A DNA stretch of 46,412 nt from IMG/VR virus record IMGVR_UViG_3300042477_000093, positions 1 through 46,412 of that record; one strand, 5' to 3'. Below are positions 1 through 46,412 of the stretch, piece after piece. The notes under the pieces were generated by a model that saw nothing but the letters and a program-made list of their open reading frames with translations, searched no databases and was not told the DNA's origin. Position numbers and translations under genes: made by a program. This DNA is from a virus (taxonomy: Duplodnaviria > Caudoviricetes). Each line of letters starts with the position of its first letter. Positions within the stretch are counted from its first letter, which is position 1.

Positions 1-2
1 CA

Positions 3-293
3 CGACTCGTTCTCGTGGTATGGATCTCTCGGGTTCCTTGACTCGTTCTCATATATTGGTTCTCTCGCAACTGATGACTCGTTCACTTTCCGTGGTTCTC
101 TCAAAAGCTGTGACTCGTTCCCTGTTCCTGGTTTTCTTCCGGCTTTTGACTCGTTCATCACAAATGGTTCTCTTGGTCAACGTGACTCGCTCGTTGTCAT
201 TGGTTCTCTCGGATCTCCTGACTCGTTCTATGGTTTTGGTTCTATCTTGTTCGATGACTCACTCAATCCATTTGGTTCTCTTGGTGAGCGTGG
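3..293 (-). ncRNA. TIGR-like (tandem interspaced guide RNA) dual-repeat array, 8 x 36-nt units, probably continuing beyond the window edge
   Basis: Exact 36-nt period. On the + strand TGACTCGTTC-like repeats start at 3, 39, 75, 111, 147, 183, 219 and 255, and TGGTTCTCTC-like repeats at 21, 57, 93, 129, 165, 201, 237 and 273, separated by unique 8-nt segments. On the - strand the repeats end in TCA/CCA just before each spacer. The array begins at the stop codon (TAA-CCA) of the adjacent Nop-domain gene. Confidence 0.9.
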
Positions 294-1088
294 TTAAACA
301 GGTGATGGAATGAAATGAGCATGGCCCATGTGTGCAATCGGATAGGGCAGCGGAGGCTTCGTACCAAAGTGTGTCTCATACCATGCGCCATGGAGGTGGC
401 TAAGGAATAGCTTAACCGCATACCTTCTTGCCCTTGCATCGATCTGGCCTGGTGGCAGTAAACCATTCGATAGATGCTTGTAAGCTTCCGTGGTCTTGCC
501 TACCTTCTCCTTCAATTGCTCGGCCAGTTCCTTGTTATCACCACGCTCGTTGCGGGCGATCTCAAAGTTCTTGCGCTCCCTGTATATGTGACCGTAGTAG
601 CAGTCATCACGGCCAGAGAATTTCATGAAGGATTGGCCAGCCTTCCAGCAAAGCGTCTTCAGTCCTGCATTCCATGGGCGCTTCTGCCCCTTCTCCCATT
701 TGCTTGTGGGATCTAATCCAGCATAGCGCCAGATATGCCCAACGGTAGGAGCCTTCTCAATATCAATGTGCGCTAACAGCCCCGCGGAAATGACCGGGCC
801 AATGCCTACGATCTGCCGCATCCATGCGCCCATGACATGCGACTCAGTGTAGGAATCAAGCGCCTTCTTGATCTGCTCTTCCAGCCCCTTGGATTGGGAT
901 GCCAGCCAGCCGATCACTGCATTGGGCTCCATGGATTCATCCAGCGCCCGGACTTGGTTGGTGGAACGCTTACGGTCCTCTTGGGCAATGTAGTAGTAAT
1001 CGACCAAGAATCTTGCCTCGTCATCAGACAGCTTGGCGGCTGCGACTTTAAGGTCCTTGGTCAGCTTCATGATTGGTTCTAAGTTCAT
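294..1088 (-). CDS. tasA: TasA-like Nop-domain RNA-guided DNA-binding protein (IS110/IS116 C-terminal-like domain, no RuvC or HNH)
   Basis: 264 aa. N-terminal coiled coil, then GIGPVISAGLLAHIDI, IWRYAGL, WNAGLKTLCW and ARARRYAVKLFLSHL motifs of the Nop/Transposase_20 fold. No DEDD RuvC N-terminal domain. Directly followed by the 36-nt array. Confidence 0.85.
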   Translation of the reverse strand: MNLEPIMKLTKDLKVAAAKLSDDEARFLVDYYYIAQEDRKRSTNQVRALDESMEPNAVIGWLASQSKGLEEQIKKALDSYTESHVMGAWMRQIVGIGPVISAGLLAHIDIEKAPTVGHIWRYAGLDPTSKWEKGQKRPWNAGLKTLCWKAGQSFMKFSGRDDCYYGHIYRERKNFEIARNERGDNKELAEQLKEKVGKTTEAYKHLSNGLLPPGQIDARARRYAVKLFLSHLHGAWYETHFGTKPPLPYPIAHMGHAHFIPSPV

Positions 1089-1324
1089 AGTTTCCCCGCT
1101 AGGTTGAATGGGTCATGCCAACTAAATTCTTTGTATGTGTAAAGCAACTGATTAAATCGGACAGGGTGTTTGGTTGCTGTTACATAACCAAGCCCTGTCA
1201 GTACACGCAAACGCTCTGCCGCCGTGGTTCTTGAGACGCCAAAGTGTTTTGCAGCATCCTCTGACGTGAAAGGTTCTTTACGATCCTTCATCCACGCCAG
1301 ATAAGATTCATCGATGGGTTTCAC
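1085..1324 (-). CDS. winged HTH DNA-binding protein
   Basis: FTSEDAAKHFGVSRTTAAERLRVL HTH signature. Likely GTG start at 1324. Stop overlaps the tasA start (ATGA). Confidence 0.65.
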   Translation of the reverse strand: MKPIDESYLAWMKDRKEPFTSEDAAKHFGVSRTTAAERLRVLTGLGYVTATKHPVRFNQLLYTYKEFSWHDPFNLAGKL

Positions 1325-1541
1325 TGTTCCCCCTTGCTCGGATTGCTTGTGCGGCCACCTTTGTAATGTCTGACGCATATTCAGGATGTACAGCAAGCAC
1401 ATCACAAACCTTCGCACACGCCTCACGCTCTCTGGCTGCGACAAGGGCGGCGAAGCGTGTTACAGAACCTAATGGATTTTCGTCAGATCCGTAAGCCAAT
1501 CCAGCCTCCCGCGCCATGCGGATGATGTCTTCTCTGTTCAT
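1308..1541 (-). CDS. small phage protein, DIIRMAREA...ERxACAKVC...AIRARG family
   Basis: Paralogue of 1759..2013; ATGA-coupled to the upstream gene. Confidence 0.75.
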   Translation of the reverse strand: MNREDIIRMAREAGLAYGSDENPLGSVTRFAALVAAREREACAKVCDVLAVHPEYASDITKVAAQAIRARGNSETHR

Positions 1542-1762
1542 CCGTCCACCCGCTCATAAGTCATGTCGAAAATGTCTGGCTTGCAAGGATAGTGTTCACC
1601 CTTCACGCCGGTGATGATCCAGTCGCCAGGGGTCACCTCGTGCCAACCCTCTAGTGTTTGAATTGCGCCTTTGCCTTCAAGCGCACTAAAAACCGCAGAA
1701 TGATCGCCTTCTTTGAACCATTGTGTGGCTTCAATGACCACGGGCTTTTTTCTGAATTTCAT
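1538..1762 (-). CDS. conserved phage protein (KFRKKPVVIEA...PGDWIITGVKGEHYPCKPDIF)
   Basis: Widely seen phage motif; ATGA-coupled to neighbours. Confidence 0.8.
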   Translation of the reverse strand: MKFRKKPVVIEATQWFKEGDHSAVFSALEGKGAIQTLEGWHEVTPGDWIITGVKGEHYPCKPDIFDMTYERVDG

Positions 1763-2013
1763 TTATTTCCCCTTGCGCGGATGGCGGCGGCGCATCTCTC
1801 AATCGTTGGCCCATGCGTCAATGCTTTTGAATCTTTTGGCAAAGGAATATCCTCACACACCTTTGCACACGCAGAACGCTCAGCAGCAGCAACAAGGGCG
1901 GCGAAGCGTTCAAGAGTTTCGTCACCAAACACCCAAGCATTAGAGTTCCAATCCTCACGCGGTGCTTGGTCACAGGCCTCCCGTGCCATGCGGATAATGT
2001 CTTGGTGGTTCAT
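1759..2013 (-). CDS. small phage protein, DIIRMAREA...ERxACAKVC...AIRARG family
   Basis: Paralogue of 1308..1541 with different internal loops. Confidence 0.75.
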   Translation of the reverse strand: MNHQDIIRMAREACDQAPREDWNSNAWVFGDETLERFAALVAAAERSACAKVCEDIPLPKDSKALTHGPTIERCAAAIRARGNK

Positions 2014-2255
2014 CAGAACGGTGCCTCTTCAATAGGTTCCTCGGCCACGGGTTGCTTCTCAAGCACCTCTCCGTCTTCGCAGTAGTGGTATTTGAATGGC
2101 CATTTATCGCCAAGCTGTTTGATGATTTCGTCCATGGTTATCTCCTTGTCGGTAGGAGTATTTAACCACAGTTTTATGCGTTTGTGCATACCGTTCGTCG
2201 GGTCGATGAGCGGCGGCCGCGAGCCTAAAACCTTATTTATGTATTTATCACCCAA
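2013..2255 (-). CDS. hypothetical protein (true start may be the internal MDEII)
   Basis: ORF ends EEAPF; its stop overlaps the next start. Confidence 0.45.
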   Translation of the reverse strand: MGDKYINKVLGSRPPLIDPTNGMHKRIKLWLNTPTDKEITMDEIIKQLGDKWPFKYHYCEDGEVLEKQPVAEEPIEEAPF

Positions 2256-2501
2256 AGGCTCCCCCTACCCCATACAGGGTAGAGAGAGGAAGCCATCGGC
2301 GAATATCACCCCCCTTGCGGGGAAGATCCATGTGCAGGACGGGTTAGCTCCTACACCCCCGGGCTTGGATCTCCGGCGAGCCCCACGGATTAGCGGATTT
2401 GCACCGTCTCAGCTAGGCTGGAATACCGTGTCGCGGTTCAACTCCGAGCAGCCCCACTTGCGGCCCCTACTCTCGTGCGGAGTACGGTCGGCACCAAAAG
2501 A

Positions 2502-2652
2502 AAAACCCCAGCGATCTTAGGTAGGAGCGTTACCTCTGGCGGAGGCAGACTCAGGCGCTTTGAAAGAGAGAATTTCCCCCGAAGGGAAAACGCACTTCAT
2601 CATCAACGCCCCAACCTAAAAGCACTGGGGTTTTACTCTCTTTCAAAGCGCC
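2502..2652 (-). ncRNA. structured cis-regulatory RNA with alternative pairings (c4/CI antisense-like)
   Basis: About 30-bp stem 2502-2531/2605-2634, whose mismatches mostly become G-U pairs on the - strand. Perfect 17-bp inverted repeat 2554-2570/2636-2652 interleaved with it. Internal hairpins at 2533-2545 and 2573-2589. Confidence 0.6.
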
Positions 2653-2673
2653 GGTTGCCACACCGACAGAGCA

Positions 2674-2702
2674 ATGATACCATGAACTCCACAGCTAGTC
2701 CA
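2674..2702 (-). promoter_or_regulatory. putative sigma70 promoter for the structured RNA and leftward operon
   Basis: TGGACT-N17-TATCAT with an extended -10 TG on the - strand. Confidence 0.4.
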
Positions 2703-2925
2703 TGGCTGTGTCTCCTGGTTGTTTAGGTCTTTCCCCGGCTCCCCTCGCCGGGGTTTTTTTTAACCAGTTACTGAACGCCTGCGTATCAGCCAGTAGCTTG
2801 ATGGACCTGATCTGCAACTCCAGTGCCACGCGCTGCGCTATCTCTTGGCGCACCTGAAGCTTCACTGACTGAGGTATTGATTCGATCATGTCGTTCACGA
2901 TCACCTTGCGTATACGTGGATCCAT
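2695..2925 (-). CDS. hypothetical protein
   Basis: 76-aa helical ORF preceded by GAGGA. Confidence 0.55.
   Translation of the reverse strand: MDPRIRKVIVNDMIESIPQSVKLQVRQEIAQRVALELQIRSIKLLADTQAFSNWLKKTPARGAGERPKQPGDTAMD
2733..2761 (+). terminator. rho-independent terminator-like hairpin
   Basis: CCCCGGC-N7-GCCGGGG followed by 8 T. Confidence 0.5.
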
Positions 2926-3310
2926 GGGTCATCCTCATCGTTGCTATTGCTACTTCAAAAGATACCTGCATCCAATCATTTTCATCAAATGGCCCCTGGC
3001 CGCCCCACACCACCAGAAACACACTAATCGGTAGATACACATCCCAGTACCGGGCATGGTTCCTTCGATGGAATAGGATTGGCATCAGCCCATCCTTCCA
3101 TGCACTATTCAATGCCTGCCGCTGCCATGCACGCCAGTCAGGGTTCTCGGCTCGCTTCACCTCCACTGCCCAACCCCATACTTTCATATCATAGCCACCC
3201 GTGGCGGACTGGTCATAATTCAATTTGACTTGGAAATCCAGCGCCTGCGATATCAGCTTGGCTACTTCCAACTCACCGCGCCGGCCCTTCTGTCTGCTAT
3301 TGATTGCCAT
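2786..3310 (-). CDS. PD-(D/E)XK Holliday-junction resolvase-like nuclease
   Basis: SRQKGRRGELEVA...GGYD...AVEVKR...WRQA...PILFHRRN motifs. AGGAGG RBS before the ATG at 3310. Confidence 0.75.
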   Translation of the reverse strand: MAINSRQKGRRGELEVAKLISQALDFQVKLNYDQSATGGYDMKVWGWAVEVKRAENPDWRAWQRQALNSAWKDGLMPILFHRRNHARYWDVYLPISVFLVVWGGQGPFDENDWMQVSFEVAIATMRMTHGSTYTQGDRERHDRINTSVSEASGAPRDSAARGTGVADQVHQATG

Positions 3311-3333
3311 TGGTCGGATACCTCCTATATATA

Positions 3334-3363
3334 TTGCCATATGTTGTGAACATAGGTTACCAT
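3334..3363 (+). promoter_or_regulatory. putative promoter with operator-like inverted repeat in the divergent intergenic region
   Basis: TTGCCA-N18-TACCAT. TATGTT-N3-AACATA (3340-3354) lies in the spacer. Confidence 0.4.
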
Positions 3364-3382
3364 TCTTTAACTGGAGAGCACA

Positions 3383-3970
3383 ATGAATGCCGATCAATTA
3401 ATACCTGAACAACGCATCTTACTAGCGGTCATTAACACTGCAATCTTTGATACATGCAGGAAGCCTATCTACACAGGCGAGCCTAACGTACCGCTCAGGA
3501 AACGTGAGTACCGCCTTGATACAGAAGCGCGTACTGCGTTCCAGTTTCTCTGGGGCGAAGGTCTTGAGATCTACTGTAACTGGCTGCCACTTGAGCCAAG
3601 CTGGCTGCGCAACAAGCTCTTGGATTTCATGAATAACGATAAGCCCATGATGAAGGCGCTATCCAAGAATGTGGTCATGCGTATTGATGACACACAGCGC
3701 AGGTATTTCAGACTCAATTACAAATTATTTAGACAGGAGAAAGAAGCATGCTGGACATCACTGGAAGAAGAAAGCCAAGAGCTACCCATCAAGCGGGTCA
3801 TGTCGCGCTTAGACCAGAAAGGCCGCGTATTGGTAGCCGATACGTTAGGCCGGTCGCCAAGTGGCACACAGAAATCCCACCCGACCAACTCTGGATCCAA
3901 AACGTCTACCTCAACCAACCCGTCTCCGAATGGACCTGGCACGGACGATGGTCAGGCGTCCTCCGAGTGA
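3383..3970 (+). CDS. hypothetical protein, first gene of the rightward operon
   Basis: GGAG RBS. PEQRILLAVINTAIFD motif. Low-complexity C-terminus overlaps the next ORF. Confidence 0.65.
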   Translation: MNADQLIPEQRILLAVINTAIFDTCRKPIYTGEPNVPLRKREYRLDTEARTAFQFLWGEGLEIYCNWLPLEPSWLRNKLLDFMNNDKPMMKALSKNVVMRIDDTQRRYFRLNYKLFRQEKEACWTSLEEESQELPIKRVMSRLDQKGRVLVADTLGRSPSGTQKSHPTNSGSKTSTSTNPSPNGPGTDDGQASSE

Positions 3971-4047
3971 TCGTGCTCTTAGCACTTGTGTTTATTTTCT
4001 ACCATGCCGGCCGCTGGGTACATGCCGGTATGCCCACGGGATATTGA
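3748..4047 (+). CDS. hypothetical membrane protein
   Basis: AGGAG RBS. C-terminal hydrophobic helix VIVLLALVFIFY. Confidence 0.5.
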   Translation: MLDITGRRKPRATHQAGHVALRPERPRIGSRYVRPVAKWHTEIPPDQLWIQNVYLNQPVSEWTWHGRWSGVLRVIVLLALVFIFYHAGRWVHAGMPTGY

Positions 4048-4048
4048 G

Positions 4049-4273
4049 ATGCTGGCATCAGAACTTATTCAGAAGCAGATCGACGCGCTCAAGGAAGTGA
4101 TCGCCAAGTTAGAGCGACTCAAGGAAGACGTGGAGCCCATGAAGCTTGATGAGGCAGAGGAGCTATGGGATTCCATTGACATGGATACCTTGAAGAATGC
4201 TCACAACTTTGGTGACTTCATAGAGATAGTGAGGAAGGTATCTGCTTACTACAACATAGGAGTTAGGCGATGA
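4049..4273 (+). CDS. hypothetical coiled-coil protein
   Basis: Starts just after the previous stop; ATGA-coupled to the next gene. Confidence 0.6.
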   Translation: MLASELIQKQIDALKEVIAKLERLKEDVEPMKLDEAEELWDSIDMDTLKNAHNFGDFIEIVRKVSAYYNIGVRR

Positions 4274-4485
4274 GTGAAAACAAAAATGCAAAGACACCAG
4301 CAGATGGTGGGCCAGCGTTTCCAATCAAAGGTCCAGTAATGACTAGCGATGAGCAAGGCCTGACCCTGCGTGATTACTTTGCAGCTAAGGCGATGCAAGC
4401 ACTGGCGCAGGGGAATTATTTTGATGCAACCGCGAGGCAGGCTTACATGATTGCAGACGCGATGCTGAAAGCGAGGGAGCGATGA
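4270..4485 (+). CDS. small phage protein (GLTLRDYFAAKAMQ...IADAMLKARE family)
   Basis: Recognisable phage motif; paralogue at 6019..6234. Confidence 0.8.
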   Translation: MSENKNAKTPADGGPAFPIKGPVMTSDEQGLTLRDYFAAKAMQALAQGNYFDATARQAYMIADAMLKARER

Positions 4486-4856
4486 GCAGAGAAGCTATGC
4501 AAATGGCGCTTGAGGCGCTGGAGAGCGATCCAACGAGTCTTGCTTGGCTTATTAGCAAAAAGCAAGCCATCACCGCACTGCGACAAGCACTAAAGACAGA
4601 TCAAGAGCCGGTGGCGTGGATCAGCGATAGCCCCACAAAAGGAAACGGAAAGCAATTACATTGGACTAAATCAGAAGCTTGGAGATGGTCAAGCAATATC
4701 ACGCCCCTCTACACCGCACCACCAAAGCAATGGGTTGGGCTGACTGATGATGATGTTAGTTATTTCCGGTATCAAGCAACTTTCTGTGATGAATTTGACG
4801 CAGCGTTTATGGCCGAGCTTATTGAGAAAGACTTGAAGGAGAAAAACCATGGCTGA
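4482..4856 (+). CDS. modular small protein (ALEALE/QEPVA/PLYTAPP + KQWVGLT..KEKN)
   Basis: Shares modules with the adjacent paralogues. Confidence 0.8.
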   Translation: MSREAMQMALEALESDPTSLAWLISKKQAITALRQALKTDQEPVAWISDSPTKGNGKQLHWTKSEAWRWSSNITPLYTAPPKQWVGLTDDDVSYFRYQATFCDEFDAAFMAELIEKDLKEKNHG

Positions 4857-5109
4857 AAACAAAACAGCAAAGACACCAACAGATAGCGGGGTAGGTTTTA
4901 TCGACGGTGTTTGGTATGGGCCAGGGCCTACGGCGTGGCAGTGTCAATGCGGCAAACCGTATACGGTTACTTGTATTTCAAGCAAACCAGCTAAGCAATG
5001 GGTTGGGCTGACGGATGAAGAGGTTAATGAGCTGGTTGCGCGGTTCAAACGGTATTCGTATGTATTGCTCCGTGAAGTCGAAGCCAAGCTAAAGGAGAAG
5101 AACACATGA
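4849..5109 (+). CDS. modular small protein (ENKTAKTP + CxC insert + KQWVGLT..KEKN)
   Basis: Shared modules; RBS lies in the upstream repeat. Confidence 0.75.
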   Translation: MAENKTAKTPTDSGVGFIDGVWYGPGPTAWQCQCGKPYTVTCISSKPAKQWVGLTDEEVNELVARFKRYSYVLLREVEAKLKEKNT

Positions 5110-5396
5110 GCACAGAACCCGAAGCCCTGCGGCTGGCTGATGCGCTAGAAGAACTTGACGTGCAATTCAGTCACACGGGTCTATGCGGAGAAGCCGCCGA
5201 CGAACTGCGCCGATTGGCGCTGAAGCAATGGGTTGGGCTGACGGATGAGCAAGTTGAGGATGAGTGGGAACGCATTACTGGGCACAGTATTTTTGGTGGT
5301 GCTCGGTCAGAAGGACGATCTATGTATATCTCGCCGGATGAGGTGATTGAGTTTTCCCGAGCCATTGAAGCCAAGCTAAAGGAGAAGAACACATGA
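5106..5396 (+). CDS. modular small protein (PEALRLADAL..ELRRL + KQWVGLT..KEKN)
   Basis: Shared modules. Confidence 0.8.
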   Translation: MSTEPEALRLADALEELDVQFSHTGLCGEAADELRRLALKQWVGLTDEQVEDEWERITGHSIFGGARSEGRSMYISPDEVIEFSRAIEAKLKEKNT

Positions 5397-5629
5397 GCAC
5401 AGAACCCGAAGCCCTGCGGCTGGCTGATGCGCTGGACGCTGAGTTTGTGCAAGGACGAATAAGCAATAGCACGGGCAGGGAATCAGCCGTTGAACTGCGC
5501 CGATTGGCACTGAAGCAATGGGTTGGGCTGACGGCTTATGAAATACAAGAGATCCATTCAGAAAATCAGCACTGGGGTAATTTTGCTTGCGCCATTGAAG
5601 CCAAGCTAAAGGAGAAGAACCATGGATAG
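5393..5629 (+). CDS. modular small protein (PEALRLADAL..ELRRL + KQWVGLT..KEKN)
   Basis: Same scaffold as 5106..5396 with different inserts. Confidence 0.8.
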   Translation: MSTEPEALRLADALDAEFVQGRISNSTGRESAVELRRLALKQWVGLTAYEIQEIHSENQHWGNFACAIEAKLKEKNHG

Positions 5630-6026
5630 AGAAGCTATTGAAGAGGCGATAGAGGTGCTAGAGGACGCAAGCGCAGAGATGCTGATGGAAACAGGCGATG
5701 AAAATTACTACATCGAAGCCATCGCCGTTTTGCGCCAAGCACTAGAGACAGAGCAAGAGCCTGTGGCGTTTATTAATGTGGAAAAGCAAAAACTTGAGTG
5801 GGCCAAACTTACATCGTGGCATACGCCAACAATAGTAAACCTGCCAAAGATTCCACTCTACACCGCACCACCAAAGAAAGAATGGGTTGGGCTGACGGAT
5901 GAGGAGCGCCATGGCATTCGGGAATGGCAAAGGATTCAAGAAGAGCTCGGGCCTGTGTGGGCACCCATGATGCTGTATTTATACGAAGCCATTGAAGCCA
6001 AACTCAAGGAGAAGAACCATGGCTAA
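5622..6026 (+). CDS. modular small protein (AIEVLE/QEPVA/PLYTAPP + EWVGLT..KEKN)
   Basis: Same architecture as 4482..4856. Confidence 0.8.
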   Translation: MDREAIEEAIEVLEDASAEMLMETGDENYYIEAIAVLRQALETEQEPVAFINVEKQKLEWAKLTSWHTPTIVNLPKIPLYTAPPKKEWVGLTDEERHGIREWQRIQEELGPVWAPMMLYLYEAIEAKLKEKNHG

Positions 6027-6234
6027 AACAAAATACGCATTCCCACATGACGTAGGACATCTGCATGAGCCAAACACAGCAGGGATGGCGCTCAGAGATT
6101 TTTTTGCCGCGGCTGTAATCACCGGCATCTTTTCAGGCAAGTGGGGCCAGGTGCCCAATCAAAAGCCAGAGGTTGCCTTTGCAGATATTGCATACCTTGT
6201 GGCGGACGAAATGCTTAAACGGAGGGAGCGATGA
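6019..6234 (+). CDS. small phage protein (GMALRDFFAA...VADEMLKRRE family)
   Basis: Paralogue of 4270..4485; AAGGAG RBS. Confidence 0.75.
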   Translation: MAKTKYAFPHDVGHLHEPNTAGMALRDFFAAAVITGIFSGKWGQVPNQKPEVAFADIAYLVADEMLKRRER

Positions 6235-6377
6235 ACCATGAGCGATGGTTATACGAAGCCATCCTTGCGGCGGAGGACGTTATGTTCTGGATTCACCGCT
6301 ACCTTGAGGAACCTAACCCAGAAGTACTACAACTTTTACAGGCGGCTATGGAGAAGTTTGAAGAGAGTAAGCCATGA
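6231..6377 (+). CDS. hypothetical 48-aa protein (not in ORF track)
   Basis: MNHERWLYEAILAA... fills the gap exactly, with ATGA overlaps on both sides. Confidence 0.6.
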   Translation: MNHERWLYEAILAAEDVMFWIHRYLEEPNPEVLQLLQAAMEKFEESKP

Positions 6378-7243
6378 ACATCACTAACAAATACAACCTG
6401 CCAGACGTCCTGCTGCGCTTTGCACGCAACAAGAACTACTCCAAGGGCGATGCCAAGCTATCTGTCACAGAGCTTATCGACAGCCCGCGGGTCGTGGCAC
6501 TCAAGCACAAGCACTTCGATGAGATGGAGCAAGACGTATCCGATACCGTCTTCAGCCTATTCGGTACAGCCGTCCATCACATCCTCGATAAGTTCTCAGA
6601 AGAAGACGTGATCACTGAGCAGCGGTACTTCAAAGAGATCAACGGCTGGAAGATCTCCGGTGCGATCGACCGCCAGGTTGTCACGCCCCATGGACGGATC
6701 ATTGAGGACTGGAAAGTTACGAGCAGTTTTGCAGTCATGCAAGGTAAGATCGAATGGGAGTACCAACTGAACTGCTACGCCTATCTTGCCCGTGCTCATG
6801 GCCATAACGTCGTTGGCTTGAAGATCAATGCGATCGTAAGAGACTGGGCTCGCAGGAACGTAGGCCGCCAGGCGGACTATCCAGAAGCACCGATCGTACA
6901 GATCGATGTACCCCTGTGGACCTTTGAAGAGCAAGAAGCTTTTATCAAAAGCCGTATCGCACTTCATGCCGCAACAGTCATGGATGATCCGCCACTGTGC
7001 ACACCAGACGAACGATGGGCCAAGCCTGAGACATGGGCCATCATGAAGCCAGGCGCCAAGCGAGCACTGAAGGTATTCCTGTTAGAGCAAGAAGCAAAGG
7101 ATGCAGTAAAGCCCGGCCAGGAAATCGTTCACCGCCCCGGAGCTAATACAAGATGTACAAGTTTTTGTGATGTAAGGCAGTACTGTGATTTCGGTAGACA
7201 ACTAGGAGAAGCAATTGAAGCAGATAGCGGAAGCATTAGTTAA
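6374..7243 (+). CDS. PD-(D/E)XK (Cas4/RecB-like) recombination exonuclease
   Basis: LSVTELIDSP, FGTAVH, ISGAID, IEDWK, QLNCY, C-terminal RCxxFCxVxxYC; adjacent to ERF. Confidence 0.85.
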   Translation: MNITNKYNLPDVLLRFARNKNYSKGDAKLSVTELIDSPRVVALKHKHFDEMEQDVSDTVFSLFGTAVHHILDKFSEEDVITEQRYFKEINGWKISGAIDRQVVTPHGRIIEDWKVTSSFAVMQGKIEWEYQLNCYAYLARAHGHNVVGLKINAIVRDWARRNVGRQADYPEAPIVQIDVPLWTFEEQEAFIKSRIALHAATVMDDPPLCTPDERWAKPETWAIMKPGAKRALKVFLLEQEAKDAVKPGQEIVHRPGANTRCTSFCDVRQYCDFGRQLGEAIEADSGSIS

Positions 7244-7871
7244 AGCACAAAAGGGATTTAGCCCTGCACTAAAACAAAGTAACAACCCGCACTTCCGGTC
7301 TAAGTACGCAGACCTTGCCACGTGCGTTGAAGCAGTGATTGATGCGCTGAATGACAACGGCATCGCATTGATGCAAATGACGCATGAGTGTCAAGATGGC
7401 GTGACAGTTGAAACAGTCTTTGTCCATACATCAGGCGAACTGTTATCCGCGGGCAAGCTTCATGTACCAGCAGCAAAGCATGATGCTCAGGGCTATGGAT
7501 CGGCATTGACGTACGCACGTAGGTACTCACTCATGGCGGCTTGCGGTATCGCTCCAGAAGATGATGACGGTAATGCGGCTGTGAAAACTCCGCCACGTGG
7601 CGGAGTTATTTCTGCACCTCAGCAAGCCAAGCCGGAACCCAAACCTGAGCCTAAATCTCAAGAACCTGTTAAAGGTATGGCGGAAGTTGTTGATTTTGCT
7701 ATGAATATGTTCATACAGTTCTTGCCCAAGGCAAATACTGAGGCGGAACTAAACACGTTCTGGAAGGACAACAAAGAGGCAGTAGCAAAGATCAAGGCCC
7801 ACGATGAGTCGCTGTATGTGGACCTGTTAGCTAAGTTCAAAGCACGTAAGGATGAGATAAATGGAAACTAA
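7215..7871 (+). CDS. erf: ERF-family single-strand annealing protein
   Basis: NPHFRSKYADL, QGYGSALTYARRYSL, GIAPEDDDGN motifs. Confidence 0.92.
   Translation: MKQIAEALVKAQKGFSPALKQSNNPHFRSKYADLATCVEAVIDALNDNGIALMQMTHECQDGVTVETVFVHTSGELLSAGKLHVPAAKHDAQGYGSALTYARRYSLMAACGIAPEDDDGNAAVKTPPRGGVISAPQQAKPEPKPEPKSQEPVKGMAEVVDFAMNMFIQFLPKANTEAELNTFWKDNKEAVAKIKAHDESLYVDLLAKFKARKDEINGN
7583..7612. repeat. dispersed palindrome, copy 1 (inside erf)
   Basis: GAAAACTCCGCCACGTGGCGGAGTTATTTC; perfect 22-bp palindrome at 7586-7607. Confidence 0.9.
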
Positions 7872-8142
7872 ATACTACGATTCAGCGAACCTATTCAGCC
7901 CACGGATTAAGACCGATCGATCGCCAGACTACCGTGGCGATGTTGAGCTATCAGCAGAACTGTGTGCTTACATTGTGAATAAGGTAAAGCATGGAGAGAC
8001 GCCTAAGATTTCACTGTCCATGTGGGCCAAGGAAGGGCGCAGCGGCCAGTACTACAACTGCAAGGTCCGCCAAGGATGGGAGCAGGATAACGCACCAAAG
8101 CCTCCTCCGGCCCAGATCGACGACAGAGAAATTCCATTCTGA
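7861..8142 (+). CDS. putative single-stranded DNA-binding protein
   Basis: SPDYRG...ISLSMW motifs, acidic DDREIPF tail, follows ERF. Confidence 0.7.
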   Translation: METKYYDSANLFSPRIKTDRSPDYRGDVELSAELCAYIVNKVKHGETPKISLSMWAKEGRSGQYYNCKVRQGWEQDNAPKPPPAQIDDREIPF

Positions 8143-8633
8143 TGGAGGCGCCCAAGAAGCGGCGCCGTCGTAGCCCAAAGAAATACGACAGACATCACTA
8201 CTTCGTATCTGAAGACGATAAGAAGGAGATCTATAACCTTTACAACCTGGGTTGGCATCCTCAATCCATCGCAGGGGCGCTGAAGCTATCTGACAAGACA
8301 GTCTACAAATACTGCAAGCAGATGTTCTCGCCTGCTGGCGGTTGGCGCAGAGGCTTTGTTGGATCTTCCGAGGAGCGATCCATTCGCCTGGCGGTAAAGA
8401 AAGGTTCATCTCTTTCTTCTGTATGCACAGCGTTCAAGCGGCCCATGTGGATTATCTGGCCGATCATTGCACCGGCATCAGGGCTTGGATCGATAGGACC
8501 CAAAGATGATCCGACCAAGGTCATGCCAATCACAACGCATGAGTACATTGAAAGGATTGGGCCTGACCGTTCCATATCGCTAGGCAAACGTATCAAATCA
8601 TTTTTTGGAAGGATGTTTGGTGGATCCCGTTAA
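8142..8633 (+). CDS. HTH DNA-binding protein
   Basis: GWHPQSIAGALKLSDKTVYKY HTH. Confidence 0.65.
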   Translation: MEAPKKRRRRSPKKYDRHHYFVSEDDKKEIYNLYNLGWHPQSIAGALKLSDKTVYKYCKQMFSPAGGWRRGFVGSSEERSIRLAVKKGSSLSSVCTAFKRPMWIIWPIIAPASGLGSIGPKDDPTKVMPITTHEYIERIGPDRSISLGKRIKSFFGRMFGGSR

Positions 8634-9042
8634 CTTTGAATGCGTCAAGGTATCCCTGCGTCAGAACAAAGAAGGCTTCATGCTTACGCTAGCCATCCAT
8701 CCTGATGACCTGCATCAAGACCTTGTGCGTGACTTTGTAGGATCACGTTACGCCGTGGCCATGGTACGGATCGGAGATGATGAGCAACCATACGTTAGGC
8801 CCAAGGTCAGTAGCTTTGTGCAGACCGCAGGAATACTGGCCAAAGATCCTGACTTCCAGCGTTGGTGCGTAGACACCGGGTGGTGCTTTTCTCACTCAGA
8901 GGATGACGCCGCCAGGGCTATATGCGAGGCTTTGAATATCGAATCTCGATCGGAGCTAGCAAGCAACACAGAAGCCCAAGGTGCATTGATCGATCTGCGT
9001 AAGGAGTTTGAAGAATGGAAGCGAAGTACAAACGAAAGCTAG
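8620..9042 (+). CDS. conserved phage hypothetical protein
   Basis: FECVKVSLRQNKEG...LCEALNIESRSEL-type motifs; likely GTG start. Confidence 0.7.
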   Translation: MDPVNFECVKVSLRQNKEGFMLTLAIHPDDLHQDLVRDFVGSRYAVAMVRIGDDEQPYVRPKVSSFVQTAGILAKDPDFQRWCVDTGWCFSHSEDDAARAICEALNIESRSELASNTEAQGALIDLRKEFEEWKRSTNES

Positions 9043-9347
9043 TGCCTTACCAGGTCTACCTGCGCCCTGATCAAGTAGAGAAGCTGCGCGAGAAACCAGG
9101 CATGGCATCTGAACTCGTGAGGCAGGCGATCGACGCAATAGGTCCAGCCCAACTTGATTACCATGCGGGCTATCGTCAGGGTTTTGAAAAGGCCCTGATG
9201 GTTATTTCTAAATCCACCAAGGGGAATGCCGTCACGGTATTTGGCAAGACCCTTAGTGATCTTATGTGTGAAGAACTACAGGAACATATTGATGGATTAT
9301 TCGGGCCACTTGATCAAAGCAGACCAACTGATGAGTCGCGTGTATGA
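9015..9347 (+). CDS. hypothetical protein, possible ribbon-helix-helix N-terminus
   Basis: YQVYLRPDQVEKL...SELVRQAID. Confidence 0.6.
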   Translation: MEAKYKRKLVPYQVYLRPDQVEKLREKPGMASELVRQAIDAIGPAQLDYHAGYRQGFEKALMVISKSTKGNAVTVFGKTLSDLMCEELQEHIDGLFGPLDQSRPTDESRV

Positions 9348-9486
9348 CCTTTGCCAGAACCATGATTACATGACCGCCATGGGCCTATGCCTTGAAGCCA
9401 TTACAGAAATCAAAATGGCCTACAACGTATTGAACCATCTCAGCGAACACAAGGACCAAATGATAGGTATATGGGAGAACAAATGA
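9292..9486 (+). CDS. hypothetical protein
   Basis: MDYSGHLIKA...; coupled to the next gene. Confidence 0.55.
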   Translation: MDYSGHLIKADQLMSRVYDLCQNHDYMTAMGLCLEAITEIKMAYNVLNHLSEHKDQMIGIWENK

Positions 9487-9737
9487 AAAGCTGCCCACCC
9501 TGCCATGGTGAATGCAATCAAGGAAGAACCTGCCCCGCGGAAATCCATCCGGCATACGACGCATGGGCCAAGTGGTACGAAGAACTGAAGATTGATATTA
9601 AAGCCACCCGGTTTATGTTCTCCCGATCTTCCTATGGCAGAGCATTCCGTGCCGGATATGACGCCGGCATAGAAGACGCCAAGAAGGTTGTGAAGAGTGG
9701 CGAGGAATGGAAGCTTTGGGACAATGATCAAGCATGA
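9483..9737 (+). CDS. hypothetical protein with CPPCxxxCNQGRxCP motif
   Basis: Cys-rich N-terminal motif; GGAG RBS. Confidence 0.6.
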   Translation: MKSCPPCHGECNQGRTCPAEIHPAYDAWAKWYEELKIDIKATRFMFSRSSYGRAFRAGYDAGIEDAKKVVKSGEEWKLWDNDQA

Positions 9738-10027
9738 CTCGCAAAGCAGATAAAGCGCACATGGATCGCGTTGCCAGTATGGGATGCATCCTGTGCAAAC
9801 ACTTAGGACTTGGCCAGACACCAGCCCACATTCATCACATAAGAGAAGGACAGGGAATGAGCCAACGCGCTAGCAACTTCCTTGTCACGCCTCTGTGCCC
9901 TGAGCACCATCAAGGAAACTCGGGCGTCCATGGGCTTGGTGAGCGAGGCTTCTATACACGATACAAACTCAGCGAGCTTGACCTACTCGCCATGACCATC
10001 GAGGGACTGTATGACAATCTTCGTTAG
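9734..10027 (+). CDS. Ref-like (recombination enhancement) HNH/zinc-finger nuclease
   Basis: GCILC...HIHHIR.GQGM..RAS...PLCPEHH motifs. Confidence 0.8.
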   Translation: MTRKADKAHMDRVASMGCILCKHLGLGQTPAHIHHIREGQGMSQRASNFLVTPLCPEHHQGNSGVHGLGERGFYTRYKLSELDLLAMTIEGLYDNLR

Positions 10028-10985
10028 CATCGCATCCTATAGAGATCCTTTACTCTGGTTCACAGTAAACGATTGCTACAAGAAAGCTAAGAACCCCAAG
10101 GACCTTGTATTCGGCATCGTTGACCAAGGCTCCATACCTCAGCATAGAGCCGTAGAAAAGACTGGCTTCGCAGACCAGATCCGTTATGTATTCATAGGAT
10201 CAGTGGACGCCCGCGGTGCTTGCTGGGCCCGCCACCTGGCGCAATCTCTGTATCACCATGAGGACTACTTCCTGCAAGTAGACTCTCACAGTTGGTTTGA
10301 TCAGAACTGGGATGAGACTTGCATAGCCCTTATGCAAAGTAACTTCACGCCCAACCCAAAGAAACTCTACTCTTGCTACGCCCGTGGCTTTGAGTTCATC
10401 GATGGCAAGCCTACCGATACTTCGTTTACCAAAGACCTTATCTACTCCAAGATCAAAGAAGGTGAGAAGTTTAAGGACGCCGACCCGCTCCTAACCTTTA
10501 CCTCCGATGTGATGAAGTCTGACTTCCCTGTGCCAGCGTGCCACGTAGGCGCCGGGTTCATCTTTACCCTTGGCCAGTTCGTTCATGAAGTCCCATACGA
10601 TCCCGTGCTGTACTTCAATGGCGAGGAACAGAATATCGCTGTTCGTGCTTACACCCATGGCTATGATGTCCTACACCCACCCCTTGCCCCCGTGTATCAC
10701 TTCTATGGAAGGAATAAAGAGCTGAGGCACTGGGCATCTGAAGATGATGAGATGCGTACCGTGAGGTGGTGGGACATGGCCAAGCGCTCCAACGAACGCA
10801 TGGCCGATCTGCTGTATCACAAGAAAGATCTAGGGATCTATGGCCTTGGTAAGGTTAGAACCCTGAGAGACTACGCAACCTTCTGCGGGATAGACTATGA
10901 GAACCGGGTGATAGCACCTTCCCCGGCTAGTCCTCCTCCCCAAGGTACCGCGCCTCCTCCAACAAGTACTCCCGCTTCGGGTTAA
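10011..10985 (+). CDS. GT60-like (Skp1-hydroxyproline/polypeptide) N-acetylglucosaminyltransferase
   Basis: TIFVSIASYRDP, GACWAR, LQVDSH..FDQNWD, EVPYDP..YFNGEE, RAYTHGYD, LGKVRTL motifs. Confidence 0.8.
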   Translation: MTIFVSIASYRDPLLWFTVNDCYKKAKNPKDLVFGIVDQGSIPQHRAVEKTGFADQIRYVFIGSVDARGACWARHLAQSLYHHEDYFLQVDSHSWFDQNWDETCIALMQSNFTPNPKKLYSCYARGFEFIDGKPTDTSFTKDLIYSKIKEGEKFKDADPLLTFTSDVMKSDFPVPACHVGAGFIFTLGQFVHEVPYDPVLYFNGEEQNIAVRAYTHGYDVLHPPLAPVYHFYGRNKELRHWASEDDEMRTVRWWDMAKRSNERMADLLYHKKDLGIYGLGKVRTLRDYATFCGIDYENRVIAPSPASPPPQGTAPPPTSTPASG

Positions 10986-13900
10986 CGATAATCCCACGCA
11001 GCGCCCGGTCAGAATCTTTGACACGCTGTGCAAGCGATCGCTTGATGCTTTCCTTGCTGATCGGGTTCTCTGGGTTCTTCTCGTTAAACACTTCTATCTT
11101 GTCGTATATCTCACCGAACGCCGTGTAATCCCCGTTAATCTGAGCCAAGGTAACTTGCTGCAACAAACGCTTGCGGCGCTGATCCAGATCCTTGTCCATA
11201 CCCTTGATCTCTGCCATGGCCTCGTAGCCACGTGCAATGTCCACAGGCGTAAAGCCAAGGGCTTGCAAGAACAATCCCCATGTACTGACTTCACCAACAA
11301 TCGGATCGCCACGCAGGGTAGTCGCACCCTCGGTAGCCATACGACCAACCTTCATGAAGTCTTTGAGCACAGGCGGAAGCATGGCCTCAATGCCACGATA
11401 AGTATTACCGTCGTTGATCTTCTTGATACCGTCAGAGATGTTGACACCAATACCAACAAACGGGCCAGCCAGGTCAGTCACAAACTGGCGGAAGGCTTCT
11501 ACCTCATCAGCAGACTTATTGGAATCACGGAACCACATACCGTTCATGCCAACCCGGTTAGCCACGTCACCACCAAGAATCTCTGACACAGCACCCTTGC
11601 TCAGGATGCGTGCAGCATTTGATCCAAACAAATCTGCGATCGTATTCTTTGCGCTGTTGTTAAAGTCATAAGGCTCATCTTCATCATCGAACATGGCGTT
11701 CATCACGCCTTCGATAACCCAGTACATGGGCAAGCCTTCGTAACCAGCAAACAACCCGGTCATGAATAAGATGCCGCCGAGACGCTTTTGTGCCTCACGC
11801 CTAACCTCTGGATCTGCATCACGTACAGCTTCATTCACTGTACGTACAAGCAGGTAGGTCATCTGCTGTGCATAGTTCTTGAACTGGAAGATGATCCTTG
11901 CGGTTGGTCCTTGCATGAACCGTGGCTTGGTCGCATTCGTATATTCAAAATGCGTTTCATTCACAATGTCCTTGGCCATCTGCAAGGCAACGTCAGGTGT
12001 AAGCCCACGCTCCTTGGCTAGCCGATAAGCCGCAAGCGCAGTGATCTGCCGGTTAAATACCTCAGCCTGATTGAATGCATAACCAAGCCCGTAGGTAACT
12101 TTCTGCACCGTAGTGAATGACTTATTACGCATGACAGAACCAAGGCCGCCCTGCAACACATCAGAAGGACGCTCAGCCAATCCTGCTAGTGACAGGGTCT
12201 GGGTACGATTTAGCGTGCCATCTTCATAAAGCTTTTGCATGGCGCCAAGCTCTTCCTCGCGGCGCTTTCTTTCTCTGTCTGAGATTCCTTTCTCATCCAC
12301 GCGTTCCTGCAAGGTGCGGATCACATCATAGAATCCACGACCCTTACCGATGCCGCTGGCAAAGAAATCCTTGCTGGCCTGCGATAGCGCAGAGAAGGTC
12401 TTGCCGTATCCGAACTTACCGCCAAGGTACGGGAACGCAACCATGGGCGTCTGTGCAATGTTGACCAAAGCAGACGCTGGTGCAGTAAGGAAGTAAAGGA
12501 ATGAGAAGCTTGTTGCCCAACTGTTGAAGCTATTCACATCCTCCGGTGCATTGACCCACTGCTTACGACGAAGCAATTCATCAAAGTAACGATCAGCCTC
12601 TACGCTTGGATTCTCTTCCTTGTACTTTCTCGCCTCAAGAACCAAAGCCTCAAGTGAACCGTTATAACGCACACGGGCAAGATGATAGGCGCCATGGAAG
12701 GATGTTTCTGCAAACGCACGTAGCGCATCAGGACTGTAACCAGCTACCTTCTTACGATGGATGAAATGCTTTCTGGCGGACAGGTCTGGCTGCATGGTAA
12801 GGAACATTTGCCAGATGTTGTCTTTGAGAGCTTCCTTGTCACCATCCATGCCATCTACTAGATCCATCATCTCCCGAACAAACCCGGTCATGGGTATACC
12901 CTGGGAGATCATCTCTCTCGTCTTGACGCCACTCTTGTGCTTGATACCTTGCTTGTTTAGCTGGTCAATAAACTGCCGCTGGTCATTGCGGCTTTCAAAC
13001 ATATAGTACTCGGGGACCTTCTTGCCTTCGTCATTAAAAGTATCAAAGGAAACCCAGTAGTCACCAAAACGCGCCAAGGGGAAGTAAGGCCCTGTCTCGC
13101 GGATGCGATTGAACTCTTGCTCAAGCTTTAAGAGTGCAGCCGTCTTAGGGCGACCCTCTTCCATGCTTTCATTGATACGCTGCTCAAGAGCCTTCTGATA
13201 TAGGTCTAGCGATTCCGCATAGTAATCACGAACCTCACGGTATATCTTCAGCGCCTCGGGGTTAGCAGAAACCTTCTCCCAGTTTTTCAATAACTCTGGG
13301 TTTTTGATTTCATCTAACCGTGTATCAGGATCGATGCCGGCAATTGTGGCGTCATGCATGACATCAGCAAGCGCCCTGGCCAACTCTGGATTCTTGTCAT
13401 TAAACGCAACCCATGGCGTAGCAATATCAGCCGCCTTGGTAATACGCGTATCTCGATAGGCAAGCATGTCATTGACCGCACGGTAAAACTTCTTGATCTG
13501 CGGTAATGCATCTGATGCTATCTCACCAAGCTGGCGCAGGTTCAATGTGCTCAGTAGGATGTCTGCTTTGTCAGTAGCAAGATCCTTGATGTAATCCCTT
13601 GTGTTGTTCTTGATCTGATTGAAGTCCGGTCCAGACTTCACCAGATTGTTCATGGAAGCTTCTGGATCTACATCAAGATTGGCTGCATTGAGGATGATCT
13701 CTTCAGACTCAACACGGTTCTCAAGAATGATCTCAGACTCAGGGCTCCATGTACCTTTGTTGAAGACTGATTTGATTTGGTTAGGTTCAAAAGCGTTCCA
13801 AGTCATGTAGCCGCTTTCGTAGGCTCCAAGACCATCGTACCCGCTACGCCTCGCCAGATTTATAAATGAATCAGAAGCTAGAAACTCATACGCAATCTTT

Positions 13901-16900
13901 TCATCGGAATCTTTGAGACCTATGTCCGTAGCTTCAAAAGTTGTGCCGTTCTCATCATTAATTCTATTTAGCGCCTCCTCTACCGTAGAGCTTTTTGATA
14001 GATCTATATCTTGCGGAACCATTAGAGGCATTTTTATGCTGAGGTATACAGGCATTATTTGAGAGGAATCTTTGCCGGCATACATCTGAGCAATATAAGG
14101 ATCTTCACTAAACCACGAACCTGCTGATTTGGTTGAAAACGCTTGGAAATCTTTGCCCTCAGTGCCGTGGTAAACCACAAGCGGCTTACCATCAGGGCCA
14201 ACAACTTTGCTATCACCAAACCATTTGTTAAATGCGTCGCTATGATCCAAGCCTGCTTCTATGTTGGCCTTGTCATAAGGCTGCTTGTATAGCGTTTGGT
14301 CCTTACGAACCCGAGAACCAATCTCACCTGACATGATCCGTTCAAAGACTTCCGCCTCTGTCTCGGTAATGCCAAGCCCCATGGCGTAGTCAGCAAGCTT
14401 CTTGAAGAACTCCTTGGTCTTCTGAAAGATCCTAGCCACAGCGCCCGCTGGCTGAAACTCACCACGGGTGTAATACTCAAACGCCCTGGCCACACCCTCT
14501 TCAAGCTTCGTATCCTTAGACTCTTTGCGATAGATCTGTTCGACCGTCATGCCATGGTCGTCTGGCCACTTGCGCTTAACCCAGTCTTTCGCTGAAGCCT
14601 CTGAAAGAATCCGCCACTCATCCGCGGTAAATAGATTCATCGACCGCAGCGCATGGATTACCTCGTGATGCAAGGTTCTCTTGATGCGCTCTGGGTTCTG
14701 TGCTGTTGATGACTTAGTACGTTTGGCAAGATCAATGGCTACACGTAATAGCCTGCCAGTTACCTTAAGGGTTTCGTTGCCAGTGGCGCCGATATCTCTT
14801 GTAACGTAGGTAGCCATCTCGCCCAAGGTATAACCTGTCTTGGTTCTCTTCGGGCGGGTGAACTCAAGGTTAAGATCCTTCAGGCCTAGTCTATCCAGCT
14901 CATCCCTGAACTGGGTAAACATATCCCGCTCTGCTTGTATCGCATTCTTTGGCAATACAGGAGCAGCGGTTACCGGGGGTGCAGTTACTTGCGGTACGGC
15001 AGGCGGAGCAGTTACGGCTTGGGTGACTGCGGGAATAGGACGCTGTCCGGCAGTTTCGCCAGGTCTAGCAACTCCCGCTTCGCTCTTGGGGACAGCTTCT
15101 GCCAAGCTTTCTTGAAGCGCAGCTTGTTCAGCATCGAGCCTTTCGCGCTGGGCGGCTTCGGCGGCTTCGGTAACGGCAAGCTCTCTTTCAAGTTCACTCT
15201 CATACTCCCTTATAAGCGGAATGATCTGCGACAGTTCATAGTCAATAATCTCAAGCTCTTGCTTGGTCGCATCAGTCAAAAGATCCTTGTCAGCCAGCCG
15301 CTCTTTAATCGAATTAACGGCAACCGTCTCTAGCGTTGGATCACGATCAAAGTTTGTGCTCTGCAATTCTGGCGGCAGCCATGCATCGAGATCACCATCC
15401 TTGACCATGAGATCCAATCCCTTGAAATTAGGATTGGTAGGATTGCCCGCCAGCGTGCGGAACTCGATGTCTGGCGATGCATCTTTGATGTCTTCGTAAG
15501 ATATCCTTCCCTTAAGCGCAGACCAAAGACTTCCCTTACCTTTTTCAAGCGCCTCCCTGCGGCCAAGCAATTCCTTCTCATACTCAAATACAGGAGCAAT
15601 CTCTTCAGGTAACGGTGCAGGACCAGTCTCTGGTGGTGGCTCTACAAACTCCGGTGGCCCAGGCTCTGGTGTTACAGGCGGCGCCGGCAATGCAGGCATC
15701 GATGTAACCGGCGGCACCGTGACTTCTGGAGTGGTTACTGCTGGAGTTACAGAAGGTGCTTGAGAAATTACTTGAGGTACTGATGGCGGTGCAGTAACAG
15801 CCTGTACAGGTGGAACTGTAGTAGGTGGAGCAGGTTGTGTTACCGGTGGCGCTGCCTGCTGTACTGGCGGCGCTGCTTGAATTGATGTAACAGGCGGTGC
15901 TACTGGTGGTGCTGCGGGCTGCGTAACCGCTGGCAAGGAAGCTTGCGGCGCAGCAGTAACAGGCTGAACCGGCGGAACAGCTTGCGGCATCTCCATGGCA
16001 GGAGTAACCGGCGGCACCGTTACTTGTGGCTGCGCTTGTGGCACTGCCTGCGCTACAGGTTGCTGCACTGCACCAACTTGCTGCGGTGCAACAGGCTCAA
16101 CAGCAGGGGGTGTAGGTGAAATAACTCCGCCACGTGGCGGAGTTTCCGGTGGTGTCTGGACCGGCCGTGTTCGATCGCCTACCGCTCCAAGCAATCCAGG
16201 GCCTGCACCAGCCGCTGCACCAGCCGCAAACGAGTTAAGGTATTTGTTTAAGTTTTCAGGAGAGAAGACCTGATAGTTTTCATCAATAATCTTAACGGCT
16301 GTGCTATTGATAATGTCTTGTGTAGCCTCGGTCAATCCTTCCTGTGCAGCAATACCAGAAGCTTTGGCACCGATACGCAGTGCTTCTTTGGTAAAGCCAC
16401 CACGCTCAAGGGCTTTCTCTACTAGCTTGGTGCGGCCATACAGACCAAGATCGCCAAGGATCTTGCCGGGTATATAACTCTCGATGAATGAGTTAGCCAA
16501 GCCCGTGGCCAACGCAAGACCAGGCTCTAGCTGTTTTGTTTCTTCAAAGATATTGCGGAATGATTCTGGCGCTGTCTGTAGATACGATGAACTCATCATC
16601 GCCAATCCGGCGCGGCCAGCAAGTGCATCCTGTGCAGCCTTCTCGCCTATGCGCTCAGCAACCTCTCTGGTGACACCGCTGCGTAGGGCTGTCTCTGCCG
16701 CTTCTTGTGCAATCTTCCTTGAAGCACCCCGCCCGGTGGCGGCCGCAATACCGCCAGGCAGCAGGGCAGAAGCAATACTAGGCAAACCTTGGCCAGCCTG
16801 CTCAACCGCAAAACCAAGGTATTGGCCAGGGCCTTCTAGCTTGGTTACATCTCTATATTGAGTGGGAAGCTCCTGCTCAATAGCCGCATAACGCTGGGCG

Positions 16901-17181
16901 CCTTTTCCTAAAAACTCCAGTGCTTTCTCTTCTGCACCACCAAAGCCTAGCTTTGCAAGGCCAGCTAATCCTAGAGCAGGCAAATCATATGCTGTGCCCA
17001 CAAGCATTTGCTTGGCACCTCTGGCAACAGCGTTGCTAAATACTTCTCCAATCCCTTGCGGTCCTTTGGGCTGGACCCCGGACATATCCACTAAACCACG
17101 GATTAGCTGATCACGCTCTTCATCGGATACACCCTCGGGAATGCGGAACCGCCCAAGGTTGGGGATGTTTACGATAGGCAT
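10927..17181 (-). CDS. large polyvalent internal virion/DNA-ejection protein (Pro-rich linker, HExxH module, ART-like module, LPD38-like C-terminus)
   Basis: 2084 aa, last late gene. TLHHEVIHALR; FNKWFGDSKVV..GKPLVVYHGT..PVYLSIK; helical C-terminal region typical of ejection proteins. Confidence 0.75.
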   Translation of the reverse strand: MPIVNIPNLGRFRIPEGVSDEERDQLIRGLVDMSGVQPKGPQGIGEVFSNAVARGAKQMLVGTAYDLPALGLAGLAKLGFGGAEEKALEFLGKGAQRYAAIEQELPTQYRDVTKLEGPGQYLGFAVEQAGQGLPSIASALLPGGIAAATGRGASRKIAQEAAETALRSGVTREVAERIGEKAAQDALAGRAGLAMMSSSYLQTAPESFRNIFEETKQLEPGLALATGLANSFIESYIPGKILGDLGLYGRTKLVEKALERGGFTKEALRIGAKASGIAAQEGLTEATQDIINSTAVKIIDENYQVFSPENLNKYLNSFAAGAAAGAGPGLLGAVGDRTRPVQTPPETPPRGGVISPTPPAVEPVAPQQVGAVQQPVAQAVPQAQPQVTVPPVTPAMEMPQAVPPVQPVTAAPQASLPAVTQPAAPPVAPPVTSIQAAPPVQQAAPPVTQPAPPTTVPPVQAVTAPPSVPQVISQAPSVTPAVTTPEVTVPPVTSMPALPAPPVTPEPGPPEFVEPPPETGPAPLPEEIAPVFEYEKELLGRREALEKGKGSLWSALKGRISYEDIKDASPDIEFRTLAGNPTNPNFKGLDLMVKDGDLDAWLPPELQSTNFDRDPTLETVAVNSIKERLADKDLLTDATKQELEIIDYELSQIIPLIREYESELERELAVTEAAEAAQRERLDAEQAALQESLAEAVPKSEAGVARPGETAGQRPIPAVTQAVTAPPAVPQVTAPPVTAAPVLPKNAIQAERDMFTQFRDELDRLGLKDLNLEFTRPKRTKTGYTLGEMATYVTRDIGATGNETLKVTGRLLRVAIDLAKRTKSSTAQNPERIKRTLHHEVIHALRSMNLFTADEWRILSEASAKDWVKRKWPDDHGMTVEQIYRKESKDTKLEEGVARAFEYYTRGEFQPAGAVARIFQKTKEFFKKLADYAMGLGITETEAEVFERIMSGEIGSRVRKDQTLYKQPYDKANIEAGLDHSDAFNKWFGDSKVVGPDGKPLVVYHGTEGKDFQAFSTKSAGSWFSEDPYIAQMYAGKDSSQIMPVYLSIKMPLMVPQDIDLSKSSTVEEALNRINDENGTTFEATDIGLKDSDEKIAYEFLASDSFINLARRSGYDGLGAYESGYMTWNAFEPNQIKSVFNKGTWSPESEIILENRVESEEIILNAANLDVDPEASMNNLVKSGPDFNQIKNNTRDYIKDLATDKADILLSTLNLRQLGEIASDALPQIKKFYRAVNDMLAYRDTRITKAADIATPWVAFNDKNPELARALADVMHDATIAGIDPDTRLDEIKNPELLKNWEKVSANPEALKIYREVRDYYAESLDLYQKALEQRINESMEEGRPKTAALLKLEQEFNRIRETGPYFPLARFGDYWVSFDTFNDEGKKVPEYYMFESRNDQRQFIDQLNKQGIKHKSGVKTREMISQGIPMTGFVREMMDLVDGMDGDKEALKDNIWQMFLTMQPDLSARKHFIHRKKVAGYSPDALRAFAETSFHGAYHLARVRYNGSLEALVLEARKYKEENPSVEADRYFDELLRRKQWVNAPEDVNSFNSWATSFSFLYFLTAPASALVNIAQTPMVAFPYLGGKFGYGKTFSALSQASKDFFASGIGKGRGFYDVIRTLQERVDEKGISDRERKRREEELGAMQKLYEDGTLNRTQTLSLAGLAERPSDVLQGGLGSVMRNKSFTTVQKVTYGLGYAFNQAEVFNRQITALAAYRLAKERGLTPDVALQMAKDIVNETHFEYTNATKPRFMQGPTARIIFQFKNYAQQMTYLLVRTVNEAVRDADPEVRREAQKRLGGILFMTGLFAGYEGLPMYWVIEGVMNAMFDDEDEPYDFNNSAKNTIADLFGSNAARILSKGAVSEILGGDVANRVGMNGMWFRDSNKSADEVEAFRQFVTDLAGPFVGIGVNISDGIKKINDGNTYRGIEAMLPPVLKDFMKVGRMATEGATTLRGDPIVGEVSTWGLFLQALGFTPVDIARGYEAMAEIKGMDKDLDQRRKRLLQQVTLAQINGDYTAFGEIYDKIEVFNEKNPENPISKESIKRSLAQRVKDSDRALRGIIVNPKREYLLEEARYLGEED
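16118..16146. repeat. dispersed palindrome, copy 2 (inside ejection protein gene, inverted flanks)
   Basis: Perfect AACTCCGCCACGTGGCGGAGTT at 16123-16144. Confidence 0.9.
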
Positions 17182-17189
17182 TTCGCCCC

Positions 17190-18746
17190 CTATTTGCCGC
17201 TTTGTTTTTTAACGTATTCCCTAATTGCTTCCATCATTTGCGGCGTCAGCGTTGTTACACCCTGATCTGCGCCAACCGTAGGATACAGGCGCCTCTCATA
17301 TTTTTGAATGATGTTTTCTTTCTCACTCTCAAATTTAGCCATCTCTTTTGGATCGTTACGCCAGCTTGTACCACGCTTCCCAAATCCAAGGGCCGAATGG
17401 AACCGGCTAGATTCTTCATCGTAGCGTTTCTCAAGATCTCGCAACTCTGGCTGTGCAGCCTCAACAGCATCTTTGCGAATGCGTGCAGCATCTCCAAACT
17501 TTGGCATGCCGGAAGTTGCTCCAGCCCCAGCCGCCTTCTTAGGCGTCATAAGATCCTGCATGGCACCCATAACACCGAGCTTCCCAAGCTTGGCTTTGTT
17601 CTGAGCCTCTACTTTAGCAGCCTGAATTTCCGCGGCTTCATCTGCGTACTTACGTGCAGATTCATAATCCTTCCGCTTGATCGCGTCTTTGTACTGCTCA
17701 TTGGCAAGACGTGCTTTCAGTGCAAGTGTCTTAGCTTCTTTGTTTGCAGCTTCAACAGATTGCTTTGTGCCTTCGTATCCTTCAAGCATACCGGCAAGAC
17801 CAGCGCCAAAGTCGCGGCCTGTGTAACCAAGACCAGCGATACCAGCCTTCATGAAGGCTCGGCGCTTTGCTTCTTCGGGAGATACTTGCTGACCAACCTC
17901 TGCGGCTAGCTGATCGGCCAAAGGACTGACTGTGTCAGGAAATTTTTGTTTTAAGTACTTTTCTTCTTCCTCTGCCTGCTTGCGCCTTTCCTCCATGGAC
18001 ATGACAGGAACTTGGGCGGGCATAAAAGCAGAAGCGAGCCTTTCTAATCCCTTGAGATCCACTGGGGCGGGTGCAGCGGGTTGCTGCTGTGCCTGCTGAA
18101 GCTTTGCTAATTGAGCGATGAGCGAATTGATGTCAGCGCCTTGCTCAGCAGGCTTAGGCTGCTCTTTTGCAGGAGCAGGTTTAGGTTGCTCAGCAGCAAC
18201 CTCTTTTCTAAGATTTGCAGCTTCTGTTGCAAGGATAGCGCTAGCCTGACCGGGAAGGTTAGGGTTCTTTAACTGCTGTTCTACTTGGGCAAGTCGCTCT
18301 GCTGCCTTGCGCTTGCGATCTTCGTCAGTTTCTTTTGGGTATATGCCTGACCTTGGGTCCGCTAGCAAGCCGCCAAACTGAAACGCAACTGGACCGCCCT
18401 GCGCCATACCAGGAACAAGCGCCCCGAGACCTTGTTGTGGTTGCTGCATCTCAGGCTGAGCCATAGGTTGTGCCATGGGCTGCATAGGCTGACCCATGGG
18501 TTGCGGCGGTGCAAGCAACTGCTGTTGTAGCTGATCAATAATCGGGCCAGAAGGCTTTTGCTGCTTAGCTTCAAAATCCTTGCGGATACGCAAACGCCGA
18601 TCCATCTCGGCGGCTGCAACAAGGGCTAGCTTAGGATCGTTGCGATAGTTAGGAAGCTCTTCATCAGGAAAGTTCTTGAAGATATCCATTGCCTCAAACA
18701 AGTTAATGTCTGGGGCTAGGCCCGGTTGAGCCATGGTTGTAGTCAT
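17190..18746 (-). CDS. putative internal virion/ejection protein
   Basis: Helical, Q/A/E/K-rich, MAQGG motif, position in the ejection cluster. Confidence 0.65.
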   Translation of the reverse strand: MTTTMAQPGLAPDINLFEAMDIFKNFPDEELPNYRNDPKLALVAAAEMDRRLRIRKDFEAKQQKPSGPIIDQLQQQLLAPPQPMGQPMQPMAQPMAQPEMQQPQQGLGALVPGMAQGGPVAFQFGGLLADPRSGIYPKETDEDRKRKAAERLAQVEQQLKNPNLPGQASAILATEAANLRKEVAAEQPKPAPAKEQPKPAEQGADINSLIAQLAKLQQAQQQPAAPAPVDLKGLERLASAFMPAQVPVMSMEERRKQAEEEEKYLKQKFPDTVSPLADQLAAEVGQQVSPEEAKRRAFMKAGIAGLGYTGRDFGAGLAGMLEGYEGTKQSVEAANKEAKTLALKARLANEQYKDAIKRKDYESARKYADEAAEIQAAKVEAQNKAKLGKLGVMGAMQDLMTPKKAAGAGATSGMPKFGDAARIRKDAVEAAQPELRDLEKRYDEESSRFHSALGFGKRGTSWRNDPKEMAKFESEKENIIQKYERRLYPTVGADQGVTTLTPQMMEAIREYVKKQSGK

Positions 18747-19492
18747 CGCATTCCTCCGTACAGCAATCCAGCAAGACCAAGCGTTTGCACAAATGGGTTG
18801 GCCGGCGCATTGTAGTAAGACGCCGTGGGCGACTGCTGCTGGCCAAAGATAATTGACTTATAAGCCTCTGCCTGCGTCTGTGGATAAAGACGCTGCTTCT
18901 CAAACTCCTGATACATCAGATCAAGATCGCGCTGGCGTCTTGCCTCATCTGCTAATCCAAGCTGCTGCAAGGTCTGCGCCTTCTGCTGTTGAGACGCAAG
19001 ATCTTGCTGGTAAAGCTGGCCTGCCTTGTCAAACGCCGCGGCAGATCCCTGCATTTGAATATTGCCAAGTTGTGTACCTAAATTACGCATGGCCTCTGAT
19101 TCCATGATCGCCTGGCGAGAACCGCCAAACGCACCACGTGATGCAGCCTGACTACGTAAGTTAGTAAGACCCGTCTGATAGTCGCGCACTGCCGCCTGCT
19201 TGGCCACATCCGTTACCGCTTGTTGGTAAGGATTCATGTAAGCCTGCATGACACCGACGTTCTGGCCACCTACATTGATGTTGCCAAGAATGCCGGGCGC
19301 CATGGCGGTTTGCTGTGCAGCTTCAACGCCTTGCTGGTACAAGCCGGATGTCTCGGCTGTCCTTGGCGCCGTGTATGGCGTATAGGGTGTATAGGCAATC
19401 TGCTGACCCATGCGATACAGGTCAGAGATATACGGAAGTTGATACTCTGGTGCGCTTTGCGTAACAGTTGTTGAAGGTCCGCCCAGGCTCAT
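18743..19492 (-). CDS. putative DNA pilot/ejection protein
   Basis: YMNPYQQAV, GAFGGSRQAI motifs; Q-rich; hydrophobic C-terminus. Confidence 0.7.
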   Translation of the reverse strand: MSLGGPSTTVTQSAPEYQLPYISDLYRMGQQIAYTPYTPYTAPRTAETSGLYQQGVEAAQQTAMAPGILGNINVGGQNVGVMQAYMNPYQQAVTDVAKQAAVRDYQTGLTNLRSQAASRGAFGGSRQAIMESEAMRNLGTQLGNIQMQGSAAAFDKAGQLYQQDLASQQQKAQTLQQLGLADEARRQRDLDLMYQEFEKQRLYPQTQAEAYKSIIFGQQQSPTASYYNAPANPFVQTLGLAGLLYGGMR

Positions 19493-19857
19493 TTGACCAC
19501 CTCTTCAGTTAAGACTACGCCCCGCTCACGCATGTTAAATACACGCCGCCAACCGGGTCGTCCTTGGATCGTAATTGCATCACATCCAGCCTTCTTTGCA
19601 TACCAGCGTACAGCAGGCGCAAAGGCAAGCTTGAGTTCCTCTAAGCTACCGCCAGCAAGCCAGCAGTTGTAAATCTTTTTCTGCGGGTAGACCCGAATCT
19701 CTGCAATAACCGCTGCGTCTAAACCCGGCAGGAAGATCGCCTCACCCCTTAGTACAGCAGCCTTTACATCATCTAACGAAAACAAGTTCCCTGCATGATC
19801 AAGCGCGGCCTGTAGCCACTGGCTACACCTATTCCACTCTTGATCAAAAGGTGTCAT
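19489..19857 (-). CDS. GNAT-like virion assembly protein
   Basis: WLAGGSLEEL...GCDAITIQGRPGWRRV motif. Confidence 0.65.
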   Translation of the reverse strand: MTPFDQEWNRCSQWLQAALDHAGNLFSLDDVKAAVLRGEAIFLPGLDAAVIAEIRVYPQKKIYNCWLAGGSLEELKLAFAPAVRWYAKKAGCDAITIQGRPGWRRVFNMRERGVVLTEEVVK

Positions 19858-20789
19858 GCAGGCATCACCTTACTTGGTTTAACCGCAGGCGGCTGCTTAT
19901 CCGTTCCATGCCTGGCTTTGCGTACACGCTCCATCATTTCGTACAACGCTTCTGCCCCAGCATCGGATGAACCATTACCAAGATCTGATACCACATCAGC
20001 AGGTATCACAAACTCATTGCGTGCAAGACGCGCAGGCTGATGCTCACCGGTAGATCCGCCATCAATAAATGCATGGATGTCATCAGACATACCGTCGCCT
20101 GCACCACGTAAATACCTTCCCTCCGCAACATCACCGCCCTCAGCATAACCAACCAATATATCGTCTATAGAGCCCCCGCCTGCCAAGCCGCCGCCGGAAG
20201 TGTCCGTTCCTCCGGTAGTTGTATTACCGGTCGCTGCGCCAGAGTCAAAAGCAATACCAGGCTGCGTACCTAATGACTGATATAAACGCTCAAGTCCCTG
20301 TGAATAACCTTGTTGACCTGCTGCGATTTCTTGCTGTGTAGGGCCGTATCGTTTCGCAGCTTCCGTAGGATTGAACTGGAAAGGATTGGGGTTAAAGAAC
20401 AATGGCAACCCAACCATGGGCTGGTAGATGTTTTGCCCAGAAGCAGACTTCTGTGGGGCCGGCTGCGGGGGAAGCATGGGCGCAGTAAGAGCGCGGTTAT
20501 ATACCGGGGCTTCTTTGTAGACGGGCATCTTCACTGCCGGCGGTTTGTTTCTTAGCGCAGAAACAAGTGATGCTATTCCGAAACCAAGTGTTGCTAGCGC
20601 CTTATCGCCACCAGTAGCATTCCCTGACAAGAATCTGGTGAGGATATTATCGCCACCAAATATGGATGACCAGTTAGTACCACCACCTGACGTGGTTCCT
20701 ATATCCAAGCCACCATAATCCGTGCTACCAGTACCGTACGGATCGCTTGTGTTTTCTAGGTCGTAGTCGCTGTAGATATCATCCGCCAT
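19854..20789 (-). CDS. virion-associated protein
   Basis: C-terminal GAGDGMSDDI..ARLARNEFVIPADVVSDLGNGSSDAGA motif. Confidence 0.7.
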   Translation of the reverse strand: MADDIYSDYDLENTSDPYGTGSTDYGGLDIGTTSGGGTNWSSIFGGDNILTRFLSGNATGGDKALATLGFGIASLVSALRNKPPAVKMPVYKEAPVYNRALTAPMLPPQPAPQKSASGQNIYQPMVGLPLFFNPNPFQFNPTEAAKRYGPTQQEIAAGQQGYSQGLERLYQSLGTQPGIAFDSGAATGNTTTGGTDTSGGGLAGGGSIDDILVGYAEGGDVAEGRYLRGAGDGMSDDIHAFIDGGSTGEHQPARLARNEFVIPADVVSDLGNGSSDAGAEALYEMMERVRKARHGTDKQPPAVKPSKVMPA

Positions 20790-20792
20790 GAT

Positions 20793-21431
20793 TTACTCCG
20801 GTACTGATGAAACAAAGGCCATAGTCGCTATCACTGATGGCGTCGCAGGCCTGGTTGGTGATGAAGCCGCCGCTATGTGCTCAATACGTACACCCGTATT
20901 GTCGGTACACCAATAAAGCTCCACATAATCACCCGATTGCATAGTAAGGAAAAGATTTAAAGCAGCAATTGTGTGGCCATCGACCCCGCCATGGCTATTT
21001 GGCACGGAGAAGCGAGAATTGGAATTCGACAGGTTAGAGCCATTTATAGCCGCCCATACATCCACATCATGTATCTGTGTGTCTGTATTTGCAAACTGAA
21101 TACTAAATTGCAAATTGTAGACCCCAGGATACGTGGCAGTCATCTGAGAGCTATTAGCAAGGTAAACGCTGTCTGCCACATCCGTTACATCAAACGTAAT
21201 CGCATACGCAACAGTCGTACTACTAGCAGTCTGATCAGAGTCGCTTGACCATGCACCAAACGGATTGCTCATAAACCTGCCGCCATCAGGCCCCAGCAAA
21301 AACTGCGTCGCATTGCTTAGTCTATTGAAGTAAAGACGTAGCGCGTTATTCAACTGCTCTTGATATTGAGGGCTCCATTGCTGCGGAGCATATGGCAGGT
21401 TTGGCGGCTGCGGACTATCTAAATAAATCAC
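20793..21431 (-). CDS. tail-associated protein with C1q/BclA-like beta domain
   Basis: LRLYFNRL helix, then GVYNLQFSIQF...GDYVELYW. Confidence 0.65.
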   Translation of the reverse strand: MIYLDSPQPPNLPYAPQQWSPQYQEQLNNALRLYFNRLSNATQFLLGPDGGRFMSNPFGAWSSDSDQTASSTTVAYAITFDVTDVADSVYLANSSQMTATYPGVYNLQFSIQFANTDTQIHDVDVWAAINGSNLSNSNSRFSVPNSHGGVDGHTIAALNLFLTMQSGDYVELYWCTDNTGVRIEHIAAASSPTRPATPSVIATMAFVSSVPE

Positions 21432-23575
21432 GCACCTCTCCCGGTAGCTCTACCGTCCCCACGGATATCGAACCGCGGAGATCCAAGTTGCCATGCACTG
21501 CCAAGGTCTGTTGACTCAACCTTAAAGATTAACTGGCGGCCACGCACCCTTACATACACCTGCCCAGTAAACTGCTCTATGTTGGTCGTCGTTGTGCGAG
21601 CAACCGCCGCCGAGCTTGATCCACCAAGAGACTGCGGACTGTTATATCCAGATCCTGAGTTCATCATCGGGATAAGCGTCATGGTTACCGCTGGATTTGG
21701 ATTAGATTGGCTGGTTCCGCTGAACGTAATATCCGGCAGAACGCGCCATACGAAACCAATATTGTGGCCGTCTTGAATATCAAACTCTGCTGATTCTATG
21801 TAAGCATTAATTGCTTGCGGCTCTCCAGTAACATTATCGTCGTTACCATACTCATGATTTACCAAGTTGTTGCTGTAGGTAGCGGCCACTGGATAATCAC
21901 GCAACCCAGCATCTACCCAAGCGGTCCTGGCCATAGTGCCGTAATACCAAATACGCTCAAGGTAATTGTAGACAACGTACCTATCAATATCGTTGCTGCT
22001 AGCCGATGCGTAAAACCACCATATCTCATTGAACCCCTCGTTGGTGCCAGAGAAGTATTGGAGATACTGCGTGGAATTTATATCTTGGTAAACGTATTTA
22101 CGCAGGTCGCATTGAAGCGTTTGCACCCGTCCGTCATACATATAAAACTTATCAACACCCATCCAGAAGGCTATGCCCGTAGCGACCGATACTGCATTAG
22201 GGCCAACAATGGAGATGTTGTCGCCCAGCAATTGAGCACCCCATACAAGAGGAGCGCCTAGGTATTGCAAGGAATAAAGCGCCGTGTCCGTCCATACCAA
22301 GATCTCTTGGCGTGTTTGTGCGACAGCAATAATCTTTGACCCATGAGAAAGGCGCAGCGATCCAGCCTGATTGGCGGCAGATGGGAGCCAATCTGTTACA
22401 GACTCCTGGTCAGCCCAGCGTATGAGCATAGGATCTTGTGTCGTAGTACCAGTATCATTTGCGCCAAAGCAAAACACAAACCGATAAATATCTGAAACAA
22501 AAACTAGGTTTTGAATTACCGGCGTGTCTAATGCGCCTGGTAGCGTTTCAATATTGACGCCACGTGTTGGCAATCCATTGGTTGCATCCCAGTAATAGAC
22601 GCCACCGCCACGAGGACCAAATACCAAATCCTCTCCAAAATTCATAGCCGACCAAAGGCGCATAGCATCTGGCACAAAAACACCAACACCACCCCAAAGG
22701 CCAGAACCCCACCCGCCTGCGCCCCAGCCAACTTGCGCCACTTGAGAGGCGGGGCCGATGGTTATTTGATACTCAGCCCTGACGGAAGACCCGCCGCCGC
22801 TGGTTGTGGCATTGGCGGCCGTTGCAGCAGTGATGGTATAGGCGCTTGCATTGGTTACTGTAATCTTGTATTCGTTATTCAGATCCAGTCCGGCAACTGT
22901 TGTCGCACCTGAAAACGTAACGTAGTCGCCTGTCTGTCCGCCATGTGTAGCAGCAGTGACGGTAACCGTGGTAGATCCGTTTGTCGTTGCAAAAGGATTG
23001 TTCCCAAGCAATACAGCATCAATGTAATACTCGGCGGTAACCGTTCCTCCGCCAGAGGCTGTACTCGATGCCGTTGTAGTGACAGTAATTACATACGTGT
23101 TTGCGTCAGTAATGGACGTAATGACATGACGTGTATTTAGTTCAGCCGCCGGAATGCCGCCTACCGTGGTGGCACCGGAAAAATAAACAAGATCGCCTGC
23201 CGTTGCACCATGCGCCGTGTCACTCACCGACACAGTTGCATCGCCACTCGTTGTACTAAAAGGATTGGTCAGCGTGGCCGTGTAGTTATATTGCCGCAAC
23301 GGCGTTATGTCATTGTATGCGCCACCGCTCTCTATATAGTATTTGTCACTGGTTCCAACGCCCATCAGATTGTTGGCTGTCAGAGTCACCCAGTTCCATA
23401 ATGATCGGCATGTTCCAAGGAAAGTATTGACAGAGATACGCGCCCACCCGCCAATCTTTTCTGGCGTTCCTTGGCGAAAACGCACCTTATCTGATGAGTA
23501 CCACCCACCTTCGTTGGTGTATCTCGTGTTTTCGCGATTGCATCCTGGTTTTGCAAGTATTTTTTGCAATGGCAT
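21428..23575 (-). CDS. tail tubular/nozzle (stabilisation) protein with beta-rich insertions
   Basis: SDKVRFRQGTPEKIGGW N-terminus, beta-propeller-like repeats, RVRGRQ C-terminus. Confidence 0.8.
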   Translation of the reverse strand: MPLQKILAKPGCNRENTRYTNEGGWYSSDKVRFRQGTPEKIGGWARISVNTFLGTCRSLWNWVTLTANNLMGVGTSDKYYIESGGAYNDITPLRQYNYTATLTNPFSTTSGDATVSVSDTAHGATAGDLVYFSGATTVGGIPAAELNTRHVITSITDANTYVITVTTTASSTASGGGTVTAEYYIDAVLLGNNPFATTNGSTTVTVTAATHGGQTGDYVTFSGATTVAGLDLNNEYKITVTNASAYTITAATAANATTSGGGSSVRAEYQITIGPASQVAQVGWGAGGWGSGLWGGVGVFVPDAMRLWSAMNFGEDLVFGPRGGGVYYWDATNGLPTRGVNIETLPGALDTPVIQNLVFVSDIYRFVFCFGANDTGTTTQDPMLIRWADQESVTDWLPSAANQAGSLRLSHGSKIIAVAQTRQEILVWTDTALYSLQYLGAPLVWGAQLLGDNISIVGPNAVSVATGIAFWMGVDKFYMYDGRVQTLQCDLRKYVYQDINSTQYLQYFSGTNEGFNEIWWFYASASSNDIDRYVVYNYLERIWYYGTMARTAWVDAGLRDYPVAATYSNNLVNHEYGNDDNVTGEPQAINAYIESAEFDIQDGHNIGFVWRVLPDITFSGTSQSNPNPAVTMTLIPMMNSGSGYNSPQSLGGSSSAAVARTTTTNIEQFTGQVYVRVRGRQLIFKVESTDLGSAWQLGSPRFDIRGDGRATGRGA

Positions 23576-23609
23576 GCTAAAATTCTCCTACCTTAACACG
23601 GAGAACACC

Positions 23610-24299
23610 ATGTACGTTTATATTTGGAAAGACCCAAATGGCGTCCCTTTTTATGTTGGCATGGGTAGCACCCTTGGAAGGACTAACCCCAAGGCAAAGT
23701 GCCATCGCAACAAAGGATGTTTGCAAAAACTTGCTGATCTTGGAGCTGATTCGGTTGTTGTTGAAATACATACTGTTGCAAACGCCGATGAAGCTAAGTC
23801 CATGGAGCAAATGTTCATAGCAAAGTTTGGCCGCATCAGGGACGGCGGTACTTTGACCAATATATCTGCTGGTGGTGAGTTTCATAAAACCAGTGACGAA
23901 ACAAAACAAAAACTTGTTGATCTTTGGAAAACACCTGAGTACCGAACTGCAACCATAGACCCAAGAGTTGGTAAAACACGAGATCTCACAGAGTCAACAA
24001 AAGAAGTGTTGCGTGCAAATTTATTAAAGAATGAACACATGAAGTCTTGGGGAGAGCGCAACGGCAAAGACCCCGAGTTCGATGCCAAACGGATTGAAGG
24101 TATCCGAGACGCACAAGGCAAACGCAGAGAAAAAATGTCCGACCCAGTAGCTCTAGCCCAACGTAAAGAACGCCTTAAGGCAACGATGGCTTCACCTGAG
24201 TATGCGGCTAAACGCGCTGCTTTTGATACACCTGAATACCGCGCTAAATTAGCTGCGGCCAAGAAAGCGTACTGGGACAAACGCAAAGGACTCATTTAA
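23610..24299 (+). CDS. free-standing GIY-YIG-type homing endonuclease, antisense to the late operon
   Basis: YVYIW...PFYVGMG...R...E..FIAKFGR....GTLTNISAGGE; GGAGA RBS before the ATG at 23610. Confidence 0.75.
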   Translation: MYVYIWKDPNGVPFYVGMGSTLGRTNPKAKCHRNKGCLQKLADLGADSVVVEIHTVANADEAKSMEQMFIAKFGRIRDGGTLTNISAGGEFHKTSDETKQKLVDLWKTPEYRTATIDPRVGKTRDLTESTKEVLRANLLKNEHMKSWGERNGKDPEFDAKRIEGIRDAQGKRREKMSDPVALAQRKERLKATMASPEYAAKRAAFDTPEYRAKLAAAKKAYWDKRKGLI

Positions 24300-24819
24300 A
24301 TTCACCCCGTAGGTACAACGCTTTTTCAGCTCTGCGGCGGCGCACCAATCCCGGTAACACTTTGCCGCCGCCCATAGTCCACATCATAAACGCTTCTGCT
24401 GCGCCTTCATAGTCACCGCGATTGTTCTTCATTCTTATCGTAGAGCTTTGATAACGCCCAGGTCCAGCGTTGAACGCAAAACTGACCACAGCGTCGAAGC
24501 TTGACTGACGGCCAGCAAGATTAGGAGACATTCTAAGAACACTGCGTTCAAAACGGACGAGATCATCCTCAAAAAGGCGATCAATCTCCTCTTGCGTCCA
24601 AGCGCGATTATCTTGGGCTGCGAGCGGGTAGTCCTTGCGAAGGATGCCGGTATAGCCATCTTTCCTCAATACAGGTAACTTGATCTGATCTTGGTATAAA
24701 ACGTGGCCGTAACCAATCGTCCAAATATGAGCAGGGCATAAATAAGGTTTAAGACTCTTACCTTCAAAACTGTGCATCAAGTCAATGCCAGCCTGCCCGG
24801 TCTTCATTTTTTCTGCCAA
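24292..24819 (-). CDS. endolysin, GH24 lysozyme
   Basis: FEG..LKPYLCPAHIWTIGYGH, FDAVVSFAFNAG, LPGLVRRRRAE. Confidence 0.93.
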   Translation of the reverse strand: MAEKMKTGQAGIDLMHSFEGKSLKPYLCPAHIWTIGYGHVLYQDQIKLPVLRKDGYTGILRKDYPLAAQDNRAWTQEEIDRLFEDDLVRFERSVLRMSPNLAGRQSSFDAVVSFAFNAGPGRYQSSTIRMKNNRGDYEGAAEAFMMWTMGGGKVLPGLVRRRRAEKALYLRGEFK

Positions 24820-25307
24820 CTACGGGAGCCGAACCAAAATCCAATGATGCCGCCAAGCATTGCCATCTCATCGTCGGAAAAGATAATGGCGCTGACTCGG
24901 ATCAGATCGTCAATGTTCTGCACAAGGTGCGGGTGCTGCCAAACGTAATACGCAAGCACAGCGTTGATAGCAATGAGTTCCAAGATGAGCAAGTAAGTGA
25001 CGTTAGGCCGCACCGTACCAATGTAATTCACCACCCACTTGCTAGACTTCTCAATAATCTGCTTGTCGTGATCCAGTGCTGCAACTGTCATTTGAGCGTC
25101 AGTTTGCATAGCGATCTGGTCGGTGCGGATCTCTTCCACACGCTGCTGGGCAATGTAACCTTCCTTAGCAAGCGCGAGTTCACGCTCTGACTGCATCCTT
25201 GCAAGTTCAAGCTCATGGGCTTGGTCGGCTTTGTTTTGGAAGTAATCAAGTAGCTTTGGCAAGCCTGAGATCAGCAACCCACCAAGGGTGGAGAGAAGTG
25301 AGAGCAT
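24804..25307 (-). CDS. putative holin
   Basis: Hydrophobic segments, VRP and IIGFWFGSR motifs; adjacent to the lysozyme. Confidence 0.7.
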   Translation of the reverse strand: MLSLLSTLGGLLISGLPKLLDYFQNKADQAHELELARMQSERELALAKEGYIAQQRVEEIRTDQIAMQTDAQMTVAALDHDKQIIEKSSKWVVNYIGTVRPNVTYLLILELIAINAVLAYYVWQHPHLVQNIDDLIRVSAIIFSDDEMAMLGGIIGFWFGSRSWQKK

Positions 25308-25309
25308 GA

Positions 25310-25726
25310 TTACCCCTTTGCGGTAATTTGATCTGCGCCTTTTTTGACCGTGACTTTGCTTCCTTCAACGTCCACTTGCATGGGTTGCTCGGCACGGTCT
25401 AGCTTGTCAAGACGGTGGATCAAATCTTTGATGACCTCAAACTCTGGCCTTTCCTGTTTCGCAGCAGTGCCAGCAATACCGTTTAGCATTTGAATGAGTG
25501 CAGTCAGTGATGCACCGAGCAAACCCATGACAGCAGCAATCTTTTCACCTTCAAGGAATAACGATGCGCCAACACCCACAAGCACGATTAGGAAGATATA
25601 CAGTAAGCCATCTTCACCGATGGCTTTGCCTGCTACTTCTTTGGCCGAGTCTTGTGCTTTAAGCTCTTCAAGCCTGATCTTGGCTTGTGCTTTAAGAACC
25701 GCTAGTTCGTGGGTTTTGTCGTCCAC
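25310..25726 (-). CDS. membrane protein (lysis region)
   Basis: Two transmembrane helices. Confidence 0.7.
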   Translation of the reverse strand: MDDKTHELAVLKAQAKIRLEELKAQDSAKEVAGKAIGEDGLLYIFLIVLVGVGASLFLEGEKIAAVMGLLGASLTALIQMLNGIAGTAAKQERPEFEVIKDLIHRLDKLDRAEQPMQVDVEGSKVTVKKGADQITAKG

Positions 25727-25728
25727 GG

Positions 25729-25887
25729 CTAGGGCTCACTAATTTCCTGTGTTACTTGGGGCTCGCCTTGCTCTTTAATCTTAGCTATCAAATGAGCAAC
25801 CTGTACAAAAGGTAAGTTACCCATAAGCGAAAGCAGATGGTTAACCTCTTGGATGGTAAGTTCTAGTTTGATGATTTGATCAGGCAT
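25729..25887 (-). CDS. hypothetical 52-aa protein (not in ORF track)
   Basis: MPDQIIKLELTIQEVNHLLSLMGNLPFVQVAHLIAKIKEQ... fills the gap. Confidence 0.65.
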   Translation of the reverse strand: MPDQIIKLELTIQEVNHLLSLMGNLPFVQVAHLIAKIKEQGEPQVTQEISEP

Positions 25888-26251
25888 TTACTTCCACCCA
25901 GCTTGTTGTTGCTTCATCCCACTGATACAGCTTGCCATCATCAGGCATCGCTACTGGTGGCTCCCATACGCAAGTTTGTTCATTGAGAAGCCAAGAAGGA
26001 TAGGGTTGTGGAGAAACAAAAGCATCACGCTCTGCATCGTATTTATCTCCAATAGCAGCATAATTTTTTCTGAAAGGTACGCCACCGAGACGGTGGATGC
26101 CGCCATAAGTGTTGTAGCTAGTGCGTTTAGCAGTCAGTCTTGTTTCGGCTGAATACCATTGCTCCCAATCATAAATACCTTCGTTCTCGTCTTTGCCAGT
26201 AATGACTTGAACGACAATTCCGTTTTTATCTAACAATGCGTAATGAGCCAT
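25880..26251 (-). CDS. conserved tail-fibre-associated protein
   Basis: MAHYALLD...TSYNT...RKNYAAIG..YD..RDAF..PQPYPSW motif. Confidence 0.8.
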   Translation of the reverse strand: MAHYALLDKNGIVVQVITGKDENEGIYDWEQWYSAETRLTAKRTSYNTYGGIHRLGGVPFRKNYAAIGDKYDAERDAFVSPQPYPSWLLNEQTCVWEPPVAMPDDGKLYQWDEATTSWVEVNA

Positions 26252-26848
26252 TTATGCCTCCAGCCTTAGCCCAGTTAAATCCATTTCCTCGCCCACCATG
26301 CCAACCGGAAACGTATTGAACGATAGAGAAACTCTAGTCTGTTCACCCTCAACCGTTGGAACCATATGTTCAAGACTTGAAGGGAATAAAATCAATCGCC
26401 CCGTAATAGCCTCAAACCACCAGCTTTCAGAGTTCCATGTATTCCACTCCAATGTAGGCAGTTTGATTTGCTGATAGCCTGCGCGATAAAAATAGATGCG
26501 GTCATCAGGATTTGTTTGCACGTAAAACACGCCAGAAACCAACGAATTAGGATGAGCATGTTTGTGGTGGTATTGACCTTGGTCGCTATAGTTCACCCAG
26601 CTTTGCGTGACTCTCAAACTTACATCATGTCTCGGATTGACAGTTGCTTTGAAATATTCAGCAATACAATCCTCAATCCATGATCGTAAATCAGTAAGGC
26701 CGGTGCGACGTAAAACGAAATTATCTGTTGATGTCATGTTCCCCATATTTGGCCTTGTGTCTAAGCCCATAATCAATGCTTTTTCCTCGTCAGTAATTTG
26801 ACGTTCAAACATGCTTACGGGTTGAGCAAAAAGACCGTGAGTTACCAT
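26252..26848 (-). CDS. 2OG-Fe(II) oxygenase-like protein
   Basis: SWVN, HxH (HAHPNSLVSGVFY), LILFPSSLEHMV, RVSLSFN. Confidence 0.85.
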   Translation of the reverse strand: MVTHGLFAQPVSMFERQITDEEKALIMGLDTRPNMGNMTSTDNFVLRRTGLTDLRSWIEDCIAEYFKATVNPRHDVSLRVTQSWVNYSDQGQYHHKHAHPNSLVSGVFYVQTNPDDRIYFYRAGYQQIKLPTLEWNTWNSESWWFEAITGRLILFPSSLEHMVPTVEGEQTRVSLSFNTFPVGMVGEEMDLTGLRLEA

Positions 26849-28041
26849 GAGATCGTGCCAGTTCCGGCAGTAAACTTATAAACTTTGTATCCAGAGCGTG
26901 TTGAGGTATCAAGCGAATAAGTCAGCCCTGCGCCTATTGATGTTAAATTAGCAAAGGAACTTTGATAGGCAATAATTACTACACCACTACCACCAGCACC
27001 ACTCGCGCTTCCGCCGGAAATATCACCTGTTCCACCACCGCCACCGCCTAAGTTAGCAGTACCTGCTGTACCCGATGTTCCGGTTCCGCCTCCTGTTCCA
27101 CCACCCCCTGTTCCACCAGACGCAGGATTTCCAGAGCCAATATTTCCACCGCCTCCGCCACCTGCATAAGTGACAGAAGGACCTGTTATTGAGTTGGCCG
27201 ATCCATTACCTCCTGCTCCACCTGACGTTGTATTACCAGCAGTTCCAACAGCCCCAGCGCCACCACCACCACCAGCACCACGATTCCCACCACCAGTAAA
27301 TCCAGCGCCCCCATTATTACCTTGGCTTGGTGATGTGGAAGGTGTATTTCCTGATCCGCCAGCTCCAGCAGGAGCGCTAATCCAGCCACCCCCACCGCCG
27401 CCTGAGCCTCCATTTGATCCGTTATTATTGACTGGCCCGCCACCGCCACCGCCAGAAGATGTAATGGTACTAAAAACGGAATCTGAGCCATTGGCCCCTT
27501 GAGCGGAGCCGGATGTTCTCGCTGCGCCGCCACCACCAACGGTAACGGTATAGCTTGTTCCAGCGGCAACTGAGAAAGATGAGTTTGTTCGATAGCCACC
27601 AGCGCCGCCGCCAGCGCCGTATGAAGTACCACCAGATGCGCCGCCAGCAACAACCAGAACTTCTACCGTGGCAGGAGGACCAAAAAGAACTTCTGAGGAT
27701 ACGGCTGCATATGTTATCCAGCCTTGTGTTTCGTCTGTGTAAACAATTTGTACAGACTGCCTTTTCCCAACAACGCTAAAAAGAGTTGCTGCGCCATTTA
27801 TTTTTGACCCGTTTGGATTGATGGATAACCCATTCGTAGCAAAGGTTCCAGCATAATCAGTAAAAGTGACCAAGTCGCCAGGAGAAGGATCAAGTGGCAG
27901 CGTTGCTGTAATTACTCCGCTTGTCGTATTGACTGGGTAGGCTCTTCCAGCTACGGCGTAAAAATTATTTATTTGTACCGGCTGCCATTGCAGCGTCGGC
28001 GGTGGCGCAAGGTTAAACGCCGATGGCTGCAATGAGTTCAT
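26842..28041 (-). CDS. glycine-rich tail fibre/spike protein
   Basis: VEVLVVAGG then poly-Gly repeats, GGSGVVII C-terminus. Confidence 0.8.
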   Translation of the reverse strand: MNSLQPSAFNLAPPPTLQWQPVQINNFYAVAGRAYPVNTTSGVITATLPLDPSPGDLVTFTDYAGTFATNGLSINPNGSKINGAATLFSVVGKRQSVQIVYTDETQGWITYAAVSSEVLFGPPATVEVLVVAGGASGGTSYGAGGGAGGYRTNSSFSVAAGTSYTVTVGGGGAARTSGSAQGANGSDSVFSTITSSGGGGGGPVNNNGSNGGSGGGGGGWISAPAGAGGSGNTPSTSPSQGNNGGAGFTGGGNRGAGGGGGAGAVGTAGNTTSGGAGGNGSANSITGPSVTYAGGGGGGNIGSGNPASGGTGGGGTGGGTGTSGTAGTANLGGGGGGTGDISGGSASGAGGSGVVIIAYQSSFANLTSIGAGLTYSLDTSTRSGYKVYKFTAGTGTISW

Positions 28042-28523
28042 TAGTAATTCCCTCCGAGAGCCGATACAGCTATACCAATGTTAGTGCCACCTGCGGCCAC
28101 CGTAAGACCTGCGTACACACGATAAGTAGCTGGAATGTTCAATCCACCCGTTGCTATAGAGAACGGATAAACAGTTAACGCTGACGTTCCTAAAGCAGTG
28201 ACTGCTGTAGCAGGAATTGCAACCTCACCAATGAAGATATTGTTTCCAGCCGTTGTATTTGCAGAGCCGTTATTGAGCCAAAACCTTACCACGGTCGCAT
28301 TGCTTGTTCCCGATGCGGTTGCTCCATTTGTAGAAGCGAGCCTGCAATTAATCTGATCTATCCTTGCGCCATCCGCACCTGCCGTGAAGCATAAGACCAT
28401 TCCTGTTCCAGCAGTCTCAGTTCCATCAAATGCTTTAGTGTTTGTCATTGCTGTTGAAAGAACAGCATTCAACGCGCCAACATTTGGCGTTTGTACAAAA
28501 ATTGGGGTTGCTGTAACAGCCAT
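28041..28523 (-). CDS. tail-associated structural protein
   Basis: Beta-rich A/T/G protein between fibre genes. Confidence 0.7.
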   Translation of the reverse strand: MAVTATPIFVQTPNVGALNAVLSTAMTNTKAFDGTETAGTGMVLCFTAGADGARIDQINCRLASTNGATASGTSNATVVRFWLNNGSANTTAGNNIFIGEVAIPATAVTALGTSALTVYPFSIATGGLNIPATYRVYAGLTVAAGGTNIGIAVSALGGNY

Positions 28524-28525
28524 GA

Positions 28526-30826
28526 TTAAAAAGCTCCGTAAGTGTTAGCCATATAAATGTTGCCTCCAGTGCTTGAACCACCTCCGCTAGCCGTTGCCCA
28601 AGAAAGGGTTCCAGATCCATTTGTTTTCAAAAACTGGCCGTTTGACCCATCGGCACTTGGCAACGTCCAAGTTACATTGGTAGCTACCGTACCCGGTGAT
28701 TTGAAAGCAACATAATTACTCGAATCTGTATCAGCAAAACGTAAGGCTCCTGTCGCGCCAATCTGTACGTTCGTACCATCCCATGTAAAGTTTGCGCTGC
28801 CACCAAACGACCCTGAACTATTAAATTGAATTTGAGTATCAGACCCGCCGGGTGTGCCGCCACCGCCGGCAGGCGTAGCCCATGTGCCATCACCGCGCCA
28901 AAACGTCGTTGATGACGCACCGGTTCCTGAATTAAGGTTGGTAACTGGCAGATTACCGGTAACGCCAGTAGATAACGGAAGCCCCGTGGCGTTAGTAAGC
29001 GTAACCGCTGATGGAGTGCCAAGGTTTGGCGTTGTAAGTACCGGCGATGTAGCCAAAACATTATTACCCGTACCTGTGTTAGTAACGCTAACAATGTTTT
29101 TGCTTGCATCTAAAGCTAACGCGGTACTTGCTGTAAGGCCGGATAACGTCGTAGTCGAAGAGGCGGAAAGCGTCGTAAACGCCCCTGTTGTCGGTGTTGT
29201 TGCTCCTACCGTACCGTTAATATTGATTGAAGCCGTGCCAGTAAGGTTAGTTACCGCACCTGAACTTGGTGTACCTAGAGCACCACCATTAACAACAAAT
29301 GCCCCAGCGGATCCAGTATTTACACCAAGAGCCGTTACAACGCCCGTCCCTGTTGTTACCGTGCTTGGAGCCGACCCGGCTCCGCCACCAACCATAAGAG
29401 CATTTGCGGCCAATACGCCAGAGCTTGCCCAGGTTGATGACCCAGAGAAATAAACCAAACCACCGGATGTTCCTGCAACACTCAACGCTAGCGTGCCGGA
29501 TGATGTAATTGGCGATCCGGCCACCGAAATCAAACCACCGGTAAACGTCTGCGCCACCTGTGTCACGGTTCCACTACCACCCGATGCGGATAACGTGCCA
29601 GCAGAGAGTGTTAACCCAGAACCAACTGTGACATTACTGAAACCACCACTACCGTTATTGGCTAAAAGCTGGGCGCTCGTACCGGTCGTTGCAGGTGCGT
29701 AATCCGTGCTGCTTACCGCTGCTGCTAGAACACCTGACGTGGCCTTCACAAGACCTGTGGTTGTAGCTGCTTTAATAAGCTTGCCAGTAGTTCCATCAAA
29801 TAATGCAATCTGACCATCGGTAGACGAACTTGGTCCAGATACGTCGCCTGCGCTGATAGTTGCGTATTCCAGCGCCGTAGCACCAGAGTTAACGCGCAGA
29901 ACCTGAAGCGCAGACCCAAGTGAACTTAATCCTGTACCGCCATTACCATAAGGGAGCGTACCGGTGACGCCGGTAGACAAGGGTAATCCCGTGGCATTTG
30001 TGAGCGTTACGGATGTTGGCGTTCCAAGTATTGGCGTAACAAGTGTCGGACTCGTTGCAAATACTAGTGAGCCCGTGCCTGTTTCATCTGATATGACTCC
30101 ACGCAATTCTGCTGAAGTGGTTGACGCAAACGCAGATAGCTTATCTGACGTATAGGCTACCGTACCACCAGCGCCAAAAGCCATGGTGGAACCATCTGTT
30201 CCAGAGAGCGTTACCGTATTGCTTGCAGTGAACGTCTTTCCATCAGCTATCGTAAGCGTCGAACCGGTTGCTGGAGCAGTGACTGTTACCTTGTTGTACT
30301 TACCGCCTGTGATATCGCCCGTAGTATCCGCGATGGTTACCGCAGAGTTTTGGATAACCTTACCTGTGGTTCCATCGAATCTTGCAACCGCGTTGTCTGT
30401 TGAAGAAGCTGGCCCAATAACACCACTTGCTACATAGTCGGATCCGTTCCAATAAATGACCGCCTCAGAGCCTGATGTAATCGTTACACCTGTGGTCGCG
30501 GAAGCTTTAACAACAATTGCAGCATCAGAACCATTCTTTACGATATACCAACTACGGCTTGCTGATCCGCCTGGCGCTACAACATTTCGGCTAACTCCTG
30601 GCGTACCAGTTATTAAAAGCACGGCATAACGCGCCTCGTTACTAGCCGAACCATCTCCGTTACTTAATGTGACATTACCGCCCGTGACATCGATGGATAT
30701 CGAGCCGCCAATAGCAACATCAACTGGCGCAGTGAGCGCATCATTAACCGTGGTGCCCCACGTACCATCTTCCGTCCCGTTTACGGGCTGGGCTAGCTTA
30801 AGTAGGGTTGTGTAATTAACGGTCAT
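28526..30826 (-). CDS. tail fibre protein
   Basis: G/S/T-rich. Internal repeats GPx[13 protein letters not shown] and [33 protein letters not shown]. Start at MTVNYT. Confidence 0.8.
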
Positions 30827-30915
30827 GTCGTTACCACCTGCGTCCAAGTTGTCGTAACACCGGGTGTGATACCGCCCCAGCTAGCTACCTGCGTCGTGGT
30901 AATTTGCGTCCACAT
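30823..30915 (-). CDS. 30-aa Trp/Thr peptide ORF
   Basis: [30 protein letters not shown]; ATGA-coupled to the fibre gene. Confidence 0.4.
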
Positions 30916-30916
30916 A

Positions 30917-31345
30917 TCAAGCAATCCTTAAAACTGCATTGGTTGCATCTGCCGCCGGAAATGTAATCACCAAATCCTGTCCCGATTTTGTGATATTCAC
31001 CCCAAAGTTTAATACCGCTACAGATCGATTTCCATTGGTAAAGTTGTATATCAATGCGCCATTTGTCGTCAAAGTCACGTTGGTGAATGTGGCGGTATCA
31101 AACGTCCAGTAAGCAGTAGTTCCTTGAAAGGTTGGCGTGATGTTTGTGAGTGCAATCCCGCCGGCCGTGTAATTGGTTCCACTGGATTCACCCGCTGCTG
31201 TGTAAGCAGTCGTCGAGGCACCAAGATCAGCGTTGGCTGTGTAGAGGGCCATCTTAAAGACATCGCCAGTACTCGCAGTGAAGTTATGCAAGCCCTGAGC
31301 CAGCTCTACTTTGAAGCTTGTTGTCAGGGTTTGAATGATTGCCAT
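30917..31345 (-). CDS. structural protein
   Basis: TSFKVEL..G.HNF...FKMALYT...YTAGG..L...GALIYN motif. Confidence 0.8.
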   Translation of the reverse strand: MAIIQTLTTSFKVELAQGLHNFTASTGDVFKMALYTANADLGASTTAYTAAGESSGTNYTAGGIALTNITPTFQGTTAYWTFDTATFTNVTLTTNGALIYNFTNGNRSVAVLNFGVNITKSGQDLVITFPAADATNAVLRIA

Positions 31346-32016
31346 TACACCACCTTATCCCGAACCTGCCCAGAACGATATGCATCCTGGCGGTCAAGGC
31401 CGTCACCAAGACGCTTAGCAAGAGCAAGTGCTTCTTTGTATCTACCTGTGATGTTTTGAATCATGTCTGGCTCACCCTTCAGGAAGGTGTAAGCCTCTAC
31501 CAGGCAGCCATACAAAAGCACTGAATCAAAGTTATCACTAAGCCACGTCGTATTGGCATCTGTATCTGTTGCCGCAATCGATGTTGGATAGTAGAAGTAA
31601 TGCAGCTCTACACTGTATGCAGCGTCAGGCGTTGGCCCAAGTAAAAACACCCACTCTTTCTCATCGGTCGAATCAGGTCCAAAGATTGCATAGCAATAAG
31701 GCTCGCCTGTATTGCCAGAACCCGTGGGCGCTGGGAACGCCTCACGAATAAAGTTCACATCTTTGTTAAGCAGATACTTGTAAGCGCCGCCTGCATCAAT
31801 AACCGCCAGTGAATAGGGTGCAAGAAAATCCGTGGGCGCCTGAAGATACCGATTATTAATCGTGCAGGTTCCAACTACGTTTTTCCGTAGCGACGGAAAC
31901 TGAATGGAATTGAAGATTCGTTGCTCTGCCTGCTTGGCAAACGTCTGGAGCGTTACCGTCTCAAACGTCGTTTCGCAATAATCTTGTATCGCAGTCTTAA
32001 GCTGGCCCCAGTTCAT
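31345..32016 (-). CDS. head-tail adaptor/tail tubular protein A-like
   Basis: AEQRI, LLNKDVNFIREA, GPTPD..Y.VELHY, LLYGCLVEA. Confidence 0.75.
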   Translation of the reverse strand: MNWGQLKTAIQDYCETTFETVTLQTFAKQAEQRIFNSIQFPSLRKNVVGTCTINNRYLQAPTDFLAPYSLAVIDAGGAYKYLLNKDVNFIREAFPAPTGSGNTGEPYCYAIFGPDSTDEKEWVFLLGPTPDAAYSVELHYFYYPTSIAATDTDANTTWLSDNFDSVLLYGCLVEAYTFLKGEPDMIQNITGRYKEALALAKRLGDGLDRQDAYRSGQVRDKVV

Positions 32017-32025
32017 GTTGGCTCC

Positions 32026-32286
32026 TTAAGCCATTGGACCCCGGCACATCGTACCTTTGGTCGCAGCCCCGGCACCACGCATCTTAATACCAGAAGTCTT
32101 CACTTGACTATTGGGGTTCATGGCTACACCATGGGTCGGTTGCCAATCCTTCACCATGTTATAGGGCATCTCTTTGCCGGGGTTTGGCGATGCAACAACT
32201 TTTGCGCCCGCCATGGTATGCGGTTCAGCGTATACCGATGCAGGACCGACTTCTTTGCCGCCCTGCTTCATTGAATACTTGGCCAT
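32026..32286 (-). CDS. small basic late protein
   Basis: MKQGG; C-terminal RGAGAATKG. Confidence 0.7.
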   Translation of the reverse strand: MAKYSMKQGGKEVGPASVYAEPHTMAGAKVVASPNPGKEMPYNMVKDWQPTHGVAMNPNSQVKTSGIKMRGAGAATKGTMCRGPMA

Positions 32287-32289
32287 AAC

Positions 32290-32460
32290 TTACCCCTGAT
32301 TACGTGCGCGTGCAAGATTGCGTCCCATCTTCTTCATCATTTCTGATGTAGGGCCGCCCTTACGCATCTTGGTCAATGGCTTACCAGGGTGCATTGCTTT
32401 TTCATGCTTATGCACCGCAGCGGCGGCTGTCTTTTTGTCTTGCTTGATATCATCTTTCAT
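32290..32460 (-). CDS. small basic late protein (not in ORF track)
   Basis: MKDDIKQDKK..HKHEKAMHPGKPLTKMRKGG..MGRNLARA; GGAG RBS. Confidence 0.7.
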   Translation of the reverse strand: MKDDIKQDKKTAAAAVHKHEKAMHPGKPLTKMRKGGPTSEMMKKMGRNLARARNQG

Positions 32461-32469
32461 CACTTGCTC

Positions 32470-32895
32470 CTAGGAGGCTGATACACTGTTTAACAGGGCC
32501 TGCCCCACCAAGTGATTGGGGGTCATGCCATAATCAAAAGATCTTGCGCCACCAACTGGATTGAAGCCCCATTCTATAACCCGGCTTCCTTCAAGCGGAA
32601 CGCCCGTATATAAAGGGTCTGTCCCTATCGTGTAGTTGGTCTGCATCCCGTTATAGCCTGACTGGTAATACGAGTTGGAATCGGGACGTGGATTCCTTAC
32701 GGCCTGCGGATCGGAAATGGGAAACATGCCAAGCTGCAACTGCGGCTGATCAGGTTCCCAACATTCTGGGCATACCAAGATATTAACATTCTTGGTTTTA
32801 ATTGTAAGCACCTTGAGCTGCTTTAGTTTATAGCGAAAATTACACCTATCGCACTGGGCGATAGCAAACTTTCCACTGGCAAACTGATTAGGCAT
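32470..32895 (-). CDS. zinc-ribbon late protein
   Basis: CDRC...CPECWEPDQPQL...DPQAVRNPRPD. Confidence 0.75.
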   Translation of the reverse strand: MPNQFASGKFAIAQCDRCNFRYKLKQLKVLTIKTKNVNILVCPECWEPDQPQLQLGMFPISDPQAVRNPRPDSNSYYQSGYNGMQTNYTIGTDPLYTGVPLEGSRVIEWGFNPVGGARSFDYGMTPNHLVGQALLNSVSAS

Positions 32896-33867
32896 TTAGA
32901 AGTTCACGCCCAAGAATGACTGCCTTGGCACAAACCTGATAGGCGCTTTCTCGCGATCTTCGCCTGCCGCCAGATCCCATGACTCATCATACTGAGCCTT
33001 TAGCATGGCCATCCTCTCCAAGCCGCCCTCTACTTTCATAGACAGCTTATATGCAAGCCCTGATATAAGTGCCTCTTGGAATCGATAGGGAATGTCCTCC
33101 ACGTTCACACCATTCCCTGCGTCTTGCATCCTACGCATCCGCCAGTAAACCAGTGTGTAATAAGGCGTAGAGATGGAACCCTGATCCGGGGCTGGCCATA
33201 CCGTTACATTAGGAAACTTGGTATTGCTTACCGTTGCGCCTGAAGAATGAGCAGCAGCCGTTGTGTTGTTCTGCCCGCGGACAACATTGTCTAGCGTTGC
33301 ATAAGCTGAAGTGCCCGTTGCCACATTCTCGGCTTGGGTTGAAGTACCGTAGTAATAAACCGTCTCCGATCCAATGTTTGCATATCCTGCATATGGTATC
33401 CCTGCGAGGCTAGACATCGGTATTGTCGTAGCAGAGGATGTGATATTAGCGGCCAACGTGCCTGTGAAAACATAGGTCTGTCCACCCTGTCGGTCTATGT
33501 AAATTTGAATAGGCCTGCCCGTGGCTAGCTTATTTGGTATGGTGGAGTATGTACTTACCGAAATCCGGCTGATATTAATATCCGTCTGGTTCTGCCCCTC
33601 TCCTGTGCGGATGATGGTTTCCACCAGGTCAACCGTATTAATCGGTAAAGGGTAAGTAATTTGATTGGCATAGAGCTGTATTGCACCCTGCTCCATGGTC
33701 CATAGATTTACCCCGCGGTTAGACCACTCCGTGAGCAAAAGATTAAGCGACCTACGGGCGGTCCTCAGATCGTAGCCCGAACGTAATTCACGACCACACC
33801 TTTCGTATGCCTCTTCAACACATTCGTTTAAGTTAGGATTGAATGAAGTTGTGCCTGACGTAGTCAT
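32896..33867 (-). CDS. head-tail connector-like structural protein
   Basis: EEAYERCG...GYDLRTARRSLNL...NRGVNLWT...AAGEDRE. Confidence 0.75.
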   Translation of the reverse strand: MTTSGTTSFNPNLNECVEEAYERCGRELRSGYDLRTARRSLNLLLTEWSNRGVNLWTMEQGAIQLYANQITYPLPINTVDLVETIIRTGEGQNQTDINISRISVSTYSTIPNKLATGRPIQIYIDRQGGQTYVFTGTLAANITSSATTIPMSSLAGIPYAGYANIGSETVYYYGTSTQAENVATGTSAYATLDNVVRGQNNTTAAAHSSGATVSNTKFPNVTVWPAPDQGSISTPYYTLVYWRMRRMQDAGNGVNVEDIPYRFQEALISGLAYKLSMKVEGGLERMAMLKAQYDESWDLAAGEDREKAPIRFVPRQSFLGVNF

Positions 33868-34109
33868 TTTCCTACCTTCCGAAACGGTGCAACCTTTTTG
33901 GCTATTGCTTTAGGCTGCGCTACAAATTGCTTTCCTTTTGCCTTACCTTCTCGCTTGGCTCTGGTTGTAGCAGCATACTCCTGTGGCGATAACGATTTTA
34001 TTGCAGCTTCTGGTAAATACCTCTCACCTGTATCAGACGAACGCTTACCGCTTCGGGTTCGCCACTTTTGTTCCGTCCAAGCTTTTAATGATTGTTGCGG
34101 TGCTTTCAT
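33864..34109 (-). CDS. small basic protein
   Basis: SLKAWTEQKWRT...TGERYLP motif. Confidence 0.75.
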   Translation of the reverse strand: MKAPQQSLKAWTEQKWRTRSGKRSSDTGERYLPEAAIKSLSPQEYAATTRAKREGKAKGKQFVAQPKAIAKKVAPFRKVGK

Positions 34110-34381
34110 GAAGTATACCCGCCGCCACGCTCTTTGTAACGCTTAGCCAAGAGCTGTGCTTTTCTGGCTGACCATTTTCCAGCGCCGGTACCTTGAACAG
34201 CGGCGCTCTTAATCTGATTAAAAAGTTTTTTACGCATGGTTGGCTTGGTGTAATTACCAGCTTCATTCACCTTGCCTCCCTCCGCGTATTGCGTAAAGTC
34301 CGTGTCATCCCTTCGGGGCTTGACCTTGGCCTTCGGCATTTTGCTGGGATTGATTATTCCCATCCCCCGACTGCTTCGCAT
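34106..34381 (-). CDS. small basic protein
   Basis: YAEGG, NYTKPTMRK, WSARKAQLLAKRYK..GGGY. Confidence 0.75.
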   Translation of the reverse strand: MRSSRGMGIINPSKMPKAKVKPRRDDTDFTQYAEGGKVNEAGNYTKPTMRKKLFNQIKSAAVQGTGAGKWSARKAQLLAKRYKERGGGYTS

Positions 34382-37300
34382 TTGCGGCTCCTAATAGTGC
34401 GGCTAACCCAAAGTTGCCAGTATCTTGCAAAGGACGCAAGTAGCTGGGCGCCTTGAATAAATCAAATGGCCCAAACTCTGGTGCTAGCACGTTGGGCTGT
34501 GCGTAATCAACGTAAGTTTTCTGCTGCCCGGTGGCGGCTGGAATACCAAATACTGGGAAAGGCAAACCACCAGGCTTTGATGTAGTCGTCGGTGGCTTTG
34601 ATGTTGTTGTTGCTGATATAACCGGCGCCGTTGTGACTGGTAATGTGGTCACTGGCGCGGTTGTTGTTTGCTCGGGGATGCTAATCGCTGGCGTCGTTAC
34701 AGGGGGTATCGTTCCTGAAGTTGGAGGAGGCGTAACCGGAGGTATGGTAATCGTCGTTACTTGCTCCGTGGTTACAGGCTCCGTAGTCGTTACCAGAGGG
34801 ATGGTAATCGTTGTCGTTACAGGCGGCAACGATGTGGTCGTGATAACCATCGTTAGCGATGGCGTTTGCGTAAATGTCTCCGTTACAGAAATACTTGGAG
34901 TAATGGTTGCTGAAGCTGTAATTGTTGGCGCTAATGTTGGCAACTGAGTGATCGTTGCGGTAATGCTTGGCGTCAGTGTCTCAGTAAGGCTTTGTGTGAC
35001 TACCTCAGTAATTGATTCAGTGACCGATTGCGTAACCGTCTGAGTGATTGATTCAGTGACTGACGGGGCTACCGTTGCCGTTGGTGAAATGGTTTCCGTA
35101 ACCGAAACCGTCTGTGTAATTGAAGGGGTAATAGAAACAGTCTGTGTCTGTGACAGGCTTTGGCTTAGCGATTGGCTTTGTGACAAGCTCAATGACAAGC
35201 TATTTGCCGTGCTAAGGGATTGACTAAGCGATGTCTGCCTCGAAACTTCTTGGCTTAAATATGTTGATATTGAAACGCTTTCTGACAAAGACACCGAGTT
35301 GCTGATTGACTGCTGGGTCGATGTGCTAATTGAAATTGACTGTGACTTGCTAGCCTCTAACGATACTGATTGACTTAATGAATTGGAAATTGATATACCA
35401 ACCGCCCTATCTCTCTCAATTTGTTCGCTAACACTTAATGACTGTGACTGGAGAGCTGATAGTGATAATGACTGGCTAATGCTTTGAGCGACTGACTCGC
35501 TTAAAGAAAGCGATTGACTTACGCTTTGAGATAGAGCTTTTGACACAGACTGTGAAGCAGATAATGACTGTGACTGACTGACAGAAGTAGAAGCACTCAA
35601 GCTATTAGAGATAGATAGTTGCGTTGCTTTTGAAATTGACTCGGAAAGAGATAGCGACGTTGAAGCGGATTGGCTTGTGCTAATAGAAGCAGAGACCAAT
35701 CTCGATACTGATTGAGAGACTGATTCGGACGCGCTTAGCGATGCGGATATTGATAGGCCACGAACAATATCTTCGCTCATTTTTTGACTGAGGATAAGGC
35801 TTTGGGATACAGATGTGCTTAGCGCGGCAGATGTTGACTGGCTGAGTGAAAGCGATGTGCTGACTGACTTAGATACAGACTCTGAAACGGACGCAGAAAC
35901 CGATACCGCCTGCGATTGAGAGAGGCTTTGCGACAGGGCTATGCTTTGCGATGTGCTCTGCGATATTGCGATCTGTTTGCTTACTTCCTGCGACAAACTA
36001 ATACTTTGTGATGTTGATGCCGAGGTCGATGCGCTTACAGAAGCCGAAATGCTTGTTGCTTTAGATACCGACTCGCTTTGAGACGTTGACAAACTAACGC
36101 TTTGTGAAAAAGAAACTGATTTGGAAACCGCCTCTGAAGTGCTTATGGATGCTGATATTGAATTGCTAAGTGAAGTAGAAAGGCTTGTTGATTTTGATAC
36201 TGATTCACTTTGTGAAACAGATGTGCTTAAACTTTGCGACAACGATGTTGATTTAGAGATCGATTGTGACGTGCTTGTTGAAGCTGAAATACTTTGGGAT
36301 AGCGAAACTGATTTGCTAGTTGACTCTGATACGCTCACCGCCGTAGATATCGATTCCGACACAGAGGCTGATATTGACAGTCCTTTAAGCCTGTCTTTTT
36401 CCATTTGCTCGCTAACGCTTGCGGACAAAGATAGCGCCTCTGAGATAGACAGAGATTTACTAATTGATGTTGATACGCTCTCAGAGGACGAAACTGAAAC
36501 GCTTAGCGACTGTGACTTGCTTGTAGAAGTTGAAATGGACTCTGATGTAGATATTGATTGTGATACAGAGATAGATTTGCTTAATGAAGCCGATACGCTT
36601 TGAGACGTAGACGTAGATGCGCTTACCGATTGAGATAGGCTCGTGGATGTCGATAGCGACGCAGAGGTAGACACTGACGTCGATACGCTCTTGCTCAATG
36701 ATATGGATTTTTCAAGCTCAACCGTTGATACCGACTGCGAAAGAGAGATGCTTTTTGATTGAGATTCGGATACCGATACCGAGGTTGATGCAGATAACGA
36801 CAGAGACTGGGAGTAAGAGACAGATAGGCTCTGACTCTTTGATATAGATGTACTTACCGCGGCCTCTGATACAGACTGGCTAAGACTGATGCTTGTGGAC
36901 TTAGATACGCTAGCAGCAATTACGTCCGCAATCTTGGTGGTCACCTCAACCGTGGGCGTTGCAGTCGGCTTTACCGTGGAAACGCCTAGCTTAACCTGGT
37001 CGCCAACCTGCATAAGGTAGTTGTTAGGCGCCACACGGAGCATGGTGTACATCTGGCCATCGGTGCCAGTCACTACTGCATTGTCACCAATAATGGACGT
37101 AACAGTCCCGGCAACATTTGCTCTTGGTGTGATCGTGTCCAGTACGTTTAGCTGGCGGTCAGAAGCAAGACCCATGCTATCCATAAAAGTCTTGAAGTCT
37201 GCGTAAGTTATCTTTCCTTGGTCTAGTAATGACTTTGCGTTGGCTGCAATCTGAGCGTCTGTTTGAGCGTTAAATATTTGCTTTTGCTCATACAAGATAC

Positions 37301-40300
37301 CTTCATTGGTCTTAGCTAGCTCTTGCTTAAGTTGATTAAGTGTTATTTCATTGTTGCCAAGTCTTGTTATATTGGCTTTTATTTCCTCTGCCGTCGGATT
37401 TCTTCCAATCGTTGTATTGAAGGTTTCGACTAATTGATCGAATCTTTGGCCTTCCTGTGTTGCGTTTAATTTTTCTTGCAACTGGCCAACGCCCGAAAGA
37501 TCTTTTATTGCAAAACCAACTTCGTCAGCCGTTGGATTCCTTCCAAGTTGTCCTTGGTAGGCCTGATTTACAAGCGACAAATAGTCTTTCATTTCGCTCG
37601 GCGTTATCTGAACCGGCGTTGTATCAAGACTATAAATATTTACTTGCTGCCCAGCGGTTATATTTTGATTTCCAAGATCTGCTACATACGTCTGGCCGGA
37701 TGGTCCCTTCATAACAGCCGTATTTCCAATAACAGATGTTATGGTTGCCCTTGCTGTCTCTGGTATTAAAAATGGATCTTGGCTTATGGATAGACCAAGA
37801 TCGCTTGCATCTTTGATAACTTGCCCCTGACCTTGCGGGGAAAGAAAAACAGACAAAGATGCCCCGCCATGTCCAGCACCGCCTACGGTTGCAGCAATAA
37901 CGCCCGATGTCCAAAAATCATTTAGGTCTATGCTTTGTCCTAAGCCTTTTTGATTGAATACATACGAGGCGGCTTCTTCAACACCATCAACCGTTGCTTT
38001 ATACGGAAGTGATATAAGATCTTTAATTGCCGTCTTAGCTGATGGTACTAATGCTGCTATACCTCCGACTATTGTTTCAGCAATGGCGGCTGGCATAGCC
38101 CCTTGGCCAGCAAGGGAAGCGGCCTGCTCAGAGCTTAATCCTTGGTTAATAAGCTGAGAAATATTCTCTTCTGTGACCCCACCGTAATTCAGTGCAAAAT
38201 CTGTTAAAGCAGAGCCAAGAGCAACACCAGGAGCCGTGCCTATTGTCTTTAATGCTTTGCCCATTAAGGCAAATGAAATCATATCCTCTGAAAGCTCTTT
38301 GCCTGCCGTCCAAGCTAAGCTACCAAAACTCGTTGGGCTGTCACTTGCCCATTGCCATGCAGCTCCAAGTTTTGCTCCGGGGCCTTGAGCCTCGCTTATC
38401 TTCCCCATCCATTTGTTTGCCTCAGAAGCAAGGTCTGGCATCAAAGCGTCTGAAGAATCTGAAGCTATTTTTGCAATACCTCTAAGAGCTACCGCAACAT
38501 CGTTTGCAGCATCACCGGATACCACGGAGACTATACCGGCCCCTGCTCGCGGGAAAAGGCCAAGAAAGTTTGCGCTTAAAGAGTTTATGAAATTTTGCGC
38601 CGGTGAACCAATAGATTGTCCAGCCTTAATACCCTCTGATACAGCCTTGCCAACCTCGTCTATAAAAGTATTTGTTGGAAGCTGGGTTATGTTCTTACCT
38701 TTGTTAAATACCTCTACAACTTCACCCGGCAAAACAAACCCATCCTTCGCATTACCTGTGCGCAATAACTCGCCATTGGTGTACAAATAAGCTTGATAGC
38801 GTTGGTTAAATTTGTCGCCAGTCATGTCAACATTGGCTTTTGACATGACACGCTCAAATTCTTCTGGCGTCAGTATCCTGGTGGTTTTTCCTGTTTCTTG
38901 GTTGTAGCTTATGCCGTTTTTTGCGACCGCTTCTTTTTGTTGATCCCACCTTCCTACAAGATCTTTGGCCATCGCATCAGTCATGCCGTCAGTTTGCTTA
39001 AGCATCGCAACGGCTTGATCGGGCGTAACTTTACTACCAGGCGCGAAGTATTTTTCCGCCGTCGTTGTTAACTGCTTTTGAAATCTATCAACGTATCTTT
39101 GCTGGTCTTCTATTGCATATTTTTGAACGGCTTGCGGACTTGATCCGTAAAACAAGTCTGTTATATCTTTCCCGCTCGCATCTCTAGCCGCTTTAACATA
39201 CGGCGTTCCGTCATCATTAAGATCCCAAGATACTTGAGTACCTTTGCGATCTATGACATTCCATGAGCGTAACCCAGCTACGGCAGCCTGCGTGGCCTCG
39301 GACGAAGTTAATTCATCACCTGCTTTTATTGCTCTGTAATACAGAAGCTGTTGATTTGCTAAATCACCCTTAATGCCAGCCGCATCCATGGCGGATTGCA
39401 ACTGCGACTCCGTGGCGGCTCCATTGATGTAGTCCCTAGAAACATTAACGTAGTTGTTTCTAGCAGTGACTTGCTTATCAATATTGGAGATGTAGGTGTT
39501 GGCATCTGCCTCATCAAAGCCAAGTGATCTTAGTCTTTCTAGGGCGCCCTCTCTGGATAGATCGCTTCCTACCGCCGTGTAGTCCGTTACTACCTGTTGC
39601 GTGTTTTTTGCTCGGTCAACAAATTGTTGATTTGCAGCAAAAATCTCTGCAACCTTAGCGTCCGAATAGCCAGAGTTCTTTAACGCCGATGTAACGTCTT
39701 CTGGCTTCATCGTGCCACTGTTCATGGCATTGATAAGACCATTAACATACTGCGCCTGACCTGCACTCAATGCCGTTTGGATTGAGTTCCATTCGGTAGG
39801 TGTGTACACACGACCGGCAGAATCGCCTGACAGCATCAAACGATTGCCGTCATCATCAATTGTGTATAGCTCACCGTTCTTATCGACCGCCACTGCGCCT
39901 ATGGCTGTATTGGATTTGGCTGAATCCGGTGTTGCACCACCAGCCATCTTCCCTGCTTGCGCTTGGCTAAATCCAAGATTTAATAACTGATTAAACAGGC
40001 TTACCGGGTTGAATTTACCTGTACGCGCCGTATTAATCGCTTGGGATACGCCAATCTGTAGCAACGCTTTTGATGTTGGGTCTAGCTTCTGTGCGTTTGC
40101 TACTTCATTAATGCCTGTTGATATCGCAGCGTTAACCGCGCCGCCAAGCAATGTTGGTAACGGGTCCTGACCCTGCGCTATGGCATAGATTGCATTGGTC
40201 ATTGGACCTGCAAAAAGCCTAGCCGTTGCAAGCTTTTCTGCTGCCGTGGCCCCGCTAATGATGCCGCTATTGGCTAACTCGTTGGCTACCACATCGGTAA

Positions 40301-41558
40301 CCATATTCAGGGCCGTACCCGTGGCGGAGCCTAAGAATGCTTTAGATAAATCGCCACCATTAAAGATGGTGTTTACTGCCGTGCGTACCAAGAAGTTTGA
40401 TACAGCCGGTGCGGCCGCCGCTCCTACAACGCTACTTACATAAGGGGCTATAGCCTGGCCAATCCCTGGAACCAAGAGCGATGCCCCCATGGCAAGCACT
40501 TGGGTTAACAACGGGTTCTTGGCTAGAAAGTTTGATTGGTTCCACTCGGGAACAATTATTGGGCTACCAAAAGCATCTGTCTGGATGGTGTAGTTAGAGT
40601 AACCGGCGCCAGCCCCTGTGGAGCCAATGATGTTTCCACCCTTGCCGCCTACGATTGACGTATCAAGAGGATTGCCGGTTGCTTTGTTGTAAATCCCTTT
40701 TGTTTGATCAACACCAATCTGATCTAGGTTTGTTATACCTAAAGCAGTTAGGCGCTTGGCAATATCGTCTGTATGCCAAGCATCTGAGTTTCCTGGTGTT
40801 TGAAAGTTCAGGTTGTATAGCGATTTACCGCTATTAATCTGACCCTTTAGGAAACTAATAGTTTGATCGTTAAGCCACTTACCCTCCCACTTGGTTTCAC
40901 CGGGATGGATAATGTTTGCTTCGTATTCTTGCGCCGTTAGTTGCTGACCGGTCTGTGGATTTTGGAACGGTTTATCAAACTCAGGCTCGTATATCCATCC
41001 TGCCTTTAGATCTAAGCCTAATGGCTTAAATACCCCGGCAGTTGTGGTTGGCGGTGGCGTTGTGGTTACGGCAGTAGTAGCTGGCGGCGCCGTTGTTGTC
41101 TGCGTTGTTGTAAGTGCAGCGGGCTTGGTTGACGATGTCTCGCCGGTTAAATAATTATCCCAAAGCTTGGATTCACTATCGTAATACCATGCAGCGTCTA
41201 TTTCCTGCTGCGTCGGGCCCGTTGTTTTTGGTATGCCAAGCAGGTCATAAACTTCCTGCGTTGCATTAACAGGATCTACCTCCCCGAGCCTGGTTTTTAT
41301 TGCATCAGTGGTTATGCCTTGGCCAAGGACTGTTTTAATGTAACCCTGCTTCTCAGCAAGTGATGCATTTGGATTCCACTTGATGCTAAAGAACTGGTAA
41401 AGAGGTTGCAATCCATTCTGGATCATCCAATCTACATCAGGCCTTGATACGCCTGCTGCTACAAGATCATCTATGGTTACAACCTTCTCGTTGAACCAAT
41501 CAATCTTCCGGGCAGCGTCATAGCTGCCCCAGTCCGAAGGGAGTGTGGGCAGCGCCAT
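34305..41558 (-). CDS. giant 2417-aa protein with serine-rich (Ser-X) repeat region and Thr/Pro mucin-like tail
   Basis: Uninterrupted 7.2-kb ORF in the late operon. About 600 aa of SxSxS, then T/P-rich sequence. Confidence 0.85.
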   Translation of the reverse strand: MALPTLPSDWGSYDAARKIDWFNEKVVTIDDLVAAGVSRPDVDWMIQNGLQPLYQFFSIKWNPNASLAEKQGYIKTVLGQGITTDAIKTRLGEVDPVNATQEVYDLLGIPKTTGPTQQEIDAAWYYDSESKLWDNYLTGETSSTKPAALTTTQTTTAPPATTAVTTTPPPTTTAGVFKPLGLDLKAGWIYEPEFDKPFQNPQTGQQLTAQEYEANIIHPGETKWEGKWLNDQTISFLKGQINSGKSLYNLNFQTPGNSDAWHTDDIAKRLTALGITNLDQIGVDQTKGIYNKATGNPLDTSIVGGKGGNIIGSTGAGAGYSNYTIQTDAFGSPIIVPEWNQSNFLAKNPLLTQVLAMGASLLVPGIGQAIAPYVSSVVGAAAAPAVSNFLVRTAVNTIFNGGDLSKAFLGSATGTALNMVTDVVANELANSGIISGATAAEKLATARLFAGPMTNAIYAIAQGQDPLPTLLGGAVNAAISTGINEVANAQKLDPTSKALLQIGVSQAINTARTGKFNPVSLFNQLLNLGFSQAQAGKMAGGATPDSAKSNTAIGAVAVDKNGELYTIDDDGNRLMLSGDSAGRVYTPTEWNSIQTALSAGQAQYVNGLINAMNSGTMKPEDVTSALKNSGYSDAKVAEIFAANQQFVDRAKNTQQVVTDYTAVGSDLSREGALERLRSLGFDEADANTYISNIDKQVTARNNYVNVSRDYINGAATESQLQSAMDAAGIKGDLANQQLLYYRAIKAGDELTSSEATQAAVAGLRSWNVIDRKGTQVSWDLNDDGTPYVKAARDASGKDITDLFYGSSPQAVQKYAIEDQQRYVDRFQKQLTTTAEKYFAPGSKVTPDQAVAMLKQTDGMTDAMAKDLVGRWDQQKEAVAKNGISYNQETGKTTRILTPEEFERVMSKANVDMTGDKFNQRYQAYLYTNGELLRTGNAKDGFVLPGEVVEVFNKGKNITQLPTNTFIDEVGKAVSEGIKAGQSIGSPAQNFINSLSANFLGLFPRAGAGIVSVVSGDAANDVAVALRGIAKIASDSSDALMPDLASEANKWMGKISEAQGPGAKLGAAWQWASDSPTSFGSLAWTAGKELSEDMISFALMGKALKTIGTAPGVALGSALTDFALNYGGVTEENISQLINQGLSSEQAASLAGQGAMPAAIAETIVGGIAALVPSAKTAIKDLISLPYKATVDGVEEAASYVFNQKGLGQSIDLNDFWTSGVIAATVGGAGHGGASLSVFLSPQGQGQVIKDASDLGLSISQDPFLIPETARATITSVIGNTAVMKGPSGQTYVADLGNQNITAGQQVNIYSLDTTPVQITPSEMKDYLSLVNQAYQGQLGRNPTADEVGFAIKDLSGVGQLQEKLNATQEGQRFDQLVETFNTTIGRNPTAEEIKANITRLGNNEITLNQLKQELAKTNEGILYEQKQIFNAQTDAQIAANAKSLLDQGKITYADFKTFMDSMGLASDRQLNVLDTITPRANVAGTVTSIIGDNAVVTGTDGQMYTMLRVAPNNYLMQVGDQVKLGVSTVKPTATPTVEVTTKIADVIAASVSKSTSISLSQSVSEAAVSTSISKSQSLSVSYSQSLSLSASTSVSVSESQSKSISLSQSVSTVELEKSISLSKSVSTSVSTSASLSTSTSLSQSVSASTSTSQSVSASLSKSISVSQSISTSESISTSTSKSQSLSVSVSSSESVSTSISKSLSISEALSLSASVSEQMEKDRLKGLSISASVSESISTAVSVSESTSKSVSLSQSISASTSTSQSISKSTSLSQSLSTSVSQSESVSKSTSLSTSLSNSISASISTSEAVSKSVSFSQSVSLSTSQSESVSKATSISASVSASTSASTSQSISLSQEVSKQIAISQSTSQSIALSQSLSQSQAVSVSASVSESVSKSVSTSLSLSQSTSAALSTSVSQSLILSQKMSEDIVRGLSISASLSASESVSQSVSRLVSASISTSQSASTSLSLSESISKATQLSISNSLSASTSVSQSQSLSASQSVSKALSQSVSQSLSLSESVAQSISQSLSLSALQSQSLSVSEQIERDRAVGISISNSLSQSVSLEASKSQSISISTSTQQSISNSVSLSESVSISTYLSQEVSRQTSLSQSLSTANSLSLSLSQSQSLSQSLSQTQTVSITPSITQTVSVTETISPTATVAPSVTESITQTVTQSVTESITEVVTQSLTETLTPSITATITQLPTLAPTITASATITPSISVTETFTQTPSLTMVITTTSLPPVTTTITIPLVTTTEPVTTEQVTTITIPPVTPPPTSGTIPPVTTPAISIPEQTTTAPVTTLPVTTAPVISATTTSKPPTTTSKPGGLPFPVFGIPAATGQQKTYVDYAQPNVLAPEFGPFDLFKAPSYLRPLQDTGNFGLAALLGAANAKQSGDGNNQSQQNAEGQGQAPKG

Positions 41559-41567
41559 AGTTGCTTA

Positions 41568-41936
41568 TCAGTAGCAACCGCCCTTGGCCATCTTAATCAT
41601 CTTGCCCTTGGTCTTGCCCTTTGATGCAACGCCATCGCGGCTTGGTGCGGCTGTTTTAACGGCGCCCATCTTGGTCATGCCGCCAGCTTTCATTCCCTTC
41701 ATCTCAGCCATTTCATGCTTGACCATAGACTTGGGTGCGCCCTTAGCTTTCATAAATGCGACCTCTTTCTTGACCATGGCTTTAGGCTCACCGCCTGCTT
41801 TGTAACCTTTCATAGCTCTCTGCTCCGATAGTCCGATTGCAATTGCTTGCTTGGGGTTGGTAACTTTCTGGCCCGAGGAAGACTTGAGTTTACCTTCCTT
41901 GAACTCTTTCATGACGGTGCGAATTTTATCTTTCAT
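41568..41936 (-). CDS. small basic late protein
   Basis: VMKEFKEGKLKSSSGQKVTNPKQAIAIGLSE; KAGG motifs. Confidence 0.75.
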   Translation of the reverse strand: MKDKIRTVMKEFKEGKLKSSSGQKVTNPKQAIAIGLSEQRAMKGYKAGGEPKAMVKKEVAFMKAKGAPKSMVKHEMAEMKGMKAGGMTKMGAVKTAAPSRDGVASKGKTKGKMIKMAKGGCY

Positions 41937-42946
41937 ATGTATCTTCCGCGAGTCTTGCCACGTGATGCAATACCGTCGGCACGCCTAGATGCAGATCCTA
42001 CTTTCCCGCCCTTACGCATGTAATCTGACCCCATACGCATTTCATCTAATTCATCCCTAGTCGGGCGACGTGCGTTTGGATCCTTGCCGCCGCCTCGTGG
42101 CGGACTGGATAACCGCTTGGGGCTTTGATCGGTGAGCTTTTGTACAGGTTTTTTTACCACCTCAGCTTCACCCATATACTTCTCATATGGCAACCGGCGC
42201 TTTGGCATTTCAAGCTGCTCTAGCTCTTTGCCACGCCTTGCAAGCTGACCGCTTTTGGTCTCACTACCTTTAGCTACCTCTCCGCCACTTGGCGGTTTGG
42301 CTGTCATAGCGCCAGGCTTCTCTGCCATTTTTGGTGATTTAGCGCCGTAGTAATAATCGGCATCAGGTTTCTTTGGTGCTGCTTTTGCTGCTTCTTGCGG
42401 GATCTTTGGTTCTACACGAGGCTTAGCTGCTTGCGGGGCTATTTTGCTTGCAAGTCCTGCGCCTGCTGCACGTAATGCACGCAATCCAGGCCCGCCAATA
42501 AGATTGGCCTCTGGTGTCACGCGCTCTAACGGTTTGTCATATGCCATTCTGCGCTCAAGATCTGCTTTGCCGGCAAGTTTCTTCCCGGCTTCAATAGCAG
42601 CCATTTCTTGCTCAGCAGTCTTGCCCATGGCTGTACGACCCATGGGTTTGGCAGTCTGACTAGTGGGTTTTGTTGCAGGCTTAGGAGATGGCTTGGCGGC
42701 TGATTTGGCGGCTGATTTGAGAGCGGTCCTTGAAAATCCAGCAGTACCAGGCTCGGCAAACTCTTCAACCGTCGTGGCACGTATGACTTCTGGAGAGCGT
42801 ACCGGCGATGACTCCGCCATCTGGCGCCGCCGTTCATTCTCCTCGATGTTGCGCTCAATCATTTCCTCACGAGATCCCATCCCGTAATCTTCTGAGCTTA
42901 CATCCCCGTAACCGCCTTCTACATACTTACGGACTTTGCGTTTCAT
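41933..42946 (-). CDS. basic disordered late protein
   Basis: K/A/P-rich; C-terminal RKGG..RADGIASRGKTRG. Confidence 0.7.
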   Translation of the reverse strand: MKRKVRKYVEGGYGDVSSEDYGMGSREEMIERNIEENERRRQMAESSPVRSPEVIRATTVEEFAEPGTAGFSRTALKSAAKSAAKPSPKPATKPTSQTAKPMGRTAMGKTAEQEMAAIEAGKKLAGKADLERRMAYDKPLERVTPEANLIGGPGLRALRAAGAGLASKIAPQAAKPRVEPKIPQEAAKAAPKKPDADYYYGAKSPKMAEKPGAMTAKPPSGGEVAKGSETKSGQLARRGKELEQLEMPKRRLPYEKYMGEAEVVKKPVQKLTDQSPKRLSSPPRGGGKDPNARRPTRDELDEMRMGSDYMRKGGKVGSASRRADGIASRGKTRGRYI

Positions 42947-42958
42947 ACGCCTACTCCA

Positions 42959-42988
42959 GAAAACTCCGCCACGTGGCGGAGTTATTTC
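42959..42988. repeat. dispersed palindrome, copy 3 (intergenic, overlapping a stop codon)
   Basis: 30 bp identical to 7583-7612. Confidence 0.9.
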
Positions 42989-43233
42989 ATGACGACCATT
43001 GTTCCCTTGGTCTTGCCACGTTTGGCACAGCCATCGGCTGCTTTGACGTAGCCACCGTTCTTGAACATCTTGCCAAGATTAGGACGCTTGTCCATCTTCC
43101 TTAGCTTCTCATCCTCTAGCTCTTGCTGCATAGCACCCTTCTCTTTCTGGGTGGGTACAAGATCGTAGTTAGGGTTGTAGTTCGTGTCGCCATGGCGCCC
43201 ACGGCCTTTACGGGGATCATTTTGCATCATCAT
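42982..43233 (-). CDS. small basic late protein
   Basis: FKNGG..ADGCAKRGKTKG. Confidence 0.7.
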   Translation of the reverse strand: MMMQNDPRKGRGRHGDTNYNPNYDLVPTQKEKGAMQQELEDEKLRKMDKRPNLGKMFKNGGYVKAADGCAKRGKTKGTMVVMK

Positions 43234-43481
43234 TTCCTTTCAGCGAGGGCATCAATTTTTGCTTCAAGCCTTGCAAAGCCTGAGTCAAAGCGTTCGATAA
43301 TCTTTTCCATGTCAGCACGAACTTCTGCGCGAGTGATGTGATCACGGGCAATCTCCTCCCGGGTTCTGTTAAGTAGTATCTGGATGCGCTTTTGCTCATC
43401 CGATGCTTGCTTAAGCATGAACATCACCAAGCCCACAAAGAACGATGTGATTAGATTCCAAATCAGAGCACCGGTATCCAT
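43230..43481 (-). CDS. small membrane/coiled-coil protein
   Basis: N-terminal TM helix, ILLNRTREEIAR motif. Confidence 0.75.
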   Translation of the reverse strand: MDTGALIWNLITSFFVGLVMFMLKQASDEQKRIQILLNRTREEIARDHITRAEVRADMEKIIERFDSGFARLEAKIDALAERK

Positions 43482-43736
43482 TCAGCACTTCCACTTCCTT
43501 AGGCTTTTATTGATACGGCTATCTGGATCGTTGGCAGTTTTGGCGGATGTAAGCTTCTTTTTCATCCCTTCCATCCTGCTACAAAACGATTTCTTACGCG
43601 CACCACCTTCTGGTTGTGGCGCCTTCAAGCCTGGCTTGCCGGGATTGGCTGCGTTGTATGAAGCCCGCCCTTTGGCATTCAAGCCTCCAGACGGGCTTTT
43701 TCCTTCTTTACGCTGCCATGCTGGCGTCTTAGCCAT
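43482..43736 (-). CDS. small basic protein
   Basis: GGLNAKGRASY...SFCSRM...SLRKWKC. Confidence 0.8.
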   Translation of the reverse strand: MAKTPAWQRKEGKSPSGGLNAKGRASYNAANPGKPGLKAPQPEGGARKKSFCSRMEGMKKKLTSAKTANDPDSRINKSLRKWKC

Positions 43737-44001
43737 AAAACACCGTAGCCTTGGCGTTTGTCAATGTGGCATAAGCACTCGTTTTACACCAAACACCGTT
43801 GGCTGGAATAAGCACGGCAAAGGTCTCACCGTTAGCCACTGTGTTGATAATGAACTTGCTTGTACCACCTGACCCACCATCCTTGATCTCTACGCTGCCT
43901 GTCGATGTTCCCGGCTCAATAACCAACCCGCGGACACGGGTCGGTGTGGCAGAGACAGCGCCAGACGCAGCAAGCGATATGCCTAGAACGTCTGTGTCCA
44001 T
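43729..44001 (-). CDS. small structural protein
   Basis: Beta-rich, ends TVFYG. Confidence 0.7.
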   Translation of the reverse strand: MDTDVLGISLAASGAVSATPTRVRGLVIEPGTSTGSVEIKDGGSGGTSKFIINTVANGETFAVLIPANGVWCKTSAYATLTNAKATVFYG

Positions 44002-44013
44002 AAGACACTCCTA

Positions 44014-44553
44014 TTAGGCGGTTGCGAATGGAGTAGCAACCGAACCAGAGCCAAGCGCAATACCGTTGACCATGTACTTATTGGCTGCGATCGCAACGAT
44101 CTGGACCCATGAGCCTGCAACGCCACCGGTCGTTCCGCCATTAAAGTTAATGAAGTCATCGCTTGCACCGGCCGTGTAAGCCACAAGCGCATTGGAAGAG
44201 TCAGTATCCACGCCAAGGATCGTGCCGACAAACTTGTCAGTGCCATCCGTACCAATCTTTAACGAAGAAGTGGCGATGGTTGTGGGAACCCAAATGGTGT
44301 AAACCACACCTTCGTTGTTTGCCGTATTGGGGTCATTGCCCGGGCCGGACGACGACGCATTGGCAGACGTATTAATCGAAGGAAGGGTAAGTGTTACATC
44401 AGCAGCAAGCGTGCCGCCAACGGAAATGATGCGACCAGCATGAGCCACTGGATTCAGTGTCGTACTGGAAGTGATCTCAACAATAGTAGACGGACCCTGC
44501 TGAAAGATACCGCCAAGCGAACGGACTGGACCGTCAAAGGTAGAAATAGCCAT
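44014..44553 (-). CDS. putative capsid decoration/minor structural protein
   Basis: STFDGPVRS N-terminus; first structural gene downstream of the capsid gene. Confidence 0.7.
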   Translation of the reverse strand: MAISTFDGPVRSLGGIFQQGPSTIVEITSSTTLNPVAHAGRIISVGGTLAADVTLTLPSINTSANASSSGPGNDPNTANNEGVVYTIWVPTTIATSSLKIGTDGTDKFVGTILGVDTDSSNALVAYTAGASDDFINFNGGTTGGVAGSWVQIVAIAANKYMVNGIALGSGSVATPFATA

Positions 44554-44565
44554 GATAACTCCGCG

Positions 44566-44632
44566 TTGTAGCGCATCCCCATACCGTCTCTACAAAGTCT
44601 GCTAGGTCAGTCGATATGGGTGGGAACCCTAG
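44566..44632 (-). ncRNA. pseudoknotted structured RNA, candidate Mu-gpT-DE motif
   Basis: Complementary blocks: CCCAUAUCG/CGGUAUGGG, CUG/CAG hairpin, CUAGG/CCUAG, UUGUAG/CUACAA. Lies downstream of a gpT-like capsid gene. Confidence 0.55.
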
Positions 44633-44645
44633 TGATGTGTTTGTA

Positions 44646-45566
44646 TCAGTTATTGGGGTGGGAGTCAATGAGCTTTGCGCGGATTAATGCAAGATCGTTT
44701 TCAGTGGGCTTTGAATCAATGCCGCCATATCTAAAACTATACCCAGCTAAACGCCCTTTTGTTAAATGTTTGCCGGATACCAAAGCCCTACGAAGGGTCG
44801 GCATTTTCATTCCGTAATGGCTCAGCACCGCAGTAAGGCTTGGGAATAAAATGCCATCAGGCATAACAAATACAGCTTTGCTCATCTTTTCTTTTGCCTC
44901 TTCGGTATGTTTACGTCCTAGCCAGTGCTTATGGCTACGCCCTGATTCAATATTTTCACGAATCTTTAAGAGCCCCTTTTCTGAAACCTTGCGACCTTCT
45001 GCTTTTGGCTTGCCCCGCTGCGCCGCACCAATCTTTGCTTTTGTCTCGTCTGATAGCGTTTTACCGTATCGGTAGTGGTTTTCCCCGGCGGTGGGCGTTC
45101 TGTTTTGTTTAATCTTTAACTTGGTTTCTTCGGTGTGCTTTTTCCCGACGCGCGGGTGGTTAAAGTAATCAGCAGCATAAAACTCTCGTAGGGTTTTAGA
45201 TATTTGTTTCTTTTGCATAGGCGTGACAGGAACGCCAAATTTAGGATGCTCTGGTCCAATTACCCCGCGCCAAGGCGCAACTGCCGCGTATCCACTGTTA
45301 TAGCAATGCGCTTTACCTACATGTTGTTGCAACCAATTATCTTCGACTCTCCAAAGCTCTATGTCTTGAGCAACCTCTTCAACAACTACAAACTCAAATT
45401 TATCTTCGCCGTATTTGTTCCACGATGCTTGCAGGTGCTTGCAATGGTGCCTGTTACCTCGAAGCAACTTACGGTGTTGCCTGAAGCGAACCTTCTTGTT
45501 TGTCGTGCTACCTACATAAAACTTGTTGTTGACCACGTTGATGATTTTATAAATGACTTGCTCCAT
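44646..45566 (-). CDS. free-standing GIY-YIG homing endonuclease with NUMOD3-like repeats
   Basis: VIYKIIN..NNKFYVGS..R...H; repeats GKKHTEETK, GKTLSDETK, GRKHTEEAK; GGAGG RBS before the ATG at 45566. Confidence 0.9.
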   Translation of the reverse strand: MEQVIYKIINVVNNKFYVGSTTNKKVRFRQHRKLLRGNRHHCKHLQASWNKYGEDKFEFVVVEEVAQDIELWRVEDNWLQQHVGKAHCYNSGYAAVAPWRGVIGPEHPKFGVPVTPMQKKQISKTLREFYAADYFNHPRVGKKHTEETKLKIKQNRTPTAGENHYRYGKTLSDETKAKIGAAQRGKPKAEGRKVSEKGLLKIRENIESGRSHKHWLGRKHTEEAKEKMSKAVFVMPDGILFPSLTAVLSHYGMKMPTLRRALVSGKHLTKGRLAGYSFRYGGIDSKPTENDLALIRAKLIDSHPNN

Positions 45567-45594
45567 GTTTCCTCCGTTACAAAGCCATAACCGT

Positions 45595-45623
45595 AATGTA
45601 CCGAAAGGAACTAACGATGTCAA
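45595..45623 (-). promoter_or_regulatory. sigma70 promoter of the GIY-YIG gene
   Basis: TTGACA-N17-TACATT. Confidence 0.7.
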
Positions 45624-45628
45624 CAAGC

Positions 45629-45655
45629 AAAGAAAAAGCCACCCGAAGGTGGCTT
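45629..45655 (-). terminator. rho-independent terminator after the major capsid gene
   Basis: AAGCCACC-TTCG-GGTGGCTT followed by TTTCTTT. Confidence 0.85.
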
Positions 45656-45688
45656 CCAAACCAAGCTAAGTGCTTGATTTTATTGGTA

Positions 45689-46412
45689 TTAGGCTCCTTG
45701 CGAGCCGAAGATACCTAACGGATCCGAGACTCCAAACGAGTAACGCTCTCTCGCTTTATATCTTACGTTACCGGTATCGAAGTCCCCGTCCATTCCAGTC
45801 TGCATGGGTGTCCGCACAAAGTGCTTCAATCCATTGGGCACGTCGGTGGTAAGGAACCAGCCGTTGGTGTCAGTCAAGAAGTGGTTGATGGTGTATCCCT
45901 CGGGGATCGAACCATTGTTCTTGATGGCGTTGATATCGTTGTTGTTGGTGCCGACGCGGAGTTCGGTTTCCAACAGACGAGTTGCCACGAACTGGAGGTT
46001 CGGAGGAACGATGAGCTTGCGTGGGCGAGCTGCGATCAACAGACCACGTTCGTCCGTCCACCCTGCGATTTGAATGACCGCGTTTTCCAACGAAGTTTCA
46101 TTCAAGTCAGCCTGGGTAGCTGGCGTGTTGCTGTTTGTGCCGCCGGATACAAGAGGATGTGCTGTGGAGAACAGGGACTGGCCGTCACCGTATGTAACGG
46201 TAGTTGCCCATCCATTGTTCAACACGGCTGCTGCTTTCACCTGCTTGGTGTATGCCATGGCGCGTGCAAGTGCCTTGGTATAACGCGAGCTGAGCGAATC
46301 GTACAGGTTGTCTTCGATTGCCTCTTCGGTAATCGAAAAGCCCATAGCGATCGTCTCATGGGTGTAGCGAGCCGTCCAAGCTTCCTGTGCGTTGTCATAA
46401 GCAATCGCAGAG
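45689..46412 (-). CDS. major capsid protein, Mu gpT-like (5' end outside the window)
   Basis: FSITEEAIEDNLY, LFSTAHPL, KLIVPP, GDFDTGNVRYKARERYSFG motifs; followed by a strong terminator. Confidence 0.88.
   Translation of the reverse strand, partial: SAIAYDNAQEAWTARYTHETIAMGFSITEEAIEDNLYDSLSSRYTKALARAMAYTKQVKAAAVLNNGWATTVTYGDGQSLFSTAHPLVSGGTNSNTPATQADLNETSLENAVIQIAGWTDERGLLIAARPRKLIVPPNLQFVATRLLETELRVGTNNNDINAIKNNGSIPEGYTINHFLTDTNGWFLTTDVPNGLKHFVRTPMQTGMDGDFDTGNVRYKARERYSFGVSDPLGIFGSQGA

Follow-up and report, generated by a model that had tools for sequence, protein, structure and literature searches.

The locus and its protein

The window, by which is meant the whole 46.4-kb virus record analysed here, was detected in lake and wastewater runs and carries a compact set of minus-strand features at its first end:

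1085..1444 (minus strand), upstream HTH gene with a 4-nt overlap with the tasA start
294..1088 (minus strand), tasA, encoding a 264-aa solo Nop-domain protein with coiled coil, HhH, wedge and C-terminal tail, and no nuclease domain
321..344 (minus strand), Y249 and H256 codons, a predicted guide-processing dyad
3..296 (minus strand), dual-repeat TIGR array of eight complete units (8-nt spacer A, 10-nt loop, 8-nt spacer B, 10-nt edge), truncated where the contig ends
219..290 (minus strand), units 1-2, gene-proximal anchors in common with the closest relatives, unit 2 being identical in L001-L004 and L007
147..218 (minus strand), units 3-4, present in no other array and likely recent gains
39..146 (minus strand), units 5-7, present in other arrays too, with no target found
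13..38 (minus strand), guide of unit 8, matching the Y-H-E-G-F codons of a Burkholderiaceae-prophage early gene
1..12 (minus strand), sequence of the last edge repeat and the first 2 nt of a ninth unit

The best sequence and fold matches of the tasA product are TasR and TasH, and comparison with the solved Tas proteins by sequence and predicted fold, as the initial annotation had proposed, shows homology across the Nop domain and bears out its assignment of the locus to TIGR-TasA. The clade itself is already in the published Tas catalogue, where close relatives of the protein appear under node28670 (Faure et al., Table S1); the natural targets are the new part. Neither a RuvC nor an HNH domain is present in the sequence or the predicted fold, in agreement with the earlier description of the protein as nuclease-free. 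Fold alignment begins at residue 65 of TasH and residue 110 of TasR, and only ~18 residues precede the fold in the window protein. A Ser-Gly motif with a catalytic wedge serine is the mark of IS110 transposases. The window TasA has neither Ser-Gly after its YAGLDP sequence nor an N-terminal RuvC-like domain.

Y249 and H256 are the predicted guide-processing dyad by alignment and by their 7-residue spacing, the same as that of SpTasH Y289/H296, for which a C-terminal Tyr/His processing dyad has been described (Zhou et al. 2026, PMC13421893). H256, aligned to the SpTasH His, is invariant in 25 of 25 relatives; the tail that holds both residues is modelled at pLDDT <50. The upstream gene, whose HTH matches fall below Pfam cut-offs, probably forms one early operon with tasA and is at most a candidate part of the system.

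Array anatomy

The 36-nt period is pronounced, with a lag-36 identity of 0.61 over positions 1-297 against 0.41 for the best lag in 2,000 shuffles. Spacer A of units 1-8 starts at minus-strand positions 290, 254, 218, 182, 146, 110, 74 and 38, and all eight spacer pairs listed in the initial annotation were recovered in this exact register. Its description of exact units built from two repeats holds for the period and fails for the repeats, which differ by 1-2 nt from unit to unit. As had been reported, spacer A is followed by A in units 1, 4 and 5 and by G in the others. The stop codon (296-294) of the 264-aa ORF (1088-294) sits inside the first, truncated edge repeat. At the other end, the array is broken off by the contig end within the ninth unit; arrays of the four closest relatives run to 28-40 units, and one contig of a run from which the window itself may derive extends 1,738 nt past window position 1. 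Assembled RNA contigs cover the array stretch, giving neither RNA ends nor strand.

A search of IMG/VR yielded 39 relatives, 35 of which were parsed together with the window. These 36 arrays comprise 755 units, 516 of them distinct and 488 with 8+8-nt spacers, the more distant arrays being incompletely parsed because the parser was built on the window's repeats. Spacers are thus variable within and between loci, counter to the invariant 'spacers' in related phages that the initial annotation had named as grounds for refutation. The window repeats are similar to those of SpTIGR, in which the two spacers together make 16 nt.

Pairing between repeat halves supports the assignment of edge and loop. 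In 342 of 344 close-clade units, the half-edges at the two ends, one ahead of spacer A and one behind spacer B, pair with each other, with 69 AC/GT, 256 GT/AC and no crossed combinations, counts that are not independent given the common ancestry of the units. Covariation of this kind is lacking between those columns inside a single edge repeat. Box C/D pairs are found in both repeats in addition to the edge covariation, the loop G3-C8 pair occurring in 322 of the 344. The half-edge pairing pins down the limits of each guide and is a sign that units travel as blocks from mid-edge to mid-edge. Closest relatives have units 1-2 and distal units in common and differ in the units between, a hint that new units may be inserted behind the two anchors, in a signal blurred by much exchange. 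The edge repeat of L008 unit 4 and of L015 unit 4 ends in G rather than A. The natural target has that G at its flank too, which may be a relic of acquisition; other sites do not show it. Several more distant relatives (L025-L027, L030, L032, L034, L037) carry guide units upstream of tasA or on both sides of it.

The target-reading rule

For target searches, the 488 guides of the window and its 35 relatives were pooled and read as spacer A followed by the reverse complement of spacer B. The arrays themselves contain evidence for this reading. Guides with A and B swapped occur in different arrays as six pairs within 2 mismatches, with none in four control arrangements, and six pairs show shifted overlaps across the A/B junction in this geometry, compared with 2, 2 and 0 records in the others. 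Members of the window guide-8 family are synonymous variants of the Y-H-E-G-F codons. Exact natural matches point the same way: with the six guides of the guide-8 (selection) family left out, five of 482 guides match at 8+8 with gap 0, and 0-1 do so in 35 other geometries or settings. By these computational comparisons, spacers A and B read opposite strands of one site, and the natural target is predicted to be 16 bp, contiguous and without a gap.

The initial annotation had suspected a hidden target constraint in the nearly fixed ninth spacer base and had proposed 18-mer searches. Neither idea survives. None of the 488 guides matches in the 9+9 reading. Covariation between the ninth base and its would-be partner is absent (p=0.88), and that ninth base is the first of the SpTIGR-like 10-nt repeats; since no reading but the gap-0 8+8 one gives more than one exact match, the supposed constraint disappears. 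As regards a PAM, flanks differ among seven target sites, with a weak hint of a purine 5' of the spacer-identical strand (11 of 14 positions).

Matches in a prophage family

A single IMG/VR scan with the guide-8-family motif returned 33 loci, 27 of them in one gene family. Flanks of 1.5 kb around this first site, fixed before inspection, contain exact or one-mismatch sites of further guides. Across 58 loci, the 482 guides give four exact and seven one-mismatch matches, where controls average 0.03 and 1.9. In an extended set of 171 prophage loci (1.34 million distinct 16-mers), five of 482 match exactly, against a mean of 0.12 and a maximum of 2 in 200 re-paired controls; one-mismatch matches are not enriched there (10 versus a control mean of 6.6 and maximum of 13). 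Four exact sites lie within 1.3 kb of the first site and the fifth in an accessory region (numbers are relative to the first site unless a locus is named):

-1228, exact, ImmA/IrrE-like gene
-320, one mismatch, sigma-like gene, from a widely shared guide
-239, exact, leader
+96, exact, same early gene as the first site (YHEGF gene)
+656, exact, next gene after the YHEGF gene
L092 653-668, exact, guide L010.2, starting at the predicted -10 box and reaching as far as the probable start codon of an HTH-hsdM/hsdS/hsdR-like operon

The fifth site is present in five loci, two of which are one contig. In the accessory region of the prophage, the surrounding stretch (L092 630-668) is predicted to be a leaderless promoter that serves an HTH-fused type I restriction-modification operon.

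Window guide 8 has no exact site in the 171 loci, matching with one mismatch in three and two mismatches in four; sister guides in other arrays match the same site exactly. Separate acquisitions are suggested by the way the first site is matched, by guides of either A/B order and by guides whose register is shifted by 2 nt. A guide for the early region, at up to one mismatch, is present in 22 of 25 close arrays (13 of 25 when the selection family is left out; four arrays are near-duplicates) and in none of 11 distant ones. The L010 array and its exact target L086 have the same metagenome number in their record names. Targets account for only 16 of 333 close-clade guides, leaving ~95% unexplained, and were found for none of seven of the eight window guides. 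Four other IMG/VR scans and three host-genome searches gave no confirmed further target family.

The tasA genes of L020-L023 and L031 carry a ~48-aa insertion in the wedge loop. L020-L023 keep the same repeats, and three of their four arrays are without an early-region guide.

The target element encodes a serine integrase, DUF2924, sigma-like, Sak4, DUF669, helicase, primase, methylase, terminase and portal proteins. Genes for a capsid, a tape measure and a lambda-type tail are present in addition in a complete chromosomal copy, so the element is a temperate phage, not a satellite. Eight of ten genome records that hold it are titled Burkholderiales, Limnohabitans, Bordetella or Betaproteobacteria, so that by record titles its hosts are mostly freshwater Betaproteobacteria. 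It has only an endolysin homologue in common with the window, and its GC content is 53-60%; the spacers lie below this at 46%, which counts against the proposed targeting.

A second target family is a candidate. L209, a 9.3-kb phage fragment with ERF, RecE-like and SSB-like genes by eye, has exact guide matches at two sites, of which one is the scan motif, and a further site with 2 mismatches (6164-6179, 7642-7657 and 7763-7778); alone, this stands at about p=0.2.

The phage and its possible host

A complete relative of the window phage measures 63 kb. By capsid protein it lies closest to three 65-kb freshwater isolates (75%), followed by HTVC023P-like phages (64-66%). Searches of Burkholderiaceae genomes for tasA (0 of 301) and for the capsid gene (0 of 251) came back empty, and the link to freshwater Burkholderiaceae as host is an indirect one.

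Proposed mechanism and alternatives

As guides of the phage and its relatives match a 2-kb early-gene stretch of an unrelated prophage family, the phage likely silences a rival virus in its host cell. The favoured interpretation, which we consider likely from the sequence comparisons, is that TIGR-TasA would act as a programmable roadblock on the early region of an unrelated resident prophage during infection. In this scheme, tasA and the array would be co-transcribed early and the transcript cut in the edge repeats by the Y249/H256 tail to give 36-nt guides. By analogy with published homologues, a TasA dimer would then bind both strands of the 16-bp site and block transcription of the prophage early operon. 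The apparently non-integrating phage could thereby prevent the replication of a prophage that resides in the same cell. Some relatives may also shut down the prophage-borne restriction-modification operon. TasA represses transcription in E. coli, a result that concerns stem-loop TasA and dead TasR, not the dual-repeat clade of the window (Xu et al., 10.64898/2026.09.09.750476). Most guides probably aim at other, unsampled mobile elements. The odds appear even for a fuller version, in which lake phages wield TIGR-TasA as an adaptive CRISPRi-like weapon against resident prophages, repeatedly acquiring 16-bp guides from the early operon and the promoter of restriction-modification cargo and inserting them as mid-edge-to-mid-edge units behind two anchors; this would constitute the first natural target map and array polarity for dual-repeat TIGR.

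That the prophage matches are a chance product of short words searched in large collections is very improbable and already largely refuted. Three other guide-family scans did give recurrent gene families without significant co-occurring guides, and unrelated viral DNA (2.28 million distinct 16-mers) yielded two exact matches among 482 guides, above the naive 0.26, one of low complexity and the other in L209. Yet ~0.2 million 16-mers of early region around the pre-chosen site hold four independent exact matches where 0.02 is expected naively and 0.19 at the unrelated-set rate (p ~5e-5), in one geometry and one phage clade only, although clustering near the anchor may be partly due to choosing loci via the anchor gene. 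Host chromosomal genes or kin phages as the main targets, with the prophage matches minor or incidental, are a somewhat less remote prospect, if still improbable. The large unexplained fraction of guides leaves room for them, and window guide 5 is exact in 6 of 151 Burkholderiaceae genomes and another guide family in 8 of 121. These chromosomal matches, however, fall in assorted unrelated genes, the exception being four in chemoreceptor genes, and none has another exact guide close by. No exact self or kin target occurs in the window or five related phage records. Tests of kin targets, array copies and a one-base overlap likewise failed for this clade. The initial annotation had foreseen guides against competitor or host genes; the exact prophage matches favour the former, and three pattern searches gave no support for host core genes. 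The four exceptions (L419, L423, L424, L426), half of the eight Limnohabitans-genus matches of one guide family, lie at the same place in chemoreceptor-like genes and are probably chance.

Two further alternatives accept the prophage as target and differ in what binding does. The guides may act on its free or incoming form, to exclude superinfection or in rivalry during co-infection, or the process they block may be replication or excision and not transcription. This is unlikely, while being the strongest of the competing accounts: matches fall on both strands and mostly within coding sequence, many target loci are viral contigs, some classed linear, and any process on the DNA might be blocked by a bound dimer that bends it (Faure et al., PMC12045711). 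Against it, the exact sites are confined to regulatory and first early genes and one predicted promoter, with none in integrase or late genes (late genes having been examined only in 68-72% relatives), and silencing by TasA has already been demonstrated (Xu et al., 10.64898/2026.09.09.750476). It is more doubtful again that TasA marks DNA for a nuclease, as the initial annotation had suggested, or for a recombinase in trans, so that targets are cut or rearranged. The phage does encode PD-(D/E)XK, Cas4-like and ERF proteins within 8 kb, and integrase assistance has been raised as a possibility (Faure et al., PMC12045711). The predicted structure, on the other hand, has no docking domain beyond the Nop core, an unsystematic look at the neighbours of tasA found no conspicuous partner gene adjoining it, and the prophage integrase has no homologue in the five related phage records.

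Comparison with known systems

Among the closest known systems, SpTIGR-TasH of Salicola phage CGphi29 (PMC12045711; PMC13421893; PDB 9W03, 9W04, 21KL) has ~27-31% identity to the window TasA. It differs in possessing an HNH domain, and for the window clade there are now natural targets. Dual-repeat TIGR-TasA (FpTasA; node28670, Faure et al. Table S1) is likewise a solo Nop protein with 36-nt units, but FpTIGR spacers total 18 nt as opposed to 8+8 in the window; no TasA is assigned a natural target in the accessible portions of Faure et al. (PMC12045711). Stem-loop TasA and dead TasR provide the precedent for nuclease-free RNA-guided repression, the mechanism proposed for the window too (Xu et al. 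2026, 10.64898/2026.09.09.750476). VIPR (Lopez et al. 2026, 10.64898/2026.10.15.759431), which an E. coli phage turns on a resident satellite, is alike in that an infecting phage silences a resident element by guides. Its protein and guide code are unrelated to TIGR-TasA, and its target is the satellite's recombinase, whereas guides of the window clade match a complete tailed prophage in its early genes. IS110 bridge recombinases (IS621, ISCro4) have an N-terminal RuvC-like domain, absent from the window TasA, and use one bridge RNA in place of a guide array.

Natural targets, the role of TasA and guide acquisition are listed as open in the sections available of Faure et al. (PMC12045711) and Xu et al. 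(10.64898/2026.09.09.750476), and no description of prophages as natural TIGR targets turned up in a literature search covering few subscription papers. Guides paired with matching sites in a named kind of element would give a first concrete answer to what TIGR-TasA guides aim at. The pairs fix the target rule and point to silencing of prophages by phages, possibly including anti-restriction silencing. The question of TIGR-TasA targets is thereby made testable with one gene, one guide and one reporter. Swapped or shifted guides for one site, together with half-edges that travel with the unit, place direct constraints on guide gain.

Other features of the window and its relatives

Nested inverted repeats with 26-33 nt arms and terminator-like hairpins lie between divergent gene blocks at window 2499-2652 and may represent a regulatory RNA or an origin. 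Runs of short paralogous early genes at 1308-2013 and 4270-6234 form repeated modules that are reshuffled among relatives. The window also encodes a 2,084-aa DarB-like antirestriction protein (10927-17181) and a 2,417-aa ORF (34305-41558) that has no PHROG match and contains a region of degenerate repeats at ~35-36.8 kb. A homing endonuclease adjoins the capsid gene (44646-45659), and the large terminase of one relative (L398 14174-17632) contains an intein and LAGLIDADG domains.
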